DNA from: Ignavibacteria bacterium
Lineage (GTDB): Bacteria; Bacteroidota; Ignavibacteria; Kapaibacteriales; UBA4661
DNA length: 64,000 nucleotides
Reading direction: 5' to 3'
NCBI GenBank assembly: GCA_013298775.1
Contig: JAAFIV010000003.1
Span: 141,460-205,459 of the forward strand
Numbering within the stretch: position 1 is the first letter of the stretch; the number at the start of each line of letters is the position of its first letter. The notes beneath the pieces were generated by a model. That model was not told where the DNA came from, searched no databases, and worked only from the letters and a program-made list of their open reading frames with translations. Below, in pieces: positions 1 to 64,000 of the stretch. A program made the position numbers and the translations under genes.

Positions 1-1959
1 CCGCTTGGTGCGTGTCCGACCTGCGAAGGCTTTGGGCGCACGATGGGCATTGATGAGGATTTGGTGATTCCGAACAAGCAAAAATCCATCATGGACGGCG
101 CAGTGCATCCCTTCCAAACGCCCGCCCATACAAAGTATCAAACAGATTTATTGAAAGAAGCCGAAGCGCGTAAAATAGACCTCCGCAAGCCCATTGCCGC
201 TTTTACCAAAGAAGAATTTCGTTTCGTTTGGGAAGGCGCGGGCAAGTACGACGGCGTAACGGGCTTTTTCAAAATGGTCGAGGACAATTACCAAAAAATG
301 CACTACCGTGTGCTGATGAGCCGCTATCGGGGCTACACGCGCTGCTACGACTGCGGCGGTTCGCGCCTGAAATTGTCCGCTCGGCGCGTCTTTATTGGCG
401 CGAAGAGTATGAGTGAAGTTGTAAACATGACGCTTGAAGAAGCAGGAGAATTTTTCAACAGCCTGAAACTAAGCGAGTTCCAAGCGACCATCGCCGAGCG
501 CATTTTGAAGGAAATCACCACACGCCTCAGCCTCTTGAACGCAATGGGACTGGGCTACCTCACGCTCGACCGCTTGGCGCATACGCTCTCTGGCGGCGAG
601 GTGCAACGCATTAACCTTGCAACCTCGATTGGCTCATCGCTCGTCGGCGCGTTGTACGTGTTGGACGAACCCAGTATTGGTCTGCATCCGCGCGATACCG
701 AGCGCATGATTTCGGTCATGGAACGCCTTCGCAACTTAGGAAATACCGTGATTGTCGTCGAACACGACGAAGACATCATGCGCCGCGCCGATATGCTGAT
801 AGACATGGGACCAAAGGCGGGTGAGTTGGGCGGCGAGATTATTTTTCAAGGCACACACGCGGAAATTTTGAAGGATGAAAAATCGCTTACAGGCAAGTAT
901 TTATCGGGCAAGCTGGAGATTTCTATTCCCAAAACGCGCAATGCGGGCAATGGCAAAAGTATCGTCGTGAAGGGTGCGCATGAAAATAATTTGAAGAACA
1001 TTGATGTTGAAATTCCGCTTGGCAAAATGGTCGTCGTTACGGGCGTGAGCGGCTCTGGCAAATCTACCTTTGTGCATGATGTGTTCTACGGCGCGATGCT
1101 GCGGGCGTTGCAGCAACCCGTGAACAACGTCGGCAAGCACGAAGGCTTGGAAGGCGCACAAAATATAGCGCATATCGAAATGGTGGACCAGTCGCCGATT
1201 GGCAAATCGCCGCGCTCCACGCCCGCCACGTACACGAAAGCATTCGACTACATCCGCGATACCTTCTCCGACACGCAAGCCGCAAAGCAACTGGGCTGGA
1301 AGGCTGGTTATTTCTCCTTCAACGTTCCGGGCGGACGCTGCGAAACCTGTCAGGGCGATGGCATGGTGAAAATTGAAATGCAGTTTTTGGCAGATTTGTA
1401 CCTGCAATGCGAGGACTGTGGCGGTTCGCGCTACAAAAAGGAAGCTCGCAGTATTCTCTTCAAAAACAAATCTATCATTGATGTTTTGGATATGACGGTA
1501 GATGAAGCGGTGGAATTTTTTCAGGGTGAAAACCGCATTGTTGCTCGCTTGAAGCCCTTGCAGGATGTTGGTTTGGGCTATATGCGCTTGGGGCAGCCCG
1601 GCACGACACTCTCGGGCGGCGAGGCACAGCGCGTGAAATTGGCAACGCATTTGCTGGAAAAATCAAGCGAGGCGACCATGTTTATTTTCGATGAACCCAC
1701 CACAGGTCTGCATTTCGACGACATTGCGAAACTCATCAAAGCCTTCCAAGAACTCGTCAAGCGCGGTCATTCCTTGCTCATCGTCGAGCATAATCCCGAC
1801 GTGATGAAATGTGCGGATTGGATTCTGGACATGGGACCAGATGCCGGCGCGAAAGGCGGGACGCTCGTTGCGGCGGGAACGCCAGAAGACGTTGCAAAGG
1901 TGAAGGAATCGCACACGGGGCGGTTTTTGCGGGAAATGCTTACAGGTGTGAAGTTGTAA
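1..1959 (+). CDS. uvrA: Excinuclease ABC subunit A, C-terminal ~650 aa. The N-terminus lies upstream of the window.
   Basis: Frame 1 is open from base 1. It contains a CPTCEGFG zinc-finger-like motif and two ABC ATPase modules (GVSGSGKST Walker A, LSGGE signatures). Confidence 0.9.
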   Translation, partial: PLGACPTCEGFGRTMGIDEDLVIPNKQKSIMDGAVHPFQTPAHTKYQTDLLKEAEARKIDLRKPIAAFTKEEFRFVWEGAGKYDGVTGFFKMVEDNYQKMHYRVLMSRYRGYTRCYDCGGSRLKLSARRVFIGAKSMSEVVNMTLEEAGEFFNSLKLSEFQATIAERILKEITTRLSLLNAMGLGYLTLDRLAHTLSGGEVQRINLATSIGSSLVGALYVLDEPSIGLHPRDTERMISVMERLRNLGNTVIVVEHDEDIMRRADMLIDMGPKAGELGGEIIFQGTHAEILKDEKSLTGKYLSGKLEISIPKTRNAGNGKSIVVKGAHENNLKNIDVEIPLGKMVVVTGVSGSGKSTFVHDVFYGAMLRALQQPVNNVGKHEGLEGAQNIAHIEMVDQSPIGKSPRSTPATYTKAFDYIRDTFSDTQAAKQLGWKAGYFSFNVPGGRCETCQGDGMVKIEMQFLADLYLQCEDCGGSRYKKEARSILFKNKSIIDVLDMTVDEAVEFFQGENRIVARLKPLQDVGLGYMRLGQPGTTLSGGEAQRVKLATHLLEKSSEATMFIFDEPTTGLHFDDIAKLIKAFQELVKRGHSLLIVEHNPDVMKCADWILDMGPDAGAKGGTLVAAGTPEDVAKVKESHTGRFLREMLTGVKL

Positions 1960-2053
1960 AGCTAGTGTTTATCAGTGTTTCTGTCCATTGCAGATATTTT
2001 TGTAGGTGTTGTTATTTCAAGAATATACTTCTCAATGTTGTTGATATGAGTTT

Positions 2054-2602
2054 ATGGCAAAACGCTCCAAAGCCCTCGCTGCTGTCTTTGCGAAGCTGCA
2101 AAACTGGACACAGACAACACGCAGCGAACTTCTTTTTGTAACGTTTCTTTTAAGTGGACTGCTTGCGGGACTCGTATTTACAAAGGTTTCACGGTATCAC
2201 CCCGAAGAAGTTTCTATGACCAATAGCGAACTTCAGCACGTGATGGACAGCCTCGCCATCGTGGAAGCCAGCACCTATACAGGCGTTACGCCCAACGCCG
2301 AGCCAGTGCCAGAGCTTGCCAAAGGAGATACGTTGCTGAAACAAGGCATGGGGACTGGTTTTGGGGGAAATCAAACACGGGGAAGAAAAGCGGGAAGTGA
2401 AAAAATTAGCACAGGAACAATCAAACTCAATACTGCCACAGTGCGAGATTTAATGCGGCTTCCGGGCGTGGGCGAAGCAACGGCAGAGAAGATTCTCGCC
2501 GAGCGCACCACGCGCCGTTTTACGCGTATTGAAGACGTGATGCGGGTCAAGGGAATTGGCAAGAAAAAATTTGAAGCAATGAAGCCATTTTTGGAGTTAT
2601 AG
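2054..2602 (+). CDS. ComEA-family helix-hairpin-helix DNA-binding protein with an N-terminal membrane anchor
   Basis: C-terminal LNTATVRDLMRLPGVGEATAEKILAER...VKGIGKKKFEAMKPFL is a ComEA-type tandem HhH. A TM segment lies near the N-terminus. Confidence 0.7.
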   Translation: MAKRSKALAAVFAKLQNWTQTTRSELLFVTFLLSGLLAGLVFTKVSRYHPEEVSMTNSELQHVMDSLAIVEASTYTGVTPNAEPVPELAKGDTLLKQGMGTGFGGNQTRGRKAGSEKISTGTIKLNTATVRDLMRLPGVGEATAEKILAERTTRRFTRIEDVMRVKGIGKKKFEAMKPFLEL

Positions 2603-2666
2603 GCGGCGCAGGTATAGTATTTGCTCGTTCAGATTCAGATAAAACTTCTGAACAGCACGAAAAATC

Positions 2667-2751
2667 AGGCTTCAGTGGCACAGACATTCTTGTCTGTGTG
2701 GTACACCTGAACCTCGCACCAACACTCACAGACAAGAATGTCTGTGCCACT
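2667..2751. repeat. Family-2 palindromic repeat: double CAGACA-N4-TGTCTG hairpin with outer GTGGCAC/GTGCCAC arms. Second copy at 62284-62367.
   Basis: Near-identical 85-bp sequence occurs at both loci. It is internally palindromic and intergenic. Confidence 0.8.
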
Positions 2752-2793
2752 ATATAATCTTTTTGTTGTGTCGCACTATCACTCATTTTCCGC

Positions 2794-3696
2794 CTACTGC
2801 CGCGCCATCACAAATGGCACACAATTACAAATTTTCTGCACTGTCGGCTTGGCTTTATCGGCAGCTTCTCGGCTAGAGTACACGCCAACAGTAACGGCAT
2901 ATTTTGCTGCCCCTTCCAAATTTTTTTCAATAATATTCGCTTTCATTCGCGCTTTGCGAAATCGCTCAACTTCCTCATCAGCACTGGCTTTGGTGGCATA
3001 TAAGCCTACTTGTAGTGTGAAGCGCGTTGCTTCTTCGGCATCCGTTGCTGCGGGAGTTGTCGCAGGAGGAGTCTTTTCCAAAGCCATATTGGGTACGGCT
3101 TCTGGGGCTGATTTTGGTTTTGCGGGTTCGCTTTTTACTGGCTCTAGTTTTGTCTCCGCTTTTGGCGAAGAAGGCTCAGAGCGCACTACCAATGGGCGTT
3201 CTGGCGGAGTATTGGAGGATGCAACAACAATACTCGGACGCGCTGCGCCAAACGACGGTGGCAAGCCAACGGCTGATTTGACAATCTCCGCCGAAAACAG
3301 CAAAAACTCCGACGCGGGATATTTTTTGCGAAAGGTTTGTAGCTCCGAGCGAGCATTCATCGTGTCTTTGCGCAATGCGTAAATCTGCACCACGCGCCAC
3401 TGCGCATCATCCGCCCAAATACTTTGTGGGCTTTCCCGCACAATGCGCACAAACAGCGGCAATGCTTTATTGCCGTCGGTGAGCAAAGTTGCATTCAAAA
3501 ACTGCACACCTGCGTCGTTGGGATACGATTTTACCAAGTCTGGCAATTCCGCTCGCACCGCAGCAGCATTTCCCAGCGCAACTTGGCGGAGTTTCGCCCG
3601 CACAAGATTATCCGTGCCTTGTGCGCCGCTTGTTGTCTGCGTTTGCGCTTGCATCTGTACGCTACACCAACACGCACACACCAGCAATGAAGCCAT
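2794..3696 (-). CDS. SPOR-domain protein with an N-terminal signal peptide (peptidoglycan-binding, division-associated)
   Basis: C-terminal FTLQVGLYATKASADEEVERFRK...YAVTVGVYSSREAADKA matches the SPOR fold pattern. A Pro/Ala/Lys-rich linker precedes it. Start chosen at MASLLVCAC. Confidence 0.5.
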   Translation of the reverse strand: MASLLVCACWCSVQMQAQTQTTSGAQGTDNLVRAKLRQVALGNAAAVRAELPDLVKSYPNDAGVQFLNATLLTDGNKALPLFVRIVRESPQSIWADDAQWRVVQIYALRKDTMNARSELQTFRKKYPASEFLLFSAEIVKSAVGLPPSFGAARPSIVVASSNTPPERPLVVRSEPSSPKAETKLEPVKSEPAKPKSAPEAVPNMALEKTPPATTPAATDAEEATRFTLQVGLYATKASADEEVERFRKARMKANIIEKNLEGAAKYAVTVGVYSSREAADKAKPTVQKICNCVPFVMARQ

Positions 3697-3760
3697 TCGG
3701 CGGCGAAGAGAATGAACAAAAAAAGACATCATAGACGAGGGGGAACAAATTCACAAAGGT

Positions 3761-3835
3761 TTTACGATTATTTCAGAACAATTTTAGAACGATTTCAGAA
3801 CAATTTTAGAACGATTTCAGAATGATTTCACTGCA
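3761..3835. repeat. Tandem ~22-bp direct repeat (ATTTCAGAACAATTTTAGAACG x ~3.3) in the divergent promoter region between the SPOR gene and murG
   Basis: Direct reading: tttcagaacaattttagaacgatttcagaacaattttagaacgatttcagaatgatttcac. Confidence 0.8.
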
Positions 3836-3906
3836 AATTACATATTTTTGTGCTTTCTTTTGACCTTGAAGTTTAATTCGACCACTACAACGCCCCAGAG
3901 TACCTC

Positions 3907-5043
3907 ATGGAACAAACACCGCATGAATCCATTTTGCCTCAAACTCCCTTCAAAGCCTTGATTGCTGCTGGCGGGACGGGTGGACATTTGTTTCCTGCTA
4001 TTGCGGTTGCTGAAGAATGCGCGGCGATGGTGGGCGGAAATTGCGCGATAGAATTCATCGGCACCGCCGACCGAATTGAGGCAACAATCGTGCCAAAACA
4101 TGGCTATCCGTTTCATACCTTGCCGATAGCGGGCTTGCAAAAACTCTTTTCCTTCAATACGCTAAAATTGCCGTTTCAAATTCTGCAATCCATTCAAAAA
4201 GCGCGTTCTGTGTTGCAAGCAATGAAGCCGCATTGCGTCATTTGCGCGGGCGCGTATTTGAGCTATCCCGTTGGTATTGCTGCTTCGCAGCTTGGTATTC
4301 CCTTGTTTTTGATGGAGTCGAATGCGATTCCTGGAAAAACAATTTTGCAGCTTGCTTCCCGCGCAACAAGGATTTATGCGACGTTTGAGGAATCGCGCCA
4401 GCATTTTTCGGCAAATATTCAATCGAAAATTGAGGTAAAAGGAAATCCTGTCCGCTCGAATTTATCTACTCTTCCCGACCAACGCACGGCTCGAATCGCA
4501 TTAAACCTCGCAATCGACAAACCGACTATCTTTATCTTCGGAGGCAGCTTGGGAGCGCGTTCTATCAATGCGGCGGTGAATGATGCAATGGATAAATTTC
4601 GTGCCGCAGGAATTCAAGTGCTGTGGCAAACAGGCAAAAACTATTCGCCCATGACCAACACGGGCGGCGTTGCTGAGGTGCTGACCTTCATTGATAACAT
4701 GGCACATGCCTACGCTGCCGCCGACCTCGTTGTTTGCCGCGCTGGAGCGACCACGCTTGCTGAACTTGCCATTGTCCGCAAACCCGCTATTTTGGTGCCA
4801 TTTCCGCAAGCTGCCAACGACCATCAAACCGCCAATGCACGCGCCCTTCAAGAACAAGGCGCGGCAATTCTTCTCCGCGATGCTGATGTTCGCGCACGAC
4901 TCTTCGAGTCGGCACACGGCATTCTGCAAAATACTCGCGCACAAGCCGCAATGACCGACGCGCTCACGCGGTTTGCCAAGCCACAGGCGGCGCGGGATAT
5001 TGCGGAGGCAATTTTGCAGCAAGTGTACTCGCAAAGCGCATGA
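3907..5043 (+). CDS. murG: UDP-N-acetylglucosamine--N-acetylmuramyl-(pentapeptide) pyrophosphoryl-undecaprenol GlcNAc transferase
   Basis: N-terminal GGTGGHLFPAIAVAEE and central/C-terminal GT-B motifs typical of MurG. Length 378 aa. Confidence 0.85.
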   Translation: MEQTPHESILPQTPFKALIAAGGTGGHLFPAIAVAEECAAMVGGNCAIEFIGTADRIEATIVPKHGYPFHTLPIAGLQKLFSFNTLKLPFQILQSIQKARSVLQAMKPHCVICAGAYLSYPVGIAASQLGIPLFLMESNAIPGKTILQLASRATRIYATFEESRQHFSANIQSKIEVKGNPVRSNLSTLPDQRTARIALNLAIDKPTIFIFGGSLGARSINAAVNDAMDKFRAAGIQVLWQTGKNYSPMTNTGGVAEVLTFIDNMAHAYAAADLVVCRAGATTLAELAIVRKPAILVPFPQAANDHQTANARALQEQGAAILLRDADVRARLFESAHGILQNTRAQAAMTDALTRFAKPQAARDIAEAILQQVYSQSA

Positions 5044-5063
5044 ATAATTGTTTTACTCAAGGT

Positions 5064-5175
5064 CTTCCCGTCGGGCGGCTGAGGAGTGCAGATACGATGC
5101 CGTCCGGCGGGTTGGCGGCTTGTACAAAACCCGCCGGACGGCTACTGCACTTGTGATAACAGCCGCTTGGGCGGG
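5064..5175. repeat. Family-1 composite palindromic element (~112 bp), orientation B
   Basis: Outer inverted repeat CCCGTCGGGCGGCTG/CAGCCGC(TTG)GGCGGGG, inner inverted repeat GCCGTCCGGCGGG/CCCGCCGGACGGC and a GCTTGTACA loop. Seven full copies plus one half copy occur in the window. Confidence 0.85.
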
Positions 5176-5228
5176 GCGGTATCTGAACTCATTTGCTCGA
5201 AAAATTTCCTTTTTCAATCCACACCACC

Positions 5229-5939
5229 ATGCCACTACTGCTTCGCGCTGAAAATCTTCATAAATCCTACACCACAGCCACAGGAGCGGCTTCAACACCA
5301 GTGTTGCGCGGTGTTTCGCTGAATATTGAGCAAGGCGAAATTATTGCGATTGTCGGCGCGTCGGGCGCAGGAAAAAGCACCTTGCTCCATCTTTTGGGCG
5401 CGTTGGACGAAGCTGATGAAGGAACGATTGAGCTGCATTCCGCCACTGAAGGCAGCACCACGCCTCGCTTGTACGCCTCGTTGAACGACACCGAGCTTTC
5501 GGCTTTGCGCAACTCGTTGTTGGGATTTATCTTTCAATTTCACCATCTCTTGCCCGAATTTACGGCATTGGAAAATGTGATGATGCCGCTTTTGATTGCA
5601 GGAGTGCCGCAGAATCAAGCAAAGGTGAGGGCGCAAGAGCTTTTGGAGCAGGTCGGCTTGCAGGAGCGTGTGCAACACAAGCCCGACGCGCTCTCTGGCG
5701 GCGAGCAGCAGCGCGTGGCGTTTGCGCGGGCAATGGTGAATAATCCGATATTGGTGCTGGCAGACGAGCCAACGGGGAATCTTGATGCCACCAACAGCGC
5801 ATTATTGCTGGATTTGATGAAACGTTTTCGCACAGAACGCGGCACAACGTTTGTTCTCGTCACTCACAGCGCAGAACTTGCCGCCGGAGCCGATAAATGC
5901 TTGCGTTTACAGGCGGGACAGTTTACTGAACGTGTGTGA
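5229..5939 (+). CDS. lolD: ABC transporter ATP-binding protein, LolD/MacB-like
   Basis: GASGAGKST Walker A, LSGGEQQRVAFARA signature, LADEPTGNLD Walker B. Start at MPLLLRAENL. Confidence 0.75.
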   Translation: MPLLLRAENLHKSYTTATGAASTPVLRGVSLNIEQGEIIAIVGASGAGKSTLLHLLGALDEADEGTIELHSATEGSTTPRLYASLNDTELSALRNSLLGFIFQFHHLLPEFTALENVMMPLLIAGVPQNQAKVRAQELLEQVGLQERVQHKPDALSGGEQQRVAFARAMVNNPILVLADEPTGNLDATNSALLLDLMKRFRTERGTTFVLVTHSAELAAGADKCLRLQAGQFTERV

Positions 5940-5983
5940 TACGGTTATGGATGCAGTACCGTAGTTAATACCGTAGCGTCGTG

Positions 5984-6053
5984 CGGCGCAGACAGGAGTG
6001 TCCGCGCTACTGATGAATACTGGCTTCGGTAGAACAGACACTCTTGTCTGTTC
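5984..6053. repeat. Family-3 paired-hairpin repeat (GCGCAGACAGGAGTGTCYGCGC ... GGCTTCGGTA GAACAGACACTCTTGTCTGTTC). Other copies at 24513-24583, 54182-54266 (circularly permuted), 10484-10535 (partial, intragenic) and 46713-46745 (partial).
   Basis: Shared CAGACA-N4-TGTCTG hairpins and a GGCTTCGGTA/TACC linker were read directly at all loci. Confidence 0.8.
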
Positions 6054-6194
6054 ATAAACTATAATTCTACACACATCCGCCAAAGCATTTGCGATAGCAC
6101 TTGCAAGAAAGCGCGAAGGCAGTTATTTTGAGGTGCGCAGAATACACACAATCACCGCACCTTCACGACGTGAAGAATATTATCGAACAAATCT

Positions 6195-6716
6195 ATGGCT
6201 CTCTCAACATCGTCAGAATCTGGAACATCGCCCTCGCCTGAAACGCCCTCCATTACCATCACTCATGCTGTAACGCCTGAGTTGGTGCGCTTTTTCCGCT
6301 CTCTCGCCAGCGAGCTTATTGATGGCTACGGCTTCGACCTGAGCTTTCAAGGCGTGAACGAGGAATTGGCGAATTTGCCTGGCGAGTATGCCGCTCCCGA
6401 AGGCGCACTCGTGCTGGCGTTTGTGAATGGATTAGCGGCGGGCTGTGTTGCCATGCGTCCTTTGGGCGATGGCTATTGCGAAATGAAGCGATTGTATGTG
6501 CGCACGGATTATCGGCGTTTTCACATTGGCAGAATTTTATGCAAAGAATTGATGGACACCGCACGGAAACAGGGCTATAAGGCAATGCGCCTTGATACGC
6601 GCGGCAGCATGATGCAAACCGCTATTCGCCTCTATGAATCGCTTGGATTTTACGAAATTCCGCCCTACAACAACGCTCCTTTCGAGGACATGTACTACAT
6701 GGAATGCAAGCTGTAA
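6195..6716 (+). CDS. GNAT-family N-acetyltransferase
   Basis: The C-terminal half has GNAT acetyl-CoA-binding region features (RRFHIGRILCKELMDTARKQG...LYESLGF). Confidence 0.65.
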   Translation: MALSTSSESGTSPSPETPSITITHAVTPELVRFFRSLASELIDGYGFDLSFQGVNEELANLPGEYAAPEGALVLAFVNGLAAGCVAMRPLGDGYCEMKRLYVRTDYRRFHIGRILCKELMDTARKQGYKAMRLDTRGSMMQTAIRLYESLGFYEIPPYNNAPFEDMYYMECKL

Positions 6717-6809
6717 ACCTTAATAAAATTTACACTTATCGCTCAAAACTCAATACTTAAAACGTTCTTCTTTCCACCCGCTTTTCGGAGCAATTTTTTC
6801 AGAAACAGT

Positions 6810-7190
6810 ATGAATTTTCCCGATACCCTCAAATACACCAAAGAACACGAATGGGTTCGCGTTGAAGGCACAACCGCGATTGTCGGCATTACCGACCACG
6901 CACAAGGCGAACTTGGCGACATCGTGTATGTGGATATTCCCGATGCCGCAGCAACGCTGAAACAAGGCGATACCTTTGGCACAATTGAAGCAGTAAAGAC
7001 CGTTGCAGACTTGTTCTCGCCTGTGAGCGGCACCATTACTGAGGTTCACAGTGCGGTGAATGACGCGCCAGAATCGGTGAATAGCGACCCGTACACGGAA
7101 GGCTGGCTTGTGAAAATTGAAATGTCCAATCCCGCCGAAGTGGACGCGCTCATGGATGTTGTGGCGTACAAGGCTTTGGTTGGGCAATAG
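6810..7190 (+). CDS. gcvH: Glycine cleavage system H protein
   Basis: 126 aa. The conserved lipoyl-lysine motif EAVKTV and flanking GcvH consensus (YTKEHEW...GITDHAQ) are present. Confidence 0.9.
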
Positions 7191-7200
7191 ATTATTTGTA

Positions 7201-7246
7201 CCCGTCGGGCGGCTGTTATCACAAGCACAGTAGCCGTCCGGCGGGT
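7201..7246. repeat. Half copy of the family-1 element (left arm only)
   Basis: CCCGTCGGGCGGCTGTTATCACAAGCACAGTAGCCGTCCGGCGGG is present without the right arm. It sits between the gcvH stop and the histidine kinase stop. Confidence 0.8.
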
Positions 7247-7258
7247 TTTCCTCGCGAA

Positions 7259-8293
7259 TCACAACAACGGCACTTTCACGCAAAATACTTCATTCACCTC
7301 CGCAATCACCACAGGACGCTCGTCCAAATAGCTGTACAACTGCACCACGCGCTGCAATCCCTGCCGATTCGACTCCTCGACCATTGTTTTTCGCTGCACA
7401 TTATTTGCTACCGATAAATAGCCATTTCCGTCGAAAATCCTGATATGAAGCGATTTCTGCGCTGAGGCGATATTGTGTTTTACCGCATTTTCAATAAGAA
7501 TTTGCAGCGTAACAGGCGCAATTTTTTTTGTCAATATCTCCTCGTTTACTTCAAAATCTACCTTCAAACCCTCTTGAAACCTAGTCTCCAGCAAATGCAC
7601 ATATCGCTTGACGAAGGTGAGTTCTGTTTCAAGCGAAACAAGTTCATTATTGGCTTGCAGCACGTAGCGATAGACTTTGGAAAGCTGTTGTAAAAAATCA
7701 CTGGCAAGCTGCGGATTCTCAAAAATAAGGCTGTTCAGCGAAGTGAGACTATTGAACAGAAAGTGAGGATTGAACTGGTTTTTGAGGTTGTCGAACTGCA
7801 CTTCGGCGCGTTCTTTTTGGAGGCGTTCATTGCGCAGAAGTTCAGCTTTCCATTTATCAAAAAAATCTTTTCCAAAGAGCGAGAGATTGATAGAAAAAGT
7901 CAATAAAAAACCTGTGAGCGTTGCCGCAACCATGAAGGGTTTGGTGAGCATGGGAAGGCGCAAAACGAGCGGAATATATTCGCCATAAAACCACCAGGAA
8001 ACAACAGCAATACAGGCAAAAAAGACCCACCCAATGAGTACCTGCGCGGCAATTCGGCGTACCACACGCATATCCGATGAAAAGAGGCGAATATCGTAGG
8101 GGAGAAGTTCATTCAATGTATTGTGCAACCACACAAAACCTTCCAACAATGCTGGTCCGAACACAAACGCTGCGCAAAATGAGAAAATATGCAGGTTTAT
8201 GCCCAATTCAGGAAACACATACGCCCGCACCGACGCACCAATGAGGTTCGCGGTAATCACAATCGGGTAGGCTTTTTTGCGATTGATAGTCAT
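7259..8293 (-). CDS. LytS/YehU-family sensor histidine kinase (membrane sensor plus His_kinase/HATPase)
   Basis: Multi-TM N-terminus. A FLFNSLTSLNSLI...LSKVYRYVLQ block (PF06580-type His kinase region) is followed by an ATPase domain. Confidence 0.7.
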   Translation of the reverse strand: MTINRKKAYPIVITANLIGASVRAYVFPELGINLHIFSFCAAFVFGPALLEGFVWLHNTLNELLPYDIRLFSSDMRVVRRIAAQVLIGWVFFACIAVVSWWFYGEYIPLVLRLPMLTKPFMVAATLTGFLLTFSINLSLFGKDFFDKWKAELLRNERLQKERAEVQFDNLKNQFNPHFLFNSLTSLNSLIFENPQLASDFLQQLSKVYRYVLQANNELVSLETELTFVKRYVHLLETRFQEGLKVDFEVNEEILTKKIAPVTLQILIENAVKHNIASAQKSLHIRIFDGNGYLSVANNVQRKTMVEESNRQGLQRVVQLYSYLDERPVVIAEVNEVFCVKVPLL

Positions 8294-8323
8294 AATGATT
8301 GTCCAGTCTTGTCATAAAATTCT

Positions 8324-9673
8324 CTACGTCGCTTCAACACTTGCGCGGAAGTGCTTCAATCCAAACGAATACAAGCACACCGCAAGCGACAAACTTCCCA
8401 GCGCGACTGTCGCAATCGAATACTTGAGAAGAAGCGGATTTCCATACACATAATCCGTCAAAGCCGCAACAATGTTGGGTCCGAGGCTTCCACCCAGAAT
8501 GTTGATGGTAAGCAGATACAATGCCCCCGCCTGACCGCGCATTTGATTCGGAAAAAGCTGCTGAATGGCGGCTGGAGCCGCTCCGTAGGGCATAAAACCG
8601 AAAAAGCCTGTGGCAATGAAAAATGGCGCAGCAAGATTTCCCGACGGCATAAAGGGCATAATCACGGCAAAGGGCAGCAAACCTGCGGCGGCAATGAGCA
8701 TCACGCGCATATTTGCATCGCTTTTGCCGCGCTCGAAAAAGTATTTTGCCAAGCGGCTGCCCACCCACAAACCCAGCGTTCCCATGATGATACTCGTGCT
8801 ACCTTGCCAAACGCCGATGTCTGCTTTCTTCCAGGCAAAGGTGCGCACAAAAAATTCGGGAAACCAAAAGCCCACACCTTGATTGAAAATTGAAAACATT
8901 CCAAAGCCAACAACATGGCAGAAAACCGCCATTTTATGCCGCTTGACGTGCTGAAAAAAATCGGAAAGTGTTGTGGCGGAATTGTGCGAATCCACGCCAA
9001 GCCGCTTGGGTTCTCGCACGGTGAGCATGAGCGCGGCAACGGCAAGTCCGGGCAAGCCGACCATGAAGAAAATAAGCTGCCAAGCGTGGATGTCGCCTAG
9101 CACGGGAAGGTTCATCATTCCTGCTCCGGCGGCAAATCCTGCTATGCTTCCTGCCAGCATGACCGCCGTTCCATTGCCAATCGAAATGCCCATCGAATAG
9201 ACGCTCATTGCGGTTGTGCGCTTTTTGGGTGGGAAGTAATCGGCAATGAGCGAATACGCCGCCGGACTCAGCGTCGCCTCGCCAAAGCCCACCGCCACGC
9301 GCCCGATAAAAAGCTGCACGTAGGATGCCGCCAAGCCGCAATACGCCGTCGCCAGCGACCACAGCGTAATGCCAACAGCCGCAAAACTCCTGCGATTCAG
9401 CCTATCTGCCAGCCTACCCGCAGGAACGCCCAGCACCGAGTAAAACAGCGTAAAAGCGATGCCCATAAGCAAACTCATTTGCGAATCGTTGATGCGAAAG
9501 GTTGCTTTGATTGGTCCCACCAAATAGCTGATAATCACGCGGTCAATCATGGACGACGTGTAGGCGAGAACGAGAATCCCGACGGCGTACCATGCCGCCG
9601 AAGAGCGTGGATACTGGGTTTCGGTAGGAGAATTGGAATCATTGTGTATTTGTTGTTGCATGGTGGGTTTCAA
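8324..9673 (-). CDS. MFS-family transporter
   Basis: 12 predicted TM segments. The MFS signature-like GRLADRLNRR lies between TM2 and TM3. Confidence 0.75.
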   Translation of the reverse strand: MKPTMQQQIHNDSNSPTETQYPRSSAAWYAVGILVLAYTSSMIDRVIISYLVGPIKATFRINDSQMSLLMGIAFTLFYSVLGVPAGRLADRLNRRSFAAVGITLWSLATAYCGLAASYVQLFIGRVAVGFGEATLSPAAYSLIADYFPPKKRTTAMSVYSMGISIGNGTAVMLAGSIAGFAAGAGMMNLPVLGDIHAWQLIFFMVGLPGLAVAALMLTVREPKRLGVDSHNSATTLSDFFQHVKRHKMAVFCHVVGFGMFSIFNQGVGFWFPEFFVRTFAWKKADIGVWQGSTSIIMGTLGLWVGSRLAKYFFERGKSDANMRVMLIAAAGLLPFAVIMPFMPSGNLAAPFFIATGFFGFMPYGAAPAAIQQLFPNQMRGQAGALYLLTINILGGSLGPNIVAALTDYVYGNPLLLKYSIATVALGSLSLAVCLYSFGLKHFRASVEAT

Positions 9674-9706
9674 GGTTTGAGAAATGATATTTTTTACGGA
9701 AATTTT

Positions 9707-11026
9707 TTACGGAGATTTTTTTTTCAACGCAAGCAATACTGCGGCACTGACAAGCGTAAGAATACTTGCAACAATCATCACTTCCTGCGCTTCTTCACGG
9801 ATGGAAAAAGGAGAATATTGCCACAACGCAAGATGTTGTGCGATTCCCCACAACGAAAGCACCGACCATACAGCAATAAACGCCAGCAAAAGCTCATCAA
9901 TACTGCGTTGCAAAACATGAGAAATGGAAAATCTGGCTGAAATAATCAGTACGGCAAAACACAGCAACACCGTACCAATACTTGCTCCCAGCACAACACT
10001 CGCAGGAAGAATGGTGAGTGCTACATATGCTGGATAGGCGTACCACGCAGGTCTGTCGGCGGGCGTGTGCAAGGGTGCTTGCGTGAGGTCGGCGGGAAGA
10101 GTTGGCGCGAGGCTTGTTGCGTAGCCCGCCCAGCACACACACACGCACACAAGAATACAAGCAATGATGGTGTGTTCAAGACTTTTGAACGTAACGTATT
10201 GATTGTTTTTTCGCGCTCGTATTGCCCAGACGCAAGCAACGGTCAGGCTTGGGAGTACAATAAAATGCAGCGTCGTCATTTTGAGAAGCGTTGAAGTGCC
10301 GAGTGCGCTTCCGCCGCGCAGTATTCCTGAAAGAGCATTGCCCAGTAGTGGTGCGGATTGCAGCGTGGAAAGCGCAATTTCCAATGCTGCGAACGAGCGC
10401 GTATCGAAGGGCAGAATATAGCCTGTGATGCCGCTTCCCAGCACGCACGCTGCGCCGAGGACAGTGAGCGCGGTCGTTTCTGTGGCGCAGACAAGAGTGT
10501 CTGCGCTACCTCTTTGTATTGGCTTCGAGGCGAGGAAACGCATTGTACACGCGCACAACGCCGCCAGCAACACCGATGCAACAAGGATATTCGCCGCCGC
10601 TTGGTGAATGCCGCGTACAAGCCAGCCATACTCTGCACCGCGCATGATTCCTTGCTCTACCGAGAAATACGCTGCATTCGGCAGTAATACTTGTTTGCTG
10701 CTCAGATGAGTAACGATGCGGCTTGCCGAGCGAAGTGTGTCGAGTGGAAGTATTGGCGCACGTGCAGCAGTGTCGTATTCCACAAAAAGCAGTTCCGATG
10801 CGGTGTATGTGGTTTTTGTTGGTGCGTGGCGGAGCGTTTTTGTTATTTCTAGCATCACCATACTCTGTCCCGACGCGCTTTCGGCGGGACGCGCCGAAGG
10901 CTCATACTGCGTCATCAGCAGTATTCCCGTGAGGCATTGCAACACAAAACTTTGTATGCTGAGAGCAAAGCTGAATCTCGCGCCGCGAGCAATGATGCGT
11001 TGAAGAGTGTGATTGGTCGTATTCAC
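9707..11026 (-). CDS. Cytochrome b (b/b6 family) membrane protein with a GTG start. It carries an in-frame family-3 repeat insertion.
   Basis: LQCLTGILLMTQY...YGWLVRGIHQAAANILV and LLKMTTLHFIVLP match the two heme-ligand His-containing helices of cytochrome b. It is standalone: no Rieske gene is adjacent. Confidence 0.6.
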   Translation of the reverse strand: MNTTNHTLQRIIARGARFSFALSIQSFVLQCLTGILLMTQYEPSARPAESASGQSMVMLEITKTLRHAPTKTTYTASELLFVEYDTAARAPILPLDTLRSASRIVTHLSSKQVLLPNAAYFSVEQGIMRGAEYGWLVRGIHQAAANILVASVLLAALCACTMRFLASKPIQRGSADTLVCATETTALTVLGAACVLGSGITGYILPFDTRSFAALEIALSTLQSAPLLGNALSGILRGGSALGTSTLLKMTTLHFIVLPSLTVACVWAIRARKNNQYVTFKSLEHTIIACILVCVCVCWAGYATSLAPTLPADLTQAPLHTPADRPAWYAYPAYVALTILPASVVLGASIGTVLLCFAVLIISARFSISHVLQRSIDELLLAFIAVWSVLSLWGIAQHLALWQYSPFSIREEAQEVMIVASILTLVSAAVLLALKKKSP

Positions 11027-11130
11027 CCGAGCGTGTGTTTGTGAGATTGAGGAAGAATGAATCTGTTAGCCGCGTCAAATATACAAAATATCCTCGTAGC
11101 CCAGTGATTACCGTGCATTCTTGCAAATTC

Positions 11131-11296
11131 GTAACTGGTCAGGTCTCCCCGTCGGGCGGCTGTTATCACAAGCGCAGTCGCCTTACGGCGGGTTCTTCGG
11201 CGCGTACTCAATAAAAGCGTCCTGTGTACACCCGCCGGACGGCTACTGTATCTGTAATAACAGCCGCCCGACGGGGGGAGTACCTGACCAGTTACG
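11131..11296. repeat. Family-1 element variant with a longer loop and outer inverted repeat GTAACTGGTCAGGT/ACCTGACCAGTTAC
   Basis: CCCGTCGGGCGGCTGTTATCACAAGCGCAG...CTGTAATAACAGCCGCCCGACGGGG is flanked by the outer inverted repeat. Confidence 0.8.
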
Positions 11297-11499
11297 CAAA
11301 TTCTTTGTAAATAATTATTCTCATCACATAATTTGTTGCATAATCTCCCACGATGCAATATCTTCGCCGCAGTTCAGGAGTGCATTTATTCAGAGTGTTT
11401 GCAAAAAAAATGTGCGACAAAAAGCTCTACAACAACGATAAAATCAAGTATTCAGTATTGTGTGTCTTTTCACAATTATTTTTCACAATTATCTAAAGG

Positions 11500-12237
11500 A
11501 TGAAGAACATGAATAGAGAAATTCACTCCTGGTGGAGTCCTCGTTTGGACAAGCAAATGGAAATCGCTGTGTACGGACACTACGGACCAGCATTGCTGAT
11601 GTTTCCTAGTGCGGCGGCAGATTATCTCGAGTACGAGCGTTTTTACATGATTGATTCCATTGCGCCGTACATCGAGGCGGGCAAAGTAAAAGTTTTTTCG
11701 ATTAACAGCATCAATTCTGAAAGCTGGCTCAATCGCAAAATGGCTCCGCATCACAAGGCAATTCGCCACCAGTCGTACAATTACTACATTTTTGATGAAG
11801 TTGTGCCGTTTATCCATGCGCATTGCCAAACCCGCGTGCCGATTATCACAACAGGTGTTTCGCTCGGCGCGTTCCACGCCGTAAACGTCTTTTTCCGCCG
11901 TCCCGACCTCTTTGCGGGAACCTGCGGTATGAGCGGCGTGTACGACCTCAGCCAATACAGTGACGGCTTCTGGAACGAAGATTGCTACTTCAATTCGCCG
12001 ATGCACTATATGCCGAATCACACCGACCACTATCAACTTGAGCAAATGCGTCGCGGTAGCATTACGATTATGAGCGGGCAAGGCGCGTACGAGGCTCCCG
12101 ATGCGTCTCGCGCATTCTCTGGTGTGCTGAATAGCAAATCTATTCCGAATGAACTGGACGTTTGGGGCTACGATATGCGCCACGACTGGCCCACATGGCG
12201 AGCGATGTTGCCGTATTACTTGGAAACACATTTCTAA
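11500..12237 (+). CDS. Putative esterase (esterase D / enterochelin-esterase-like alpha/beta hydrolase)
   Basis: A GVSLGAFHA nucleophile-elbow-like motif and overall putative-esterase family pattern. Family-1 repeats flank it on both sides. Confidence 0.6.
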   Translation: MKNMNREIHSWWSPRLDKQMEIAVYGHYGPALLMFPSAAADYLEYERFYMIDSIAPYIEAGKVKVFSINSINSESWLNRKMAPHHKAIRHQSYNYYIFDEVVPFIHAHCQTRVPIITTGVSLGAFHAVNVFFRRPDLFAGTCGMSGVYDLSQYSDGFWNEDCYFNSPMHYMPNHTDHYQLEQMRRGSITIMSGQGAYEAPDASRAFSGVLNSKSIPNELDVWGYDMRHDWPTWRAMLPYYLETHF

Positions 12238-12247
12238 ATGTCAAATC

Positions 12248-12360
12248 TTCCCGCCCAAGCGGCTGAGGAGTGCAGGTACGGTGCCGTCCGGCGGGTGATT
12301 CCGTTTGTACAGCACTCGCCGGACGGCTACTGTGCGAGTGATAACAGCCGCCCGACGAGA
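12248..12360. repeat. Family-1 element, orientation B
   Basis: CCGCCCAAGCGGCTGAGGAGTGCAGGTACGGTGCCGTCCGGCGGG ... CTCGCCGGACGGCTACTGTGCGAGTGATAACAGCCGCCCGACGAG. Confidence 0.85.
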
Positions 12361-12425
12361 AAGACCAGCGACCAACTATAAAGCTCAAAAGCCTGATACA
12401 TACACGCTTTGAGCGTAAAAAATGC

Positions 12426-12475
12426 GAGGCTTTTCCTTCAATAATGCAAACGAAGGAAAAGCCTCACTTTCTTTT
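12426..12475 (+). terminator. Rho-independent terminator: 14-bp perfect stem GAGGCTTTTCCTTC / GAAGGAAAAGCCTC followed by CTTTCTTTT
   Basis: Perfect inverted repeat with a 12-nt loop, read directly. It sits downstream of the esterase gene and before gltB. Confidence 0.65.
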
Positions 12476-12610
12476 AAACTACTTTCCTGCTCCAAGCCCA
12501 GTATTTATCCTGCCTTCACGCCAAAAACACCTTCCATTCCCCTGCAACCCGTTTTCTGCTATTGACTTCTTCCTCTTTTTCCCTTACCTTTGTTACTCTT
12601 AAAGAAATAA

Positions 12611-12662
12611 GCGAAATTTCGCCAAAACTTAAAAAAGTACATTATTTCGCTCCGAGCGAAAT
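12611..12662. promoter_or_regulatory. Two palindromes sharing GCGAA/TTCGC half-sites (GCGAAATTTCGC and TTTCGCTCCGAGCGAAA), 50-100 bp upstream of gltB. Candidate operator.
   Basis: Palindromes read directly. The function is inferred only from the position relative to gltB. Confidence 0.35.
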
Positions 12663-12712
12663 AAAATTGTAAGAATATTTTCAGAATAACGCACCACATT
12701 TGAGGAATCGTT

Positions 12713-15700
12713 ATGAATTCTTCCGAATACTCTCCTTCCGAGCAAATCCCAAGCATCGCCGGAATGCCGCCAAAACAAGGCTTGTACGACCCCGCATTCG
12801 AGCGCGATGCCTGCGGTGTGGGCTTTGTGGCAAATATGAACGGCACTCCGTCGCGGGATATTGTTACCAAAGGCTTACAAATCCTGAAAAACCTGAAGCA
12901 TCGCGGCGCGACGGGCTGCGACCCGCATACAGGCGACGGTGCGGGCATTCTCATCCAGATACCGCATGAATTCTTCGTCCGCGTTTGCCGAGAGCCGCAA
13001 AACCTGATTGATGGCGGCTTCGAGCTTCCAGAGAACGGAAAATACGGCGTTGGAATGATGTTTTTGCCGAGCATCGTTGAAGAGCGAAAACGCTGCGTAA
13101 GCCTCATCACCTCTCGCTTGAAGGCGGAAGGTTTGACCGTGCTTGGTTGGCGGAATCCTCCCGTGAACGACCAAGTTGCGGGCGATGTGGCGCGTGCCTC
13201 GCAGCCTGCTATTCGCCAAGTGTTTGTTTCTGCGCCGCACTTGACGCAGGAACAGCTTGAAATCAAGCTCTACGTGGCGCGGCAGATGATGTCGAAAGAA
13301 ATTGTGCGTTTGGGTTTGGAGCAGGGAAATTATTTCTACGTGCCGAGTTTTTCCACGCGCACCATTTGCTACAAGGGCTTGCTGCAGCCCGAACAGATGG
13401 ATTCCTACTTCATTGACCTGAAAGCAAACGATTTTATTTCCGCGCTCGCCCTTGTGCATCAGCGTTTTAGCACCAATACCTTCCCCACGTGGGGTTTGGC
13501 GCACCCCTTCCGCTATTTGGCGCACAATGGCGAAATCAACACGCTGCGCGGCAACGTAAACTGGATGCGGGCGCGAGAAGCAATGCTGGAATCGCCCTTA
13601 TTTGGTGCGGATATTAAAAAAATTAAACCGATTATCACTGAAAGCGGTTCTGATTCGGCAATTCTCGACAACGCGCTTGAACTCTTGGTTCTGAGCGGTC
13701 GCTCCGTTCCCCACGCGCTGATGATGCTCGTGCCAGAAGCATGGGAAGCAAAAGCCGATATGAGCGAGGAATTACGCGCCTTCTACCAATATCACTCGAC
13801 GCTTTCCGAGCCGTGGGACGGTCCCGCCGCGCTGTCCTTCACCGACGGCACAATTATCGGCACTGCGCTCGACAGAAATGGTCTCCGACCCGCACGGTAT
13901 CTCGTTACGGAGGATGGCATTGTGGCACTGGCTTCGGAAGCGGGCGTGCTGGATTTCCCGCCCGAAACGATTGTCCGCAAAGGGCGCGTCGAACCCGGAA
14001 GCATGATGGTTGCTGACCTCACGGCTGGTCGCATTTTGGAAAATGAGGAAATCAAACGCACCATTGCAACGCGGCAACCATACGCCGAGTATGTAAAATC
14101 GCACGTTATTCGCCTTGAGCATTTGCCAGAAGCCTCATCGGAACTGGCTTCGTTGCCAAATCTTGCTGACAAAGAAACGCTTGTCGAGCAACAACAAGCA
14201 TTCGGTTATTCTGACGAAGACCTGCGTGTCATTTTGCAACCAATGTCGCAAAATGGCGAAGAACCTGTCGGCTCAATGGGAACCGACACGCCGCTTGCGG
14301 TCTTGTCCGAGAAGCCGCAGCTCCTTTCAAATTACTTCAAACAACTTTTCGCGCAAGTAACGAATCCGCCTATTGACCCGCTTCGTGAGCGGTCGGTGAT
14401 GTCGTTGAAAATTTATACAGGACGGCGCGGCAAGTTTTTGAATGAAGAATTTGACCCGCTCCGCTGTGATTTGGAGCTGGATTCACCGATTTTGACCGAC
14501 GACGAATTAGCGAAAATCAAGGCTCTGGGCAGCAATGCCGAATCCCCCCTCAATCAGACCCTCACCCCAACCCTCTCCCACAGGGAGAGGGCTTCAGAAT
14601 CTTCACCCTCGCCCTCTGGGAGAGGGTCGCTCGAAGAGCGGGGTGAGGGAAAGGCGCGAGAAATCACCCACAACATGAGTTCCGCAACGCTTTCCACCTT
14701 GTTTCCCATTGCAAAAGGCGCGGAAGGCTTGGTAAAAGCTCTCACCAGCCTTTGCGAGCAGGCGGAAGCGGTGATTGAAGAAGGACACGCGCTGCTTATC
14801 CTCAGCGATAGAGGCGTAAACAAGACCATGGCTCCCATTCCCGCGCTCTTGGCGGTTTCGGCGGTGCATCATCATCTCATCAAAACGGGCAAGCGGACGC
14901 AAGTGGGCTTGGTGGTGGAATCGGGCGAGCCGCGTGAAGTCATGCACTTCGCGCTGCTGATTGGCTATGGCGCGAGCGCAATCAATCCGTATCTCGCTTT
15001 GGGAACAATCAAGCATTCCTTCGCAGCCGCAAATGCAGTGGCGACGGTGCATGGAGCGGAGTTGTCCGCGCTTGGCAGCATCAAGGCTTTGACCGAAAAT
15101 TACCGCAAAGCCATTGGCAAAGGTTTGCTGAAAATTATGAGCAAAATGGGGATTTCGACGCTCATGTCGTACCGAGGAGCGCAAATTTTCGAGGCAGTTG
15201 GACTCAGTTCGCAACTCATTGACAACTACTTCCCCCGGACCCCGTCTCGCTTGGAGGGCATTGACCTTCGCCACATCGTGCGCGACGTGGAAACCTTCCA
15301 CAAACACGCTTTCCCCGCAAAGCCAGTTCTGAAGGCGCGTTCAGGCGCGTCGCTGCGTCGGTCGGGCTTGTACCAATGGCAGCGCGATGGCGAGTTTCAT
15401 GCCTACAACCCCGCATCAATCCACAAACTTCAGCAAGCAACCGCGCAAAACGATTACGCCGCCTTCAAGGAATACTCTGCACTCGTGAACACGGTGCAAA
15501 AGAAAAACGCGATGCTGCGTGGGTTGTTGGAGTTCAAGAAGGCAGATTCTATCCCGCTTTCGGAGGTGGAACCTGTTGAAGAAATTATGAAACGCTTTGC
15601 AACCGGCGCGATGTCGTTTGGTTCTATCAGCAAAGAAGCGCATGAAACCTTGGCGGAAGCAATGAACGCGATTGGCGGCAAAAGCAACACGGGCGAAGGC

Positions 15701-17506
15701 GGCGAGGACGCAGAACGCTTCGGGACAAATCGCCGCTCGGCTATCAAGCAAGTAGCGTCGGGGCGTTTCGGGGTTACGTCGCATTATTTGGTGAATGCGG
15801 ATGAATTGCAAATCAAGGTGGCGCAAGGCGCGAAGCCAGGTGAAGGCGGACAACTGCCCGGACACAAGGTAGATGCGACGATTGCGCGGGTGCGCCATTC
15901 CGTGCCGGGCGTTACGCTGATTTCGCCGCCGCCGCACCACGACATTTACTCGATTGAAGACCTTGCGCAACTTATCTACGACCTCAAAAATGCGAACAGC
16001 AAAGCCGATATTTCCGTGAAACTCGTCTCGGAAGTAGGCGTGGGCGTAGTAGCGGCGGGCGTTGCGAAGGCTCATGCGGATATGATTTTGATTTCCGGCT
16101 ACGACGGCGGCACGGGCGCGTCGCCGATAAGTTCCACGCGGCACGCGGGTATTCCGTGGGAAATCGGCTTGGCAGAAACCCAGCAAACACTTGTGCTGAA
16201 CGACCTTCGCGGGCGTGTGCGTGTGCAGGTGGATGGTCAGTTAAAAACGGGGCGTGATGTCGTTGTTGCCGCGCTTTTGGGCGCAGAGGAATTTGGCTTC
16301 TCGACCGCGCCGTTAGTAGTTTCGGGCTGTATTTTGATGCGCAAATGCCACTTGAACACGTGTCCTGTCGGCATTGCCACGCAAAAGCCTGAACTCCGCG
16401 CAAAATATACGGGCAAGGCAGAACACATCATCAATTTCTTCCGTTTTATTGCCGAAGAAGTACGCGAATTGATGTCGGAACTCGGCTTCCGCACCATGAA
16501 CGAAATGATTGGTCGCTCAGATGCTCTCAAACCCGCATTAGACCTTGCCGGCAAGGCGGCAACGCTGGATTTATCAGCAATTTTGTACAACCCGGGCGTA
16601 CAATCAAACAAACTCGACCTCGCCCAGACACCGCTTCGTTGCGTTTCTGCACAGGAGCATGGCTTGGAGGACGCACTAGACCACGAGTTGATTGCGCTCT
16701 CTCGTCCCGCGCTCGAATCCAAGCGGTCGGTGTCGTTTGATATTCGTATTCGCAATGTTCACCGCACGGTCGGTACATTGCTTGGAAGCGAGATTTCACG
16801 ACGCTTTGGTGAAGAAGGCTTGCCAGAAAACACCATCAATGCCACGTTCACGGGAACGGCTGGGCAAAGTTTCGGCGCATTCGTCCCGAAGGGCGTAACG
16901 ATGCGGCTTGTGGGCGAAGGAAATGATTATGTTGGCAAAGGTTTGTCGGGCGGAACGATTATTGTTGTGCCAAACCCCGCAGCCCGCTTCAATGCTGAGG
17001 AAAACGTCATTGCGGGCAATACAATTCTCTACGGCGCGACGAGCGGAACGGCGTTCATTCGCGGGCAGGTTGGCGAACGCTTTGCGGTGCGCAATTCTGG
17101 CGCGACGGTCGTCGTAGAGGGCGTTGGCGACCACGCTTGCGAGTACATGACAGGCGGAACGGTGGTGGTGCTTGGAAAAACGGGACACAACTTTGCGGCG
17201 GGCATGAGCGGCGGCGTGGCATTCGTCTATGACCCGCATCGCGCCTTCCCTCTGCGCTGCAATCACGAAATGGTGGATGTTGTGAATGTGTTGGATGCCG
17301 AGCAGCAAGAACGCCTGCACAGCTTGATTTCACGCCACGTTGAGCAGACGGAGAGCGCGATTGGCAAGCGTATTTTGGAGTCGTGGAATACGGCGGTGCA
17401 AGACTTCGCGCTCGTCTTCCCGCACGAGTACCGCAAATACTTGCAGCGCACTCGCCCACAACCCGCACAAACACTGGTAGAATTGGGCAAAGAACTTGCG
17501 GTGTGA
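12713..17506 (+). CDS. gltB: Glutamate synthase large subunit
   Basis: N-terminal CGVGFVA (Ntn amidotransferase Cys), central and FMN domains and a C-terminal GXGXG beta-helix. 1597 aa, including a ~32-aa repeat-derived in-frame insertion at residues ~616-647. Confidence 0.95.
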   Translation: MNSSEYSPSEQIPSIAGMPPKQGLYDPAFERDACGVGFVANMNGTPSRDIVTKGLQILKNLKHRGATGCDPHTGDGAGILIQIPHEFFVRVCREPQNLIDGGFELPENGKYGVGMMFLPSIVEERKRCVSLITSRLKAEGLTVLGWRNPPVNDQVAGDVARASQPAIRQVFVSAPHLTQEQLEIKLYVARQMMSKEIVRLGLEQGNYFYVPSFSTRTICYKGLLQPEQMDSYFIDLKANDFISALALVHQRFSTNTFPTWGLAHPFRYLAHNGEINTLRGNVNWMRAREAMLESPLFGADIKKIKPIITESGSDSAILDNALELLVLSGRSVPHALMMLVPEAWEAKADMSEELRAFYQYHSTLSEPWDGPAALSFTDGTIIGTALDRNGLRPARYLVTEDGIVALASEAGVLDFPPETIVRKGRVEPGSMMVADLTAGRILENEEIKRTIATRQPYAEYVKSHVIRLEHLPEASSELASLPNLADKETLVEQQQAFGYSDEDLRVILQPMSQNGEEPVGSMGTDTPLAVLSEKPQLLSNYFKQLFAQVTNPPIDPLRERSVMSLKIYTGRRGKFLNEEFDPLRCDLELDSPILTDDELAKIKALGSNAESPLNQTLTPTLSHRERASESSPSPSGRGSLEERGEGKAREITHNMSSATLSTLFPIAKGAEGLVKALTSLCEQAEAVIEEGHALLILSDRGVNKTMAPIPALLAVSAVHHHLIKTGKRTQVGLVVESGEPREVMHFALLIGYGASAINPYLALGTIKHSFAAANAVATVHGAELSALGSIKALTENYRKAIGKGLLKIMSKMGISTLMSYRGAQIFEAVGLSSQLIDNYFPRTPSRLEGIDLRHIVRDVETFHKHAFPAKPVLKARSGASLRRSGLYQWQRDGEFHAYNPASIHKLQQATAQNDYAAFKEYSALVNTVQKKNAMLRGLLEFKKADSIPLSEVEPVEEIMKRFATGAMSFGSISKEAHETLAEAMNAIGGKSNTGEGGEDAERFGTNRRSAIKQVASGRFGVTSHYLVNADELQIKVAQGAKPGEGGQLPGHKVDATIARVRHSVPGVTLISPPPHHDIYSIEDLAQLIYDLKNANSKADISVKLVSEVGVGVVAAGVAKAHADMILISGYDGGTGASPISSTRHAGIPWEIGLAETQQTLVLNDLRGRVRVQVDGQLKTGRDVVVAALLGAEEFGFSTAPLVVSGCILMRKCHLNTCPVGIATQKPELRAKYTGKAEHIINFFRFIAEEVRELMSELGFRTMNEMIGRSDALKPALDLAGKAATLDLSAILYNPGVQSNKLDLAQTPLRCVSAQEHGLEDALDHELIALSRPALESKRSVSFDIRIRNVHRTVGTLLGSEISRRFGEEGLPENTINATFTGTAGQSFGAFVPKGVTMRLVGEGNDYVGKGLSGGTIIVVPNPAARFNAEENVIAGNTILYGATSGTAFIRGQVGERFAVRNSGATVVVEGVGDHACEYMTGGTVVVLGKTGHNFAAGMSGGVAFVYDPHRAFPLRCNHEMVDVVNVLDAEQQERLHSLISRHVEQTESAIGKRILESWNTAVQDFALVFPHEYRKYLQRTRPQPAQTLVELGKELAV
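14558..14653. repeat. Family-4 composite palindromic element (CCCTCACCCC...GGGAGAGGG...GGGTGAGGG) inserted in-frame inside gltB
   Basis: Near-identical to the reverse complement of the intergenic copy at 22104-22216. A partial copy lies at 61953-62005. Confidence 0.8.
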
Positions 17507-17573
17507 GGGAAATTGTGTAGTTTATGAGAAGTTTCGTTTAAGCATTACTTTGTTCACTTTTTTGTTCAGCATT

Positions 17574-17807
17574 ATGGCTTCCATCATTCATTCCGACCCC
17601 GACATTCTTGGCGGAACGCCCGTTTTTCGCGGTACTCGTGTTCCCGTTGAAAGCCTTTTTGACCATTTGGCAAAAAGTATTCCTTTAGATGAATTTTTGG
17701 ATGATTTTCCAACGGTTTCCCGCGAACAGGCAGTATCTGTGCTGGAATCAAGTTCACGGCTTCTCCAATCTTTGACGGCATTGCACGATGAGAATCTTGT
17801 TGGATGA
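17574..17807 (+). CDS. DUF433-family small protein (antitoxin-like partner of DUF5615)
   Basis: 77 aa, IIHSDPDILGGTPVFRGTRVPVESLFDHL is typical of DUF433. It overlaps the downstream gene by 20 bp. Confidence 0.55.
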   Translation: MASIIHSDPDILGGTPVFRGTRVPVESLFDHLAKSIPLDEFLDDFPTVSREQAVSVLESSSRLLQSLTALHDENLVG

Positions 17808-18189
17808 AAATTTACCGAAAAAACTCAAGCGTGAATTTCCTCAGCATGAGATTTGGACAGCTCGTGAAAAAGGTTGGAATGGCAAGAAAAATGGTGAGTT
17901 ACTCGCGCTCATGTTGCAAGACGGTATTGATGTTTTGCTGACATTTGACAAGAATTTGCAGCACCAGCAAAATTTTTCAAAATATCCGATTGTCGTGATT
18001 GTCTTGAATGCTTTTAGTAATGATTATGCAGAATTGCTAGTAATGATTATGCAGAATTGCTGCCACTTATGCCCAAAGTACGCAATTTTTTGGATAATTC
18101 ACCACAAGCAGGAGCAATACTCCTTTCGTAAAGGTTCAGAATCCATATCAGTCAGGTTTTTTATTCACTTTTCCCTATTTGCAGTATGA
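17788..18189 (+). pseudogene. DUF5615 (Mut7-C/PIN-like) toxin-like gene, C-terminus frameshifted by a 23-bp tandem duplication
   Basis: The N-terminus MRILLDENLPKKLKREF... is typical of DUF5615. Removing one copy of the 23-bp duplication (18016-18061) restores the ending ...ELLPLMPKVRNFLDNSPQAGAILLS*. Confidence 0.5.
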
Positions 18190-18719
18190 AAACATTTTTT
18201 ACCAATCTTGCCAGTGCTGCTGCGCTTGCAGCCCTCATGTTTGCTTGTGCGCCCACGCCACCAACACCGCCCGCAGACTTTATTGCTGGCGATTCTAACC
18301 TCGTTAATGTTGCTTCGTCGTGGACGCGCATTGCGGGACCGTACATCGGCACGGCTGGACCAGATGGCTCGTTTCTTGGTGCAGCGCACCGCGTCGGCGA
18401 TACAACAGTTACCCGTACCGTGTATTCGCGGAATAATTTTGTCAGCATCAGCAAAGACGCGAGCAGTGGACGTTATCCCGTCGGAACGATGCTTGTGAAA
18501 CTCTTTCGTCGTCGCACAGACAGCACGGTTATTGGCGGCTCGATGATGGTTAAGCGTGGTGGCGACTTTGCTGCGGCAAACGCAACAGGCTGGGAGTGGA
18601 TTAACTTGAACGCGAGCGGGCAGGTTGCAACACGCTTCCGCAGCGATAGTGCTGCTGCTGCGTGCGTGGGCTGCCATCGTACGCGGATGTCGAATGATTA
18701 TTCTTGGTCGTTGAAGTAA
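18186..18719 (+). CDS. Secreted lipoprotein with a C-terminal CxxCH heme-c motif (possibly cytochrome P460/c'-beta-like)
   Basis: Signal peptide with a lipobox-like FAC. The single CVGCH motif sits 20 aa from the C-terminus, as in P460-family proteins. The family assignment is not verified. Confidence 0.35.
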   Translation: MKTFFTNLASAAALAALMFACAPTPPTPPADFIAGDSNLVNVASSWTRIAGPYIGTAGPDGSFLGAAHRVGDTTVTRTVYSRNNFVSISKDASSGRYPVGTMLVKLFRRRTDSTVIGGSMMVKRGGDFAAANATGWEWINLNASGQVATRFRSDSAAAACVGCHRTRMSNDYSWSLK

Positions 18720-18793
18720 TGTTGTTGCTTTTATTTTTCGCTATTCTGCTTGAGATACCTCAAACATCTTCAACATTGGCACTGATAAAACGA

Positions 18794-18840
18794 AAGCCCT
18801 TGATGACTGATTCTATCAGCTCTTCAAGGGCTTTTTCTTT
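18794..18840. terminator. Bidirectional terminator hairpin (AAGCCCTTGA ... TCAAGGGCTT followed by TTTCTTT) between convergent genes
   Basis: 10-bp perfect stem read directly. It lies between the + strand lipoprotein gene and the - strand methyltransferase gene. Confidence 0.6.
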
Positions 18841-18846
18841 ATACAT

Positions 18847-19953
18847 TTACTTCGCTATCAGAAAAAGAAACTCGTGGTTTGTGCCTTCTGCTTCTCGGAT
18901 CCATGCGTTTGTCCAGCGCATTTGCGCCATCACATTGCGCTTATAATCCACACGCCGCACATCAAGGATTTTCCCTGATTCTGACAGAATGTTGTGCAAA
19001 TCTTCTGCCGTCGCACGCCCGCCAGAACTGTACGACAGCACGATGTAACGAGCATTGGTGAGGCTAAGGAGGCGTTGCAAGGCTTCAACGGCGATGAATG
19101 TTCCGTTATCCGTTTGCCGAAATTCCTCAAAGATGGAAGCTGCTTGCGTGTCCCGCGAATCCTTGCGCCGTGCGGCTTTGCCAAAAATATGCGGTCGGTC
19201 GTTCAGGCAAATCGTTGTCCAGAGGTGATAGTAGGCGGCATAGCGCACCCGCGAGGGCGGCATTTTTTCATTGTTCGAGCCATATGGCGGGTCGAAGTAG
19301 GCAAGGTCGGCGTGGACGTGTTGGACAGTATCAAAAATGTTGTCGTGGTAGATTGTATGCGCTGTGTGGGAAGTTTTCTCAGGAGCAAGGAGGCGCGGAA
19401 GCGTGAGATGGAGTGCTTTGTAGGAGCGTGGCGACCACGCGCCCAAGTACGAGGCATAATGCCCAAGCGTGTTATCAACGCGGTCGAGAGCAAGAATCAG
19501 GCTTGTGATAAGGACAGAGCGTTCAATTTCTCCCACATTCAGGCGGTCAATTTCTTCGCGGATTGCGTCCAATTTGCGCGTGTTGTGGAGTTGCCAAGGT
19601 TTTTTCGCTTTTGCGGCAGTATTCGTGTCCGGCAGACCGCCATAATGCTCGCTAAACCAGCCATCCCTGCCTTGCACATTGTTCAAATAGTCCAGCAAGC
19701 CCTTATAATATGAGGCTTCGCGCCCATTTTTCAAATAACATTGTCCAAAGACTTTCGACCATACCGAAATATCATTAGCAATGACTTCATACCCCTGCTG
19801 TGCAAATGCCTGTGAAACCCGCGTCGTTCCTGAAAAGCCATCTAAAATTGAGCGAACACCCAAGGGCTGCACCATCTGAAGGATGTGCGGCAAGAGGCGT
19901 AGTTTCGAGCCTGCGTACTTGATTCCTTCGGTTTTGGGGCATTCGAGATTCAT
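18847..19953 (-). CDS. N6-adenine DNA methyltransferase, Dam/D12 class. No adjacent restriction enzyme is evident.
   Basis: N-terminal IKYAGSKLRLLPHI (KxAGxK AdoMet motif) and the catalytic AYFDPPYGS (DPPY). Start chosen at MNLECPK because the longer ORF start lies inside a family-6 repeat. Confidence 0.75.
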   Translation of the reverse strand: MNLECPKTEGIKYAGSKLRLLPHILQMVQPLGVRSILDGFSGTTRVSQAFAQQGYEVIANDISVWSKVFGQCYLKNGREASYYKGLLDYLNNVQGRDGWFSEHYGGLPDTNTAAKAKKPWQLHNTRKLDAIREEIDRLNVGEIERSVLITSLILALDRVDNTLGHYASYLGAWSPRSYKALHLTLPRLLAPEKTSHTAHTIYHDNIFDTVQHVHADLAYFDPPYGSNNEKMPPSRVRYAAYYHLWTTICLNDRPHIFGKAARRKDSRDTQAASIFEEFRQTDNGTFIAVEALQRLLSLTNARYIVLSYSSGGRATAEDLHNILSESGKILDVRRVDYKRNVMAQMRWTNAWIREAEGTNHEFLFLIAK

Positions 19954-19972
19954 TGTGTTTTGTACCGTAAAT

Positions 19973-20078
19973 TGATGTGAGGTTCTCACTTCCCGAGTGA
20001 GGTTCTCACTTTGTCGCTTTGAACGGCAGGCAGAACGTGAGAGCCTCGCTAGGAAGCGAGACCCTCACTCTTGCAAAT
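19973..20078. repeat. Family-6 repeat cluster (direct and inverted GTGAGRNYCTCAC units). Other copies at 39409-39536 and 51431-51534.
   Basis: gtgaggttctcacttcccgagtgaggttctcac ... gtgagagcctcgctaggaagcgagaccctcac. Similar unit structure occurs at all three intergenic loci. Confidence 0.75.
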
Positions 20079-20080
20079 GA

Positions 20081-21424
20081 CTAAAACTTCTGCCAATCAT
20101 TATTATCCAAATACTTCGTATCAAATTCGCCGCTAATGAAATCTTTGTTGTCCATCATTTTCAGGTGGAAAGGAATTGTTGTTTGGATGCCTTCAATCAC
20201 AAATTCCTGCAAGGCGCGTTTCATGCGGGCAATAGCTTCGGTGCGGTTTTCGCCAATCGCAATCAGTTTTGCAATCATGGAATCGTAGTACGGCGGAATG
20301 GAGTAGCCCTGATAAATGTGTGAGTCAATGCGGATGCCAGGACCGCCCGGAAAATGTAGCGCGGTAATTGCGCCTGGCGAGGGGCGATAGTTGTGGTACG
20401 GGTCTTCAGCATTGATGCGGCATTCAATCGCATGGCGGCGCGGCACATCGTTTTTGATGGACAGCTTTTCGCCAGCAGCAACGCGGATTTGCTCTTTCAC
20501 AAGGTCAATTCCCAACGCTTCTTCGGTAACGGTATGCTCCACCTGAATCCGCGTGTTCATTTCCATAAAGTAGAATTTGCGGTGCTTGTCCACGAGAAAC
20601 TCAATCGTTCCTGCGCCTTCGTAGTTCACTGCCTGTGCGGCTTTGATGGCTGCTTCGCCCATTTGACGGCGCAAATCTTCATCCAAAATCGGCGATGGTG
20701 CTTCTTCAATCAATTTCTGGTGGCGGCGTTGAATCGAGCATTCACGCTCGTTCAGGTGAATGACGTTGCCGTATTTATCACCAAACACTTGAATTTCGAT
20801 GTGGCGCGGTTCTTCCACAAATTTTTCAATGTACAAGTCGGGATTGCTAAAGGCAGCTTCGGCTTCGGTGCGGGCTGTTACAAAGGCTTGCTCGACCATA
20901 TCCATCGAAGCTACGAAGCGCATTCCCTTGCCGCCGCCGCCCGCCGATGCTTTCATCATCACGGGAACGCCGATTTCTTCCACAAGTTTGCGAGCTTCTT
21001 CCAGCGTCGTGACAACGCCTTTGCTGCCCGGAATCACAGGAACACCCGCATCGCGCATGGTTTCTTTGGCGACGGATTTATTGCCCATTTTCTGGATGGA
21101 TTCTGGCTTCGGACCAATAAACACAAAGCCGCAATCGTTGCAAATCTCGGCAAAATCAGCATTCTCCGACAAAAAGCCGTAGCCTGGATGAATCGCCTCC
21201 GCCTCGCTAATTTCCGCCGCCGCAATAATCGAAGGCACATACAAATAACTTTGTTTGCTGGCTGCTTTGCCGATGCAAATTGCCTCGTCAGCAAAGCGCA
21301 CGTGCAAGGAATTACGGTCGGCTTCGGAATACACGGCAACTGTTTTGATACCGAGTTCGCGGCACGCACGAATGACGCGCAACGCAATTTCACCACGATT
21401 AGCAATAAGAACTTTCTTGAACAT
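20081..21424 (-). CDS. accC: Acetyl-CoA carboxylase biotin carboxylase subunit
   Basis: [21 protein letters not shown] start and ATP-grasp motifs. It sits downstream of accB in the efp-accB-accC arrangement. Confidence 0.9.
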
Positions 21425-21529
21425 AATGTATCTTTCAGATGAAGAAAGGATGAAATCTGAGGGATGAGGGCTGAAGCGCACAATTTCGCACTCTTCACCC
21501 TTCAGCCTTCAAACTTCATCCTTTGCGTT

Positions 21530-22045
21530 TTAGTCAATTTCCAGAAGAACAAGCGGCTGATTGTACTCAACTGGCTGTCCGTTTTCAACAAGGATTTTTA
21601 CGACAGTTCCCGTTGCGTCGCTTTCGATTTCATTCATCAATTTCATTGCCTCAACAATACACAAGGTCGCGCCAACGGAAACCCGTGAGCCAACTTGGAT
21701 GAATGCGTCAGCATCGGGCGCGGGTGCGCGGTAGAACGTACCGACGATGGGAGAACACACTTGATGCGTTTTTTTGCCACCTGCGCTTTCTCCGCCTGTG
21801 CTTGCTGCGGGAGTGGCTTGTGCTGCTGCGCTTGGAGCGGCTTGCGCTGGAGGTGCAGCAGCCATTTGTTGTGGCTGCATCATCATTTGCGAGGGCATCA
21901 TAATGTGCTGCGGCGCAGTCATCATTGCTTGATGCTCGGACACCTTCGACATTTTCAGTTTTACCCCTTCTTCTTCAATTTCTAAATCAACGGCGGTGCT
22001 TTCGTCAAAGATTCTGAGTAAGCGGCGTAGATATTGTAAGTCCAT
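21530..22045 (-). CDS. accB: Acetyl-CoA carboxylase biotin carboxyl carrier protein
   Basis: The C-terminal biotinyl domain has the [10 protein letters not shown] motif. An Ala/Pro/Gln-rich linker precedes it. Confidence 0.85.
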
Positions 22046-22103
22046 GTTTGTCGAAGGCTTAAAGATGAAACAAAATTTTTGGTTGCGATAGATATTGGAG
22101 TGT

Positions 22104-22216
22104 TTCCCTCACCCCGCTCTTGCGAGCGACCCTCTCCCAAAGGGCGAGGGTTTTCCAAAGGCTTATTTTCTGAAGCCCTCTCCCTTTGGGAGAGGGTTGG
22201 GTGAGGGAAATTTAGC
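22104..22216. repeat. Family-4 composite palindromic element, intergenic copy
   Basis: TTTCCCTCACCCC...CCCTCTCCCAAAGGGCGAGGG...CCCTCTCCCTTTGGGAGAGGGTTGGGTGAGGGAAA. Confidence 0.8.
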
Positions 22217-22329
22217 GCGGCAATTTAGCCAGAAAAAACAACAGTACAAGAGCAAAAAAATGGCATTGCCTAAAAGAAATTTCTTCTCCCAAACAATACC
22301 ACAAAAGCCAACTATGCTAAAACACAGAC

Positions 22330-22377
22330 GGCGTAGAATTGTGATTCTACGCCGCTTTCGTGTTTATTGTTTTTTAT
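22330..22377 (-). terminator. Hairpin GGCGTAGAAT-TGTG-ATTCTACGCC immediately after the efp stop codon. Candidate efp terminator; T-rich on both sides.
   Basis: 10-bp perfect stem read directly. Confidence 0.5.
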
Positions 22378-22937
22378 ACTTTCACACGTTCCATGTACCC
22401 ACCAGTATCGGTGTCAATACGCACGGAATCGCCCTCGTTTACGAAAATCGGCACTTGAAATACTGCGCCAGTTTCCATTGTTGCGGGCTTCATAATGTTG
22501 TTTACCGAATCGCCTTTTACGCCGGGTTCGGTTTGAACTACTTTTAAGACAACGTGTTGCGGAAGCTCTACCGAGAGAATTTCGGTGTCGTTGAACGTGA
22601 TAAATACGTCCGATGCTTCTTTCAAAAAGGCAGCGTTATCACCAACGTTTTTCTCAGAAACGTTGATTTGCTCATAGCTGTCTTTGTCCATGAATACGAA
22701 GCTGTCGCCATCTTTGTACAGATATTGAAATTCTTTTTTCTCAACGCGCAAGAATTCAAGCGATTCGCCAGAACGGAAGCGTTCTTCGAGGAGCTTTCCA
22801 CTGCGAAGATTCCGCATTTTTACTTGGTAGAATGCGCGAAGGTTTCCAGGAGTGCGGTGGGTGGATTCCAAGATGAGGCATGGCTCGTTGTTGAGCTTTA
22901 AAACTGCGCCTTTTCTCAAATCTGCTGTTGTTGCCAT
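22374..22937 (-). CDS. efp: Elongation factor P
   Basis: 187 aa. A conserved KPGKG-like loop region (MRNLRSGKL) and typical EF-P length. It is located upstream of accB-accC. Confidence 0.9.
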   Translation of the reverse strand: MATTADLRKGAVLKLNNEPCLILESTHRTPGNLRAFYQVKMRNLRSGKLLEERFRSGESLEFLRVEKKEFQYLYKDGDSFVFMDKDSYEQINVSEKNVGDNAAFLKEASDVFITFNDTEILSVELPQHVVLKVVQTEPGVKGDSVNNIMKPATMETGAVFQVPIFVNEGDSVRIDTDTGGYMERVKV

Positions 22938-22972
22938 AGTGCGAGATATTGTACAAAAATGTTGTAAAATTG

Positions 22973-23043
22973 AGGAGACGAGCGGACTTGAACCGCTGTA
23001 AAAGGTTTTGCAGACCTCTGCCTAACCGCTCGGCCACGTCTCC
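22973..23043 (-). tRNA. tRNA-Cys (anticodon GCA)
   Basis: Folded by hand into a cloverleaf: acceptor GGAGACG/CGTCTCC, D-arm GCC-GAGCGGTTA-GGC, anticodon arm GAGGT-CTGCAAA-ACCTT, T-arm AGCGG-TTCAAGT-CCGCT, and a discriminator U as expected for Cys. Confidence 0.8.
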
Positions 23044-23151
23044 TTTGCTTTCTGAACCAATTCATTTTTCTGGTACAGATTACAAAATTACAACATTTAC
23101 AGATATTTACAAAAATCTTTTCGCGGTGTGAAATGAGAACGGTGACAAAAT

Positions 23152-24495
23152 TCAGGAATGAAGGTCATTGGGAAACGTTGTTTGCAAAAAGGTTGCCACC
23201 GAAAGCGAGCGATAATCCGTCTGCGTGGGCGCGAGCCGCGTGTAGATTCCACGCGCCTTTCCGCCGAGAAGATACACTCCATAATTTGGAATAAAACCAT
23301 CGTCCGTCGGTGCGGCATCGAAAAATTCCTGCACAATCCAGCGCGTGGGAATGGCTTGCTGTAAGGAGCGTTGCCAGAGGTCTGGTGCCACATTTCGCCC
23401 AACAATGACTTCATCGCCTTCGCAGCCGTAGTCGGATTTTAGCACGTAGTTGTGCTGTCCGGCGATAAGTTTTTCTTGGAGAGTTTCTTCGTCAATGTCG
23501 CATAAACGCTGGGTTGGCGGGATATAGCGGCGTATTGTTTCTTGAGCGAAGGCAGAAAAAAGCTCTGGAAATTGGTGGAAAAATGCCATCGTCAGTTTGT
23601 TTTGCGTCAGCACTGCACCGAAAGGATTAAACACGCGCAAACGTCCATTTGATGAGGCTTCGAGGGCAACTGCTAGTTCGCGGTGCAAGGGGTCGGGGTC
23701 GGGAAAATCTTCGCCGTCTAGCCAGACGGATTCGCGCTCCGCCCACCAATCCGTTTTGTAGTGCCGCAGAAGAATATCTATTTTCTCATCAAACATAGCT
23801 GCAGAGCCGTCTTCAAGCAAATGCAAATTGTACGGCGAACCCACAACGACCTCGAAGCCCGCACCAATAAGCCATTCTTGGTAGCATAAAATCATGGACA
23901 AATCTTCGGGCTGCTCAGTCGGAAACACAATACCGATGCGCTGTTTTGGCGAATTGTCCTTGTTCGTTGGTGGTGCAGCGAAGGATTGCACCATTGCGCA
24001 AAAGTCGTGGATAAAATGCACGTTAGGATTGAGAAGCGAGTTGTAGTGAGGCATTGCGGCAAAAAGAATCTCATTTAGCAAAACCGCTTCGGCTTCGCCG
24101 CTTGGCGTGTCGGAGTTCATTTCGCAAGTACGAATTGAGCCGTCGGGAAGAAGAAACAAGTCCAGACGTGCGATGCCGTGCCATTCGCCGCCAGAGGCGA
24201 ACCACATGAGCCGCTCGTAGGGCGTGAGGGAGAAGAAATCCAGCAAGGACGGCGTTTGGAGGGTAATTGTACAGAGTTCGTCGTACAATGCGCCAATGCG
24301 CTCGGCAGCTTCGGAGAGGCGTAGATAGGTGCTTTCGGGCAGGATAATCGGTGCAAGGCGAAACCGCTCTTTTCCGTCCAGCCAAGGGTCGCTGATGCGG
24401 TTTGTGCGCTGAAGTGCTTCGGCAAAAGCGGTGTAGCTGGGGAAGTTTGGGAGAAGTGCCATGAGTGCAGCGTTGAGAATTGTAGTCCGACCCAC
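23152..24495 (-). CDS. Glutathionylspermidine synthase family protein (pre-ATP-grasp fold)
   Basis: 447 aa. GIARLDLFLLPDGSIRTCEMNSDTPSGEAE and the overall pattern are typical of GspS-like synthetase proteins. Confidence 0.65.
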   Translation of the reverse strand: MGRTTILNAALMALLPNFPSYTAFAEALQRTNRISDPWLDGKERFRLAPIILPESTYLRLSEAAERIGALYDELCTITLQTPSLLDFFSLTPYERLMWFASGGEWHGIARLDLFLLPDGSIRTCEMNSDTPSGEAEAVLLNEILFAAMPHYNSLLNPNVHFIHDFCAMVQSFAAPPTNKDNSPKQRIGIVFPTEQPEDLSMILCYQEWLIGAGFEVVVGSPYNLHLLEDGSAAMFDEKIDILLRHYKTDWWAERESVWLDGEDFPDPDPLHRELAVALEASSNGRLRVFNPFGAVLTQNKLTMAFFHQFPELFSAFAQETIRRYIPPTQRLCDIDEETLQEKLIAGQHNYVLKSDYGCEGDEVIVGRNVAPDLWQRSLQQAIPTRWIVQEFFDAAPTDDGFIPNYGVYLLGGKARGIYTRLAPTQTDYRSLSVATFLQTTFPNDLHS

Positions 24496-24596
24496 ATATT
24501 TGCGCGTCTTGTGGCGCAGACAGGAGTGTTACGCGCTACCAGCAAGAACGGGCTTCGGTAGAACAGACACTCCTGTCTGTTCATTAGCACGAGTAT

Positions 24597-25229
24597 TTAT
24601 GCGGCTTGTGTGCTATCGCCCTCGTTATCTCGCTCGTTTTTATGCGGTTTAGAGGCATCTTTTTGGAATATCTTCGCTGTGGTGCGGGTTTCGAGTGTGC
24701 GCACGAGTTCTTTTCTCATGCTGTGCGTCATGCGGCGGCGAAATTCCTTTACTTCTTTGCCTGTGGCTTCTTCTTTTTCGGTGTAGTAGAGAATAACGGT
24801 GTCCCACACAGGGTCGGTTTCGACTTCCACGAGGTGAATCAAATCGTAGCGCACCAAACGCCAGCCTTCCTCGAAAATATTCCGCCCAACCATGCCGAGC
24901 GTCTTGATTTGAAGCCGTTGTTGGTGCATCCGATAGAAAAATTGCACGAAGTTAATACCAAGCGAAAGCGGCATCACGTACAGCTCGATGCGGGCTTCGT
25001 CCCACGAAAGCGCGATGTAAATGAATAGCAAAATAAGACTAAAAATAAAGCAGAGAATCCCAATCATAAGCGGGTCGTAGGCGGTGTCGAGATCTTCGCC
25101 GAGCTTTACTTCTTTTGCGGCAAATTCATCCAACATCTGCCGAAAAGCCGTTGCCCCAAACGCCAAGAGCGAATAGATAAACGCCAGAAAACAAGCGTAC
25201 GCGAGAACTTTGGGGTCGAAATTACCCAT
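24597..25229 (-). CDS. Hypothetical membrane protein (2-3 TM, possibly bacterial PH-like domain)
   Basis: An ORF with clear TM segments and a charged C-terminal tail. No confident family. Confidence 0.4.
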   Translation of the reverse strand: MGNFDPKVLAYACFLAFIYSLLAFGATAFRQMLDEFAAKEVKLGEDLDTAYDPLMIGILCFIFSLILLFIYIALSWDEARIELYVMPLSLGINFVQFFYRMHQQRLQIKTLGMVGRNIFEEGWRLVRYDLIHLVEVETDPVWDTVILYYTEKEEATGKEVKEFRRRMTHSMRKELVRTLETRTTAKIFQKDASKPHKNERDNEGDSTQAA

Positions 25230-25435
25230 GATATTTGTGGGAAAGGTGTGTGCGAAAGCTCACGATAAAAGAGCGTGGTGCAATATTACACAAAACACCG
25301 CACTATCAATCAAGCGTTCCGTAGAATGCGAAGAAAAGATTGCAACTGGTCGTATCCCTCGCAGACGACGGAACGTAGATTACAGGATTGGCAGGATATA
25401 CAGGATTTTTTTCTTTTCAAAGATGCGGAATCGTT

Positions 25436-26098
25436 TTAAAATATCTGTCCTATTCCGCAACTCAAAATGCCGCCCAAAAACGCATTGGAAATCACGCCGC
25501 GTAATTGCGCATTCAAAAAATGCTTTTCTGTAAGAGGAATATTCGCGCCAAACGTTGCTGCTACACCATACAGCAAACGGGGTCGAAATATTATTGTTCC
25601 TTCTTGTAAGGATTGGTATTCAACATAGCGTGATGATGAAAAAGCTAGTCCTGAAGAGGCTTCTATGCCCAAAGAAAACAAACCAAAATGATGTTCAATT
25701 CCCCAAAAGACAGGCACAACAATCGTTTGTTGTGTATATCGTTGTTTTCTCGTCAAGGCAAATAATGTTTCTTCCCAAGGCAAGCCATCAAATTCATTGC
25801 CGCATCGCCAACGCACAATACCTGTGTCTTCAAAAGAATTGATAGTGCTTCCTGCCCCCAATGCCGCATGAATACTCCACGCTGGGACGAAGCGATACGC
25901 AACTTTTGCCTCGAAAAATGGAAGAGTAATGTTGTTGATAAGATTATACTCCCATGATGTTGGTTGCCAAGCCGAAGCAGGATAGCCAATAAGCACACTT
26001 GCTGAGAATATTGCCGAAGAATCAAGATTTTGTGCGCTCTGTAAGTGAAAAGGAAGGCAAAATAGCGCAAGAAAGCATGGTATGAGAAGAGATTTCAT
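25436..26098 (-). CDS. Putative outer-membrane beta-barrel protein (signal peptide, C-terminal Phe)
   Basis: A signal peptide, alternating hydrophobic beta-strand pattern and a terminal ...GIGQIF. Confidence 0.45.
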   Translation of the reverse strand: MKSLLIPCFLALFCLPFHLQSAQNLDSSAIFSASVLIGYPASAWQPTSWEYNLINNITLPFFEAKVAYRFVPAWSIHAALGAGSTINSFEDTGIVRWRCGNEFDGLPWEETLFALTRKQRYTQQTIVVPVFWGIEHHFGLFSLGIEASSGLAFSSSRYVEYQSLQEGTIIFRPRLLYGVAATFGANIPLTEKHFLNAQLRGVISNAFLGGILSCGIGQIF

Positions 26099-26203
26099 GA
26101 TTGCTTCAAAATTGAAAAACATAAAACCGCTTAAAGAGCAGCATTTGTTGGGCGTGCAGCTCTTCAAGCGGGGAGCAAATTTATTCGATTACTTTCGCAA
26201 AAT

Positions 26204-28612
26204 TTACAACTTCACGAGCTTCACCGTATAACGATTCTGTGGTGTTTGGATAATCAGCATATACATTCCCGCCGCGACGGTCGAGCCGTCTTGCGCCAAG
26301 CCGCGCCATGCGTAGTTCAAGCGTCCACCAGAAATTGCGCTGATGGGCATGGGCAAAATTAAGCGTCCAAGCATATCGTAAATGCCCATCGTTACGGTGC
26401 CGGGCGTGAATGTTTCCGAGAGCGCGACGGAAATAACGGTTTCTTCGCTGAAGGGATTCGGTGTGATATTCGCTATTGCCGTTACGGAATTATTGCTGTT
26501 GCTGCCTGTCAGACGTGTTCCCGCCGCAAAATCTGCTGTTGAAGAAACGCTGGTCAATGCTGCGCCGCCAAAGGATGGCAACACCGACGGTGCGCCAGAG
26601 CGTATTGCTACATCCGTACCGCCACCGCCCGTGCTAGGCGCGGTGCAGGTTGCGCAGACTTTTGTGGTGTCGTTGGGTTCGAGCGCGAGAAAGGCGGTAT
26701 AGCGCGAGAGGACGCGGCTTTGAACGCTTTGCGCAATAATTTCGCGGGTAACAGTGGAAGTCGGAACATTCGCCGTAACGCCGCGTGAAGGCACGGCGTA
26801 GTAGTAAAAATATCCGCCCAAACTGCTTTCCAAGGTGTTGATGTAATTCCCCACCCACGCGCTTTTGGTGATGGAATCGCCTTGCTGTATCTCGCTTTGC
26901 GGCATATCAAGCGTGCGCACAAAGGATTGCCCATTGTAAAAACCGCCTGCTTGCACAGAAAATACGCCACTTCCGACCATTTTCCCGACTTGCAAAATCG
27001 TATTGTTTGCGGGCAGCATCGTCAGCAAGGGCTGTGTTTGTGCGCCATTGGTGTTTGTTCCCACGAGAAAACGATTGTAGCAGAAGCCTTCTTTCACGTT
27101 GGTTTGGAGGTCTGCCAGTTGCAAGTTCGCGCCCACAGCAGCAATCGCGCCCGATAGCACTGTTTCCAAGCGACCACTGGAACGGATGTGGAAATATGTG
27201 CCTTTCGACCGCTCTGCAAGCGCGTTGTAGAGGTATTCATTCGCAGCGTAATTCACCGAGCGAATCGTGTACCATGAATAATTTTTGTTCGCAACATCGG
27301 CAATATGAATAGGCGGAAGCGGCTTTACGACATTCTCTAAAAACTGCACAAGCTGATTTGTTGCGGCTTCGCTGCCATTGCCATCGGAATTCGACAAGAG
27401 TAGCACCGATACGCCCGCAGTACCTGTTGGCAGGTTTCTAATATCGCCCATCGCACTAACCAAAAGGCGCGGCAAATTGCTAAAAAACGTCGGCATCGTG
27501 AGAACGCTTGAAAACTGACGTTCAATCGTGGCAGAGTCCGCCGCTACCCACGTGGGGCTGAGGCGGCGCACACCAGAGCCGCTCACAATATCGGAAATGA
27601 TGATATTGAACGAATCACGCGGCGTGAAGTTCTGCCGCATGAGTCTTTTCGCGGTGTTCACGATTTCGGCAAGTTCGGCGGTGCTACGCCCAGCGTCGTA
27701 ATCAATCAAGACCAGCGATTTCCGCGTGATACTTTGCCCCAAGACCTGAATCGGCGAAAATGCCATTTGGTAATACCGCTCGCTGCCTTGCGTGAAGCTC
27801 TGCACAAACAAGCCATTGCGCATGGGCGAGTCCCATTCCACAAATGCAGAACCCGACCTTCTCAGCGTCGCGCCTTGCAGCGTACCAGCCAGCACAATTT
27901 GGCTCGTTGCGCGGTCAATCGTTTCGGTGAGACGTTCAAGCGGAGCAAGTGCTAATGCGGTTCCGGTGGTTGTTCCCGTCACGGTAAGACGTGCGTTTTT
28001 CCAAGTGGATGAGGGATGAACAATCAAACGAAGCGGCACATTTGCCCACGAAGCGCGGAGCATTTCCAAGGGCAAAAAGCTCTGAACGCCGCTTGCAGCC
28101 CAGGTTGTCGGCATAATGTAAGAAATTTTTACTTTGCGTGTTTCGTTGCCTTGCATTGGGAAAATGCGCAGCGTGTAGCTGCCGTAGTATTCTTTGGTGA
28201 GCAGCGACGGGTCGCGCCGGCGTTGGACAATGCTTTCGTAGGTGTTGGAGGCAGTTGCGCGGTCGAAAATTTTTGCCTGCACGATGCTATCGCCCACCCA
28301 AAGCCAAGAATCGGTCACGTGCGCGTCAGGCGGCAAGGCAAAGGAAAACGTGATTTCAAGCGTATCTTTCACGCTAGTCGCATTCGAGCCACGCGAGGAA
28401 AAGGTGAAAAAGAGGTCGTTTTCGGTGTAAATGCCGCGTGGCTTCACAACGAGCGTTGCTTCTTCGATGCTGCCCTGACCGCCTATACGCCAGTTCCCAC
28501 GCGGGTCGGCGACGTTCAGGTAAGCACTTTGCGCAAAAAGCACGAGCGGAATAAGCAGGGCAGCTACCCAGACGAGCAGCATCACCGCACAACGGAGAAT
28601 CAGGGCTTTCAT
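26204..28612 (-). CDS. Large secreted protein with a type IX secretion (T9SS/Por) C-terminal sorting domain. The central region is possibly VIT/vWA-like.
   Basis: Signal peptide. The C-terminal ~80 aa (GIYDMLGRLILPMPISAISGG...GMYMLIIQTPQNRYTVKLVKL) matches the T9SS sorting-domain pattern. Confidence 0.6.
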   Translation of the reverse strand: MKALILRCAVMLLVWVAALLIPLVLFAQSAYLNVADPRGNWRIGGQGSIEEATLVVKPRGIYTENDLFFTFSSRGSNATSVKDTLEITFSFALPPDAHVTDSWLWVGDSIVQAKIFDRATASNTYESIVQRRRDPSLLTKEYYGSYTLRIFPMQGNETRKVKISYIMPTTWAASGVQSFLPLEMLRASWANVPLRLIVHPSSTWKNARLTVTGTTTGTALALAPLERLTETIDRATSQIVLAGTLQGATLRRSGSAFVEWDSPMRNGLFVQSFTQGSERYYQMAFSPIQVLGQSITRKSLVLIDYDAGRSTAELAEIVNTAKRLMRQNFTPRDSFNIIISDIVSGSGVRRLSPTWVAADSATIERQFSSVLTMPTFFSNLPRLLVSAMGDIRNLPTGTAGVSVLLLSNSDGNGSEAATNQLVQFLENVVKPLPPIHIADVANKNYSWYTIRSVNYAANEYLYNALAERSKGTYFHIRSSGRLETVLSGAIAAVGANLQLADLQTNVKEGFCYNRFLVGTNTNGAQTQPLLTMLPANNTILQVGKMVGSGVFSVQAGGFYNGQSFVRTLDMPQSEIQQGDSITKSAWVGNYINTLESSLGGYFYYYAVPSRGVTANVPTSTVTREIIAQSVQSRVLSRYTAFLALEPNDTTKVCATCTAPSTGGGGTDVAIRSGAPSVLPSFGGAALTSVSSTADFAAGTRLTGSNSNNSVTAIANITPNPFSEETVISVALSETFTPGTVTMGIYDMLGRLILPMPISAISGGRLNYAWRGLAQDGSTVAAGMYMLIIQTPQNRYTVKLVKL

Positions 28613-28638
28613 AACGGTTTCCTTGTAAAAAATTGAGG

Positions 28639-28782
28639 TAACTGCTCAGGTATCTTCTCGTCGGGCGGCTGTTATCACAAGTACAGTTGCCGTCCGGCGA
28701 GTGCTGCACAAGCGACTCACTCGCCGGACGGCAGCGTATCTGCACTCCTCAGCCGCCCGACGAGAGAATATCCGACCAGTTA
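28639..28782. repeat. Family-1 element, orientation A, with outer inverted repeat TAACTGCTCAGGTA / TATCCGACCAGTTAC
   Basis: CTCGTCGGGCGGCTGTTATCACAAGTACAGTTGCCGTCCGGCGAGTG-loop-CTCGCCGGACGGCAGCGTATCTGCACTCCTCAGCCGCCCGACGAG. Confidence 0.85.
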
Positions 28783-28885
28783 CAAATTGAGAATAATTTG
28801 AGTTTTCAGAGGCGAAAATTGTGTATCTATGAAGGAAGAAACACGAGCAGGAAAAAAGTCACAAAGCTCTGTGCAATGAAGTTTG

Positions 28886-29335
28886 CTATTTCTTCGCAAT
28901 CAGCACAACACCCGCCAAACACAAGAGAATACCGCACACCTTCGACCACGAAATATCCTCACGAAATAGAAACACACCGACGGGAACGAGAATCACCATC
29001 AAAAGGGAATTCGCCAAGAGCGCACCAATACTGATGTTCCAGCCAGCACGGTAGGCAAGCAAGAACCCAAGTTCCACGCCGACAATCGAAATTCCCAGCG
29101 CGTAACTCGACCAATTCAACTTCTGCACTTCCGCGCTGAGTACCTCGCCAATACTTGTTTGGAGATTGTTTTGTGGCAATGGCATTATCAGAAAAAGTGC
29201 AATACAAACAAGCAAGGCTGCGCAATAAGAAACTATCGTTGCCACAAGCGGGTGTGCGCCTTCTGGCACGGATTTCTGCGAAAGCTGATACACGACATTT
29301 GAGAGAACGATGAGAATAATGGAAAAGATTTTCAT
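28886..29335 (-). CDS. Small 4-TM membrane protein (EamA/DMT-like half transporter)
   Basis: 149 aa from MKIFSIILIV, with four hydrophobic helices. The longer annotated ORF has an implausible hydrophilic N-terminal extension. Confidence 0.45.
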   Translation of the reverse strand: MKIFSIILIVLSNVVYQLSQKSVPEGAHPLVATIVSYCAALLVCIALFLIMPLPQNNLQTSIGEVLSAEVQKLNWSSYALGISIVGVELGFLLAYRAGWNISIGALLANSLLMVILVPVGVFLFREDISWSKVCGILLCLAGVVLIAKK

Positions 29336-29457
29336 GCTGGCGGTATGGTTTGTGGATAGGATTTTCTTATTTTTCAATATCGTAAAATTCTTGGAGACCA
29401 ATCTCTTTGAATGCGCTCTGTCCAAGACTTTTCCTGGAAAATAATCACCCAAAAACG

Positions 29458-31260
29458 ATGGCAAAAAAACGTTCACCCGCTCCCGCAACGACATCGGCTG
29501 CGCCTCGCGCCCCATTCGCATCTCGCTTTCTTTCCCGCTTTTCATGGTATCTTGTCCTCATGCCGCTTCTCACGCTGCTTTGGGGTTGGATATATTTTGA
29601 AAACGGTGAAATTATTGCGCTGAATAAAGGTTGTGGTTGGGACGGCGTAACCTACAAAAACGTTGTCTGGAGCTTGCAATGGAACAAAGCCCGCCCCGAT
29701 TACGCCGAGCGAAGCCGCTTGCGCATTGACCCCTACCGCGTACAGCGCATTGCACCAAGCGTGGCGGTGTATGGCGAGATGCAAGCCGCACGGTGGCTGT
29801 ATCAGCACGTAACGCCGATGTTTACTCGTGTTCCGGCGTGGTTGGAATGGAGCTACGAACAATATCCGCTTCCGCCGTGGTTTTTTCGGTGGTTTGCTGA
29901 TAATTCTATCAATTCAAACCAAGCGGCAAATGCCCAAAGCGTCGCACTGACGCTGGATAGCCTTGTTGCGGGATATTTCGTTTTTCACAGTTTGCTCATG
30001 CTGCTCGGAACGGCAGTGCTGTGGGCAATGACGGCGCGAAAGCTCAATCTTGGTGTAGCGGCGCGGTGGCTGGGCTTTTGCGGGCTTTTTGCGAATGTCG
30101 CCGTGATGAAAATGAGTTTGTATTATCCCACACTCACCGACACGACCGCGCTGTTTGTGGCAATGCTGATGCTGTATGCGTACATTGCCAACAGCGCGTG
30201 GTTGCTGCTTCCGGCGGCAGTGCTGGGCTTTTTTACCTTCCCGACGGCGATGTATGTTGCGGCGTTGCTGTTTCTCTTTCCGCGCAATATCGTTTTGCAC
30301 AATGAAGTAGCACCAGGAGAAGTAGCACCAGGAGAAGTAGCACAACCTGAAACACCAGCAATGACGGTCTTTGTACGAAATGTAAGCATTGGTGCGGTGG
30401 TGGTGGTATTGCTGGCAAGCGTGTATTTTGTGCTGATTGCAGAAGTGCGTTTTGTGGAGGTTGAGCCGCTTCAGCCGTTGTTGCTCATTCTCACGCTGCC
30501 CTTGCTCTGCGGGCAAGTATTCTTCACGGTTTCAAGGCTTGCAGCACAGTTTCCCGTGCAAGCGATAATGCGCCATTTCACGGAGCGCAAACATCTTGCT
30601 GGATACGCCCTGCGAGCCTTGATTTTGCTTGTTCTTTGGGCGGGATTGCTGTATTGGAAAAAGCAAATTGAAGACCCCACGCTTGCCGCGCCGATGAATA
30701 CAAGCCTATTTTTTGGTGGAAGTTTTGCCAGTGCGCTTGGAAAGCCCTTGTTGCCTGTGCTGGCGGGCGCGGTGTATTTTGGTCCAATTATTTTGGTGAT
30801 GATTCTTCGCTTTCGAGAATTTCTCAAAGCCGCATGGAATCTGGGTTTGGGCTATATGCTTGTGATAACGGCATTGCTGCTCATGGGAGCAATTATGTCG
30901 GAAACGCGGCAGCTTATCAATTTCTTGCCGTTTTTGGTGTTGGGTGTGGCGTACAGCCTTGATTCTGTCAGGCTTCCACGCATCGCGCTGGTGCTGTTCG
31001 CGCTTGTCGGCGTGATGGCAGCGAAAGTCTGGCTCCCGTTCAATTTTACAGGAATGGCGGAGCAAGCGGCAAACATCACAGGCGGCATCCATGCAACGTT
31101 TCCCTTGCAATACTACTTTATGAATCACGGACCATGGATGAGTTGGGCGAGTTATTTCCTGCAAGGAGCGTGTGCGCTTGTGGTGGCGGGGTTGCTGTGG
31201 TGGGTGCTGTCGCCGCAGTTTGCGGCGGAGTATGGGGAAAAGCAATCACAACAAAAATAA
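29458..31260 (+). CDS. Large polytopic membrane protein of unknown function with an internal (EVAPG)x3 tandem repeat
   Basis: More than 12 hydrophobic segments and a 15-bp coding tandem repeat at 30304-30348. The start position is uncertain (29407 or 29458). Confidence 0.5.
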   Translation: MAKKRSPAPATTSAAPRAPFASRFLSRFSWYLVLMPLLTLLWGWIYFENGEIIALNKGCGWDGVTYKNVVWSLQWNKARPDYAERSRLRIDPYRVQRIAPSVAVYGEMQAARWLYQHVTPMFTRVPAWLEWSYEQYPLPPWFFRWFADNSINSNQAANAQSVALTLDSLVAGYFVFHSLLMLLGTAVLWAMTARKLNLGVAARWLGFCGLFANVAVMKMSLYYPTLTDTTALFVAMLMLYAYIANSAWLLLPAAVLGFFTFPTAMYVAALLFLFPRNIVLHNEVAPGEVAPGEVAQPETPAMTVFVRNVSIGAVVVVLLASVYFVLIAEVRFVEVEPLQPLLLILTLPLLCGQVFFTVSRLAAQFPVQAIMRHFTERKHLAGYALRALILLVLWAGLLYWKKQIEDPTLAAPMNTSLFFGGSFASALGKPLLPVLAGAVYFGPIILVMILRFREFLKAAWNLGLGYMLVITALLLMGAIMSETRQLINFLPFLVLGVAYSLDSVRLPRIALVLFALVGVMAAKVWLPFNFTGMAEQAANITGGIHATFPLQYYFMNHGPWMSWASYFLQGACALVVAGLLWWVLSPQFAAEYGEKQSQQK

Positions 31261-31271
31261 TTCTCATCCCC

Positions 31272-31334
31272 CTGAAAGAAATTCCTCGCTCATGTGTCAT
31301 TCCTGAAATCCCGTGTTTACTCAATTCTTTTTCG
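31272..31334 (+). promoter_or_regulatory. Conserved ~65-bp 5' leader shared with the third beta-barrel paralog (36047-36108)
   Basis: CTGAAAGAAATTCCTCGCTCATGTGTCATTCCTGAAATCCCGTGTTTACTCAATTC is near-identical at both loci, directly upstream of paralogous genes. Confidence 0.6.
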
Positions 31335-31341
31335 ATACAAT

Positions 31342-32004
31342 ATGCGTTTGTTTCTCTTGTTCTTCGCGATAGCAATCGTGCTACCAGCAAGTACCTACGC
31401 CGCTTTTGGCGAAGGCACCGACAGCACCAAAACTGATTCCAATCAAGTACGAATGTACCAATACATAGGCGCAAGTGCCATGCTCACAACGGGACATCGC
31501 ACACTCGGCATCCCGCCAGAGTTTGCTGCACAGTTCGGAGATGCGCCGCTTGTGAGTTTTGGCTTGCATGGCGTGTGGCTAGGAGATTTGCTCTTCAAAA
31601 CCAACAAACTCCGCACCTCTTACGGCATTGAGAAAATCCTGAACGCTTATCCTTCGCCGCGTATCTTGGAAAATATTCGTTTTGCTGTTCAGTTTGGCTA
31701 CTACGTTTTTGAGCAGGAAATGACGCAGAAAGGGCTGAAAGCCTATCCTTTTCTTGGTTTTTCCTCAAGCATTTACTACGTCGATAATGGTGTTCGCCTG
31801 AGTGTTGCTTCTGTGGAAGGCGGCGCAGGTGTGGACTGGTTTGTCCCCCAGACACCGCTTCTCGTCGGCATTCAAGCCTCGTACAATCATAGTTGGAATC
31901 TTCGCGCGGCGCAGAATGTGGCGAATAATGTGGGTGGCGTTTGTGTGAAAGCGCAGGTTTCTATTTTTATTCGGGAGAAGAAGAATCCTTTGGGATGGGA
32001 CTGA
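31342..32004 (+). CDS. Outer-membrane beta-barrel protein, paralog A of three
   Basis: Signal peptide ending ASTYAAFG, alternating beta-strand pattern and a C-terminal aromatic residue (GWD). About 60% identical to 35310-35990. Confidence 0.55.
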   Translation: MRLFLLFFAIAIVLPASTYAAFGEGTDSTKTDSNQVRMYQYIGASAMLTTGHRTLGIPPEFAAQFGDAPLVSFGLHGVWLGDLLFKTNKLRTSYGIEKILNAYPSPRILENIRFAVQFGYYVFEQEMTQKGLKAYPFLGFSSSIYYVDNGVRLSVASVEGGAGVDWFVPQTPLLVGIQASYNHSWNLRAAQNVANNVGGVCVKAQVSIFIREKKNPLGWD

Positions 32005-32291
32005 AAGAAAGGCATGATACGTCCTTTTGAATGTGCCTCAACACAAGATTTTATCAAGCCTACAAGCCTCTTTTTTGATTTCTGCACTTTTAAGTGCTTT
32101 TCCCTGCAAGCCTGATGACACCTTGCTTTGAAGTTATTTTATTTTCAGGGTCAGTGAATTGTTGAATGCAGCTACATTGTACAACTGCATATTGTTCATA
32201 GAGATAATTCCATCTTTTTGTTATCTTACGCTATGAATAAATGTGGGTAGTATTGGTGTTCGATGTTCAACATTTTCCCTGATTCTGCCGT

Positions 32292-32831
32292 ATGCTTACT
32301 GCTACTGCTTTGGCGGATATTGATTCCGCTCTGCGCCATGCCGAACAAATGCGTTTGTTCGCAGACTGGCTCTTGCAACAACATGAACCCGTTCTTCTTC
32401 AAGCGGTCTTTCAGCCCTCGCAGAACGCTGTTTCGCTGTGTGCTGAGAGCGGCGAGAGTATGTTGCTGCCCTACGACGACATTCTTTACTGCCTCGTCAG
32501 CGAGCATTTTAGCGAGTTGTACTACCACGTCCCACCTCTCGGCAAAACGGTACAGAAATCCCTCCACAACAAGCCCCTGAAAGACTGGGAAGCAATGCTG
32601 CCCAGCACCCTTTTTGTGAAGGTGAATAAATCCTGCCTCATCAACAGCAAGCACGTGCGCGTTGTTGAGCGTTGGGACACGGGCAAGGGCTTTCTGCTGA
32701 CCATGAGCGACGGCAAAGAAATAAAAGTCTCGCGCAACCACGTGGAGAAGCTCCGCGCCCTGTGTGCGGCACGTTTCCCTATCCTGCAGGTGTATGGTCG
32801 TGGGGGGGGGGCAGACGAAAGAGCCGCGTAA
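32292..32831 (+). CDS. Stand-alone LytTR-family DNA-binding regulator. No receiver domain; it ends in a G10 homopolymer tract.
   Basis: The C-terminal FVKVNKSCLINSKHVRVVERWDTGKGFLLTMSDGKEIKVSRNHVEKLRAL matches the LytTR domain consensus. The N-terminal ~80 aa lack receiver-domain Asp motifs. Confidence 0.7.
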   Translation: MLTATALADIDSALRHAEQMRLFADWLLQQHEPVLLQAVFQPSQNAVSLCAESGESMLLPYDDILYCLVSEHFSELYYHVPPLGKTVQKSLHNKPLKDWEAMLPSTLFVKVNKSCLINSKHVRVVERWDTGKGFLLTMSDGKEIKVSRNHVEKLRALCAARFPILQVYGRGGGADERAA

Positions 32832-32914
32832 AAATAAGCCCTAACAATTTGGGAATAAAGAAGTAAACGCTGGTTTGAAATTTCAAAATTCTTTGCAGAA
32901 AATCACTGTACGGA

Positions 32915-33022
32915 GGACACTTTCCGCGAATAATACCTGCGCGAAGTGTCCTCTTCTTGTGTAAAAAACGCGAAAGTGGACACTTGAGGAAGTAATGCGG
33001 ACACTTCAGGAAAAGGCACTTG
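32915..33022 (+). promoter_or_regulatory. Cluster of five GGACACTT repeats, including two 9-bp direct repeats with a 12-bp spacer. Candidate LytTR box.
   Basis: GGACACTTT (32915), rc GGACACTTC (32943), GGACACTTG (32978), GGACACTTC (32999), GGCACTTG (33015). The 32978/32999 pair has the 9+12+9 LytTR-type geometry. Confidence 0.5.
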
Positions 33023-33242
33023 TGAAGAAAAAAGGAATCGTGTAGATTCGCACTTGTTACGCTGAAATGATAAACATTCTCAGGAATAACAAAACAAACG
33101 GCTCACCGCTTTTCTTCCGCTTGACGGTGAACCGCTTGTGAGGAAAAACCTCGCTGCATCAAGGAAAAGTTTTCGCGGACTTTCTTGACATGATGCAAAA
33201 CTACACATTTTTTACGAGCGGAAAAATTTTCTGGAGTTTTGT

Positions 33243-33464
33243 ATGAAAACCCAAAAACAACGTTTGGCGGCAATGATGTTTGCTGTGTTAGTCTTTGGAG
33301 CTGGTATGACACCAGTCCTTGCTAATTCAGCCGCTTTGAAACTTATTGTATTTGTTGGCGGTATTGTCCTAAATGGACCTCCAGAGATTTACACACCGAT
33401 GATGGTAGGTGCGGTCGTTGCTGGATTTACCCCTTTATGGCCAGTTGCTGTCGGTCTTTTATAA
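33243..33464 (+). CDS. 73-aa hydrophobic peptide with 2-3 TM segments, first gene of the AT-rich island
   Basis: MKTQKQR then three hydrophobic stretches. It is preceded by an 18-codon uORF (33190-33246) whose stop overlaps its ATG (ATGA). Confidence 0.35.
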   Translation: MKTQKQRLAAMMFAVLVFGAGMTPVLANSAALKLIVFVGGIVLNGPPEIYTPMMVGAVVAGFTPLWPVAVGLL

Positions 33465-33599
33465 TCGCCGCAAACTTATTTCACTCTACGTTTGCTTGAA
33501 ATTTGGATTTGATTTTCAAGGAAAATCTATTCAAAATTTCAAGCAAACGGAGGGTAAATAATTTCTATACATCCATCTTTTGAATAGTGCCAATCCATC

Positions 33600-34403
33600 A
33601 TGATACGAACCTATAAAACTCATATCTTATTTCATGGAATAGCATTAGCAGTTTTTTTTGCTTGTTTTTCTGCATACGCTTTTACATCCTTGAAAGTTGG
33701 ATTTCCCTTTGCAAACAAACTTATAGGAATCTTTCAAGCCGTCTGCGCCATCAGCCTAATACTTATCTTTTCACATAAAACCTGTCAAAGTATTCTCAAC
33801 AATATGAAAGGCTTATATGATGGTGTAGCTCGTGGTGATAGCTTGCTTTCTAAAAATTTTGCAATCATTATTGTCATTGCCTGTATCGCAATCACAGTTA
33901 TTCATTTAACCTATATTTCATCTTACATCCAATTCACAAGCCACTTGGATAATCCCCATGTTGAAAAACTATTATACGCCTTTACAATCATTGGTTCATC
34001 GGTAGGAATTCTTATAAATTGGCTGCTATTATCGGCATTATCGTATTTATTGGCAACAGCTCTTGACATTCATCACAATTTTAATTTTTATGTCTCTGCC
34101 GTCGGTATAGGGCAGATAGGGATGTTTCTTGCGATATTTACTGCATTCCTGATGAGTTTACTTACATTAGACTCAATGATGTCAATCTCGCATTTTGCTG
34201 AAATGTCCATAAATTCTTATGAGCGAAATATGATTGGTAAATTCGGTGAATTTGTTATGCTATTTATCATTTGCTGCTTCTTAATGCTCAATGAAAAAAT
34301 ATCTTCAAAATATGCCGTAATTATAGCATTTGTGCCAACTCTACTTGTCGGTTTCATCAGTGAACTTGTAAAATTTTTGACCCAAAATTTATTCTTGCAA
34401 TGA
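33600..34403 (+). CDS. Polytopic membrane protein (Yip1-like?), AT-rich island
   Basis: 267 aa, 6-7 TM, ~35% GC against a ~50% background. It overlaps the next gene by 4 bp (ATGA). Confidence 0.5.
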   Translation: MIRTYKTHILFHGIALAVFFACFSAYAFTSLKVGFPFANKLIGIFQAVCAISLILIFSHKTCQSILNNMKGLYDGVARGDSLLSKNFAIIIVIACIAITVIHLTYISSYIQFTSHLDNPHVEKLLYAFTIIGSSVGILINWLLLSALSYLLATALDIHHNFNFYVSAVGIGQIGMFLAIFTAFLMSLLTLDSMMSISHFAEMSINSYERNMIGKFGEFVMLFIICCFLMLNEKISSKYAVIIAFVPTLLVGFISELVKFLTQNLFLQ

Positions 34404-34990
34404 AAATCTTTAGACGCTTTTTGCAGCTATCAGAACTACAACAAACATATATCCTTTTACTCTGTTTGTTAGGGGCATTATTGATAGGGTTGTTTTGTGG
34501 CATAAAATCTTCAGCAAGTGTAAGTAACACTTTAGTTTTACAGGCAAGTAGGGATGCTAATATTATTGAACAAGCTACTTTTGTAACATTTCAAAAAATA
34601 GCTGTAAACAACCTATTATGCGCTGGTCTGTTACTCACAAGTTTCTTTTCCTTTGGCTTAATACCAATTTTGATAATTGCTTACAACGGCATCATGATTG
34701 GCTATACCCTGAAACTTGGATGCAACCAAATTGGTGTTTTACCCACTTTAGCATTAGTCTTGCCGCATGGTGTTGTAGAAATGACAGCAATTTTATTTGC
34801 TGCATTTTTAGGAATGCGCATATCCATTGCTTTCATTGAGTTTTTGCAGTCCGATATGGAAAACAAACGATTTTTTTCAATGTTATTTAGTACCCAAAAT
34901 ATTCTTCTACTGGGATTGATACTCATTGCCGCCTTAATTGAATCTTTTATTACACCATACATTTACGACTATGTTCTGCATTCAATCTAA
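34400..34990 (+). CDS. DUF95/SpoIIM-like membrane protein, AT-rich island
   Basis: LPHGVVEMTAILFAAFLGM resembles the conserved HG..E..A motif of SpoIIM/DUF95. It has 5-6 TM segments. Confidence 0.5.
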   Translation: MKIFRRFLQLSELQQTYILLLCLLGALLIGLFCGIKSSASVSNTLVLQASRDANIIEQATFVTFQKIAVNNLLCAGLLLTSFFSFGLIPILIIAYNGIMIGYTLKLGCNQIGVLPTLALVLPHGVVEMTAILFAAFLGMRISIAFIEFLQSDMENKRFFSMLFSTQNILLLGLILIAALIESFITPYIYDYVLHSI

Positions 34991-35309
34991 GCAAAAAACA
35001 CAGAGTGAATACGTCCATTTTCCTCGTAGTATTGGCAATATTGAGCATTTTCAATAATCTCAGCCTTCACGCACAAAAACTAAAACCTTCCTCACGATGC
35101 GACTTCTCGCTGGCAAGCCTCTCACTACCTGGGTATCGTATTATCAATACAAGTAGGCTACGCATTCATGGGGTCTCCGCGCTCCAAAAGATGTCCCAGA
35201 CAATCAGTCATAAATTACTAGATTTAACCTATCGTTCTGGCTCCGCAACCAATCTTCCCAACGGGAACTTTAGCCTTCTTCTTTTTCCGTACTCTATTTT
35301 CATATCGTT

Positions 35310-35990
35310 ATGTCTTACCATTTCTCCCTCCGTTGTTTGGTTTTCCTATCCATTGTATTTCTTACTACACCGAGTATATACGCTGCTTTGGGCGAAGGCA
35401 CAGATAGCACCAAAACTGACTCTACACAACTGCGAATGTATCAATACTTGGGCGCAAGCTCTATGCTCACAAGCGGACACCGCACACTTGGCATCCCTCC
35501 GGAATTTGCTACGCAGTTCGGTGATGCACCGCTTGTGAGTGTTGGTTTTTATGGCGTGTGGGTAGGAGATTTACTCTTTAAAACTAGTAAACTCCGCACG
35601 GCTGCTAGCTTTGAGAAGATACTTAATGCTTATCCGTCATCGCGCATATTTGAAAACTGGCGTTTTATGGCACAGTTTGGCTACTATGTCGCTGAACAAG
35701 AGAGTAATAAACCTAAAGGACTGAAAGCCTATCCTTTCCTTGGGTATAGCTGGAATTTATACTACATAGACAATAGTGTTCGTATGAGCATTCTTTCTGT
35801 GGACGGCGGGGCGGGCGCTGACTGGTTTATCCCCCAAACCCCAGTGCTGGTCGGCGTTCAAGCCTCCTACAATCACAGTTGGAATCTTAGTGCTGCAAAG
35901 GAAGTAGTAAATAATGTAAGTGGTTTGTCTATTAAAGCACACATCGCAATTTTTATTTTTGAGAAAAAAAATCCTTTCGGCTGGAACTAA
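35310..35990 (+). CDS. Outer-membrane beta-barrel protein, paralog B
   Basis: Collinear with paralog A (GEGTDSTKTDS...RMYQY...HRTLGIPPEF...NHSWNL...GWN). Confidence 0.55.
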   Translation: MSYHFSLRCLVFLSIVFLTTPSIYAALGEGTDSTKTDSTQLRMYQYLGASSMLTSGHRTLGIPPEFATQFGDAPLVSVGFYGVWVGDLLFKTSKLRTAASFEKILNAYPSSRIFENWRFMAQFGYYVAEQESNKPKGLKAYPFLGYSWNLYYIDNSVRMSILSVDGGAGADWFIPQTPVLVGVQASYNHSWNLSAAKEVVNNVSGLSIKAHIAIFIFEKKNPFGWN

Positions 35991-36046
35991 GGAAAGACAA
36001 ACATCAAACGGCTCGTTTTGAAAAAATGACATCTACCTGAAAGAAA

Positions 36047-36108
36047 TTCCTCGCTCATGTGTCATTCCAGAAATCCCGTTTTTACTCAATTCCTTTTGAA
36101 AAAATATG
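36047..36108 (+). promoter_or_regulatory. Second copy of the conserved 5' leader (see 31272-31334)
   Basis: Near-identical to the leader of paralog A. Confidence 0.6.
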
Positions 36109-36816
36109 CGCTTGCTTCTTTATTTCTGGATAATAGCAATCGTGCTACCATCAAACATTTACGCGCTCGGCATGGAGAGCGATAGCACACAAACTCGCAT
36201 GGGTAGCGTGTACGCGGGTATTACCCCAGCAAATACGGCAACCGCCGACAGCCTCCGTGCAGATTCAGCAAAGGTGCGGATGCGGCAATACGTTGGAGCC
36301 GCCTCGACGCTTACTACCAATCACCGCTCGCTTGGTCTTCCAGCAGAATACGCTGCACAGTACGGAAATATGCCGCTTTCCAGCGTTGGCATCAATTTTA
36401 TTGCTATCGGCAATTTCCTTTTCCAAACCAATCGTTTGCGTTCTTCCGTCACATTTGAACGCTTTGTGAATGTCTATCCCTCGAACAAAATACTGGAAAA
36501 TTTTCGAGAATGTCTTCAAATCGGCTACTACGTCTATGAGCGAGATGCTATCAAGCTGTATCCATTCATTGGCGGCACGGTGGGATTGTACTACATAGAT
36601 AATGGCATTCGATTGGGTGTGTTTGCAGCAGAAGCAGGTGCGGGGCTTGATTACTTCATTCCCAAGACCTCGCTGCTTGCTGGACTACAAGTTTCCTACA
36701 ATCATACGTGGAATATTCGGTCTGCGGCGGATGCTGTCGGTAATATCGGCGGTGTGGCAGTGCGGGCGCACGTTTCCATCCTCTTTAGCGAGCGCACCAC
36801 GTGGTGGGGCTGGTAA
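36106..36816 (+). CDS. Outer-membrane beta-barrel protein, paralog C (more divergent)
   Basis: Same domain order with a longer N-terminal Thr/Ala-rich segment. It ends WWGW. Confidence 0.55.
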   Translation: MRLLLYFWIIAIVLPSNIYALGMESDSTQTRMGSVYAGITPANTATADSLRADSAKVRMRQYVGAASTLTTNHRSLGLPAEYAAQYGNMPLSSVGINFIAIGNFLFQTNRLRSSVTFERFVNVYPSNKILENFRECLQIGYYVYERDAIKLYPFIGGTVGLYYIDNGIRLGVFAAEAGAGLDYFIPKTSLLAGLQVSYNHTWNIRSAADAVGNIGGVAVRAHVSILFSERTTWWGW

Positions 36817-36828
36817 AATCTTACTCCT

Positions 36829-36935
36829 CCCGCCCAAGCGGCTGTTATCACAAGCACAGTAGCCGTCCGGCGGGTGCTGTGCAAGCGACCACCCGCCGGA
36901 CGGCAGCGTTCATGCACTCCTCAGCCGCCCGACGG
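36829..36935. repeat. Family-1 element, orientation A
   Basis: CCCGCCCAAGCGGCTGTTATCACAAGCACAGTAGCCGTCCGGCGGGTG-CTGTGCAAGCGACCA-CCCGCCGGACGGCAGCGTTCATGCACTCCTCAGCCGCCCGACGGG. Confidence 0.85.
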
Positions 36936-36970
36936 GAAGAACTGAACATTCAACAATCATTCAAACACCT

Positions 36971-39397
36971 GTGAAAACACGCTTATTCCCTCGCAAAGCC
37001 GCACTATTCCTTGCTTTGCTCTGCTGCACAACGCACATACTTCTTGCGCAAACACCAAGCGGCGGCATCAACATCTCTGGCACCGTCCGCGATGCAGAAA
37101 GCCGCGAAGTCTTGATTGGAGCAACGGTCTTTGTTGTGCGCGATACAAGCAATATCGCTGCAAGCACCATTTTACGCGGTGCGCGAGCAAATAAATTCGG
37201 CTTCTTTTCCTTGCCCGATGTGCCTGTGCGCGATGGCGAAGAATGCTTCGTTGTTGTGCGGAATATTGGCTACAAGACCGTCTTTACGCGCTACTCAGCC
37301 ACCTCGCCTGCACAATTAAACATCCTCGTTCCGCACCTCGCAAGCCGCACCCAAGAAGTAACCGTCCGCGCTCCTCGTGATTTACGGGCGGCAGTAGAGT
37401 CCATTTCCCGCGTGGATATGAGCGCGGAGACGATTCGCCGCTTGCCGTCCATTGGCGGGCAGACCGACGTTTTTCGCGCCTTGCAGCTTTTGCCAGGCAT
37501 TCAGTCGGCAGGTGAGCTTTCAAGCGGCTTGTACGTGCGTGGAGGTTCGCCCGACCAGAATTTGACGCTCTTGGACGGTGCGCTTATCTACAATCCGTCC
37601 CATTTGGCGGGCTTTTTCAGCACCTTCACCGCCGATGCCGTGCAAGATATTCGCCTCTACAAGGGCGCGTTTCCTGCCGAGTACGGCGGGCGCATTTCCA
37701 GCGTGATTGATATTACCATGAAAGAAGGCAACGCAAAACGCCTGAAGTTTAGCGGCAACCTCAGTACGATTATCGCCGAAGCTACGCTGGATGGACCCGT
37801 TCCGTTCACCGACAGCAATGTTACCTTCATGCTCTCGGCGCGGCGTATGCTCTTGGATTGGCTCATTCTCGCCCAGCGCGAACTCACCGACCAAGTGCCG
37901 CAAAATGTGCCGCTTCCGCTCTACTATTTTTACGATGTGAATGCAAAACTAAACTACCGCATTTCGCCCACAGACCGCTTGTATTTGAGCCTCTACACAG
38001 GGCGCGACAACTTGGGGTTCGATGCGTCGGGCTTGGGATTTGGTCTGGGTTGGGGCAATCTGAGCGGGAATCTGCGCTGGGCGCACGTGGTTTCGCCGAA
38101 TTTGTTCACCAATTTTTCCCTCATTTACACGAAATACGATTACACTTCCAGCCTAGAAGCAAGGATTGGTCGGCTTCGCACGACATTTTCAACGCTCTCA
38201 CAAATTGAAGATTGGACGCTGCGCGGCGAGGCAGAATGGCTTCCCTCCGCCAATCACGCCGTAAAAGCGGGCGTGGAAGTGATTCGCCATGAATTTACCA
38301 ACAACGTCGGAACCCGCATCGAACCTGCTCCTGCGGGCTTTATGCCGAGCGAAACAGGCGGAAAATTGCTGGGCTTGGAAGGCGCGGTGTACGCACAAGA
38401 CGAGTGGACAGTGGATGAACGCTTGCTTGTGAATCTCGGCGCACGGCTCTCGTGGTTTCAGTCGGGCGGGCAAATCAACCTCGAACCCAGAATCTCTGCG
38501 GGCTACAAGCTCACCAATGACCTGAAATTAACCGGCTCATTCGCGCTCGCAAACCAGTACGTGCATCTTCTCACGCGCAACGATATTTCTTTGCCCAGCG
38601 ACACGTGGCTGCCCGCAACCCGCACCATTCTTCCCGCGCGGAGTATGCAGGGTTCGCTCGGAATGGAAATGCCGATTGATGCTGGCGCATTTGGTGAACT
38701 CAAGGCTTCGGTGGAAGGGTATTACAAAACGATGCAAAATCTCTACGAATACCGCGACGGAACGCTCCTGAACACGCTCAATACCGAGCGTTTGGAGGAG
38801 CAGCTCACACGCGGCGCGGGCGAAAGTTACGGCGTGGAAGTGCTGGTGGAGAAAAAATCCAGCGAGCGCATTGGCGAGTTCTCCGGCTGGCTTGGTTACA
38901 CGCTTTCGTGGGCAAATCGCACCTTTCCTGAACTCAACAACGGACGCACCTTTGCACCGCGCTACGACAGGCGGCACAACCTCTCCCTCGCGCTTACCTA
39001 CTTGCTCGACGAGCAATGGGAATTCGGCGCGACGTGGACCTACGTGAGCGGACAACCCATCACGCTGCCAGCCGGGCAAGCGAATTTCCCCGACATCAAC
39101 GGCGCACCCGCTCTGACCGCAAACACGCCCAGCTACTACACCGGAGAGCGCAACAATGCTCGTATGACCCCGTTTCACAAACTCGACCTCAGTATCACTG
39201 CCCGCACACTCATTTTTATGTTTCCAGGAGAATACTATATTAGCATTTACAACGCTTACAACAACATGAACCCGTTTGCATGGATTATTTCCGATGCAAC
39301 GAATCCGCTTACCCCGCAAGCTGGCACAAAACCGAGCATTCAGCAAATTACGCTCTTTCCGATTATTCCGACCTTTGGTGTGCGAATTAAGTTTTGA
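36971..39397 (+). CDS. TonB-dependent outer-membrane receptor (CarbopepD_reg-like N-terminal domain, plug, beta-barrel)
   Basis: Signal peptide, the plug motif RRLPSIGGQTDVFRALQLLPGIQ...GLYVRGGSPDQNLTLLDGALIYNPSH, and a C-terminal aromatic barrel ending ...GVRIKF. Confidence 0.85.
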   Translation: MKTRLFPRKAALFLALLCCTTHILLAQTPSGGINISGTVRDAESREVLIGATVFVVRDTSNIAASTILRGARANKFGFFSLPDVPVRDGEECFVVVRNIGYKTVFTRYSATSPAQLNILVPHLASRTQEVTVRAPRDLRAAVESISRVDMSAETIRRLPSIGGQTDVFRALQLLPGIQSAGELSSGLYVRGGSPDQNLTLLDGALIYNPSHLAGFFSTFTADAVQDIRLYKGAFPAEYGGRISSVIDITMKEGNAKRLKFSGNLSTIIAEATLDGPVPFTDSNVTFMLSARRMLLDWLILAQRELTDQVPQNVPLPLYYFYDVNAKLNYRISPTDRLYLSLYTGRDNLGFDASGLGFGLGWGNLSGNLRWAHVVSPNLFTNFSLIYTKYDYTSSLEARIGRLRTTFSTLSQIEDWTLRGEAEWLPSANHAVKAGVEVIRHEFTNNVGTRIEPAPAGFMPSETGGKLLGLEGAVYAQDEWTVDERLLVNLGARLSWFQSGGQINLEPRISAGYKLTNDLKLTGSFALANQYVHLLTRNDISLPSDTWLPATRTILPARSMQGSLGMEMPIDAGAFGELKASVEGYYKTMQNLYEYRDGTLLNTLNTERLEEQLTRGAGESYGVEVLVEKKSSERIGEFSGWLGYTLSWANRTFPELNNGRTFAPRYDRRHNLSLALTYLLDEQWEFGATWTYVSGQPITLPAGQANFPDINGAPALTANTPSYYTGERNNARMTPFHKLDLSITARTLIFMFPGEYYISIYNAYNNMNPFAWIISDATNPLTPQAGTKPSIQQITLFPIIPTFGVRIKF

Positions 39398-39408
39398 TGT
39401 ATCTAAAC

Positions 39409-39536
39409 TCTTGTGAGGCTCTCACTTCCTAGTGAGGGTCTCACTTCCTAGTGAGGGTCTCACTTCATCACTTAAAAGTAAAAAAGTGAGACCCTTAACC
39501 TGCGAAGACGCAGGAATTGAGAGCCTCACATTCGCC
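39409..39536. repeat. Family-6 repeat cluster (GTGAGGCTCTCACTTCCTAG x3 direct, then inverted GTGAGACCC ... GAGAGCCTCAC)
   Basis: Direct reading. It lies downstream of the TonB receptor gene. Confidence 0.75.
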
Positions 39537-39624
39537 TGATGGATTGCGTAACCTAGCATCCCTTTACAAATAACTACTGACAAAAATGCCCCAGAACACA
39601 AGAAAATATCAATCTCACAGAGCA

Positions 39625-40524
39625 ATGACGATTGCTCTCTGCATGGCTTCACTCCTGAGTTCCTGCATCACCACCGTTACCGCGCCGCTTGATATTGCCT
39701 TTGAAGAAAGGCTCGTCGTGCGAGGCGTGGTGCGCTCTGGCGAAGCGTTGGAGAATATCAGCATCACAAAATCATTGCCCGTGCTTGAAGAGCCGACCAA
39801 TACTGGGCTTCAGGTCGGCGGCGTGGAAGGAACGATTACTGTGAATGGTCAAGGATTGAATAATCAAACCTACCCGCTCGTGCAGCAATCGCCGATTCTC
39901 TACGGCATTCGCCAGCCCAGTATTCGTGCGGCTTCGGGAATGTTGCTCACGCTCAACATCACACGCAAACTTCCAAACGGCACGGTACAATCTGCTTCCG
40001 CCGAAACCCGCATCCCACCTCAGCCCGTGATTCGCGGAGTGCGCATTATTCCGCAAACTGTCCTCAGCGTAACCACAGCCACGCCGATTCCAGGCGCGGA
40101 CCCTGTTACGATTGTCCGCATGGATACGGTCTTTGCGGCGGAAGTGATGTTGGAAGCCGAGCCACGAGTGGCGTACAGAATTGGCATACAAGCCATAGAC
40201 ACGGCGCAAAATCAAGCATTGACGCAGGTGTATGAAAGTAGCGTCCTCTTTCACACCGAAAGCGCGGCACAGGAACGCACCCTAAATTCGTCGGCATTAC
40301 CACGCAACACCCACGTATTTCTGCGAAATCCAGCCTTTCGCTACAAAGTAATTGTCTATGCGTTTGACGAAGCGTATTACCCGTATTTCCTCACGCGCGG
40401 GCGGGGGCAGCAAGCAACAAACATCTTTGGTGGTGCGAATGAAAATGTTTCGTGGAATATCAAAGGCGATGCAATCGGGATGTTTATTGGCATTGCCGAA
40501 AGGACGGTGTTTGTGCGCCCGTAA
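39625..40524 (+). CDS. Lipoprotein, DUF4249-like (commonly encoded next to TonB-dependent receptors in Bacteroidota)
   Basis: A lipobox-like LLSSC and a position directly after the TonB-dependent receptor gene. The family is assigned by pattern only. Confidence 0.45.
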   Translation: MTIALCMASLLSSCITTVTAPLDIAFEERLVVRGVVRSGEALENISITKSLPVLEEPTNTGLQVGGVEGTITVNGQGLNNQTYPLVQQSPILYGIRQPSIRAASGMLLTLNITRKLPNGTVQSASAETRIPPQPVIRGVRIIPQTVLSVTTATPIPGADPVTIVRMDTVFAAEVMLEAEPRVAYRIGIQAIDTAQNQALTQVYESSVLFHTESAAQERTLNSSALPRNTHVFLRNPAFRYKVIVYAFDEAYYPYFLTRGRGQQATNIFGGANENVSWNIKGDAIGMFIGIAERTVFVRP

Positions 40525-40568
40525 TTGCTACGCTTGCAATTCTTTTTGTTGAATTATTGGAGTACGAA

Positions 40569-41342
40569 ATGCTGAAATTCACATTGCCCACACACAAGAT
40601 TCTGTCAAGTGTTGAGGCTTTTTTTGTTGTCTATTGCGGATGCTGTTTGTTCCTGCTGGAAACCGCACCAGTGCTTGCGCAGTGGAGTCCCAATTCTCCT
40701 CGCGCTGAGCGTGCCTACGACGCACATTTGCAAGGCTACAATGCGCTTTTCCCTGCCGAACATGGCGCGTACTATATGCTTCCAATGGGTATTGCTTCTG
40801 GTGGCATGAGCGATGCGTTTGGGAGCAATCCTGCATATTTTTTTTCGGGTTTACCACGACAATGGTTCTTGCAAAGCACGATGATTCATTACGACCGTGT
40901 TATCATTGAAACCTTTCAAACAAGCGGTATTCTGCGCCTTGATTCGGCAGACACGGAAATAGCTACCTTCGGCAATACGCTTGGTTTCGGCTACATCGTT
41001 TTTGATACCACGCTCTCGCAAACAACCAAACTCAATCTCTTTCCTTTCCTCAGCACTGGCGTTCTGACGAGCCGCTTTTTTCAGCCGCGCATCACCTTCA
41101 GCGCGAGCCTGAGTGCGCTTTATACGATTGATATTTCTCAGCGTACTGCAATGCGGCGCAATGTAGGATTTGCTGTGCCAATTCGCATAGATATTGGCTA
41201 CACACGGCATTATACCGCCGTGCAGTCTGGCTTGGAAGATATTGGTGACGGTGGAGGCGTGTTTTTGCGCGTGAGCGTGGGCATAGGACCGCATTATTCG
41301 GCGGTTGTAGCGGGGACATACGACACGGTTGTACAGGAATAA
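40569..41342 (+). CDS. Hypothetical secreted or outer-membrane protein
   Basis: Signal-peptide-like N-terminus (MLKF... CGCCLFLLETAPVLAQ). No recognised family. Confidence 0.35.
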   Translation: MLKFTLPTHKILSSVEAFFVVYCGCCLFLLETAPVLAQWSPNSPRAERAYDAHLQGYNALFPAEHGAYYMLPMGIASGGMSDAFGSNPAYFFSGLPRQWFLQSTMIHYDRVIIETFQTSGILRLDSADTEIATFGNTLGFGYIVFDTTLSQTTKLNLFPFLSTGVLTSRFFQPRITFSASLSALYTIDISQRTAMRRNVGFAVPIRIDIGYTRHYTAVQSGLEDIGDGGGVFLRVSVGIGPHYSAVVAGTYDTVVQE

Positions 41343-41400
41343 TTGGAATAATTGGAATAATTAGAATAATTGGAATAATTAGAATAATTAGAATAATTCC
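41337..41400. repeat. Tandem 9-bp repeat (GAATAATTR) x7
   Basis: ggaataattggaataattggaataattagaataattggaataattagaataattagaataattcc. Confidence 0.85.
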
Positions 41401-41416
41401 TTTCAATCACAAACAA

Positions 41417-41770
41417 TCACTCAGGAGAATTGCTTGGCGGAATGCGCTTTAGCAAGGAGTCTATGCGCTCAATAGTTTCCAATGTATCATCAAGATAAAA
41501 ATGCAATTCGGGCGAAAAGCGCAAACGTACCTTTCCTGTAACCTTGTGGCGAATATCTTTGGCACGGTCGGTTACTTTCGCTAAGGCTTGTTCGGGGCTG
41601 AGTTTGCCACCAAACACGCTCAAATACACCCGCGCAATACGCAAATCCGGCGACATCCGCACGTGTGTAACGGTGATAAGTCCAGCAGAAATCTCTGAAG
41701 CAAGGTCGCCCAAAGGACGCGACAGAGCTTGGCGAATTTCACTGGCTACTTTTTCGGTACGAATGGACAT
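41417..41770 (-). CDS. rbfA: Ribosome-binding factor A
   Basis: 117 aa. It lies downstream of infB in the canonical operon, with RbfA-like KH-fold sequence (RVYLSV...). Confidence 0.8.
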   Translation of the reverse strand: MSIRTEKVASEIRQALSRPLGDLASEISAGLITVTHVRMSPDLRIARVYLSVFGGKLSPEQALAKVTDRAKDIRHKVTGKVRLRFSPELHFYLDDTLETIERIDSLLKRIPPSNSPE

Positions 41771-41905
41771 AGTGGGAAAGGATGAAATGTGAGAGATGAA
41801 GGCGAAAGCATATTCTAACGAAAAAGCCTGAAAGTACGAGGCTTACAGGCTTTTTCAATGATATTTTTCAGTTTAACTGACAGCTTCCGTTTTAGAGCTT
41901 CTGTT

Positions 41906-44900
41906 TTAGAGCTTCCGCTTGACTTCTGTTTTGCGAACCGCTTCAATCAAGTCGCCTGTTTGAATATCGTTATAGCCATCAATTGCCATACCGCACTCAA
42001 AGCCAGAATCTACCTCGCGTACGTCTTCTTTGATACGCTTTAAAGAAGCAAGACGACCTGTGTAGATTTCAAAGCCATCGCGAACAAGGCGCACGGTATC
42101 GTTGCGGTTGATTTTGCCTTCAAGCATGTAGCAGCCCGCAATGTTGCCGAGCTTGCTAATTTTGAAGACTTCGCGAATCTCAGCAACACCAACAACTTCT
42201 TCTTTGATTTCTGGCATCAACATACCTTCAAGAGCGAGCTTGACTTCGTTAATACAGTCGTAGATGATACGATACAAGCGAATATCAACGCCTTCGTTCT
42301 CTGCGAGCTTTGCCGCTTGAACGTTAGGACGGACGTGGAATCCAACAATCACGGCTTCCGAAGCTGCCGCAAGCATAATATCGGATTCGGTAATCGTTCC
42401 CACTGCGCGAAGGATGATAGATACTTGTACTTCTGGCGTAGAGAGCTTTTGGAGTGAGTCTGCAAGAGCTTCCACCGAGCCGTCGGTATCGCCTTTCAAA
42501 ATAATCTTCAATTCTTGTACACCACCAGCTTTGATGCGGCTTGCAATGTCGTCGAGCGTTACGTGGCGAATACGCTTGAAATCCTGCTCGCGCTTGATTT
42601 GCTGACGTGTGGTCGCAATTTCACGCGCTTCTTGTTCAGAATCCATCACGATAAAAGAATCGCCCGCTTGTGGCACGCCGTCAAAACCCAAGATTTGAAC
42701 AGGGGTTGAGGGGATTGCTTCTTCAATGCGCTCGCCGTTTTCGTTGAACATCGCACGGACGCGCCCTGCGTAAATGCCCGACAAGAACGAGTCGCCAACG
42801 TGCAATGTCCCTTTTTGGACAATCACCGTTGCAACGGGACCTTTGCCTTTGTCAATTTTCGCCTCGACGACCGTTCCACGTGCGTTCCGGTCAGGATTTG
42901 CGCGGAGATTGAGCAATTCTGCTTCCAGCAAAATTTTCTCCAAAAGCTGCTCAATGTTCAGACCTTTTTTCGCGGAAATCATTGCCGACTGAAACTTGCC
43001 GCCCCATTCTTCCACAAGAACGTTGTGGTCGGAAAGCTGCTGACGCACTTTATCGGGATTCGCTTCGGCTTTATCAATTTTGTTAATCGCCACAACCATC
43101 GGAACGTTTGCCGCCCGCGCATGGCTAATAGCTTCAATTGTTTGCGGCATTACGTTGTCATCCGCCGCTACCACCAAGACCACAAGGTCGGTTACTTGCG
43201 CACCACGCGCACGCATTGCCGTAAATGCTTGGTGTCCGGGCGTATCAAGGAAGGTGATAAACTTGCCATCGGTCATTTTTACGCTATACGCACCAATGTG
43301 CTGCGTAATACCGCCCGACTCGCCGCTCACAACGCTCGTTTTGCGAATGTGGTCGAGAAGCGAGGTTTTTCCGTGATCAACGTGTCCCATGACTGTTACA
43401 ATCGGCGCACGGGCAACAAGTGTTTCTTCCTCTTCATCATCGTCGTCCTCCACGAGTTCTTCTTCGGAGAACGCATCTTCAAATTCCACTGCAAAACCGT
43501 AGTCGTCGGCGATAAGAGTAATCGTATCTTTCTCAAGGCGTTGATTGATAGACACCATCAAGCCTAAGCCCATACATTTTACAATGATGTCATTCGTTTG
43601 AACGCCCATAATTCCTGCAAGGTCGGCAACCGTGATAAACTCGGTTACGCGCAGGATTCCTTCTTCTTGTTCGCGGAGTTCGGCTTGGCGTTCTTGCTCT
43701 TCGGCACGCTCCATTTTGCGTTTTTGGCGAAGACGTGTCCGCATGGCAAGATTTGATTCGTCCTGCCCTGCGAGTGTTCTGCGAATTGCCTTATCAACAT
43801 CTTCCGCGTTCACTTGCTCGCGTTTGTTCTTTTTCCGTTTTTTCTTACCCGCAAGCCCAGCAGCACCGCCACCCGGACCGCCTTTTTTCACAACGCCATC
43901 ATCACCATCTTTTGTCCAATCTTTTGCTTTGGCAATGACTGGAACAGCTTTGCTAACTGGCTTGTCGCGTCCATCGCCTGCAACGTGTGGTGGGCGTGGT
44001 TTTCCGCCACCACCACCATCGCGCCCTCTTGGAGCATCGCCACGTGCGCCGCCGCCGCGTTCTGGCGCAGCAGCACCGCGCTCTGAGCGGCGTGGACCGC
44101 CAAGTTCAATTTTACCTAAAATGGTCAAGCCCGTTGGCATTGGGGTTGAGTACGGAGCGTTATCAACAAAGACCTCACCAATACGTTTTTTACGTTTGCG
44201 TTTGCCGCTTTCGTCGTGTTGTGCGTCGTCATCGTGTTCATGCTCATCGTCAGCGTCATTCACGTCTGCATCGCTTACAGAATCTGTTTTTTCAGTAAGA
44301 TTTTTGGAGGCAGGTGCGTCTTGCCCAATACCTGCAACAGCACCGCTCTGGGCAACGGCGGTAGGCGGAGTGCTTTGTTTCGCAGATGCGGTCTGAGAAG
44401 GAGCTTCTGAAGCAATACTCTTCGACGAAACGGGTGCTGTTTCTTTTTTACTTGTTTGCGCAACAGACGACGCATCAGTATCAATAAGCGTAGCAGTTAC
44501 ATCGAGCTTTGATGCGGCTTCGGTCTTTTTCACACCAAGTTCTTGTGCAATATCTTTTTCCTTGCCTTTTCCAGTCTTTCCTTTCGAGCGGCGCGAAGAA
44601 CCGTCGTCCAATTGAATCACCGTTCCAACAGCTACCCCAGCTTCGGCGGGAGCAGTAGAACTACGCACATCTCCTGATGGAGCCTGATGTTCCGTGCTTT
44701 CTTGCGAAGAAGGATGTTCGTGTGAAGGAGACGAATGCGGTGCTGATGATACATGCGGAGCGTCATCATGCGCTCCCACAGGCGCAGAAGAAGAGGAAAT
44801 ACCTCCATCGGCAGAATCATGCTCGTGCGGAAGAGCCGTTGTTGCTTGCTCCCCTACTGCGTGGTCATCGGTATCTGTTTTGGGAGCTACCTTCGCACGC

Positions 44901-45088
44901 TGCTTTTCCGCAGCAGAGGCTTCTTTTTGAAAATTTCCCATAACGAGATCCACCATTGCGTCTGTAAGAGTCGCAGTGGCTTTGTTCTCAATGGAAAAAC
45001 CCTTGCCTTGCAAAAATTCCACAATGGTTTCTTTGCCGACGTTGATTTGAGAAGCAATTTTAAACAGTTTTGTTCCCGTACTTGCCAT
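41906..45088 (-). CDS. infB: Translation initiation factor IF-2
   Basis: N-terminal domain, a long Ala/Pro/Gly/Lys-rich linker, a GTPase domain ([21 protein letters not shown]) and C-terminal beta-barrels. Start chosen at [10 protein letters not shown]. Confidence 0.95.
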
Positions 45089-45220
45089 AGAATAAATGTA
45101 AATGAAACAGCGGAAGTTAATATACAACCGAAACTTCCAATCGGCAATCTCTCTTTGACTTTAAGTTGTCTTTTTTGTTCTCTTTTTTGTTCTCGTTCTT
45201 GCTTTTTATCCGACCAAATA

Positions 45221-46654
45221 TCACAACGCCGGACTTGGAGCGGGTTCTGCGCTTGGTGTTGCTACACCATTTTCCTGTGAAACGGGTTGTGAAACAGCTT
45301 GCGGAGCGTCTTCTGAGGATGCTTCCGGAGCAGATTCACTTGGCGTTTCGCCAAGCACCGCATTGGTAATGTGTTCACGCATTTCGCCCGATTCGCGCTC
45401 GCCAAATTCTTCCAAAATTAAGCTACGTAATTCCAACAGTAATTCCTTCGTCATGCCTGAAATTGCCAGCAATTTCGCGGGGTCGGTGTTCAAGAATTCG
45501 CGGGCGGTATCAATTTCTGCTTCGATGATACGGTTGTACACATCGCGTCCCATCTCGTCGCGGAACTCAATCAATTCAATATCTTCAACGCCTTCTTTTA
45601 CAAGCGAAATCGAATAGCCCGTCAGGCGAGAAGCCAAGCGGACATTCTGACCATTTTTGCCAATAGCAAGCGATACTTGGTCGTCAGCAACAATCACTGA
45701 ACAGGTACGTGTTTCTGGCACGACCTTAATTTCCTTGATTTTTGCTGGCGAAAGCGCACGGGCAATAAACGTCGCTGGGTCGTCGGAATAATTGATAACG
45801 TCAATGTTTTCGTTTGCCAATTCACGCACGATTGAGTGAATACGAATGCCTTTCATACCCACGCACGCACCAACGGGGTCAATGCGCTCGTCGTAGGATT
45901 GAACAGCAACTTTGGCACGTTCGCCTGGGTCGCGGGCAATAGCTTTGATTTCAATCAGACGGTCGTAAATTTCTGGAATTTCAATTTCAAAAAGTTTCGC
46001 CAAAAACGCATTATCGGCGCGAGAAATGATGATGTCTGGATTACCCGACGCACCACGACGCACTTCTTTGATAATCGCACGAAGCGGCTCGTTTTTGCGG
46101 TATCGCTCGCGAGCAATTTGCTCTTCGCGCGGGAGGCGCATTTCTACGTTATTCAGCATGACAAATACATCCGAACGACGAATTTGATGCACTTCACCAA
46201 CAACAATTTCATTCAATTTTTCGGCAAACTGCGCTTGAACGTTATCGCGCTCAACGTCGCGAACGCGCTGGTTCAAGGTTTGTCCGGCGGTGTTCACAAG
46301 GCGGCGACCGAAGTTTTCCGCGATATTGTCTAGCGTAATTTCTTCCAAAAATTCATCACCAATGTCGTAGCTTTCTGTGCCTTGATTCGCCTCATTTTGT
46401 GCGATTTCTAATACCGCATCTTCTACATTTTCCACGACGGTCAAAATGCGATAAATCTCAATATCGCCTTTGTCCATGTTCACAACAATATCAAACTCTG
46501 CACGCTCGCCGTACTTTTTGCGCACCAGCATTGAAAGAGTTTCTTTAATAATTTCTTGCAAGACAGCGCGGTCGAGTCCTTTTTCACGCGCCATTTCCGC
46601 GAAAGCATCTACAATAATGCTCTTATCGAATTTTGGTTTTGCTTTCCGTGCCAT
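45221..46654 (-). CDS. nusA: Transcription termination/antitermination factor NusA (with a C-terminal acidic extension)
   Basis: N-terminal domain, S1 domain and two KH domains. It sits between rimP and infB. Confidence 0.95.
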   Translation of the reverse strand: MARKAKPKFDKSIIVDAFAEMAREKGLDRAVLQEIIKETLSMLVRKKYGERAEFDIVVNMDKGDIEIYRILTVVENVEDAVLEIAQNEANQGTESYDIGDEFLEEITLDNIAENFGRRLVNTAGQTLNQRVRDVERDNVQAQFAEKLNEIVVGEVHQIRRSDVFVMLNNVEMRLPREEQIARERYRKNEPLRAIIKEVRRGASGNPDIIISRADNAFLAKLFEIEIPEIYDRLIEIKAIARDPGERAKVAVQSYDERIDPVGACVGMKGIRIHSIVRELANENIDVINYSDDPATFIARALSPAKIKEIKVVPETRTCSVIVADDQVSLAIGKNGQNVRLASRLTGYSISLVKEGVEDIELIEFRDEMGRDVYNRIIEAEIDTAREFLNTDPAKLLAISGMTKELLLELRSLILEEFGERESGEMREHITNAVLGETPSESAPEASSEDAPQAVSQPVSQENGVATPSAEPAPSPAL

Positions 46655-46712
46655 GAATGGTCAGAGTTTGTTATGATTTCAGTTGATAATTCTGTGGGTG
46701 ATGTGTTGGGAG

Positions 46713-46780
46713 GAACAGACAAGAGTGTCTGTTCTACCGAAGCCAAGTATTTGTCTGCTATTTGTCTGCTATTTGTCTGC
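46713..46780. repeat. Partial family-3 hairpin (GAACAGACAAGAGTGTCTGTTC TACCGAAGCC) followed by an 11-bp tandem repeat (TATTTGTCTGC) x3, upstream of nusA
   Basis: Direct reading. Confidence 0.75.
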
Positions 46781-46815
46781 GCCCCAAGACGCAAAAATAT
46801 TACATCTTACAAATC

Positions 46816-47367
46816 TCAAAATTCAATTTCAACAATTGCCGAGCGAATCTCAGCAAGAGGAATTTCCATCGGGTACGTTGGTGCGCCACTGGCGGCGGCT
46901 TTTTTTGCGGCTGTCTTGGAAATACTGGTCTTTGGAGCTTCCAGCACCAATACTTCACCGCCCACTGCATCCTGCAAAAGCTGTCCAATACGCCCTTTTA
47001 CGGAGGTGCCGCTTGTAAGCTCAAGCGTAAGCAAACGTCCTGCATTGCGCTGATATTGCCACGAGAATTGGAGCGGTCTTGAAACGCCTGGCGAAGAAAC
47101 TTCGAGGCGGTATGCGGCGGGGAAGGCTTTTTCGGCTTCCAACATTTCGCCAATCTTCTCTGACAGCACGCCACATTCTTCGAGACTCATTCCTTCGGGC
47201 TTATCTACGTATATTTCCACAATCCGTCGTTCTTTCGAGCCGCGTACAATGGCTTCCACGAGTACCGCGCCTTCGTTTGCACAGAGTTCGCGGAGTGCGA
47301 TTTCTATTGCTGGCGCGAGAGATATGGCGGCTTGCGCGGTATGTTCTTGTGTCTGGGCATTGCTCAT
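46816..47367 (-). CDS. rimP: Ribosome maturation factor RimP
   Basis: First gene of the rimP-nusA-infB operon. Start chosen at MSNAQTQEH (the longer ORF has an implausible extension). Confidence 0.8.
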   Translation of the reverse strand: MSNAQTQEHTAQAAISLAPAIEIALRELCANEGAVLVEAIVRGSKERRIVEIYVDKPEGMSLEECGVLSEKIGEMLEAEKAFPAAYRLEVSSPGVSRPLQFSWQYQRNAGRLLTLELTSGTSVKGRIGQLLQDAVGGEVLVLEAPKTSISKTAAKKAAASGAPTYPMEIPLAEIRSAIVEIEF

Positions 47368-47777
47368 AGTGCAACGAGGTACAAATGGACAAGAAACAAA
47401 AAAAGGGCTTCGTAAAGAAAGCCCGAAATAAACGAAATAACGATGTCGGAATAACTCGTAATTAACGATGTACTTTTGGATACTTACGCTCAACTAGACA
47501 AGCCACAAAGTTACGGAAAAATTTTAACTTGTCCAAATTTTCCCTCAGCTTCGATAGCGAGTCCGCTTTGTTCTTTCTCGGAAATCACCTCAACTTCCTC
47601 CTTTCTTGAATTCAAGTTTTGTATTCTCCATACTTTCTGCGTACTTTGCTGTGGTGATGCTTTGCGGGCAACCGTGCTTGAGAATCCTCTCAAGAACCGC
47701 CGTCATTCCTCACAGCATTTCGTGTTCGTAATTTGTTCATGTTTCTGTTCGTGTACCACCCAACTTTTCTTTTGTCT

Positions 47778-50700
47778 ATGTCCACGTCCACCGCGCCTCT
47801 TTCCGCTTCAGATACCGCACAATCGGCTGCACTTCGCGAAAGCCTTGGAAATTCGCTGCTCATCAATACCGTCAAACTTTTTTCGTTGCTTGCGAAGGCG
47901 GACAGCAATGTTACGCAGGCAGAGCGCGACTACGTGCGGTTTTACTTGGACTCCATCTACCACGCGCCCGTTGCACAGTATTTGTACGAGCAGTTTGAAG
48001 TATTTGTTGAGGCAAATATTGATGCTGAAGCTGCCGCAGCGCAGATACGGACTGGCTTTTCGTATGAAAATCGCGTGTTTATTTTGATGAAAGTCTATGA
48101 GCTTGCCGCTTCCGATAGCATGGACGATATTGAGCGCGAAACAGCCCGCAAAATCGGACGCATGGTTGGGCTTGCCGATGCTGATATTTGCTTTGTCGAA
48201 AGCATCTACGACCTTCCTTCCAATGAAACCTTAGAAATTGCAAAAGGCTCGGAAATTGTCTCCATCCACATCGGCGACGACGCGCATCTGTTCGATATTG
48301 TGCTGCCCTTTCCGCTTTTGGATGTTGAGATTTTCAAGATTCGTAGCATTTACATTATTCTTCAGAAAAACGACCGCCATCCCGTGAAAGTAGGCGGTGT
48401 GGCGATTGCAGGAAAAACCTCGCGCAACCTGCTGAACGCCACGAAAATCCAGCATAATCAGTCTATTTCGGTCAATGAGTACACCGTCAATTTTGAAGAC
48501 CTGAGCTATTATTTTCAGCTCAAAACCAAGACCCTGCTTGGCTTCGCGCTGTTTGTCTCGCGGCGAATCAACGTGGATAGAAAAACCACCGAGTTTGTGC
48601 TTTCGCAAATGCCGAGCATGGACGACGTGATGCTGATTGAATTTACCAAGCTCTTTATCATCCTCACACCGCTTGGTGTAACGGATTCGGACTTGGGCAA
48701 ACTCGCCAACGAGCTTGTTGTGAACGGGCGCGTGGTGGAAAATCAAATCTACGTGAATTTGAACGACAGCGTACTGATTGGAAATTGTCCTATCAATTTG
48801 CGCAAACTCGCCTTCCAGTATGGCTTGGAAAGTGAAGTGTTCAAATTCGACCCCAAGCAAGATTCCGTCACGTTTGGGAACTATATCGGTTCGGATGTTT
48901 TCTTCAACGACGGGTTAATAAAACGCTGGCAAATCAAGGTTTCACGCGCCGAGAAGGGCAACGAGGTGGAATATACGTTGCATCCCGAAGGCTGCCCGCA
49001 TCGCATCGGCATCAATGGTGAAGCCGTTTCCAAGCCAACGGTCGTGAATGCGGAGGCGCATATTTTTATTGCCAAGCAAGTCTTTCATTGCTCGTTTCAA
49101 GGCGGTTTGGTGCGTTCAGAACCGTTCCGCTTCCGTGATTTTATCGCAAGCGGCGTGCGGTATTGCTTTCAAGACAACACGCTCGCGCTGGACGACGTTT
49201 CCTTTGAAATTGACTACGGCGACCTTGTTGCCGTGATGGGACCCTCTGGCTGCGGTAAATCCACGCTTCTGAATATCATCAACGGCTACAACAAGCCCAA
49301 CGATGGCAATATCGAAATCAACGCCTACGACCTGCACCGTGAATACTCCGCCCTGAAGGATTATCTCGGCTACGTACCGCAAGACGACTTGCTTTTCGAG
49401 AATTTGACCGTCTTCGAGAATCTCTACTACAATGCGAAACTGCGCCATCCCGACATGACCGAAGAAGAAGTTACGCAGCTTGTCCAGCAAACCTTGATAG
49501 ATATTGACCTCGTAGAAAAGCGCGACATCAAGGCGGGAAGCCCCACGCAGCGCACCTTGTCGGGCGGGCAACGCAAGCGCGTAAACATTGGTCTTGAGCT
49601 TCTGGCGGATGCGGATGTGTATTTTCTTGACGAGCCAACATCGGGCTTGTCGTCGAAGGATTCTGAGAAAATTATTGAACTACTGCAACGCCTCACGCTC
49701 AAAGGGAAAATCGTGTTTGTGGTCATTCACCAGCCAAGCTCGAAAATTTACAAGATGTTTAGCAAAATTCTCTTCCTCGACAAGGGCGGAAAAACGGCGT
49801 TCTTTGGCGATAGTATGGCGGCGTTGGCGTATTTCAAAACGCACTCTGCCGAATCGCACATTTCCTCAACGCCCATCAATCCTGAGGCGGCGGCGGCAAT
49901 GGTGGAATGTCCCGTCTGCAAAAACGTGGAGCCAGATTTGCTCTTGGAAACGCTTGAAGAACCGCTCCGCGACATTGACGGTGTGCCGCTTTCGCAGCGC
50001 AAATACGCGCCGAATTATTGGAAAGAAAAGTTTTTGGAATTCCGCGCTTCCGTGCATCGTTTGACGATTGAGGACAGTGAGCGTGTATCGCTGCCGCCCC
50101 CGAAAATGCTTGCTCCGAAGGAAAAATGGGCGCAGTTCCGTGCTTTGCTTACACGCAATTTCACGAACAAATTCCGCGACCGCTCGAACCTCATTATCAC
50201 GTTCTTGGAAGCACCTGTTTTGGCGATTGCTGTTGCGTTTATTTTGCGCCACGCGCCTGGATTCGGCGTGGAATATAGCTTCTTCCAAAACGACAACGTT
50301 CTGATTTACATCTTTCTTTCGGTAATTATTTCCACCTTTTTGGCAATCACGAACAGCATTGATGAAATCATCAAAGATGCAGCAATCCTGCTCCGTGAGC
50401 GGATGTTGAACATTGGGAATCTGAGTTATTATGCCTCGAAGTTCATTACCTTGCTCGTTTTTGCAGTTTTGCAGAATGTCCTCTTTGTGGCGTTTTCCTT
50501 CCCGATTCTGCAACTGCAAGAATTGTATGTGCAATATGTTCTGTTCTTGACGCTCGTTTCGGTCAATGGTTTGGCGTTGGGGTTGCTGGTGTCGGCATTT
50601 CCCAATCTCTCGTCCAAAGCTGCATTCAACATTGTTCCGCTTATTTTGATTCCGCAAATTATTTTCGGCGGTGCGCTCATTTCCTTTAGCGAAATGGACC

Positions 50701-51410
50701 ACTTGAAAATCAATCCAACCCGCGAAATTCCTGAGATTTGCCAAGTAATTCCGGCTCGCTGGGCGTATGAAGGCATGATGACGATGCAAGACCGTTTCAA
50801 CAGTTTTCAATCAACCGATGACGAACTCCAAAGCCGCGCCAATGGTGTGCTTGCGGTCTATGATACCCGCGACGCTGCCGTAAAAGAGCGCGATGCCTTG
50901 CTTGCGCAGGATTCAAGCGCGAATGCGACCAATGCAGGCGCAAAAACAAGCACAAAGACAAGCGCGAACCAAGCACGCATCACAGAGCTAAATGCAAGCA
51001 TTGAAGCGGCACAGCAGCGCATTGGCGAATACGAGCGCAATAAAGCGGGCTTGGATTCGTTAATTGAAAAACATCGTTTGGGTTATCAGGATAAGTACGG
51101 CAATCAGGAAATCCATCGTCAAATCATGGAAGCGCAAGACAAACTCCGCGAGATTTTAAGCCGCACCGACAGCCTGACGCAAAAACCAATCGTCGAAAAA
51201 AGCTCGGTGAATTTGATTCATTACCCGCTTCTGATTAGCGACAAACGTGTGCCGCTCACACAAATCACGATTCCGACGATTTTTTACAACTCGTTTGTTT
51301 TGCTCATCATCACGCTCGCAGCCGTCGGCGCGGCACTGGTGATGCTAAGTTTGCGCGAGCGCATTTTGGATGCCTTCTTCCGCTTGACCAAAATGTTCCA
51401 GCGAAAGTAA
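47778..51410 (+). CDS. Multidomain ABC transporter: TerB-like N-terminal domain, two FHA-like segments, ABCG-type ATPase, ABC-2 permease and a C-terminal coiled coil with a final TM
   Basis: LINTVKLFSLLAKADSNVTQAERDYV (TerB-like), GPSGCGKSTLLNII (Walker A), LSGGQRKRVNIGLEL (signature), VYFLDEPTSGL (Walker B), then six TM helices and an AQQRIGEYERNKAGLDSLIEK coiled coil. Confidence 0.75.
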   Translation: MSTSTAPLSASDTAQSAALRESLGNSLLINTVKLFSLLAKADSNVTQAERDYVRFYLDSIYHAPVAQYLYEQFEVFVEANIDAEAAAAQIRTGFSYENRVFILMKVYELAASDSMDDIERETARKIGRMVGLADADICFVESIYDLPSNETLEIAKGSEIVSIHIGDDAHLFDIVLPFPLLDVEIFKIRSIYIILQKNDRHPVKVGGVAIAGKTSRNLLNATKIQHNQSISVNEYTVNFEDLSYYFQLKTKTLLGFALFVSRRINVDRKTTEFVLSQMPSMDDVMLIEFTKLFIILTPLGVTDSDLGKLANELVVNGRVVENQIYVNLNDSVLIGNCPINLRKLAFQYGLESEVFKFDPKQDSVTFGNYIGSDVFFNDGLIKRWQIKVSRAEKGNEVEYTLHPEGCPHRIGINGEAVSKPTVVNAEAHIFIAKQVFHCSFQGGLVRSEPFRFRDFIASGVRYCFQDNTLALDDVSFEIDYGDLVAVMGPSGCGKSTLLNIINGYNKPNDGNIEINAYDLHREYSALKDYLGYVPQDDLLFENLTVFENLYYNAKLRHPDMTEEEVTQLVQQTLIDIDLVEKRDIKAGSPTQRTLSGGQRKRVNIGLELLADADVYFLDEPTSGLSSKDSEKIIELLQRLTLKGKIVFVVIHQPSSKIYKMFSKILFLDKGGKTAFFGDSMAALAYFKTHSAESHISSTPINPEAAAAMVECPVCKNVEPDLLLETLEEPLRDIDGVPLSQRKYAPNYWKEKFLEFRASVHRLTIEDSERVSLPPPKMLAPKEKWAQFRALLTRNFTNKFRDRSNLIITFLEAPVLAIAVAFILRHAPGFGVEYSFFQNDNVLIYIFLSVIISTFLAITNSIDEIIKDAAILLRERMLNIGNLSYYASKFITLLVFAVLQNVLFVAFSFPILQLQELYVQYVLFLTLVSVNGLALGLLVSAFPNLSSKAAFNIVPLILIPQIIFGGALISFSEMDHLKINPTREIPEICQVIPARWAYEGMMTMQDRFNSFQSTDDELQSRANGVLAVYDTRDAAVKERDALLAQDSSANATNAGAKTSTKTSANQARITELNASIEAAQQRIGEYERNKAGLDSLIEKHRLGYQDKYGNQEIHRQIMEAQDKLREILSRTDSLTQKPIVEKSSVNLIHYPLLISDKRVPLTQITIPTIFYNSFVLLIITLAAVGAALVMLSLRERILDAFFRLTKMFQRK

Positions 51411-51430
51411 TGCTTTTTTGCGTAGTTTTG

Positions 51431-51534
51431 TGTGAGTTTGGTGTGAGGGTCTCGCTTCCTCAGCGAGGCTCTCACTTCCTCACCACAATCTATTACCGAA
51501 GTGAGACCCTCGCTTGAGAAGCGAGAGCCTCACA
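51431..51534. repeat. Family-6 repeat cluster
   Basis: gtgagggtctcgcttcctcagcgaggctctcacttcctcacc ... gtgagaccctcgcttgagaagcgagagcctcacacc. Confidence 0.75.
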
Positions 51535-51570
51535 CCAACAACAATTCTCCACCAATTTCCCCAGAAAGCT

Positions 51571-52257
51571 ATGGAAACCTCTTCACTCTCGCCAAAGCAA
51601 GGATTTACGCGCCATGCAGCTCTTTTGCTCATGGTAGCTTGTGCCGCACTCACGATGCAGTCCTGCTCGCGCAGTGAAGAAGCGCGGAATGCTTCGCAAG
51701 GCTCATCAAATCAAGAAACACAGGCTGCTGGAATGGGCATGGAAAATGCGATGGACGAGAAATCGAAATCCGCAGCAGCAACGGCAAAAGTCTTCGCGCT
51801 GCAAAAAGTAGATACACCGCAAAACGGCAAACGTGCTGATTTTGCATGGCTGGAAGGCAAAAAGACCGTCAAACTTTCGGAAGTATCGTCGGGCAAGCCA
51901 GTCTTTATCAACTTCTGGGCAACGTGGTGTCCGCCGTGCCGCCGCGAATTGCCAGATATTGTGGAATTGCAAAAAGAATACGGCACGAAAGTTGTATTTA
52001 TTGGCGTTGCCTTTGAGAACGAATCGAAAGCCTCAAAAGCCGCACCACTTGTGAGTTCATTCGCACAAAAAAATAATCTTGGCTACGTTAATATCGTTGG
52101 CGATGAGGAATTAGTCGGGAAAATTTCTGCTGCCTATGGCAATGTGGAAGCCCTTCCCACAACCTTTGTGATTGACAAAAACGGCGTGGTGCTGGAAAAG
52201 CTCGTCGGCGGACGCTCGAAAGAAGACTTTCTCGCGGCATTGAAGAAAGTGTTGTAA
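51571..52257 (+). CDS. TlpA-like thiol:disulfide oxidoreductase lipoprotein (thioredoxin fold)
   Basis: WATWCPPCRRELP active site and a lipoprotein-like signal (LTMQSC). Confidence 0.75.
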   Translation: METSSLSPKQGFTRHAALLLMVACAALTMQSCSRSEEARNASQGSSNQETQAAGMGMENAMDEKSKSAAATAKVFALQKVDTPQNGKRADFAWLEGKKTVKLSEVSSGKPVFINFWATWCPPCRRELPDIVELQKEYGTKVVFIGVAFENESKASKAAPLVSSFAQKNNLGYVNIVGDEELVGKISAAYGNVEALPTTFVIDKNGVVLEKLVGGRSKEDFLAALKKVL

Positions 52258-52288
52258 CTATTCAGGTCTCAGGCAATTTCACTCATTT

Positions 52289-52393
52289 GCCCCCTTGATA
52301 AAGGGGGAACGGGGGATTTGCTCATGTGAAACGAGTGATTTGAAGCGGTGTTGAACCACAATAATCCCCCGTTCCCCCTTTATCAAGGGGGCG
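52289..52393. repeat. Family-5 inverted pair (GCCCCCTTGATAAAGGGGGAACGGGGGATT ... AATCCCCCGTTCCCCCTTTATCAAGGGGGC). Second copy at 62016-62117.
   Basis: Direct reading at both loci. Confidence 0.8.
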
Positions 52394-52643
52394 AATGCGA
52401 CAACATTTCTGTTGCGTACCTGAAATAGTTGTAAAAAAGCGTTGTAACCTGCCTTATTTCCACGCTTTAAACCTTCCTTGCTTGTATGCTCTCTTACAGG
52501 AAGTTCGCTGATGAAGAACTTGTGAAAAAGTTATGCAAAGACTTTGAAAAGGTTTTGAAAAGCGCATGAGAAAGTGTATCTTTTCGCAAAACTGATGAAA
52601 AAAATTATTACTTACATTATATCACAGAATTGAAGGACATGGC

Positions 52644-53342
52644 ATGAAATCAAGAGTTTGTATGGTGCTGGGTGTGCTGGCGGGATATATGCTTGCTCTT
52701 ACGCCATCGTTTGCGCAGAAAATCGTGAACTTTGAGGGTGTCGTCGTTTTTAAGAAAAAGGGCGAAACGGCTGGTGTTGTGGATTCCGTCTCCATGCGTC
52801 TGTACATCAAAGGCGATAAATTTATGGCGGAGGATGTAAACGATGCAAACCAACCTCGCATTATTGTTGATACCAAGAAGAAGTCTATTTTCATGATAAC
52901 CGACCGCAGCCGTGAGTATATGCAAATGCCCACGCCACCTGCACCACCAACGGTTCCAGCTCGTCCGCCACAAAAAACAGGAAAAACTGACCAAATGGCG
53001 GGTCATGCTTGCGAACAATGGCTCGAAAAGACGGGCGATACCGATATGGAACTCTGGACTTCCAATGACCTTGGAAAGCTCTCGCTGCCAAGCGGGACAA
53101 TGGGTGTGAATCTCATTTCATCGCAAAACATGGCAACATTTCTGAAAAACAGTAATATGTTTCCGATGTTGTTTTTGGAGCGCAACAAAGGCGGGCGTGA
53201 AATCACGCGTCTTGAGGTTGTGAGCGTGGAGAAAAAGACCTTGAATGAAGCGGTCTTTGAGCCACCGCAAGGATATAGCAAAATGACCGTTCCATCGGAA
53301 GTACCAAACCCCGCGGATACTGGTAAAAAGAAGAAAAAATAA
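52644..53342 (+). CDS. Secreted hypothetical protein (DUF4412-like) with a Pro-rich linker and a Lys-rich C-terminus
   Basis: Signal peptide. No catalytic motifs. Confidence 0.4.
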   Translation: MKSRVCMVLGVLAGYMLALTPSFAQKIVNFEGVVVFKKKGETAGVVDSVSMRLYIKGDKFMAEDVNDANQPRIIVDTKKKSIFMITDRSREYMQMPTPPAPPTVPARPPQKTGKTDQMAGHACEQWLEKTGDTDMELWTSNDLGKLSLPSGTMGVNLISSQNMATFLKNSNMFPMLFLERNKGGREITRLEVVSVEKKTLNEAVFEPPQGYSKMTVPSEVPNPADTGKKKKK

Positions 53343-53361
53343 GCGAAAACCTTTATCCAAC

Positions 53362-53397
53362 AAAAAAGCCATATCAACAGCGATATGGCTTTTTTTG
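53362..53397 (+). terminator. Rho-independent terminator (AGCCATATC-AACAGC-GATATGGCT then TTTTTTGTT)
   Basis: 9-bp perfect stem plus a T-run, read directly after the stop at 53342. Confidence 0.7.
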
Positions 53398-53759
53398 TTC
53401 TGCACATTTTCGTGTGAGGACTTTCGCAAATGGCGTAGATATGAGTGTCGTATCTTTCAATATCAATCTCCACATAGAGTGGCGATGTGGTAACAGAAAG
53501 AGACATGAAGAGTATGCTTTCACAAGAGAGAGAAGTATTGCAAGAGCCAAGAAAAAAGGACTTCGTTGCCTTCGTATCGCAAAATGCAGCCTTTTTTGCA
53601 CGTCTGGTGTGGTGGCTTATGAACTGTTCAAGGTCAATCAATGAAGTCCAATGAGTGGTCATCTCTCATCTGCGACGACTTTTTTTGTCAGACCCTATTG
53701 GTGATGTTTCTCCTCTCATGGTCTTCTCTTGGGCGCATTGATACTCGAATGCACAAAAG

Positions 53760-54089
53760 CTAGATTTGAAGCGTATCCGGCACATCTACTTCCATGAGCA
53801 ACATCGCCGAAGCGATTGCTTTTCCTTGCGCGTCGAGCTTGAGGGAAACGGTGCCGCCGCCGCCCAGCGTGTTGTTCAGCACGAAATTTAATGCCCAGAT
53901 ATTGGGCAATTCGTAGCGTTCTACTTCGCCCAAGCACACGCCACGAAAATGCTCTTGGACGCGCTCTTTGGTCAAAATGTCGCGCAAAAGCGGGTACCAT
54001 TCTTCTTTGTACGCGATTACGCCGCAGTTTGCGGCATCGCCTTTGTCGCCACTGCGGGCATGGGCAAGTTTGGAAAGGGGAATACGCAT
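53760..54089 (-). CDS. Small hypothetical protein (~109 aa, DUF4387-like?)
   Basis: ORF from MRIPLSKLAHARSGDKGD. Weak family resemblance only. Confidence 0.3.
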   Translation of the reverse strand: MRIPLSKLAHARSGDKGDAANCGVIAYKEEWYPLLRDILTKERVQEHFRGVCLGEVERYELPNIWALNFVLNNTLGGGGTVSLKLDAQGKAIASAMLLMEVDVPDTLQI

Positions 54090-54181
54090 AATTCGTTCTA
54101 AATAAAGGAGAAAAAAGATGGGAAAACGTTCAGAGAAACTGTATTTTTGCGGACGAAAATTTTTGCTGTCGCACATTCTTT

Positions 54182-54266
54182 GGCTTCGGTAGCACAGACA
54201 CTCCTATCTGTGCAAGCTGGCGAATAGTGCGTCAAATCTGCGCAGACAGGAGTGTCTGCGCTACCT
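54182..54266. repeat. Family-3 element, circularly permuted order (GGCTTCGGTA-hairpin2 ... hairpin1-TACC)
   Basis: ggcttcggtagcacagacactcctatctgtgc ... gcgcagacaggagtgtctgcgctacc. Confidence 0.75.
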
Positions 54267-54376
54267 ACTTGACAGAGTTTGCTCATACGCCATCCACATA
54301 AAAATACTGAAATTTCCCAACAAACCTCGTTGTTCTGCGAGATTTGTTCCATTTTTATCGTTTTTTCTTCTTAATT

Positions 54377-55120
54377 ATGTCTAAACTTTCTGGTAAAATT
54401 GCCCTCGTAACGGGCGGCTCGCGTGGCATTGGCGAAGCGATTGTCCGCCGTCTCGCGGCGGACGGTGCAACGGTATTTTTTACCTTCAATTCCAGTCCCG
54501 ATAAAGCAAATGCCGTTGCCGCAGAAATTGGTGCAACCGCGCTCCAAGCCGATGTTGCGAATGCTGATTCCGTTACAAACCTCATCAAAACAGTGCTGGA
54601 GCATCCCGCCAATACGACTAAGCGCGTGGATATTCTCGTGAACAATGCTGGCATCACGAAGGACACGCTGGTCTTGCGCATGAGCGAAAACGACTGGGAT
54701 AGCGTGATTGATACGAACTTGAAAGGCGCGTTTCTAATGAGCAAAGCCGTGTGCAAGCCGATGATGAGCCAACGCGCAGGGAAAATTGTCAATATCGGTT
54801 CGATTGTCGGCATTACGGGCAATGCGGGACAGGTCAATTACTCTGCGTCCAAAGCTGGACTTATCGGACTGACAAAATCCTTTGCGAAGGAATTGGCATC
54901 TCGAAATATTTTAGTAAATTGCGTTGCTCCGGGCTACATTGATACCGACATGACGGCGAAAATTACCGACGAGCAGAAAAAAGCTCTGCAAGGAAATATA
55001 CCGCTCGGCAGAACGGCGCAACCTGCGGAAATCGCATCGGTGGTGAGCTTTCTCGCTTCGGATGATGCCTCGTACATCACCGCGCAGACGATTGTGGTGG
55101 ATGGCGGTTTAGCAGCGTAA
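54377..55120 (+). CDS. fabG: 3-oxoacyl-[acyl-carrier-protein] reductase
   Basis: GKIALVTGGSRGIGEAI Rossmann motif, the YSASKAG catalytic motif, and a position directly upstream of acpP. Confidence 0.9.
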   Translation: MSKLSGKIALVTGGSRGIGEAIVRRLAADGATVFFTFNSSPDKANAVAAEIGATALQADVANADSVTNLIKTVLEHPANTTKRVDILVNNAGITKDTLVLRMSENDWDSVIDTNLKGAFLMSKAVCKPMMSQRAGKIVNIGSIVGITGNAGQVNYSASKAGLIGLTKSFAKELASRNILVNCVAPGYIDTDMTAKITDEQKKALQGNIPLGRTAQPAEIASVVSFLASDDASYITAQTIVVDGGLAA

Positions 55121-55183
55121 TTTCTTTTCGATAATACCTTTATTTTTTAATCACTGTATTCTTCACTTTTTGAAGGTTTTACT

Positions 55184-55417
55184 ATGTCTATCGCAGAACG
55201 CGTTACAAAAATTATTGTGGATAAATTGGGCGTTGAAGAGTCCCAAATTACCAATGACGCTTCCTTTACCAACGATTTAGGGGCTGATTCGCTTGATACC
55301 GTTGAGCTTATCATGGAATTTGAAAAAGAATTCAATGTAACCATCGAAGACAGCGACGCAGAGAAAATTCAAACCGTTGGCGACGCGGTAAAATATCTCG
55401 AAGCTAAAGCAAAATAA
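55184..55417 (+). CDS. acpP: Acyl carrier protein
   Basis: 77 aa. The phosphopantetheine-attachment motif [16 protein letters not shown] is present. Confidence 0.95.
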
Positions 55418-55443
55418 CAACTCAGCTTTCACGCTTATTTCAA

Positions 55444-55502
55444 CTTTCCAAGTTGCGGATGTGCTTACGAACAAGCATTCATCGGGCTTGGAAAGTTTTT
55501 TT
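55444..55502 (+). terminator. Terminator hairpin (CTTTCCAAG ... CTTGGAAAG followed by TTTTTTTAT) after acpP
   Basis: Direct reading. Confidence 0.55.
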
Positions 55503-55514
55503 ATGGTAGTTCCT

Positions 55515-55624
55515 CTCGCCCCGGGCGGCTGAAGAGTGCAAGCACAGTGCCGTCCGGCGAGTGGGTCGCTTGTAAAACACCCGACGGACGGCTACTGCGC
55601 TTGTGATAACAGCCGCCCGACGGG
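55515..55624. repeat. Family-1 element, orientation B
   Basis: CGCCCCGGGCGGCTGAAGAGTGCAAGCACAGTGCCGTCCGGCGAGTGG-GTCGCTTGTAAAACA-CCCGACGGACGGCTACTGCGCTTGTGATAACAGCCGCCCGACGGG. Confidence 0.85.
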
Positions 55625-55654
55625 AAATACCTCATTAAAATTTGTCGCCAAACT

Positions 55655-57115
55655 ATGCAACCCCAAATGCAATCTCAATCTCTCCAACACAAGATTCTAC
55701 GAGCTTTTTGCGCCATTTTTTTCACCACTGCCTGTCTTTGTGTGCTCAGTGCGTGTAGTTCGGCTGTGAACTTGGGTGCGTACTTGAAAACGCTGCCCGA
55801 ATCCAGCACTGCCGAGCGCATTACCACAACAAAAATTCCTTACCCGATAGTATTGCTGCATGGTTTGGGGCAAAAAGCAACCGTTTGGGATGCTTTTGCG
55901 GTGCGCTATTACGAAGAAGAAATTGGGCTGAATCACGGCGGTATTTTGCGTAAAGTGAACGGCAAAGCAACGCTCGACACCAAGCTAGATGCGCGTTCTA
56001 CGACGAATCTTCCCGTGACGGGTAAGGATGCAAAAACGCGCACCGCCGACTTTTTCACGGTTGCTTTTTCCAATCCAGCAGATTCCATCGGTGCGTGGGA
56101 GCGGGAGTTGGAGGAGTTTTTGCCACTTGTTTTTCAGCGCACGAAGGCAGACAAAGTAATTTTGATTGGCTACAGCATGGGCGGCGTAACGGCACGGTAT
56201 TACCTCACGCAGCACCTGAACGACCACCGCACCGAGCGCATTGTTTCAATTGGCTCGCCGCATCAAGGCTCGCCCTACGCGCAAGTATTTAAGTGGAAAA
56301 GCTCTATTCAAGAAAAGCTGAAAGATGCGAATTTTATTATGAAGCCGATTCTGGAAAAAGGCTTGGATATGTTCAACGGCATGGAAGAAGGCGTACCCGC
56401 CGACGCGCCCGCCGTGCGAGATTTGATGCGCCCTGAGGACGGTGGCGCGTTTATGTCGCGGACGGTCTTGCTCGCGCACCCGTTGGATGTGGATTACGTG
56501 AGCGTGGTCGGGAAGGTGGATTTATTCAAGGAAGGCGCGTGGTCGAAGGCGGGCGCGATGGATATTTTGCGGCGTGTGCTGGCTGCGATTGGCTATGGCG
56601 GCGTGGAATCGTTGTTTGAATCAGGCGACGGTGTTGTGAGCGCGAAAAGCCAGACCATGAGCGAGCTTCCTTGGTTTCAGGTGGATAAACGCCGTCAGAA
56701 AATTTCCCGCACGATTGCGCTGCCAACCGTTCACGCCGACCACTTGAAGCAAAGCAACGAGATTCAACGCCTCTCGCTGGAGGACAAACCAGAATTTAAG
56801 GGCGCGGATTTTTATCGCAACACCGACGGTACGCAAGCCCGCTTGGTTGTTGAGTTCGTGGATTATCTGCCGCCCGCAAAATGTGGCGTGGATGTGGTAA
56901 TTGACCCCGACAAAGGCGAAAAACAGCGCGTGATGATTCCCCAAAGCGATATTTCGCTTGTGCGCAAAAAGAATGGCAGCATCGTCGCACAAGCAGTGAT
57001 GCCGCTTCCTCAAAGCATAGATTGGTCGCGTCCAGCAGATTTGGAAATAATTATTCGCAATACCTTTGGGAATACGACGGTAACGAGCAAAAGCTGGTCG
57101 CCGCGTAATCCTTGA
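55655..57115 (+). CDS. Secreted lipoprotein alpha/beta hydrolase, lipase-like (GxSxG)
   Basis: A lipobox-like LSACSS and the nucleophile elbow LIGYSMGGVTARYYL. Confidence 0.6.
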   Translation: MQPQMQSQSLQHKILRAFCAIFFTTACLCVLSACSSAVNLGAYLKTLPESSTAERITTTKIPYPIVLLHGLGQKATVWDAFAVRYYEEEIGLNHGGILRKVNGKATLDTKLDARSTTNLPVTGKDAKTRTADFFTVAFSNPADSIGAWERELEEFLPLVFQRTKADKVILIGYSMGGVTARYYLTQHLNDHRTERIVSIGSPHQGSPYAQVFKWKSSIQEKLKDANFIMKPILEKGLDMFNGMEEGVPADAPAVRDLMRPEDGGAFMSRTVLLAHPLDVDYVSVVGKVDLFKEGAWSKAGAMDILRRVLAAIGYGGVESLFESGDGVVSAKSQTMSELPWFQVDKRRQKISRTIALPTVHADHLKQSNEIQRLSLEDKPEFKGADFYRNTDGTQARLVVEFVDYLPPAKCGVDVVIDPDKGEKQRVMIPQSDISLVRKKNGSIVAQAVMPLPQSIDWSRPADLEIIIRNTFGNTTVTSKSWSPRNP

Positions 57116-57130
57116 TGTTTACTTGGTGAT

Positions 57131-57275
57131 AACTGGTCCGGTGTCTTCTCGTCGGGCGGCTGTTGTCACAAGAGCAATAGCCGTCCGGCGAGTGCTATGC
57201 AAGCGACCAACTCGCCGGACGGCAGCGTTTCTGCACTCCTCAGCCGCCCGATGAGAAGATAGCTGACCAGCTACA
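57131..57275. repeat. Family-1 element, orientation A, with outer inverted repeat AACTGGTCCGG / GCTGACCAGCT
   Basis: CTCGTCGGGCGGCTGTTGTCACAAGAGCAATAGCCGTCCGGCGAGTG-CTATGCAAGCGACCAA-CTCGCCGGACGGCAGCGTTTCTGCACTCCTCAGCCGCCCGATGAG. Confidence 0.85.
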
Positions 57276-57313
57276 ATTGGTGTTTAAAAGCGTTCGTCAT
57301 CGGCAATGAATTT

Positions 57314-60300
57314 TTATCGCACCACCATCACGCGGCGCACAACGCGGCAGGGCTGCATACTCCCATCGCTACTCACAGAGGCGCATAGATACTGCATTTC
57401 AAGGAAATATGCTCCTGCGGGAACGCCTTCGGTGGAAAGCTCTAGTGTGTGTGTGGAGTGAAAATTTGTCTGCGTTGCATTTGAAGCAATACTACCAGAA
57501 GCGAGATGTAGTGCGCCCCTCCAGAGTGCGTGTTCATTCCCCAAGAGATTGATAAGTTTCACCGAAACAGCCACAGGTGGCGTGAGTGCTGGATTTTCCG
57601 CGCTTTCTGCATCAATACTTACCGTTAATTTATTACTCGTCGGATTCGGAAACACCTGCGTAATGGCAAGCGTTGGAGCTGTGCCAAAGAACAAGCGCGT
57701 TCCGCCAGTACGGTTCAAACCCCGCATAATTACTTGGCTTGTAGGATTGATATTATTCACAAACGGTACGGAAACACCGCCCACCACAAGCGAGGAAATA
57801 CGCAGCGTTGCGACGGAATCATTACCCAGGAGACCGCGTAGTTTCAGGCGGAGAATAGGTTCGGCTTCGTTGTCGGAGGCAATTGCGGTGGTGTAGCTGA
57901 GTGTGCGGATGCCGTTTTGAACACTATTGCTCGCGGGCGGCATGGATTCTGCTGCTTCGAGCAAGGAGGCATTGCTAACGGTGAGTTCAAGCCCGATGCG
58001 CGTTCCCACGCTTACGCCCGAGCGATTGCGCAGGAATATCGGCACTTCCACTTCTCGCGCGGGAGCCGCTTCAATACTGCTTTGCAGCGTGAGAATGCCA
58101 CCTGCGGCTCGTGCCACCCACTCAAGCGGAATCTCGCGCGCACACGCATCGCGCAGCGTGAGCCTCCGCAGAAAATTCCCACCCATTCCTGAGAAAAAGC
58201 GCACCCGTACTTGTCCCGTGCTGTTGGGCGGAAGCGGGTTTGGTTGCACAGATACAATCGTAAACGGGCTGTTTGCTTCGGTAGGGAAATTCAATGATTC
58301 AACCAACGTTCCGCGATTTTGAATGCTGAAACTCCGCACCACTTCTTGCTGTACGCCCACTGCACCAAAATCCAACACCCGCTCCAAAATCTGCAAGCCT
58401 GATGAATCCTTGCGTGCAGGAATAATGATATTCGAGGTATTTTCAAACGCATTTGAAAGAATGTTCAGCGCGGCTTGTTTTGTGCCTTGGGAGCTAGGCG
58501 TGAAGCGGAGGCGCAGCACATCGGACTGCCCACGCGGAATAAGCGATGGGAAGGACTCCACACGAAACTCGCCCGCGTTCGCGCCCGTAAGCGTCACGCG
58601 CTCAAGACGGGTATCGCCCGAACCATCGTTCCGAAGGCGCACGGTGGCTAGTGTTGTGGATTCGCACGTGAGATTAAGCGAAGGGAAATCAACAGCAAGA
58701 CGCGGCACCTGCAAAACCCGCACCGATACTCGTGCGCTGGCACTGGCATCGCAGAGAGCTTGGCGAAGCGTGACGGTGGTATCGAATTGAAAACCTGCCG
58801 CCGCGCCACGAAATTCCAACCGTGCTTCGGCAGAACCGCCATTTGGTAGGATTTCTTGAGGTTCGATGCTCGTAATCGTGAATTTATCACCCAACGCAAT
58901 CGGTGTTTGCCAGCGAAGCGGCAGCGTACCTGTGTTTACGATGCGGAATGTTTGGCGAATCGGCATATTTTCTTGTTCGCCAGAGACGAGAATTGGCGCG
59001 AGCGGCAGCAAAAATCCGATGGAATCTTTGCGAGCATTGATGGTGATAGTTTTTCGTGCGCCCGTTGCGGAATTGGTGATAAGTTCAATCGTGAAGGTCT
59101 TCAAGCCAGCAGAAAAGGGCGTAAAACCGAAGTCTATGGTGGCGGTGGTATTTGGTCCGATGTCGCTCGGCAAATTGCGCAAGGGAAACTCGGATGGGTC
59201 GCCACTCACCGCGCTAATGCCGTTGATGAAAATGCGTTGATTGCCGGTGTTTTGAAGCGGAATCGCAATCGTTGGCGAGGTTGCGCACACGATAGAACCA
59301 AGATTGACCACATCGGGAGCTTCCAAGACCGCCGAGCGACCAATGGAAACGGAAATCACCGAAGCACGTCCACACGCATCGCGCAGACGCAATTCCTCAC
59401 GAACTCTGGTGCGAAGCGGCACAGGCGGCGTGAGGGAAATCAATACAAATCCCGTTTGTCCAGGCGCGAGAAGAGGCGGCAAAACACCCTCAATGCGAGC
59501 ATTTGTGCCGCGTACAAGCGGTTCTACTCCTCTAAAATCAAGCGGGAGCGTGCCGACGTTGGTAATGCGAATGGAACGCTGGAAATTAAGCGGGTCGTAG
59601 TCTGGCACATCCACAATCGGATTCGGAAACACAATTCCCGTCGTGTCTCTGCGCCCTTCGAGCTGCACGGCGACAAGATTGCTGTTGAGCGCATTCGAGC
59701 GGAAAAGAACCTCTCCTGCAAATCTACCAAAGCGCGTAGAGCGAAACGCCACAAGCGCAGTATCGGTGCGCCCTGCGGCTATGCTTTGCGGAAAGCGAAT
59801 GACACTAAACTCGGACAGCAAGCCCGCTTGCACAGGACCGTTCGGATTGACACGCGGAATGTTCAATGTTGCTTCGCTAATGCGCAATTCTGCCGCACCA
59901 ATATTATTCAACAGAACCCGCGCCACGCCTTGCTCTTCGCAAAGTAATTGTGCAATTACTGAGCCGCTTGTTACCGCCAAAATAGGCGCGGCAGCAAGGC
60001 TGAAGTTTTCTGAAACAGCAACATTCGCGGGCGGAATATTAAACAGTACGGCGGCTGTATCTTGCAGCATTGCAAGGTTTCCCGCGCTTTGCGGGAAATT
60101 CGGACGCACGAAACGGCGCGTGGAAATAAGTTTTGTGCCGTCGGGACTCCATGCGACAACGTTGTTCAAATCAAGCGCGTCGGGGAAATCAATCGTTTGC
60201 AAAAGGTCGCCGCGCTGCGCATCCCACACATCCAAGCGGCGGTAGTTTCCGCCTGCAATACGCGTATTATCTGGGTTCCAGAGGTGGTCGGGATTGTTCC

Positions 60301-61963
60301 AGCGTCCGTATTGCGTTCCTGTTGCGAGTTGGTCATAGCTCTGAAAGCGCGTCTGTACTTGCGCTTGCTGAATATCGCCATTGGCGGGAATGCTGATAAT
60401 GACGGCATCGCCATCGTCAAAACGCAGCGCACGAGCAACATCGCCCGTGACAATGAGCGAGCGTCCGTCACGGCTCCATGACACGTTTGTCCAATACTGG
60501 GCGGCAAAAGGAATTTGAATAACTTTCGTTGTGCCAAGTCGCGGATTGACAAGCAGAATGCGGTTTACGAAGCAATTACAATCGCGCAGCAAACTTGGGT
60601 CGTTGTTGTTGCCCGTCATGCCCCAAATTGCCAGAAGATTGTCCGTCGGCGACCACGCCACGTTGCGAGCAAAAGAAACGCCCGGAAATTGTTCGAGATT
60701 ATCGGGCGCGACAGGCGCGAGGTCGTCGCGGGTGAGCGTGAAAATATTTTCCAGCACATTCTGCGGCAAGGTTGGAAGCGGCTGCAAATTCACAATTTCT
60801 ATACCACCGCGAATACAGCTCAGTGCCGCCATTTGCCGATTATTGCTGAAGTGAACGCTCGTGCCAAGGTCGCGGAAAAGGTCGCGCTGGCTTGTCGAAA
60901 TTTGCCCTAAACAGCTAAACTGATTATTCGGTACGCTTTCAATAATGGTGCGGGGTGCAGCAGTGCCAAGTTGCCATTCCGTGATACTGCGCAGCATGGA
61001 AACAGGATTTAAGCCCTGAAACGCCACGCCGCTCGGAGAAACTGCCGTTGCTGGCTCTACCTGCGTTTGCAAGCGATAGAGGAACAATGTGCTGCCATCG
61101 GGTCGCCATGCGGTATTGTATTCGTACAAAATGTTGCTGCCTTCGGTGCGTGGCAGTTGCAGAGCCGCGAGTTCGCCCCACGTGGAAGCATCCCAAACTC
61201 CAATCGTGCGCTCGTCTTTCCACCATGCAAACAAGCGTCCATCGGGTGTCCAGAAGTTTTGCTGTACGCCGAGCATATCCATTCCGTAGGCAATCGAACT
61301 GGAATAGCGAATGTTGTTGAATTGAATCGTGCGCTGGTAGGAGAATTGCCTGAGAACCCCGCCGTTATCGGCGTTGTAGATGGTTACGGCAATCGTGGCA
61401 GTGGAAACAAAGGTGCAATTTTGCGCATTATTCCACGCCGCATTTACGACCGCAACCTGCTTGCCGTCTGGCTTCCAGAAGACAAGCGGCTGCGCATTCA
61501 AAGGAAAATTCTGACAATTTGCAGAAGCATTCGTCGCAGGAGTAAAGCGCAATACCGTGTGCGGAATAAGCACTGGTGCGGTTGTGGTGGTGCCGCCCAT
61601 CGCGCTCGGCACGGTCATTTGTTGCGTAATTCCTTGCGTGGAAATTTTTGCGCCCAATTCCGTGATGCGGAGGCGAAAACGTTGCGTGGGGAAGTTCGGT
61701 AGATTGCGCCAGATATAGCGTCCGCCGCGAGCATTGGCAAGGAAATCCCAACTTGTGCCGTCGTTGATGCTGTACTCAATGCGCACACTGTCGTTTGGCG
61801 AAGTCAGCCCGTCATTCGGCGCATTCGACCAGCGAATATCCACATCGCTGCCGCCAAAGACGGGCGTGTTCTGCGTTGGTTGGAGAATGCGGACTTGCGC
61901 CGGAAGGAGTATTTGTGAGGCTTGGAGGAGGAGAAGAATGGCGAGTAGGTATATTCCCCTCAC
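57314..61963 (-). CDS. Very large secreted protein (~1550 aa) with PD40/WD40-like beta-propeller repeats, Ig-like repeats and a T9SS-type C-terminal domain. The probable GTG start lies inside the family-4 repeat.
   Basis: Signal-like MRGIYLLAILLLLQASQ after the GTG and repeated W(S/R)PDG(S/T) motifs. The 5' ~300 bp of the longer ORF is made of family-4 and family-5 repeats and is unlikely to be coding. Confidence 0.55.
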   Translation of the reverse strand: MRGIYLLAILLLLQASQILLPAQVRILQPTQNTPVFGGSDVDIRWSNAPNDGLTSPNDSVRIEYSINDGTSWDFLANARGGRYIWRNLPNFPTQRFRLRITELGAKISTQGITQQMTVPSAMGGTTTTAPVLIPHTVLRFTPATNASANCQNFPLNAQPLVFWKPDGKQVAVVNAAWNNAQNCTFVSTATIAVTIYNADNGGVLRQFSYQRTIQFNNIRYSSSIAYGMDMLGVQQNFWTPDGRLFAWWKDERTIGVWDASTWGELAALQLPRTEGSNILYEYNTAWRPDGSTLFLYRLQTQVEPATAVSPSGVAFQGLNPVSMLRSITEWQLGTAAPRTIIESVPNNQFSCLGQISTSQRDLFRDLGTSVHFSNNRQMAALSCIRGGIEIVNLQPLPTLPQNVLENIFTLTRDDLAPVAPDNLEQFPGVSFARNVAWSPTDNLLAIWGMTGNNNDPSLLRDCNCFVNRILLVNPRLGTTKVIQIPFAAQYWTNVSWSRDGRSLIVTGDVARALRFDDGDAVIISIPANGDIQQAQVQTRFQSYDQLATGTQYGRWNNPDHLWNPDNTRIAGGNYRRLDVWDAQRGDLLQTIDFPDALDLNNVVAWSPDGTKLISTRRFVRPNFPQSAGNLAMLQDTAAVLFNIPPANVAVSENFSLAAAPILAVTSGSVIAQLLCEEQGVARVLLNNIGAAELRISEATLNIPRVNPNGPVQAGLLSEFSVIRFPQSIAAGRTDTALVAFRSTRFGRFAGEVLFRSNALNSNLVAVQLEGRRDTTGIVFPNPIVDVPDYDPLNFQRSIRITNVGTLPLDFRGVEPLVRGTNARIEGVLPPLLAPGQTGFVLISLTPPVPLRTRVREELRLRDACGRASVISVSIGRSAVLEAPDVVNLGSIVCATSPTIAIPLQNTGNQRIFINGISAVSGDPSEFPLRNLPSDIGPNTTATIDFGFTPFSAGLKTFTIELITNSATGARKTITINARKDSIGFLLPLAPILVSGEQENMPIRQTFRIVNTGTLPLRWQTPIALGDKFTITSIEPQEILPNGGSAEARLEFRGAAAGFQFDTTVTLRQALCDASASARVSVRVLQVPRLAVDFPSLNLTCESTTLATVRLRNDGSGDTRLERVTLTGANAGEFRVESFPSLIPRGQSDVLRLRFTPSSQGTKQAALNILSNAFENTSNIIIPARKDSSGLQILERVLDFGAVGVQQEVVRSFSIQNRGTLVESLNFPTEANSPFTIVSVQPNPLPPNSTGQVRVRFFSGMGGNFLRRLTLRDACAREIPLEWVARAAGGILTLQSSIEAAPAREVEVPIFLRNRSGVSVGTRIGLELTVSNASLLEAAESMPPASNSVQNGIRTLSYTTAIASDNEAEPILRLKLRGLLGNDSVATLRISSLVVGGVSVPFVNNINPTSQVIMRGLNRTGGTRLFFGTAPTLAITQVFPNPTSNKLTVSIDAESAENPALTPPVAVSVKLINLLGNEHALWRGALHLASGSIASNATQTNFHSTHTLELSTEGVPAGAYFLEMQYLCASVSSDGSMQPCRVVRRVMVVR

Positions 61964-62130
61964 CCCAACCCCTCTCCCACGCGAAGCGCGAGGCGAGGGG
62001 CTATGCGCACCAGCAAAGGTCGAATTCGCCCCCTTGATAAAGGGGGAACGGGGGATTTGAGGTTTGAAGCCTCTTGTGGCAAATCCCCCACTCGCTACGC
62101 TCGTCGCCCCCTTTATCAAGGGGGCTGTCG
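61953..62130. repeat. Composite repeat cluster: partial family-4 copy plus the family-5 inverted pair
   Basis: CCCCTCACCCCAACCCCTCTCCCACGCGAAGCGCGAGGCGAGGGG ... GCCCCCTTGATAAAGGGGGAACGGGGGATT ... CCCCCTTTATCAAGGGGGC. Confidence 0.8.
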
Positions 62131-62283
62131 GGAGGCAAGCATTCATGCGCTCTTTGGGCGTGTGTGCATAAACGAACCCTTTAGAAAAGAGGGCGGCAAA
62201 GGAGAGAGTACGGTACTTCACGGCATCAAACGTTAAAAGTGAGTGGAATATCTCAGTACCATACAAATAACTTCATAAAATTA

Positions 62284-62367
62284 GGCTTCAGTGGCACAGA
62301 CATTCCTGTCTGTGTTTATCGTCTGCATCCATCACCAACACTCACAGACAAGAATGTCTGTGCCACT
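62284..62367. repeat. Family-2 palindromic repeat, second copy
   Basis: ggcttcagtggcacagacattcctgtctgtg ... cacagacaagaatgtctgtgccact. Confidence 0.8.
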
Positions 62368-62407
62368 GATTGGATATTTTGTGTATGATACAAAGGCGGA
62401 AGAGGCA

Positions 62408-63745
62408 TCACGCAAGACCACACCGCGCAAAAATGGCATCAACATTTTTGAGGGATTTTTCGGGAGCGCAGATTTCATCCAATTCCTGCGGGGTGAAATG
62501 CTGCATAATGTCGGGGTCGTTTTTCAGAAACTCCAGAAAGGGTGTGCGTTGTTCCCATGTTTTCATGGCATTGCGTTGAACCATTGCGTAGGCATTTTCG
62601 CGGGAAACGCCACGTTGGGCGAGTTCGAGCAAAACGGTTTGCGAAAAGGTCAAACCGCATGTCAAATCAAGGTTTTTCCGCATGGTGTCGGGGTAGATGA
62701 GCAGATTATCCAGCAAATTCGTCATCAGATGGAGCATATAATCCAGCGTGATGGTCGAATCGGGGCAAATCACCCGTTCAACGCTGCTATGAGAAATATC
62801 GCGTTCGTGCCAGAGAGCGACGTTTTCCATTGCGGCCATAGCATTTGCCCGCAAAAGTCGCGCCAAACCGCAGACGCGCTCGGAAACAATCGGATTGCGC
62901 TTGTGCGGCATAGCAGAACTTCCTTTTTGTCCTTTGCTGAAAAACTCTTCTGCTTCAAGGACTTCCGTGCGCTGCAAGTGGCGTATTTCCACCGCAATTT
63001 TCTCCAACGACGCGCCAATAATTGCCAACGTAGAGAGATATTCTGCGTGGCGGTCGCGCTGAATCACTTGCGTCGAAACGGGCGCGGGCTGAAGTCCAAG
63101 TTTTTGCGAAACGTATTCTTCCACTTTCGGGGAAATGTGTTCGTAGGTGCCGACAGCTCCGCTAATCATGCCGACGGAGATAGTATTGATGCCGCTTTTG
63201 AGGCGTTCGATATTGCGTTTACATTCTTCGCGCCAGAGCAAAAATTTCAAACCGAAGGTCGTGGGTTCAGCATGGATGCCATGTGTGCGCCCGATGCAGA
63301 GCGTGTATTTCGATTCCACCGCGCGGCGTTCCAAGACCGTGAGAAACCGCTCCATTGCTGATAAGAGAAGCTCACCGGCTTGTTTTAATTGCACCGAGAG
63401 ACACGTGTCCAGCACGTCGCTGGAAGTCATGCCCAAGTGAATGTAGCGCGACGGCTCGCCAACGTATTCGGCAACATTGGTCAGAAAGGCTATAACATCA
63501 TGCTTGGTGGTTTCTTCGATTTCCAAAACGCGCTTCACATCGAAGTTTGCTTTTGCTTTGATAATCTCAACCGCTTCTTTGGGAACAACGCCAAGCTCGG
63601 ACTGTGCCTCGCTTGCAGCGATTTCGATGTCCAGCCAAATGCGGAATTTGTTGTGGTCGCTCCAGATTGCGCCCATTTGCGGGCGGGTGTACCGTTCAAT
63701 CATTGGTGTGGGGATGTGTTGTGAAAGATTTAACAAAATTGGCAA
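62408..63745 (-). CDS. purB: Adenylosuccinate lyase
   Basis: 445 aa. It starts [16 protein letters not shown] and has the conserved signature region [11 protein letters not shown]. Confidence 0.95.
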
Positions 63746-64000
63746 GAGAAAACGTATTGATGCAGCATTGATGCGCTTTCAATAAGGTCGAAAATAACTG
63801 AGCCGCTTTCGGAGGTGCGTAAAACACTCTCGCAAAAGCGGCTCAATATCTGAAATTCTTAGGACATTTACTAACAGTTTACTGGCTTAGTTCCGAAGCG
63901 GCTTACCCGTCGTGAGCATAGCCATAATGCGCTCTTGCGTCTTTTTCTCCGCGCAAAGCGACATAAAGGTTTCTACTTCGAGTTCGTGCATATATTCTTC

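Follow-up and report, generated by a model that had tools for sequence, protein, structure and literature searches.

A composite triplex-motif repeat inserted in frame in gltB of a Kapabacteria-like genome

The window analyzed here, the whole 64-kb stretch of DNA from a Kapabacteria-like genome, carries gltB, which encodes the large subunit of glutamate synthase. Within the gltB coding sequence lies a palindromic element that has a second copy in intergenic DNA of the same window. The features of the locus, in window coordinates, are the following.

12713 to 17506, plus strand: gltB, glutamate synthase large subunit, an unbroken open reading frame of 1597 aa (from the ORF list and its translation)
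14543 to 14662, plus strand: extra sequence compared with the closest orthologue, 120 nt net or 40 codons (SPLNQTLTPTLSHRERASESSPSPSGRGSLEERGEGKARE), as placed by aligning the protein and DNA with P0001/L001, L002, and L003
14559 to 14649, plus strand: core composite palindromic element, 91 nt, running from CCCTCACCCC to GGGGTGAGGG (from a four-copy alignment)
14559 to 14591, minus strand: Unit A, CCCTCTCCC-TGT-GGGAGAGGG-TTG-GGGTGAGGG as read on that strand, an exact match to the published pattern (PMC4666352)
14592 to 14605, plus strand: central spacer CTTCAGAATCTTCA, variable in sequence between copies and longer by 11 to 13 nt in the other three
14606 to 14649, plus strand: Unit B, CCCTCGCCC-TCT-GGGAGAGGG-(14-nt second loop)-GGGTGAGGG, with its stem-loop at 14606 to 14626
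14628 to 14640, plus strand: mini-hairpin CGCTC-GAA-GAGCG in the second loop of Unit B; the hairpin loop is GCAA in the intergenic copy
22106 to 22207, minus strand: second composite copy, intergenic and in the opposite orientation (22103 to 22210 with its TTT/AAA extensions)

The gltB gene is intact around the element. All four Pfam domains of GltB (GATase_2, Glu_syn_central, Glu_synthase, and GXGXG) are full length, and the solved GltB chains 7mfm, 6s6s, and 1ea0 match the predicted protein at E = 0. Compared with the closest orthologous gene (L001), gltB has a dN/dS of 0.046 at a dS of 0.315, a ratio averaged over the entire divergence of the two genes, and the sole indel across 1557 aligned codons is a 40-codon gap at columns 609 to 649. 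The claim that the segment lies within one continuous gltB frame, and that this frame is maintained, was thus upheld. The gene is under purifying selection and looks functional. We considered whether the insertion might have inactivated gltB so recently that the resulting pseudogene has, by chance, kept an open frame. A very recent loss of function would be compatible with the low dN/dS, because that value averages the whole divergence from L001. However, the 4.8 kb of intact frame, the full-length domains, the lack of any other indel, and the position of the insert in a loop that tolerates other insertions make a pseudogene highly improbable. An intein, an intron, and translational bypass were also considered and dismissed, since the frame is open and a group I or group II intron would be much larger than the element.

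We then determined the extent and polarity of the length difference. The 40 codons are absent from the closest orthologue, P0001, a 95% identical protein from a Candidatus Kapaibacterium metagenome-assembled genome (MAG) that is represented by two independent assemblies (L001 and L002). Placement of the net insertion is uncertain by one codon, since 14540 to 14659 scores equally, and blastn synteny around it is interrupted at 14542/14674. The conserved core is 91 nt, or about 30 codons, which leaves some 29 nt of flank in the 120-nt insertion that the core does not account for, a point against the simple insertion of one repeat. The original prediction had put the insert at about 32 residues, which proved too small; the low-complexity peptide that it had given, LTPTLSHRERASESSPSPSGRGSLEERGEGK, is the true in-frame translation. 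Alignment of orthologues, run as a test of whether the segment occurs elsewhere as native sequence, found it in none of about 110 other GltB proteins, including P0002 to P0019 and orthologues 90% and 84% identical. Two conserved motifs that flank the site are 92 residues apart in 94 of the 110 measurable orthologues and at most 113 apart in the rest, compared with 138 in the window protein. Together with the repeat alignment described below, these empty sites confirm at the sequence level that the segment is an inserted, in-frame copy of a dispersed palindromic repeat, as had been proposed. The converse view, that the segment is ancestral in GltB, was deleted in the relatives, and gave rise to the intergenic copies, could draw on the report that E. 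coli loci carrying the triplex motif are deletion prone (PMC4666352). It is extremely unlikely, given that even the nearest orthologues lack the segment, that 94 proteins share the short loop length, and that the motif recurs as a dispersed repeat in many phyla of bacteria.

The site had been described as a normally short linker of the central domain, and the structural comparisons agree. Alignments to solved GltB structures break at query residues 604 to 670, that is, at the insert, and two relatives (P0008 and P0009) have unrelated extra residues of their own in the same loop. In an AlphaFold2 model of the segment, residues 141 to 183 (protein residues 610 to 652) have pLDDT values below 50 and no secondary structure, and this coil sits between a helix (127 to 134) and a strand (188 to 192) of the central domain. 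The insert is therefore probably a disordered 40-residue loop rich in Pro, Ser, Gly, Glu, and Arg, and it may be surface exposed in the assembled enzyme. Since it is in frame within an open gltB, it should be transcribed and most likely translated.

The segment had been recognized as the reverse complement, with a shortened center, of the intergenic repeat at 22104 to 22216, and alignment of that repeat to 14558 to 14653 on the plus strand bore this out: the arms are alike save for a few point differences, and the center is 11 nt shorter in gltB, with an additional 1-nt indel. We compared four copies in all, these two and one each from the metagenome locus L124 and from L126, both described below. 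In all four, CCCTCACCCC and GGGGTGAGGG stand at the ends of the core, and these complementary 10-nt ends act as terminal inverted repeats. The composite has the form CCCTCACCC ... GGGTGAGGG enclosing two internal hairpins. For the 111-nt stretch the predicted folding energy is −64.2 kcal/mol (z = −5.8). The hairpin CCCTCTCCC-NNN-GGGAGAGGG, with up to three mismatches, occurs four times in the window, twice in each copy, against 0.00 expected from shuffled sequences. Covariation across the four copies was uninformative about structural selection, because the stems are invariant. A permissive Rfam search of 14300 to 14900 returned only subthreshold look-alikes of eukaryotic microRNAs and snoRNAs, and no described RNA family fits.

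Each half of the composite is built on the intrastrand triplex motif, CCCTCNCCC-loop-GGGAGAGGG-NNN-GGGTGAGGG, which relates it to the BoxC/PIT/TMECO repeats. Their published pattern is CCCTCNCCC-N3-6-GGGNGAGGG-N3-GGGNGAGGG, in which the stem consists of a 9-nt C-rich CCCTCNCCC, a loop of 3 to 6 nt, and a complementary G-rich GGGNGAGGG, with one mismatch allowed (Holder et al. 2015, PMC4666352). The same E. coli sequences have been described as HPG1/HPG2, a "G-quadruplex-hairpin-duplex switch" (Kaplan et al. 2016, PMC5100583). Both Unit A and Unit B have such a stem. Unit A, whose stem-loop CCCTCTCCC-TGT-GGGAGAGGG occupies 14571 to 14591 on the minus strand, also has the 3-nt second loop (TTG) and the third strand, GGGTGAGGG, which mirrors the purine stem, so that its sequence is compatible with a purine-motif intrastrand triplex. 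Unit B carries a G.A stem mismatch, as in the E. coli "mm" type (Table 1 in PMC4666352), and its third strand follows a 14-nt loop with a mini-hairpin rather than a 3-nt loop, which places it outside the strict pattern. Comparable mini-hairpins with GAA or GNRA-type loops were found in other phyla (L028, L052, L093, L097, L103, and L136). The composite, two inverted units of which one has a mini-hairpin, resembles BoxC/PIT/TMECO in the inverted pairing of its units, its dispersal, its variability between close relatives, and the lack of a known transposase. It differs in arrangement: the third strands of E. coli pairs are on the inside, but those of the composite lie at the outer ends, where they pair with one another. 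It also differs in its host, as TMECO has been reported only from proteobacteria, and in its position inside a coding sequence, whereas the E. coli K-12 motif is reported to be always intergenic (PMC4666352), a descriptive property that lies outside the sequence definition of the motif. By its sequence, then, the repeat is not private to this lineage; it is a composite of a known cross-phylum motif.

When metagenomes were scanned with a strict lineage-specific pattern, a single locus was recovered, L124, where the same composite lies in frame in a sensor gene with Reg_prop, Y_Y_Y, and GAF domains. A close homologue of that gene (P0123/L127) has an empty site. A further intergenic copy was found at L126, beneath a spurious 55-aa ORF that was the one match to the 40-aa insert peptide among proteins. 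The L124 copy bears on whether the gltB insertion could be an assembly or sequencing artefact, a mis-assembly having spliced a repeat copy into gltB of a MAG. Short dispersed repeats are a classic source of assembly errors, and only one NCBI contig is recorded as encoding this exact GltB protein. The differences between the two window copies, including the central deletion, nevertheless argue that the gltB copy is not a duplicated read-through of the intergenic one; unique gltB sequence is in frame on both sides of a stop-free insert whose net length is a multiple of three; and L124, an independent assembly, has the same family in frame in a second gene, for which an empty site is documented. 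We consider an artefact very unlikely.

A different question is whether the insert does something in gltB, either as a very stable mRNA or DNA structure (a hairpin, triplex, or G-quadruplex) that makes transcription or translation pause where two domains meet or through a new role of the loop in the enzyme complex. The predicted structure of −64 kcal/mol, the G-quadruplex or triplex potential of the G-rich arm, which the E. coli motif has shown in vitro (PMC4666352, PMC5100583), and the strong purifying selection on gltB would all fit such a role. Against it, the insert is absent from all relatives and predicted to be disordered, studies in E. coli found that in vivo the motif acts neither as a promoter nor as a terminator and does not block polymerase, and the L124 copy is read in a different frame from the gltB copy and yields a different peptide, so that no peptide is conserved. 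A function is thus improbable, and the insert would be neutral.

The explanation that we favor, with considerable confidence, is that a small non-autonomous palindromic repeat of paired triplex units inserted into gltB and is now a tolerated passenger rather than a functional domain. The inserted repeat consists of two inverted units of the BoxC/PIT/TMECO type, with the third-strand segments forming its outer inverted ends, and arrived once the lineage had diverged from the nearest relative with a sequenced genome. Its survival in a metabolically central gene would be explained by an added length divisible by three, by the copy's being read, as it happens, in one of its three stop-free frames out of six, and by a landing site in a helix-strand loop of the central domain that already tolerated length variation.

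This history has parallels. Rickettsia palindromic elements (RPEs) are in-frame insertions of about 100 to 150 nt in unrelated genes (Ogata et al. 2000, 2002, summarized in PMC10969869). They share with the present element a dispersed palindrome that enters unrelated genes, including housekeeping genes, in frame and at sites compatible with the protein fold, as seen here for gltB and the L124 sensor gene, while other copies are intergenic; RPEs are translated as an extra hydrophilic segment. The two appear unrelated in sequence, the gltB element being homologous by pattern to BoxC/TMECO. The RPE peptide is conserved in one frame, unlike those of gltB and L124, and RPEs are confined to Rickettsia, whereas the triplex building block spans many phyla. 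Intragenic ERIC/RU-1-3, RUP, and NEMIS repeats are likewise small, non-autonomous, and sometimes fused in frame to host ORFs (Delihas 2007, PMC2759123), and like these and other MITEs the gltB element has inverted ends, strong secondary structure, and an occasional in-frame ORF fusion. The gltB case is therefore a new instance of a known route by which selfish repeats enter proteins. MITEs differ in having target-site duplications and a recognizable parent insertion sequence (PMC10969869), neither of which was found for this element. No target-site duplication or target consensus was visible at any of the four copies, and the junctions of the gltB and L124 insertions, compared with the empty sites in L001 and L127, showed only a trivial GAA direct repeat. 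Weak target resemblances (GCGCG beside two ends; GAATCCCC versus GAAATCACCC) were dismissed as unconvincing.

Mobilization in trans, by an enzyme encoded elsewhere, is the mechanism that we prefer, with low confidence, and the sole candidate found is the DUF559 (Vsr-fold; PF04480) endonuclease family. REP/REPIN sequences offer a precedent: they are species-specific and essentially extragenic and are mobilized by RAYT (IS200-like) transposases. They too are short GC-rich palindromes, single or in inverted pairs, that are non-autonomous and proposed to be moved in trans by a single-copy gene itself flanked by repeats. The motif-flanked gene in other bacteria differs, being a DUF559 Vsr-fold endonuclease rather than a Y1 transposase. 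We examined 13 loci with DUF559 genes on plasmids or chromids, chosen without reference to the motif. Twelve of the 13, from eight orders, have a triplex-type motif no more than 168 nt from the gene, mostly at 11 to 64 nt, and eight have one on both sides. Motif-flanked DUF559 proteins include E. coli YcjD, Synechocystis B12 WLT40718, and Deinococcus WP_124874550. Within a 50-kb Deinococcus control region, two of the three plausible motif sites (four detector hits) flank the DUF559 gene. The stem sequence of these flanking motifs varies by lineage while their architecture is constant, and three cassettes from other phyla (L128, L129, and L137) share the minus-unit/plus-unit polarity of the window element. 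Downstream of E. coli ycjD, TMECO no. 9 lies at a distance of 168 nt. Since DUF559 genes are almost always flanked by the motif, a role as mobilizing partner is suggested. A tblastn search found no DUF559 gene, and so no candidate mobilizing gene of this kind, in the 64-kb window, and the literature searched held no paper describing a link between DUF559 and the triplex motif.

To our knowledge, BoxC/PIT/triplex repeats have gone unexplained since the 1990s, with neither a function nor a means of spread established. We tentatively propose, as a possibility somewhat short of probable, that a widespread mobile cassette, a small DUF559 (Vsr-fold, PD-(D/E)XK) endonuclease gene bracketed by inverted triplex-motif units, has these repeats as its ends and also gives rise to them as non-autonomous, MITE-like derivatives. 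The gltB element would then be a cassette without its gene, and such elements could enter essential genes in frame across many phyla. If true, the association would provide the first testable candidate for the mover of triplex elements. Two betaproteobacterial MAGs carry an entire motif-DUF559-motif unit in frame within MetRS.

Although so far regarded as an oddity of intergenic DNA in enterobacteria and cyanobacteria, the motif evidently extends beyond intergenic DNA and beyond proteobacteria: among genome contigs, the listed matches to a generic two-block pattern span nearly every phylum, although none of them is a further copy from this lineage. Single triplex motifs were found in frame in IleRS, Mfd, and HsdR, which we checked against solved structures, and in a GH94 protein, an ABC transporter, and an IcmF-like mutase, for which Pfam domains alone were used. 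The motif can thus enter the coding sequences of core enzymes, GltB in this genome and IleRS, MetRS, and Mfd in others, and leave the frame open. As a source of loop insertions in proteins it compares with RPEs, but across many phyla. For annotation, low-complexity inserts rich in Pro, Ser, Gly, Glu, and Arg in otherwise conserved bacterial proteins become recognizable as repeat derived.

We also compared the gltB neighborhood with those of its relatives. The triplex motif was not found in the neighborhoods from L001 to L003, and synteny of the window with L001 stops at 18719. Two other palindromic repeats, both less than 4 kb from gltB, have also been gained by the window since its divergence from L001, so repeats were spreading in this lineage. 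A true MITE of a different family, with a target-site duplication, lies at 11131 to 11296 of the window.

The gltB open reading frame (12713-17506, plus strand) is unbroken and encodes a glutamate synthase large subunit of 1597 aa with full-length GATase_2, Glu_syn_central, Glu_synthase and GXGXG domains, which matches solved GltB large subunits at E = 0. The 96 bases originally quoted from within it are present at 14558-14653; the frame is maintained through them, and the peptide quoted is their true in-frame translation. As had also been predicted, the segment is a reverse-complement copy of the repeat at 22104-22216 with a shortened centre: the arms are the same except for a few point differences, and in the alignment the gltB copy has a centre 11 nt shorter and a 1-nt indel. 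Across the 64 kb of the window, the hairpin CCCTCTCCC-NNN-GGGAGAGGG was counted four times, two in each copy, against none expected from shuffled sequence. The gltB segment folds computationally into a branched structure (−64.2 kcal/mol, z = −5.8). These observations confirm a repeat inside gltB, and it is very unlikely that its presence there is an assembly artefact.

We then compared the gene with its orthologues. The best homologue (P0001), a 1557-aa glutamate synthase from a Candidatus Kapaibacterium MAG (GCA_004292595), is 95% identical, and a second, independent assembly (L002) encodes it as well. The segment is missing from P0001, from P0002 (90% identical) and from P0003 to P0019 in both protein and DNA alignments; at the site, the window reads NAE[SPLNQTLTPTLSHRERASESSPSPSGRGSLEERGEGKARE]ITHNM and P0001 reads NAE-LSRGM. 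This 40-codon gap is the sole indel across 1557 aligned codons, so the net insertion is 120 nt, or 40 residues; the original prediction was right that residues had been added but put their number at about 32. The conserved repeat core (14559-14649) accounts for 91 nt of the insertion, and the remaining ~29 nt are flank outside the core and are unexplained. Loop length was measured as the spacing of two conserved flanking motifs in the 110 orthologues in which both could be located. Of these, 94 had a spacing of 92 residues and none of the others exceeded 113, compared with 138 in the window. None of these 110 orthologues had a repeat-like peptide at the site or carried the segment as native sequence, and no triplex motif was found in the gltB regions of three relatives (L001 to L003). 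That the segment is ancestral and was lost in the relatives is scarcely credible. With dS at 0.315, dN at 0.015 and dN/dS at 0.046 relative to P0001, gltB is under strong purifying selection, and we consider it highly improbable that it is a young pseudogene.

The insert lies in what is normally a short linker of the central domain, as predicted. Alignments made with phmmer to Bacillus subtilis GltA (7mfm) and Azospirillum GltS (6s6s, 1ea0) break exactly at the insert, query residues 604-670 corresponding to 16 residues of 7mfm and residues 602-656 to 7 residues of 6s6s. In an AlphaFold2 model of GltB residues 470-870 built with 31 homologues (mean pLDDT 69, pTM 0.74), the insert (segment residues 141-183) has a pLDDT below 50 and no secondary structure, and is flanked by the helix TDDELAKIKA and the strand ATLSTLF. 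We infer that it is solvent exposed in the assembled enzyme. In the same loop (window residues 605-655), P0008 and P0009, two Kapabacteria-like orthologues at greater distance, carry unrelated additions of their own (21 and 7 residues, by motif spacing), which marks the loop as a natural hot spot for changes in length.

Judged by its sequence, the building block of the repeat is the BoxC/PIT/TMECO "intrastrand triplex motif," defined by Holder et al. (2015) as CCCTCNCCC-N3-6-GGGNGAGGG-N3-GGGNGAGGG (PMC4666352). The gltB copy contains two such units:

14559-14591, minus strand: unit A, an exact match to the published motif pattern
14606-14649, plus strand: unit B, with the same stems, including a G.A mismatch of the E. 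coli "mm" type; its 14-nt second loop contains the mini-hairpin CGCTC-GAA-GAGCG

The two units are inverted relative to each other and have their third-strand segments on the outside, where CCCTCACCCC and GGGGTGAGGG make up terminal inverted repeats of 10 nt; motif pairs in E. coli have the opposite arrangement. The element has no Rfam family. We scanned one genome per species with the pattern GGGAGAGGG-N(1-20)-GGGTGAGGG. The matches listed came from Pseudomonas, Enterobacteriaceae, Acinetobacter, cyanobacteria, Chloroflexota, Planctomycetota, Verrucomicrobiota, Acidobacteriota and others. Nearly all of them had the complementary CCCTCTCCC stem just upstream, though it was absent from the search pattern, and the gap between the two G-rich blocks was 3 nt in 91 of the 157 occurrences among them. 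Mini-hairpin variants with GAA or GNRA-type loops recur across other phyla. In Pseudomonas crudilactis (L022, ~400-800), three tandem copies of a ~151-nt repeat each carry one TMECO unit, so that here the motif is part of a larger element repeated in tandem.

The composite is known in four copies, which were aligned:

14559-14649 of the window: within gltB, in frame
22106-22207 of the window: intergenic
JGI contig (L126): intergenic, reached via a spurious 55-aa ORF
7943-8046 of an ENA metagenome contig (L124): detected by a scan with a strict DNA pattern

The L124 copy is in frame within a 936-aa open frame encoding Reg_prop propeller, Y_Y_Y and GAF domains. There, RVDGVLL[PSPNPLPEGEGLQEKGVSENPCPLGEGRSQSGVRGDTG]TMVTLPSTAEKLEFQYTA replaces RVDGAV-STTATLPSTAEKLEFQYTA of a close homologue (P0123), a net gain of 38 codons. 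In-frame coding insertions thus make up two of the four known copies. These two have the same orientation and are read in different frames (three of the six frames of the gltB copy lack stops), so no conserved peptide is involved. Neither the junctions compared with empty sites nor the four-copy alignment revealed a target-site duplication or target consensus. Covariation was uninformative because the stems of the four copies are invariant.

The triplex motif was described as "always located intergenically" in its 23 copies in E. coli K-12, was counted 3,610 times in 262 proteobacterial genomes, and was tied to local genomic instability, without a known function or mobile-element association (PMC4666352). 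Kaplan et al. (2016) described the same sequences as an intergenic G-quadruplex/hairpin switch (PMC5100583). Among the matches listed, 31 of 157 occurrences lay in a frame open for at least 80 codons on either side of the motif. We checked 10 of these 31 against Pfam, accepting a gene as genuine when the motif had a domain on either side of it or lay within one, and 8 of the 10 qualified. The genes with in-frame motifs, which come from several phyla, were as follows:

L052: IleRS of a Devosia MAG
L014: Mfd, with a palindromic motif pair
L109: HsdR
L011: GH94 phosphorylase
L023: ABC transporter, motif in a linker
L031: IcmF-like mutase, motif in a linker
L005 (2-2161, plus strand) and L046 (1777-4515, minus strand): MetRS of two betaproteobacterial MAGs, with a whole motif-DUF559-motif unit

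Compared with solved structures, the motif region adds ~48 residues between domains D2 and D3 of Mfd and ~24 residues to IleRS, with a comparable gap in HsdR. In MetRS, the unit sits between the anticodon-binding domain and the C-terminal tRNA_bind domain. With eight genuine genes, in-frame residence in housekeeping genes is therefore recurrent. In-frame insertion of repeats is itself well known from Rickettsia palindromic elements (PMC10969869) and from intragenic ERIC, RUP and NEMIS copies (PMC2759123); a literature search found no published description of an in-frame triplex motif in housekeeping genes.

The motifs in the two MetRS genes bracket an inserted DUF559 domain (PF04480, a Vsr-fold endonuclease). 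Motifs likewise lie next to DUF559 genes in Acinetobacter portensis (L042) and at L097, TMECO no. 9 lies 168 nt downstream of E. coli ycjD, and further pairings occur in several MAGs (loci noted in all: L128 to L140, L141, L125, L042, L097, L005, L046). As an independent test from the DUF559 side, we searched PLSDB by tblastn and inspected 13 plasmid or chromid loci from cyanobacteria, alpha-, beta- and gammaproteobacteria and Deinococcus with a generic detector (pyrimidine stem, loop, complementary purine stem, second loop of 1-20 nt, mirror third strand). At 12 of the 13 loci the DUF559 match had a motif no more than 168 nt away (usually 11-64 nt), and at 8 it had one on both sides. The stem sequence varies by lineage (CCCTCTCCC, CCCCTCCC, C5-6, CTCCCCCC), and the architecture is constant. 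A 50-kb Deinococcus control region gave four detector sites, one apparently spurious; of the other three, two directly border the DUF559 gene. In Synechocystis sp. B12 and Deinococcus, one inverted pair with the polarity of the window element brackets the gene, and on Synechocystis sp. B12 plasmids L128 (CP101712.1) and L129 (CP101716.1) the cassette appears to split a DUF1156 methyltransferase gene and BREX pglX into separate annotated ORFs. The Vsr/DUF559 clan includes a known homing endonuclease. Together, these data suggest that triplex-motif repeats may be either the ends of a DUF559 cassette or derivatives of one, and make DUF559 a possible mobilising partner of BoxC/PIT repeats. Alternatively, DUF559 genes may preferentially land at triplex motifs. 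The 64-kb window contains no DUF559 gene, and our literature search found no published description of the link.

The original interpretation, a repeat-element insertion tolerated in gltB, is supported, with the refinement that the repeat is a composite of a known motif. The composite is most likely a non-autonomous repeat that came into gltB once this lineage had diverged from that of GCA_004292595. It would have persisted because the net added length is a multiple of three, the frame read is stop-free and the loop tolerates extra residues. Most likely the insert is translated and gives GltB a hydrophilic, disordered loop of 40 residues; it is probably a neutral passenger. The analysis shows what the repeat is, the polarity of the change, the open frame, selection on gltB, the position in a loop and the recurrence of the family, whereas translation, neutrality and the mode of insertion are inferred. 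A functional structure or loop, which would be compatible with the passenger view, seems unlikely. Insertion of a palindromic repeat into a core enzyme in frame is already known; what is new is that the motif family involved had until now been described as intergenic, and that both the phylum and the architecture are new.

The window holds several other repeats, the first two of which, near gltB, were gained relative to L001, the locus carrying P0001:

11131-11296: separate repeat family, with terminal inverted repeats TAACTGGTCAGG / CCTGACCAGTTA and a 7-8 bp target-site duplication (GAATTTG)
~12238-12374: GC-rich palindromic repeat of the GCCGTCCGGCGGGT family, just upstream of gltB
52289-52391 and 62028-62124: two inverted pairs of a second triplex-type family (CCCCC-TTGATAAA-GGGGG-AAC-GGGGG), third strands innermost
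61957-62001, minus strand: solo BoxC-type unit with a 13-nt first loop

The 11131-11296 repeat behaves as a true MITE and, relative to L001, is inserted after codon 9 of a cytochrome b-like gene, which in the window also shifts frame near 11026. The syntenic site in L001 lacks the ~12238-12374 repeat. In the second triplex-type family, the second loop is long in the unit at 62083-62124, a layout reminiscent of the gltB element. The solo unit sits just before the signal peptide of a secreted protein that is 1650 aa long and has a Por_Secre_tail domain; translation of that protein most plausibly starts at the GTG within the unit's GGGGTGAGGGG third strand, and GGGAGAGGGG occupies a Shine-Dalgarno-like position relative to it.

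Follow-up and report, generated by a model that had tools for sequence, protein, structure and literature searches.

Background

Gene pairs that combine a PIN domain protein with a COG2442 (DUF433) protein have been predicted to represent type II toxin-antitoxin systems (PMC2701414); for one such PIN-COG2442 pair, VapBC10 (ssr2962/slr1767) of Synechocystis sp. PCC 6803, the toxin was found to arrest the growth of E. coli and the DUF433 protein to neutralise it (PMC3834315). COG4634 belongs to the Mut7-C-like group of the PIN superfamily, a group of potential toxins without a solved structure that are paired with DUF433 (PMC5499597). Loci with a disabled toxin and a retained antitoxin have also been described, e.g., Shigella yacB, which carries a frameshift, and a Caulobacter parE pseudogene, and most orphan antitoxins of Klebsiella are what is left of degraded systems (PMC7354431). 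Our literature search found no experiment on the DUF433/DUF5615 subfamily, and the terms toxin and antitoxin are used here for the putative functions that the family-level literature suggests for the two members of this pair.

We analyzed a 64-kb stretch of DNA (the window) from a Kapaibacterium-like genome, which carries, flanked by gltB on one side and a gene for a cytochrome P460 on the other, what appears to be a chromosomal pair of a DUF433 (COG2442) antitoxin and a DUF5615 (COG4634, Mut7-C-like PIN) toxin. Overall, we consider it likely that this module has suffered a recent, frameshifting duplication of 23 bp, with its toxin probably inactivated and its antitoxin intact.

A 23-bp tandem duplication in the DUF5615 gene

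The features of the locus, with positions in the window, are as follows.

17574-17807, + strand: intact DUF433 (COG2442) gene, encoding a putative antitoxin of 77 aa (Pfam PF04255, 62.6 bits, E = 3e-17)
17788-18189, + strand: frameshifted DUF5615 ORF (COG4634-type, PIN-like) of 133 aa (translation and Pfam; identical to database protein P0003)
18016-18038, + strand: copy 1 of the 23-bp unit AGTAATGATTATGCAGAATTGCT (sequence and Tandem Repeats Finder)
18039-18061, + strand: copy 2 of the 23-bp unit, which adds 23 nt (frame +2) and is absent from the orthologous DNA of loci L002 and L003
18062-18131, + strand: stranded remnant of the 3' end of the toxin gene, now out of frame (tblastn)
18186-18719, + strand: downstream cytochrome P460 gene (Pfam PF16694, 32.6 bits)

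The unit AGTAATGATTATGCAGAATTGCT occurs twice head to tail, with 23 of 23 positions identical, and these are the only two occurrences of this 23-mer in the window. Tandem Repeats Finder reported the array at 18015-18061 (period 23, 2.0 copies, 100% matches, score 94); since a T is found at each of positions 18015, 18038 and 18061, the repeat has a phase ambiguity of one base, and this single T is the only microhomology at the junction. By our arithmetic (0.26^23 x 6.4e4), about 1e-9 perfect 23-bp tandem copies would be expected by chance in 64 kb. The perfect tandem duplication claimed in a first-pass annotation of this DNA was thus borne out, with both copies free of mismatches, and translation of the ORF reproduced exactly the aberrant C-terminal tail that the same annotation had quoted.

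As 23 is not a multiple of 3, the reading frame shifts after Leu84, and the 133-aa ORF consists of 84 native DUF5615 residues followed by an out-of-frame tail of 49 aa (residues 85-133). Deletion of one copy in silico yields a protein that ends in ...NDYAELLPLMPKVRNFLDNSPQAGAILLS (C-terminus ...PLMPKVRNFLDNSPQAGAILLS), followed by a TAA stop codon at 18129-18131. This restored protein is of typical DUF5615 length, as had been proposed, but comprises 106 aa rather than about 107 aa. When the restored protein was compared to the window by tblastn, residues 1-87 matched in frame 1 (17788-18048) and residues 77-106 matched at 100% in frame 3 (18039-18128), a two-frame pattern that is the classic signature of a duplication with frameshift. 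The stranded remnant runs from the last base of codon 84 through codon 106 to the TAA stop, and its codons 85-106 are 73-77% identical to those of orthologues. The ORF thus shows the features by which a pseudogene is recognised, i.e., a frame disrupted relative to close homologues, an unconserved tail and a recognisable remnant in the original frame. No paralogue of the toxin gene or of the DUF433 gene was found elsewhere in the window.

Programmed ribosomal frameshifting was considered as an explanation for the two frames and rejected; it would need a -2 or +1 shift, which would still add 7-8 residues, and homologues carry no such site.

Other perfect or near-perfect short tandem repeats were observed in the window at 3770-3830, 30304-30343, 41336-41398 and 46748-46780. 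Among these, a 22-bp unit (2.4 copies) and a 9/27-bp array are intergenic or located at gene ends, a 15-bp unit (2.7 copies) lies in frame within a 617-aa ORF (29407-31260), and an 11-bp unit (3 copies) overlaps doubtful ORFs only; none obviously frameshifts a well-supported gene. In addition, the intergenic motif GAGGSTCTCACTTCCT forms a 19-bp tandem array (2.8 copies, 39413-39466) and is found again at 51465 inside a second tandem array (51445-51482), i.e., it represents a dispersed short repeat.

Family membership and conservation of the toxin

The first-pass assignment of the toxin ORF to DUF5615 was confirmed, as the protein exceeded the gathering cut-off of PF18480 (23.8 bits) both restored (25.0 bits) and as found (26.2 bits), by a small margin of about 1-2 bits. 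A match to PIN_10 was weak (17.5 bits, below the cut-off of 26.2). Searches with NCBIfam and PADLOC models yielded no match for either the toxin or the DUF433 protein. A search of 5.8 billion proteins returned 1794 homologues of the toxin, nearly all of them 105-114 aa long and most already annotated as PF18480; many carry names such as "DUF5615 family PIN-like protein" or "predicted nuclease of predicted toxin-antitoxin system". The family length (about 105-115 aa, single domain) is reached by the toxin in the window only after removal of one repeat copy.

In an alignment of 57 sequences, D6, E7, N8, T52, F53, D54, N56, Q60, Q61, N62 and F63 are invariant, and the corresponding family motifs are all present in the toxin, i.e., an N-terminal acidic LLDEN (D-E-N), TFDxN (T-F-D-x-N) and QQNF (Q-Q-N-F). 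The restored C-terminus fits the conserved columns of the same alignment, with L83 and L86 invariant and L94 and G101 conserved in at least 90% of the sequences. The long tail, for which conservation in homologues had been named as grounds to doubt an inactivation, is absent from all 56 aligned homologues.

The single-copy state in homologues and the age of the duplication

The closest homologues of the restored protein, P0001 (85% identical; Logan SRR30909882) and P0002 (79% identical; Candidatus Kapaibacterium sp. GCA_004292595.1), both comprise 106 aa, and alignment of their DNA to the window shows one clean 23-bp gap exactly at the duplication. Among 85 homologous genes at 80 loci from GTDB representative genomes, 81 encode proteins of 106-113 aa. 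Judged from these sequence comparisons, the single copy is the ancestral state and the duplication is derived.

Comparison of the window to the Kapaibacterium orthologue yielded a dN/dS of 0.14 for codons 85-106, i.e., the stranded 3' end, and of 0.12 for codons 1-84. The low value in the stranded 3' end indicates that this region was under purifying selection until recently, which, together with the identity of the two copies, suggests that the duplication is recent.

Synonymous divergence from the Kapaibacterium orthologue is saturated in the 3' three-quarters of the toxin gene and not in the flanks. Specifically, pS (the proportion of synonymous differences) jumps within the gene from 0.30 (codons 1-28) to 0.57-0.77 (codons 29-106; window 17870-18130 versus 5083-5320 of L003), as compared to dS values of 0.20-0.27 for the antitoxin gene, 0.32 for gltB and 0.45 for the P460 gene. 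This pattern suggests a recombination patch or an allele replacement over the 3' three-quarters of the toxin gene.

Predicted structure of the restored and the frameshifted toxin

An AlphaFold2 (AF2) model of the restored protein, built with the 57 homologues, showed an alternating beta/alpha fold (pLDDT 90.8) with strands at residues 2-5, 21-24, 49-52, 69-73 and 101-105 and helices at residues 11-16, 35-45, 55-59 and 80-95. In the frameshifted protein, the last helix (80-95) loses about 11 of its 16 residues and the final strand (101-105) is lost entirely, both being replaced, after Leu84, by the 49 unrelated residues. In the AF2 model of this mutant, residues 1-90 are still built confidently, and blocks of 10 residues from residue 91 onward have mean pLDDT values of 54, 35, 51, 32 and 38. 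According to these models, the fold of the frameshifted toxin is probably no longer completed, in which case the putative nuclease toxin would most likely be inactive or strongly attenuated. Because it is fold elements and not the active site that are lost, this loss of activity is an indirect conclusion; the invariant polar and acidic residues (D6, E7, N8, D54, N56 and Q60-N62), which are candidate catalytic residues, are all encoded upstream of the frameshift, and some residual activity may thus be retained. The initial proposal that the putative toxin was recently inactivated or attenuated is nevertheless supported by an ancestral single copy and by the loss of a conserved C-terminus. By analogy with the described systems, we would expect the restored 106-aa protein to be toxic and the frameshifted one not.

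PDB searches with the restored toxin, either as a single sequence or as a profile of 57 sequences, yielded only chance matches (GFP, S100), and a Foldseek comparison of the AF2 model to the PDB yielded no hit below E = 1e-3, only generic Rossmann-like folds (best E = 0.028) with no PIN structure among the top hits. As no significant PDB match was found, the assignment as a PIN-like nuclease rests on Pfam and the literature.

The DUF433 partner

The DUF433 protein scores 62.6 bits against a cut-off of 23.6 bits, and its 77 aa agree with a domain length of about 70-80 aa. It is 94.8% identical over these 77 aa to the Kapaibacterium orthologue (L003), so that the partner is indeed intact, as originally described. 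A search against PDB sequences found nothing at E <= 0.01. The module consists of two small, co-oriented, overlapping genes with the antitoxin gene first, as in L003, and in both the DUF433 gene overlaps the start of the toxin gene by the same 20 nt. Overall, a DUF433 ORF adjoins 83 of 84 surveyed homologous toxin genes. The patchy, mobile distribution in varying contexts by which toxin-antitoxin modules are recognised was also observed, with toxin homologues across many Bacteroidota and also in Acidobacteriota MAGs.

Genomic context

The order gltB, DUF433, DUF5615, P460 is common to the window and Ca. Kapaibacterium sp. (L003), with these genes showing 90-92% DNA identity, and the region 11519-18719 of the window shows, segment by segment, 90-95% DNA identity to this Kapaibacterium MAG. 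This conserved order and identity indicate that the module resides in the chromosome of this lineage and has been inherited vertically. The P460 gene is the last syntenic gene; it is followed by gltD in the relative and, in the window, by a gene for a D12-class, type II-like adenine methyltransferase and then accC, accB and efp. In L002, which carries the closest toxin homologue, the downstream gene differs from that in both L003 and the window; a functional link of the pair with gltB and P460, which was also considered, was rejected in view of this different neighbour. Simple promoter and terminator scans performed no better than shuffled controls.

The extended toxin ORF reads through the former 54-nt spacer up to the P460 gene, where its TGA stop codon (18187-18189) overlaps the P460 ATG (18186) as ATGA.

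Two further observations were made on the neighbouring genes. The D12-class N6-adenine DNA methyltransferase gene (18847-19989, - strand), which scores 81.7 bits with Pfam and is recognised by PADLOC as a type II MTase (E = 1e-149), is located at the exact synteny break; as its next neighbours are accC, accB and efp and there is no evident gene for a restriction enzyme among them, the methyltransferase is probably an orphan. The gltB gene (12713-17506) shows 97.3% protein identity to the Kapaibacterium orthologue except for an in-frame insertion of 120 bp (40 aa) at 14540-14659, which is GC-rich and strongly palindromic, with the ends CCCTCACCCC...GGGGTGAGGG and a predicted RNA fold of -64.2 kcal/mol (z = -4.5). 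The accB-efp spacer holds another copy at 22103-22201, with aligned segments 96-97% identical. This insert resembles a palindromic element of the MITE or REP type that has entered the gene of a highly conserved enzyme without disturbing its frame, and it is reminiscent of the Rickettsia palindromic elements.

Discussion

Our data can best be explained by a single event. Misalignment during replication or repair, i.e., a slippage mechanism, would have duplicated 23 bp of the toxin gene within codons 77-84; unrelated residues would thereby have taken the place of most of the last alpha-helix and of the final beta-strand, and the shifted ORF would have crossed the former intergenic spacer to stop on the ATGA at the P460 start. 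With its fold incomplete, the putative nuclease would be inactive or strongly attenuated, and the antitoxin gene would be unharmed.

This explanation requires that the duplicated allele is real. The sequence stems from a metagenome-type assembly, and an artefact of sequencing, library preparation or assembly, or a consensus that represents a minority variant, could have hidden an organism that mainly carries an intact 106-aa toxin gene. The 133-aa product is recorded (P0003) on an NCBI contig that is 226,566 bp long, and the only other record of the allele, a Logan assembly of SRR9948932, carries both copies and is 100% identical over 2399 bp (window 16663-19061), so that two different assemblers agree; as the two assemblies may share reads, this agreement excludes an assembler artefact and leaves a library artefact or minority variant. 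With k = 31, the array contains no repeated k-mer, and its 29 junction k-mers are absent from the single-copy allele. Since a de Bruijn assembler cannot invent such k-mers, the reads must carry the junction, which again makes an assembler artefact unlikely; the bias of de Bruijn assemblers is, moreover, to collapse tandem repeats and not to create them. Also, the further perfect short tandem repeats of the window lie between genes or keep the reading frame and thus give no sign of an artefact that systematically hits genes. Conspecific sequences with one or two copies were not found in the collections searched: an exact-pattern scan of metagenome contigs gave 0 matches for either allele, only the window's own product was closer than 85% among the 5.8 billion proteins searched, and the GTDB representative genomes searched do not include the genome of the window. 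Overall, we consider an artefact or minority variant very unlikely, and the duplicated allele is presumably fixed in the population, although a single-copy allele may coexist with it.

If the allele is real, the tailed protein could still be active or partly active, with the duplication neutral or attenuating, or the extension could have been selected because the ATGA overlap would create termination-reinitiation coupling to P460. An active tailed toxin would fit with the upstream position of all invariant polar and acidic residues and with the confident modelling of residues 1-90, and coupling would fit with an extended ORF that stops exactly on the P460 start codon. However, the segment lost from the toxin holds the conserved L86, L94 and G101 as well as a core strand, and a comparable tail occurs in no homologue. 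As to coupling, we estimate that an open run of 49 codons ending at ATGA has a chance of roughly 5-10% in that frame, so that no selection is needed to account for the extension, and the orthologous locus works uncoupled, with a spacer of 52 nt. We thus regard the ATGA overlap as a coincidence, and both an active tailed toxin and an extension selected for coupling appear unlikely. Slippage or recombination can remove one of two perfect tandem copies with precision, and the duplication could therefore also represent a reversible switch that toggles toxin expression through precise loss of one copy, as in phase variation. The two copies, being perfect and adjacent, would indeed be a substrate for precise reversion, and reversion would restore the full gene, as the downstream remnant is intact. 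On the other hand, the duplication is a single observation from one sample, a single-copy conspecific allele was found in no database searched, no homologue carries a repeat-prone tract at the site of the duplication, and the lesions in other disrupted members of the family are ordinary nonsense mutations or frameshifts of 1 nt and not repeats. A reversible switch, or a selected change that silenced the toxin and at the same time coupled the extended ORF to P460 through the ATGA, is thus highly improbable. An ordinary inactivating duplication remains the explanation that we favor.

Disrupted toxin genes occur elsewhere in this family as well, with other, independent toxin-disabling lesions at about 5% of related loci in our survey of GTDB representative genomes. 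The DUF5615 gene of a Chitinophagaceae MAG (L025, 6001-6330) carries a TAG at codon 4, that of the Terrimonas pollutisoli isolate genome (L049, 6001-6375) carries a C-terminal frameshift that yields 124 aa, and the second copy in a Cytophagaceae MAG (L079, 5399-5713) carries an in-frame stop near codon 65; in all three, the DUF433 gene is still adjacent. A degraded DUF5615 fragment was found in L070. To our knowledge, a cell tolerates the decay of such a pair only if the toxin is inactivated before the antitoxin. What is described here is an ordinary, expected fate of such modules; only the type of lesion, a duplication of 23 bp, is unusual.

Annotations should list this ORF as a frameshifted DUF5615 pseudogene and not as a 133-aa protein, and the DUF433 gene would therefore effectively represent an orphan antitoxin. 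The locus provides a clean natural example of the order in which toxin-antitoxin modules are expected to decay, with the toxin lost first and the antitoxin retained, and the duplicated and restored alleles are a ready matched pair for a toxicity test of DUF433/DUF5615. Beyond annotation, the event matters little.

Comparison with known systems

Like VapBC10 of Synechocystis, the module described here is chromosomal and has a small DUF433/COG2442 gene followed, in the same orientation, by a small PIN-type gene. It differs in that its toxin is frameshifted; this toxin is of the DUF5615/COG4634 Mut7-C-like type, which VapC10 may or may not share, and the two systems are likened by description and not by sequence. 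VapBC45 of M. tuberculosis (Rv2018/Rv2019), a DUF433-PIN_10 pair, shares the combination of a DUF433 antitoxin with a Mut7-C-like PIN toxin (PMC5499597, PMC2701414). However, the toxin in the window, with its weak PIN_10 match, stays below the cut-off (see above), and, whereas Rv2018 carries an additional winged-HTH fusion (PMC2701414), the antitoxin in the window is a bare DUF433 protein of 77 aa. With the COG4634/DUF5615 (PF18480) family itself, the toxin agrees in Pfam score, in length after restoration, in its invariant motifs and in its pairing with DUF433, and it differs from the family in the 23-bp duplication and the non-homologous tail of 49 aa. With regard to its decay, the locus resembles degraded toxin-antitoxin loci (yacB and parE as well as L025, L049 and L079) in that a small lesion affects the toxin and the antitoxin is retained; it differs from these in the type of lesion, which is a tandem duplication of 23 bp instead of a nonsense point mutation or an indel of 1 nt.

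Follow-up and report, generated by a model that had tools for sequence, protein, structure and literature searches.

Distribution of the repeat copies

The window is the whole 64-kb stretch of DNA which was analyzed, and the flanking genes in it encode T9SS sorting domains as well as receptors of the CarboxypepD_reg-TonB kind. One flanking hydrolase has its best named homologues in 'Candidatus Kapaibacteriota', and the host is a Kapabacterium (Bacteroidota); an enterobacterial origin, which the G+C content might suggest, is contradicted by these domains and homologues. An intergenic palindromic repeat, here called family 1, is interspersed between the genes as seven full copies and one half copy. 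All eight had been listed in a sequence-only reading of the window, and no further ones were obtained by repeat finding, by alignment of the eight sequences or by nhmmer (--max) with a profile made from the family-1 copies, which matched these eight sites alone in the 64 kb. Arm A of the repeat (TTATCACAAGCACAGTAG, up to 3 mismatches) has 7 sites in the window against a chance expectation of 0.06, and arm B has 4 against 0.00. The copies, with their terminal inverted repeats (TIRs) and target-site duplications (TSDs), are as follows.

5054..5187, minus strand: copy 5064, full, decayed TIRs, CCCGCCCAAGCGGCTG at the A end, without TSD
7192..7263, plus strand: half copy 7201, a solo A half (outer stem, arm A and inner stem) followed by TTTT
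11131..11295, plus strand: copy 11131, full, A/A' homodimer with a longer linker and a perfect 14-bp TIR GTAACTGGTCAGGT; TSD GCAAATTC at 11123-11130 and 11296-11303
12238..12366, minus strand: copy 12248, full, hybrid, variant terminus, without TSD
28638-28783, plus strand: focal copy, full, refined extent
36819..36949, plus strand: copy 36829, full, variant left terminus, without TSD
~55505..55640, minus strand: copy 55515, full, hybrid of half types, shortened TIR remnants, without TSD
57129..57274, plus strand: copy 57131, full, TIR ATAACTGGTCCGGT / GTAGCTGGTCAGCT; TSD matching at 7/8, ACTTGGTG at 57121-57128 and AATTGGTG at 57275-57282

All eight copies are intergenic and both orientations occur, as had been read from the sequence; the further statement that they lie mostly at gene 3' ends is to be qualified, as copy 11131 sits between divergent gene starts. 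Five of the eight (5064, 7201, 12248, 36829 and 57131) start 1-19 nt past a stop codon, copy 12248 being 1 nt past that of an esterase gene and copy 36829 3 nt past its own neighbour's, and two more lie ~90-110 nt past a stop codon. The half copy at 7192-7263 is placed between gcvH and a histidine-kinase gene, which converge. Relative to the upstream gene the copies alternate in orientation (-,+,-,+,-,+,-), hence there is no strand bias. The artefact ORF PDGYC(A/T)CDNSRP, noticed earlier, crosses the family-1 copies.

Copy 55515 adjoins the conserved acpP terminator, and its start is the exact end of homology to contigs L073, L075 and L077. This intrinsic terminator 3' of acpP (AACTTTCCAAG...CTTGGAAAGTTTTTTT) is conserved at 55418-55504 and in L073-L077, and the gene which follows it varies, being the hydrolase in the window, an MGDG-synthase-like gene in L073 and fabF in L074.

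A search for the element in related genomes had been proposed as a check. The scan of a genome collection with a 16-mer gave 72 rows, mostly chance matches, and one real match: contig RDXM01000125.1 (L010) of the MAG 'Ca. Kapaibacterium sp. PH2015_12D_48_15' bears a full copy with 90-92% identity to those of the window. Elements sharing the stems were also found in high-GC Bacteroidota contigs, as described below. Family 1 is absent from the relatives of ~82% nucleotide identity (L073-L077) and from L080-L082, contigs with hydrolase homologues at 85-91% amino-acid identity. Exact-protein look-ups of the hydrolase and GcvH for empty sites returned nothing, and the search for empty sites via AcpP, RbfA and hydrolase homologues gave no clean site, leading to ~82% relatives or short contigs with a different gene order.

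Structure of the element

The order of parts in family 1 is outer stem, 18-nt arm, inner stem, loop, inner stem', arm' and outer stem'. This modular layout, as claimed before, was seen in the alignment, with qualification for copies 11131 and 55515, and the loop is of 13-15 nt (34 nt in copy 11131). The parts of the focal copy are given below.

28630..28637, no strand: left TSD AAATTGAG, identical 8-mer on both flanks
28638..28651, plus strand: left TIR GTAACTGCTCAGGT, starts GTAAC, like the IS66-family ends measured here
28657..28671, plus strand: outer stem or box M1 CTCGTCGGGCGGCTG, contains CGTC
28672..28689, plus strand: arm A TTATCACAAGTACAGTTG, 18-nt spacer, mean pairwise identity 84%
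28690..28703, plus strand: inner stem or box M2 CCGTCCGGCGAGTG, direct repeat of M1
28704..28717, plus strand: central loop CTGCACAAGCGACT
28718..28731, plus strand: inner stem' CACTCGCCGGACGG, inverted M2
28732..28749, plus strand: arm B' CAGCGTATCTGCACTCCT, 18 nt, non-complementary to arm A, mean pairwise identity 83%
28750..28764, plus strand: outer stem' CAGCCGCCCGACGAG, inverted M1
28770..28783, minus strand: right TIR' ATCCGACCAGTTAC (reverse complement GTAACTGGTCGGAT)
28784..28791, no strand: right TSD AAATTGAG

A 5-nt spacer separates each TIR of the focal copy from the adjoining outer stem, and M1 pairs either with 28690-28703, with two G-T wobbles, or with 28750-28764. The stem pair can be written as the search pattern GTCGGGCGGCTG-N16-20-CCGTCCGGCG, and the box CCGTCSGGCGG occurs in the window nowhere outside the family-1 element.

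The additional outer inverted repeat which had been ascribed to several copies is present as AACTGGTCAGG/CCTGACCAGTT in three. A variant terminus, CCCGCCCAAGCGGCTG, stands at one end of four copies (5064, 36829, 12248 and L010), and the non-intact copies carry GGTATCTTCY remnants 5' of the outer stem, their termini being decayed or shortened and their flanks without duplication. The arms had been described as conserved across copies and non-complementary, which is to be qualified for two copies: copy 11131 is an A/A' homodimer with ~72% of arm positions complementary (82% for the arm-plus-stem repeat), and the B arm of copy 55515 is a hybrid which is in part complementary to A. Copies 12248, 55515 and L010 combine halves of unlike subtype (CTC/GAG vs CCC/GGG), and the match is always within a half; in copy 12248 the A half is of the CTC/GAG type and the B half of the CCC/GGG type. 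The general description of family 1 as a real, abundant, modular and intergenic palindrome, more than a plain hairpin, is supported by these data.

Termini and target-site duplications

TIRs of 13-14 bp delimit the three copies whose ends are intact, and the direct 8-mers adjoining them match at 8/8, 8/8 and 7/8 positions (GCAAATTC/GCAAATTC, AAATTGAG/AAATTGAG and ACTTGGTG/AATTGGTG). In a control with 200,000 random pairs of identical spacing, 8/8 was reached at a frequency of 3e-5 and at least 7/8 at 1e-3. The three flank 8-mers are unlike each other, so they are target duplications and not element sequence. The six ends of these copies read GTAAC (four times), ATAAC and GTAGC. TIRs together with a TSD are present in three of the eight window copies only; no TSD was found in the other five, which are read as decayed or recombinant. 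The copies bearing a TSD have halves of the same subtype and standard termini, and the hybrids 12248, 55515 and L010 are without TSD.

One more repeat in the window has TIRs like those of family 1, with an unrelated interior.

52254..52435, plus strand: family-3 repeat, TIR GTAACTATTCAGGT / ACCTGAAATAGTTGT

Its flanks agree at 4/8 with the simple boundary and at 7/8 only when the right boundary is shifted, and the element has no CCGTC box. The likeness of its TIRs to those of family 1 suggests that one transposase may move more than one payload. Family 3 as a whole (GCCCCCTTGATAAAGGGGGAACGGGGGAT and its inverted partner) was observed at 52254-52435 and 62019-62130, and a possible AAAGYGTT duplication is seen at the 52254 copy if the right boundary is moved by 3-4 nt.

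Comparison with IS66 elements

Ends starting with GTAA together with an 8-9-bp duplication are the signature of the IS66 family in the ISfinder family table. Plasmid elements were collected as IS66 references via tblastn with a TnpB sequence, and eight were fetched and their ends located. Five reference elements have perfect 8-bp TSDs and start with GTAAGC (four) or GTACGC (one). Nucleotides 19-23 are CCGTC at the left end or CCGTA at the right end in four of these five, and the fifth has GCCGCC. In family 1 the left end of copy 11131 carries the CCGTC box at nt 19-23, and the remaining ends carry it at nt 21-26, i.e. 2-3 nt deeper; the chance of a box at such a distance is roughly <0.01 by our own estimate. 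The likeness between the ends is short, consisting of GTAA and a 5-nt box at a similar distance. With the published IS66 ends GTAAGCGTCCGGCGAACTC and GTAACCGTCCGGGCA the inner stem GCCGTCCGGCGGG shares 9 and 8 consecutive nt respectively (PMC12888890), the 9-nt match to the inverted repeat of ISPsk01 being CGTCCGGCG; these matches are short. IS66 inverted repeats are reported to start with GTAAGCG and to be flanked by 8-bp direct repeats, and members of the family are reported to occur in Bacteroidetes/Chlorobi (PMC11946415). Judged from sequence, the likeness appears short but coherent, as it extends to the terminus, the box, the position of the box and the length of the duplication. A domain scan of 20 window ORFs revealed none of a transposase, and no IS66 or other transposase gene with matching ends (GTAACTGGTCAGG...CCGTC) was located in the 64-kb window and 8 kb of the related MAG.

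Family 1 is most likely a previously undescribed MITE family of a Kapabacterium, and it most probably derives from an IS66-type element. On balance we favour a non-autonomous MITE which is moved in trans by a DDE transposase generating 8-bp TSDs, most probably one of the IS66 family. The transposase would be encoded elsewhere in the genome and would act on an element of ~145-165 bp. Each end of this element presents the terminal repeat GTAACTGGTCAGGT, then the box CCGTCSGGCGG (outer stem) ~20 nt in and a second box copy (inner stem) ~32 nt deeper, with the right end mirroring the left. The boxes are putative transposase-binding sites, and the 18-nt arms may serve as spacers between them, constrained in length and free in sequence; arms A and B are probably derived from the parent IS, whose left and right subterminal regions would be unlike. 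The box being near-palindromic, the four boxes can pair as one long internal-loop hairpin or as two half-hairpins. Older copies would have lost their termini and duplications, and some would be recombinants between copies.

Family 1 agrees with IS66 insertion sequences and with MITEs formed from an IS by deletion in its GTAA(C/G) ends, its 8-bp duplication, the CCGTC box ~19-25 nt from the tip and the 8-9-nt match of the inner box. It differs from them in being without transposase genes, in its size of 146-165 bp, in having C and not G at nt 5 and in that no cognate IS was located, and also in the doubling of a quasi-palindromic box at each end, which allows folding into one or two long hairpins. 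As a kind of object it is ordinary mobile DNA, mildly unusual only in the twin-box, hairpin-capable architecture which is common to Bacteroidota classes.

Stems and arms in related elements

The conservation of the arms had been taken earlier as a sign of sequence-level selection, and the comparison speaks against this. Mean pairwise identity over the 7 heterodimer copies is 83-84% in the arms, which is the element-wide level, against 90-92% in the inner stems (the value of 79-82% for the outer stems is lowered by the variant terminus), and the arms of relatives are wholly different and complementary. These relatives were obtained by searching metagenomes for the two stem motifs separated by any spacer of 16-20 nt, which gave 16 contigs with genuine matches (G+C 58-64%, one at 51%). 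The tryptophanase beside at least one of their elements is 73-74% identical to that of Chitinophaga and Spirosoma, which places at least that contig in Bacteroidota. The high-GC relatives share both the outer and the inner stem, even at positions which the search pattern left unspecified; the arms of 18-20 nt are G-rich (GGGGAGGCGGTGCGGGG) and unrelated, those of the two halves being complementary to each other, and the loops differ too. Since the relatives keep the stems with the arms replaced, the arms are length-constrained spacers and not conserved sequence, and arm conservation within the window is due to common descent of the copies. A version of the earlier protein-binding-site idea holds up for the conserved stem motif, not for the arms. 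Arm B is similar to the arm of the high-GC relatives (GGAG..TGC), and as the B arm of copy 55515 is an A/B hybrid, the two arms are homologues which have diverged. In the high-GC relatives neither an outer TIR nor a TSD was definable.

Solo halves occur at 7192-7263 and in L085, L088, L092, L093, L097, L100 and L108, and L089 holds a tandem cluster in which the element was duplicated together with ~55 nt of flank. A sequence common downstream of the L085 and L093 half-copies was considered as an IS end and rejected, as it is an orthologous lipoprotein gene. The parallel-complement likeness of arms A and B (TTATCAC / AGGAGTG), for which no mechanism is known, was treated as a coincidence. No matches were obtained by the metagenome scan with an arm-A pattern, by the protein search with the concatenated artefact ORFs for miscalled copies or by plasmid BLAST with either the Kapabacterial or the high-GC element, and the scan of viral contigs gave only a chance match inside a phage gene.

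Two features were observed beside these elements in the high-GC contigs. A perfect palindrome with a ~23-bp stem (GCGTGAAAAGCCGCTGTTTACCC...GGGTAAACAGCGGCTTTTCACGC) adjoins the solo half at L085:1370-1425, and the flanks at L089:2900-3300, L105:60-226 and L095:1430-1490 carry the reiterated motifs TTCGGAAATGGA and ATCCGAAC/GTCCGAAAC.

Folding of half units and alternative explanations

Within one half, the outer and the inner stem directly repeat the near-palindromic CCGTCSGGCGG and can therefore also pair with each other (one strand then has two G-T wobbles). The solo half folds as DNA at -15.3 kcal/mol (z = -5.2) and its complement at -12.0 kcal/mol (z = -2.8). Over 37 halves 86.5% of cells are paired, and one pair covaries (CG 29, UA 6, GC 1), a stem position which fits real base pairing as well. 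The wobble T of CGTC is kept in both boxes (31/37 and 36/37 halves), and as CGTC is kept despite the cost of the wobble, sequence recognition of the box is favoured over stem stability alone.

Mobilisation of REP type by a Y1-HUH transposase, suggested in the earlier reading, would make the halves REP-like imperfect palindromes read as ssDNA by a RAYT, e.g. of Bacteroidetes subclass 2.6, and the full element an inverted heterodimer. The folding of the solo half on its own, with wobbles on one strand only, and the pairing over the 37 halves accord with it, and so does the covariation in 12248, 55515 and L010, which is inside halves and not between them. The units were found singly, as heterodimers, as a homodimer and in a tandem cluster (L089), which is typical of REP/BIME, and a canonical GTAG REP family is also present in the window's genome. 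REP heterodimers and REP dimers within outer palindromes have been described (PMC3733652), as have Bacteroidetes RAYTs with atypical REPs ('atypical secondary structures') (PMC6006769). The subtype match within halves fits half-unit pairing, as in REPs, and equally recombination between copies at the loop; recombination is favoured, because the hybrids are without TSD and copy 55515 starts where homology to L073, L075 and L077 ends. All three intact copies, however, have TIRs and 8-bp TSDs, and to our knowledge RAYT and IS200/IS605 chemistry makes neither. Moreover, GTAG is confined to arm A, being found neither in arm B nor in the high-GC relatives. Described REPs do not resemble an element whose stems measure 13-15 bp and whose loops span 17-20 nt, the table of manually identified REPs in the RAYT paper does not include the family-1 motif, and a scan of 339 kb for the RAYT motif HUH...Y(I/V)xxNP gave nothing. 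A literature search with four stem motifs (12-13 nt) found none in a relevant paper, with two chance matches, one each in unrelated human and HSV papers. We consider RAYT mobilisation of family 1 improbable.

The canonical REP family is a second family of the window, whose units combine a GT(A/G)G foot with an 8-bp stem (AACAGACA) closed by a 5-nt loop and often form inverted, REPIN-like doublets. It was observed at 2649-2757, 5976-6055, 10475-10516, 24504-24584, 46703-46744, 54163-54271 and 62277-62373, and beyond the window at L010:6632-6700 and in L074, L076 and L082, so being common to the ~82%-identity relatives which are without family 1. This GTAG-footed family suggests that a RAYT is present in the Kapabacterial lineage.

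A bolder view, to which we give only a small chance, is that the four-fold CCGTCSGGCGG array represents a Bacteroidota-wide miniature class standing between MITEs and REP/BIME, in which repetition of the IS66-type end box has produced twin quasi-palindromic hairpins. Elements of this class could be recognised as folded ssDNA, or the host could have recruited them to structure its genome or to protect RNA 3' ends, and the mismatched arms might result from selection against long perfect palindromes. If the twin-hairpin architecture is truly functional, it would usefully connect the biology of MITEs with that of REPs.

A structured RNA had also been proposed, and a host-selected transcription element (3' stabiliser, terminator or regulatory hairpin) with a functional internal loop is quite unlikely in our judgement. 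The fold is very stable (-50 to -53 kcal/mol as DNA, z ~ -10), the start of five of the eight copies 1-19 nt past a stop codon agrees with such a role, and TTTT follows the solo half as well as the A half in copy 5064. Against this, orientation relative to the upstream gene is mixed and without bias, one copy lies between divergent gene starts, and acpP has its own conserved terminator 5' of copy 55515. There is no consistent T tail, and the sole family-1 match of the terminator scan, whose totals were near the shuffle level, is a trivial 5-bp stem at 12285-12297 inside copy 12248. Rfam gave no match at the gathering score for the window or at E <= 1 for the focal copy, and the arms forming the internal loop are not conserved between lineages.

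An array of dsDNA sites for a host protein, comparable to BIMEs with IHF or gyrase and built of four quasi-palindromic CCGTCSGGCGG units at ~32-bp spacing, would suit a near-palindromic box conserved together with the length but not the sequence of its spacer; such an array is nevertheless very unlikely, as it leaves the TIRs and TSDs unexplained, the box is nowhere in the window outside the element and hence no independent regulon is visible, and no candidate host protein is known.

Relation to known repeats and significance

Family 1 may be set beside other repeat systems. Correia/NEMIS of Neisseria, ERIC and YPAL are, as family 1, intergenic, reach high copy numbers and measure 100-170 bp, with TIRs and a strong potential to form hairpins, and they differ from it in their termini and target duplications and are unrelated in sequence; we know of none described from Kapabacteria. 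The BIMEs and REPINs of Proteobacteria (PMC3733652) resemble it as inverted pairs of imperfect palindromes in which two unit types produce mismatched regions, occurring as singletons and clusters, intergenic and mostly after genes, with some families inside an outer palindrome. Family 1 departs from them in its TIRs and 8-bp TSDs, its much longer stems and loops, the lack of a conserved GT[AG]G foot and the absence of a RAYT motif from the 339 kb scanned. The CGTC-tagged REPs of Chlorobi, Bacteroidetes and others share with it CGTC, head-to-head dimers and the lack of a known dedicated transposase; in them CGTC is an unpaired end tag on a stem of 8-9 bp which opens with A-T pairs, their loop has 4-5 nt and their tail is CCA (PMC3733652), whereas family 1 has its CGTC inside G+C-rich stems (13-15 bp) and its loops span 17-20 nt.

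The provided data are the first description of repeat content in a Kapabacteria genome. At ~1 copy per 8 kb the family may reach several hundred copies per genome. The data would tie it to IS66-type transposition, and they reveal related elements with the same end box in distant Bacteroidota. Such elements break short-read assemblies, spawn spurious ORFs and mark rearrangement breakpoints, as with copy 55515 at a synteny break.

Other repeats in the window

A further palindromic repeat (CCCTCACCCC..ACCCTCTCCCACAGGGAGAGGG..GGGGTGAGGG) was observed at 14555-14650, 22105-22210 and ~61960-62000. Its copy at 14555-14650 lies in frame within the 1597-aa ORF 12713-17506, where it is translated as ...TLTPTLSHRERASESSPSPSGRGSLEERGEGK...; by its size and neighbouring genes this ORF looks like a putative glutamate synthase, and the repeat may be a tolerated intragenic insertion. 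In the gap upstream of rbfA, at 41328-41408, a tandem array holds ~9 copies of the 9-mer GAATAATTG/A. A block of low G+C (41% at 32-36 kb) contains three paralogous genes of ~226-236 aa (31256-32004, 35310-35990 and 36021-36816), the upstream regions of which are also duplicated, with 74-88% identity.

Follow-up and report, generated by a model that had tools for sequence, protein, structure and literature searches.

What does a LytTR regulator lacking a receiver domain control in a diderm member of the Bacteroidota, and what do the AT-rich genes behind it encode? This question is raised by a 64,000-nucleotide stretch of DNA from an Ignavibacteria bacterium (the window), where such a regulator is followed by genes for a 73-aa peptide and two membrane proteins. 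A preceding analysis of the letters alone (the sequence-only reading) had suggested either a LytTR regulatory system (LRS) of the HdrRM/BrsRM type or, as an alternative, a bacteriocin-like peptide with membrane and immunity proteins under LytTR control. The alternative fits better, as the leader of the peptide is conserved, its core is variable and a relative has two copies of the peptide gene.

Four ORFs, all on the + strand, were re-derived at 32292-32831, 33243-33464, 33600-34403 and 34400-34990; they encode proteins of 179, 73, 267 and 196 aa. The ORF positions, a short upstream ORF (uORF), a 4-bp gene overlap and a low-GC block were all located where the sequence-only reading had placed them. 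The features of the locus, with the evidence used for each, are:

32292..32831, + strand: LytTR-family transcription regulator without receiver, 179 aa (Pfam LytTR, GC3, dN/dS)
32913..32953, + strand: hairpin 3' of the LytTR gene, likely an intrinsic terminator (inverted repeat I3, RNAfold)
32979..33008, + strand: LytTR-type direct repeats (geometry, uniqueness in 64 kb, conservation in L003 and L004)
33020..33048, + strand: candidate LytTR-dependent sigma-70-type promoter P1 (hexamers, spacing, conservation in L004)
33055..33242, + strand: 5' leader of ~188 nt, highly conserved (nucleotide identity to L004)
33243..33464, + strand: 73-aa precursor peptide gene (ORF, Shine-Dalgarno sequence, dN/dS, homologues in L003 and L004)
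33480..33558, + strand: long imperfect hairpin between the peptide and membrane-protein genes (inverted repeat I1, RNAfold)
33600..34403, + strand: Yip1-like polytopic membrane protein, 267 aa (sub-threshold Pfam Yip1, L004 homologue)
34400..34990, + strand: SpoIIM/DUF95-family membrane protein, 196 aa (Pfam PF01944)

The block from 33400 to 35050 has a GC content of 31-36% versus ~50-55% in its flanks, so that the AT-rich island described earlier against flanks of ~50% GC is real. The third-position GC content (GC3) is 0.32 for the peptide gene, 0.31 for the Yip1-like gene and 0.315 for the DUF95 gene, whereas the LytTR and TonB receptor genes have values of 0.65 and 0.63, respectively; that is, the LytTR gene is host-like in GC3, and the peptide/Yip1-like/DUF95 block is foreign in composition. 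The dN/dS values against close relatives lie between 0.25 and 0.35 across all four genes (0.26 for the LytTR gene against L003, 0.27 for the peptide gene), and all four are therefore real genes. Every ORF is intact, and purifying selection acts on the cassette of the window. Among the products of the neighbouring genes are outer-membrane-type proteins and a TonB-dependent receptor. No histidine kinase gene is found near the cassette, and neither a large 'B' membrane protein nor a small cationic immunity protein nor a protease is encoded in or near it. No gene between 28.9 and 41.3 kb of the window encodes an ATP-binding or ABC protein; the nearest ABC protein (47733-51410) lies 13 kb off amid unrelated genes.

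The regulator matches the LytTR family (PF04397) at residues 56-157 with E=2.6e-16 and 60.1 bits (curated cut-off 22.6). Pfam detects no Response_reg domain in the protein at E<=1, and just 55 aa, which are helical, precede the LytTR domain. The proposed LytTR domain without phosphoreceiver is thus borne out, and no receiver-like domain is hidden in the N-terminal part at that threshold. The NCBIfam matches, to LytR and BtsR, are limited to the C-terminal domain of these proteins, and the PDB match (3d6w, residues 90-157, E=1.4e-6) is likewise restricted to the LytTR domain. The C-terminal tail is Gly-rich owing to a G10 tract in the gene (32802-32811).

A spacer of 411 bp separates the LytTR gene from the peptide gene. 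It contains a hairpin (32913-32953, -25 kcal/mol according to RNAfold) followed by TTCTT, which is likely the intrinsic terminator of the LytTR transcript; in L004 its outer arms are conserved and the inner stem is different. The arms hold the GGACACTT motif in inverted orientation. Downstream, at 32979-33008, are two direct repeats, the 9-bp GACACTTGA and the 9-bp GACACTTCA, separated by 12 bp (21 bp start to start; extended form GGACACTT[G/C]AGGAA). CACTT-N16-CACTT occurs a single time in the 64 kb, at this site, as does a pair of 14-mers matching at >=13/14 positions with 21-bp spacing. All four copies of GGACACTT in the window lie inside 32915-33006, and CACTT/AAGTG is found 7 times in 148 bp versus 0.23 expected (P=6e-9). 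The repeats are kept in both L003 and L004. The candidate promoter P1 (-35 TTGTGA, 17-bp spacer, -10 TAGATT) starts 11 bp 3' of the second repeat; its L004 counterpart has the hexamers TTGTCA and TAGATT and a spacer that is diverged in sequence and still 17 bp long. The repeats of the window share geometry and the CACTT core with the HdrR/BrsR boxes (ACCACTTAA and similar), which drive bacteriocin genes (PMC6193735, Table 2). We infer that the LytTR protein binds the repeats and activates P1; the start of transcription is likewise predicted. Co-transcription of the membrane genes with the regulator is improbable, since the putative terminator, the 411-bp spacer and a separate predicted promoter lie between them.

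The 5' leader is 81% identical to that of L004 at the nucleotide level, versus only 55% for the Yip1-like coding sequence. It contains a CGCGGACTTTCTTGAC…CGAGCGG module, which stands before each of the two peptide genes in L004, an 18-codon uORF (33190-33246) and a Shine-Dalgarno sequence, GGAG, at 33233-33236, 6 nt 5' of the peptide ATG. As had been described, the TGA of the uORF overlaps this ATG at 33243. L003 and the first of the two L004 copies retain the uORF without conservation of its amino acids, whereas the ORF ahead of the second L004 copy is in frame. For the leader, Rfam gave no match above chance and RNAalifold no covariation. Behind the peptide gene, the hairpin at 33480-33558 has imperfect 38-nt arms (-38 kcal/mol, RNAfold) and no clear U-tract; in L002 both arms differ in sequence and the hairpin can still form, and L004 has another hairpin at the equivalent site. 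It may serve as an attenuator or stabilise the mRNA.

The 73-aa peptide matches no family in Pfam or NCBIfam, their bacteriocin families included. It has three hydrophobic segments, in agreement with the two to three transmembrane segments ascribed to it before. We read it as a signal-like leader, MKTQKQRLAAMMFAVLVFGAGMTPVLA|NS, followed by a 46-aa core ending in …GFTPLWPVAVGLL: the leader motif …PVLA|NS is conserved and conservation in the family is highest over the N-terminal 27 aa, whereas the hydrophobic cores are variable. Cleavage would then occur after A27. The core is neutral and very hydrophobic (GRAVY 1.28, pI 6.0), with a calculated linear mass of 4694 Da (a cyclic form would weigh 18 Da less), and in all three cores of the family Leu directly precedes the stop codon. 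The AF2 model places helices at 4-44, 47-62 and 65-72 (pLDDT 77, pTM 0.37); Foldseek returned nothing for it in the PDB at E<=0.001, and PDB-sequence searches with the single sequence and with the family profile found no match. The possible double-glycine processing site noted earlier is present as residues (GG at 39-40), but a processing role is unsupported: a homologue reads FIGMIL there, and no C39-peptidase transporter is present at the cassette.

The 196-aa protein is a clear SpoIIM/DUF95 family member, as had been proposed (PF01944, E=1e-22, 81.2 bits versus a cut-off of 26.9; an additional Mem_trans match is sub-threshold). The 267-aa protein, with ~6-7 hydrophobic segments, matches Yip1 (PF04893) below threshold, at E=0.0037 and 17.6 bits versus a cut-off of 28.6, over profile positions 26-167 of 173. 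Hence, of the assignments for which a Pfam check had been suggested, LytTR and DUF95 stand and Yip1 stays below its cut-off, although this sub-threshold match recurs in two of three family members. The AF2 model of the Yip1-like protein is unusable (pLDDT 44). The DUF95 gene, two genes 3' of the peptide gene, overlaps the Yip1-like gene by ATGA (34400-34403) and is, judging from this overlap, translationally coupled to it.

The peptide family is extremely rare, with four sources in total; conservation of the gene neighbourhood is likewise limited to these four, which are closely to moderately related. Peptide homologues are found in L003 and L004. L004 possesses two tandem, different precursor genes, both of which are preceded by a separate copy of the upstream module, and a Yip1-like homologue (43% identity) 3' of them; over the extent of its contig, which is too short to show whether a LytTR gene is linked, the gene order is the same and no ATPase gene intervenes between the peptide and Yip1-like genes. 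The L002 cassette, with an IS607-like insertion in the Yip1-like gene and a C-terminal frameshift in the DUF95 gene, is decaying; that of the window is intact. We read the cassette as an accessory, horizontally acquired three-gene operon, which is foreign in composition and readily lost.

Among described systems, the locus appears to resemble most closely a stripped-down circular-bacteriocin locus. DUF95/SpoIIM proteins are found in all circular-bacteriocin clusters (PMC6131525, PMC5695211), YIP1 proteins in the cerecyclin and altitudin S clusters (PMC8534725; bioRxiv 10.1101/2025.10.31.685828), and DUF95 together with Yip1 beside a small peptide has been called characteristic of such clusters (PMC6131525; bioRxiv 10.1101/2025.10.31.685828). 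The window has the same pairing near a small hydrophobic precursor. Its 27-aa leader and neutral hydrophobic core are like those of subgroup II (gassericin A, acidocin B, plantacyclin B21AG), where leaders of 22-35 aa and a neutral or negative charge occur (bioRxiv 10.1101/2025.10.31.685828). Translational coupling, the accessory, horizontally transferred character and a precursor copy number varying between relatives are also shared; more than one precursor copy has been described for circular-bacteriocin clusters (PMC8659200). The differences are considerable, however. The cassette has no ATP-binding/ABC protein, large 'B' membrane protein or small immunity protein; its core has 46 aa and two to three predicted helices rather than 58-82 aa in a saposin fold of four to five helices; its leader resembles a genuine Sec signal peptide; and its host is a diderm, Kapaibacteriaceae-like member of the Bacteroidota, while nearly every known or predicted cluster comes from Firmicutes (Gram-positive). 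Mining studies demand a transporter or ATPase in the cluster (PMC8534725, PMC8659200), and the earlier statement that the arrangement is undescribed in an FCB-group genome is consistent with such studies. The window peptide shows no significant similarity to known circular bacteriocins, its Smith-Waterman scores being inside the control range (reversed-sequence controls score up to 42). The L004 peptide scores 52 against gassericin A (shuffles: mean 25, sd 5), and hhalign pairs a conserved G-x-T-P-x-W block of the family with the invariant G-V-T-L-P-A-W of subgroup II at Prob 19%, a weak motif-level hint.

Class II bacteriocin regulons are run by LytTR response regulators acting on direct-repeat promoters (PlnC/D, BlpR/ComE, AgrA-type). 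As in these, a direct-repeat box stands just 5' of the promoter of a small-peptide operon, and the peptide gene comes first, followed by membrane/immunity genes. Unlike them, the locus lacks a histidine kinase, a receiver domain and a pheromone gene, as well as a double-glycine leader and a C39 peptidase ABC exporter.

The LRS reading survives in part. In this scheme a membrane product (the uncleaved 73-aa peptide with three transmembrane segments, the Yip1-like protein or the DUF95 protein) would sequester the LytTR protein until an envelope signal frees it, and the locus would work as a sensory switch and would not encode a toxin. Like HdrRM, BrsRM and SMU_1070c/1069c of Streptococcus mutans, the locus encodes a soluble receiver-less LytTR regulator of ~180 aa, has 9-bp CACTT-core repeats with a 12-bp spacer ~10 bp before the -35 hexamer, and includes a bacteriocin-like peptide gene among the putative targets; LRS-like variants with other membrane partners have been anticipated in Bacteroides (PMC6193735). 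Furthermore, as no kinase gene is nearby, some control other than phosphorylation is needed. The operon structure, autoregulation and inhibitor families expected of an LRS are not found. The membrane genes lie outside the regulator operon, divided from it by the predicted terminator, the spacer and P1, and match neither DUF2154 nor another LRS inhibitor family in Pfam. The repeats are downstream of the regulator gene; upstream of it (32005-32291) there is no 9-mer pair with >=7/9 matches at 20-22 bp spacing, and hence no LRS-style autoregulatory box and no evident positive autoregulation. The GC3 of 0.65 versus 0.32 means that regulator and membrane block did not evolve as one operon, and an inhibitor would hardly duplicate with divergent cores, as seen in L004. 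We consider this reading improbable.

Somewhat less doubtful, though still unlikely, is a non-antagonistic membrane module, in which a Sec-inserted small protein and Yip1-like/SpoIIM-like scaffolds would serve an envelope or transport role, switched by LytTR, with no toxin and no cyclisation. In sporulation, SpoIIM acts as a scaffold, and proteins of the DUF95 and Yip1 families are widespread outside bacteriocin loci; the transporter, immunity gene and protease are all absent, the short core could be a plain hairpin of two transmembrane segments, and genes for outer-membrane-type proteins and a TonB-dependent receptor flank the cassette. However, a conserved leader, a variable core and a variable copy number typify secreted peptides rather than structural subunits. 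The foreign composition, extreme rarity and ready loss of the cassette also speak against such a module, and bacteriocin and competence genes are the classical targets of LytTR direct-repeat promoters (PMC6193735). The state of the L002 cassette and the missing ATPase and immunity partners could also mean that the locus is a decaying, functionless remnant of horizontal transfer. This is very improbable for the present genome: none of its ORFs in the window is disrupted, their dN/dS values lie at 0.25-0.35, conservation is higher in the regulatory region and leader than in the coding sequences even in comparison to L004, and L004 keeps the same ATPase-free gene order to the contig end. We therefore prefer, at roughly even chances, a LytTR-activated bacteriocin-like cassette, in which the peptide, Yip1-like and DUF95 genes are under a promoter beside a host-like receiver-less regulator, because of the conserved leader, the variable core, the duplicated peptide gene and the pairing of DUF95 with Yip1.

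For the bacteriocin-like cassette, the following course of events can be proposed. The LytTR protein would be made from its own transcript, ending at the hairpin at 32913-32953, and would bind the two 9-bp repeats and bring RNA polymerase to P1 (TTGTGA-17-TAGATT). The resulting transcript would carry the conserved 188-nt leader, the Shine-Dalgarno sequence and the 73-aa ORF, and the hairpin 3' of the peptide gene may keep the peptide mRNA in excess over that of both membrane proteins. Cleavage of the signal-like leader after …PVLA would release a 46-aa neutral, highly hydrophobic two-helix peptide at the outer face of the inner membrane; in this diderm host, a route across the outer membrane is not evident. 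The Yip1-like and DUF95 proteins would presumably process or export the peptide or protect against it, as presumed for their counterparts in circular-bacteriocin clusters, and the peptide itself would act as a toxin or in competition. Head-to-tail ligation of the core is conceivable, but we consider cyclisation unlikely. Slightly less likely still is the full scheme in which DUF95 and its Yip1-like partner remove the leader and ligate a hydrophobic core of 46-56 aa after Sec export, in a diderm Bacteroidota host, under receiver-less LytTR control and with no ABC ATPase.

It is not yet established which enzyme cleaves and cyclises circular bacteriocins, a role that is only presumed for DUF95 proteins (PMC6131525; PMC13463998), and the genetics is complicated by the ABC transporters and further membrane proteins that all studied clusters carry. 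If DUF95 matures the peptide, a cassette of peptide, Yip1-like and DUF95 genes would isolate its function. The locus would then offer a three-gene test bed for what DUF95 proteins do and would extend the circular peptide class to the Bacteroidota, as a new subgroup outside the Gram-positives. Should the cassette prove to be a membrane module without toxicity, the interest of the finding would be limited. Regardless of this, the locus provides a compact receiver-less LytTR regulator with an identifiable candidate operator and promoter in the FCB group, where LytTR regulatory logic is essentially unstudied.

The 196-aa DUF95 protein shares an LPHG(V)(V/L)E motif with its L002 counterpart and with P0007 (29% identical), and its nearest plasmid match is a haloarchaeal SpoIIM.

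All four open reading frames of the sequence-only reading are present on the plus strand, with an ATGA overlap between the third and the fourth.

Genes of the regulator and cassette
32292-32831, plus strand: LytTR regulator gene (179 aa)
33243-33464, plus strand: peptide gene (73 aa)
33600-34403, plus strand: Yip1-like membrane protein gene (267 aa)
34400-34990, plus strand: SpoIIM/DUF95 gene (196 aa)

The regulator contains a LytTR domain (residues 56-157, E=2.6e-16, Pfam), and its sole relative among solved structures is likewise a LytTR domain. A hidden receiver was rejected, since Pfam gave no receiver match and just 55 residues precede the LytTR domain, too few for a receiver. Pfam assigns the 196-aa protein clearly to SpoIIM/DUF95 (E=1e-22). 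The match of the 267-aa protein to Yip1 is sub-threshold (E=0.0037); it extends over almost all of the profile and is also seen in another member of the family. Its AF2 model was unusable (pLDDT 44). The peptide had no match in Pfam and a further family library, PADLOC returned zero matches, and PHROGs gave only LytTR-like matches, all for the regulator. Note that a G10 run close to the 3' end of the LytTR gene (32802-32811) is the sole G/C homopolymer of at least 7 nt in the 64 kb. It is G13 in L003, a related metagenomic contig; one-base slippage here would keep the LytTR domain and replace the acidic tail (ADERAA) with a longer basic one. The tract may be hypervariable or prone to sequencing errors.

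The neighbouring genes are of chromosomal housekeeping (EF-P, AccB/C, IF-2, NusA, RimP) and outer-membrane type. A phage, integrative-element or defence-system origin was rejected, as an integrase, att-like repeat and adjacent tRNA are all absent. The closest relatives are one MAG of Candidatus Kapaibacterium (Bacteroidota, FCB group) and short metagenomic contigs.

Related loci
L001: Logan contig, 100% identical to the window
L061: Logan contig, same peptide, same sample
L002: GCA_004292595.1, 87-95% nucleotide identity to the window
L003: Logan contig, 92% nucleotide identity to the window
L004: ENA contig, more divergent from the window

When the LytTR, Yip1-like and DUF95 proteins were used as queries in word-indexed searches, nothing was retrieved beyond the source genome, a single Kapaibacterium MAG and some short Logan contigs. 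HMMER, run in full over 1.84 billion representatives with the peptide as query, revealed a single genuine homologue; a pair of giant repeat proteins that also matched was discarded as repeat-summed artefacts. Profile scanning of genome contigs with the Yip1-like alignment recovered the known MAG only, and when metagenomes were scanned for the conserved DNA module 5' of the peptide gene, the one match, in a high-GC glycosyltransferase contig, was due to chance. In tblastn searches against plasmids, the DUF95 protein matched only a haloarchaeal SpoIIM and the Yip1-like protein nothing. No relatives were found in viral contigs, where the repeat pattern matched 52 times, approximately the order expected by chance from a rough estimate of the collection size. 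The gene neighbourhood of P0007, a DUF95 protein of 29% identity, was uninformative.

The low-GC block was confirmed (GC 31-36% over 33400-35050). GC3 is ~0.32 in all three cassette genes (peptide, Yip1-like and DUF95), which suggests that they were acquired together as a block. The LytTR gene, at 0.65, is similar to the TonB receptor gene (0.63), so the regulator seems to be either native or the product of a separate acquisition. A 79-nt hairpin (-38 kcal/mol) lies 3' of the peptide gene; in L002 both of its arms have changed in sequence yet the hairpin persists, and in L004 a different one occupies this position. In L002 (RDXM01000094.1), an IS607-like element (759-2666, serine resolvase and OrfB_IS605/TnpB) splits the Yip1-like gene, and the DUF95 gene has a C-terminal frameshift with loss of the last helix. 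These disruptions imply that the cassette is dispensable. A 291-bp segment 3' of the DUF95 stop codon (34992-35282) is missing from L002.

The spacer 3' of the LytTR gene (411 bp) harbours a candidate LytTR-dependent promoter, P1, in front of the peptide gene. All four copies of GGACACTT in the 64 kb fall in 32915-33006, two in a hairpin and two in direct repeats.

Features of the spacer
32913-32953: hairpin, its arms being two GGACACTT copies (-25 kcal/mol), followed by TTCTT
32979-32987 and 33000-33008: direct repeats GACACTTGA and GACACTTCA, 12 bp apart, with the remaining two GGACACTT copies
33020-33048: P1 hexamers, TTGTGA-17 bp-TAGATT, 11 bp after the second repeat

The hairpin is plausibly the terminator of the regulator gene. 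CACTT/AAGTG density in this region is 30-fold over expectation (P=6e-9); besides the pair at 32979-33008, the window has no second CACTT-N16-CACTT and no other 14-mer pair with at least 13/14 matches at 21-bp spacing. L004 keeps the repeats and both hexamers, and its 17-bp spacer has changed in sequence at constant length, as expected of a real promoter. A TTGACA at 33185 was rejected as a standard promoter, for it has no acceptable -10 downstream. A palindrome with the CACTT motif inverted, GCACTTTTAAGTGC (32084-32097), lies between the LytTR gene and paralogue A (31294-32004, described below). A terminator or an operator is conceivable here, but L003 has one altered arm (CAGTG), which leaves the operator role unsupported.

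The sequence-only reading had compared the locus with the streptococcal LytTR regulatory systems of the HdrRM/BrsRM type. Their receiver-less regulators HdrR and BrsR bind the boxes ACCACTTAA and ACCACTTAT (PMC6193735, Table 2), which the repeats in the window resemble in their CACTT core, 9-bp length, 12-bp spacer and position ~10 bp before the -35 hexamer. The comparison thus holds for regulator type and box geometry. It fails for two defining features, namely an operon of two genes and a box placed for autoregulation; indeed, comparable repeats are absent 5' of the LytTR gene. One of the membrane products may nevertheless titrate the regulator, as in those systems.

The 5' leader, with transcription inferred to begin near 33055, is 188 nt long up to the ATG (33055-33242). 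It is 81% identical to that of L004 at the nucleotide level, compared with 55% for the Yip1-like coding sequence and 49-60% for the peptide cores. In L004, furthermore, both peptide genes are preceded by their own copy of one part of the leader, the module CGCGGACTTTCTYGAC … CGAGCGG … GGAG; this duplicated module includes the Shine-Dalgarno sequence GGAG (6 nt 5' of the ATG) and the uORF. The overlap of the proposed 18-codon uORF (33190-33246) with the peptide ATG was confirmed. Conservation of this uORF as a coding unit was rejected, because its nucleotides are kept and its amino acids are not. Rfam gave nothing above chance for the leader, only sub-threshold noise of microRNA-type hairpins, and no covariation was seen among the three sequences, which are too few for this analysis.

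L004 possesses two different tandem precursor genes (82 aa and ~75 aa, the latter once a single base of an A-run is corrected), with a Yip1-like homologue of 43% identity 3' of them. In the alignment of these two peptides with those of the window and L003, the N-terminus is almost invariant (MKTQKQRLAA-MFA…P-LA), the cores are variable, and a C-terminal Leu that directly precedes the stop codon is shared. Read by eye, the N-terminus resembles a Sec signal, with charged, hydrophobic and small-residue regions and a putative V-L-A|N-S site at -3/-1. A GG processing site at residues 39-40 had been suggested, but GG is not conserved and a C39 transporter is absent, so the double-glycine leader was rejected. 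The predicted core has 46 aa, a neutral character (pI 6.0) and very high hydrophobicity (GRAVY 1.28), and is predicted to form two hydrophobic helices linked by NGPPEIYTP. The dN/dS of the peptide is 0.27. Foldseek with the peptide model gave no meaningful match.

A SpoIIM/DUF95 protein is found in all circular-bacteriocin clusters (PMC6131525, PMC5695211), YIP1 proteins are encoded in those of cerecyclin and altitudin S (PMC8534725; bioRxiv 10.1101/2025.10.31.685828), and some clusters contain multiple precursor genes (PMC8659200). Subgroup II has leaders of 22-35 aa and neutral, hydrophobic cores (bioRxiv 10.1101/2025.10.31.685828). The cassette resembles such clusters in the DUF95 and Yip1-type proteins, the several precursors (L004), the leader length and the neutral hydrophobic core. 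However, it lacks the ATP-binding/transporter gene that mining criteria require, and its peptide does not fit circular bacteriocins in core length, in predicted fold or by sequence similarity. Predicted clusters come nearly all from Firmicutes, with a few from Actinobacteria (including propionibacteria), one from Thermotogae and one from Novosphingobium (PMC5695211, PMC8534725). The peptide-family profile found no circular bacteriocin among PDB sequences. Against subgroup II sequences (PMC5471241, Table 6), hhalign aligned only G-x-T-P-x-W with the invariant G-V-T-L-P-A-W block (19% probability). The second L004 peptide scored 52 with gassericin A (shuffles 25 +/- 5, reversed controls at most 42); the window peptide itself did not score above the controls. 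This resemblance may serve as a lead only.

The most likely reading, with about an even chance in our judgement, is a LytTR-activated cassette of the DUF95/Yip1 type on a Bacteroidota chromosome, reduced to three genes and encoding a bacteriocin-like peptide; the functional evidence is by association, from four related sequences. That the peptide is cyclised seems unlikely; it may be merely cleaved, or may be a small membrane protein. The locus is of interest for its clean architecture, and because what DUF95 proteins do is still unsettled.

A 1225-aa single chain with an N-terminal TerB, an ABC ATPase and an ABC-2 membrane domain, an uncommon fusion, is encoded at 47733-51410, 13 kb from the cassette and with no evident link to it. 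An ORF at 35005-35538 with a signal-peptide-like start, which begins in the 291-bp segment missing from L002 and was called by a gene caller on L001, is probably not a gene; it runs out of frame into the second of three paralogous ~230-aa genes (A, 31294-32004; B, 35310-35990; C, 36106-36816) that bracket the cassette. The paralogues have signal-like N-termini, a weak match to outer-membrane beta-barrels and pairwise amino acid identities of 68%, 47% and 41%. A and C have the upstream region and N-terminus in common (31256-31400 and 36021-36164). In L002 the paralogues are in another order, an A-like body occupying the place of C, and the array has thus been rearranged. The cassette is flanked by direct repeats of 0.6 kb in A and B, ~4 kb apart (31385-32002 and 35368-35988, 74-79% nucleotide identity), and recombination between these repeats could delete it.
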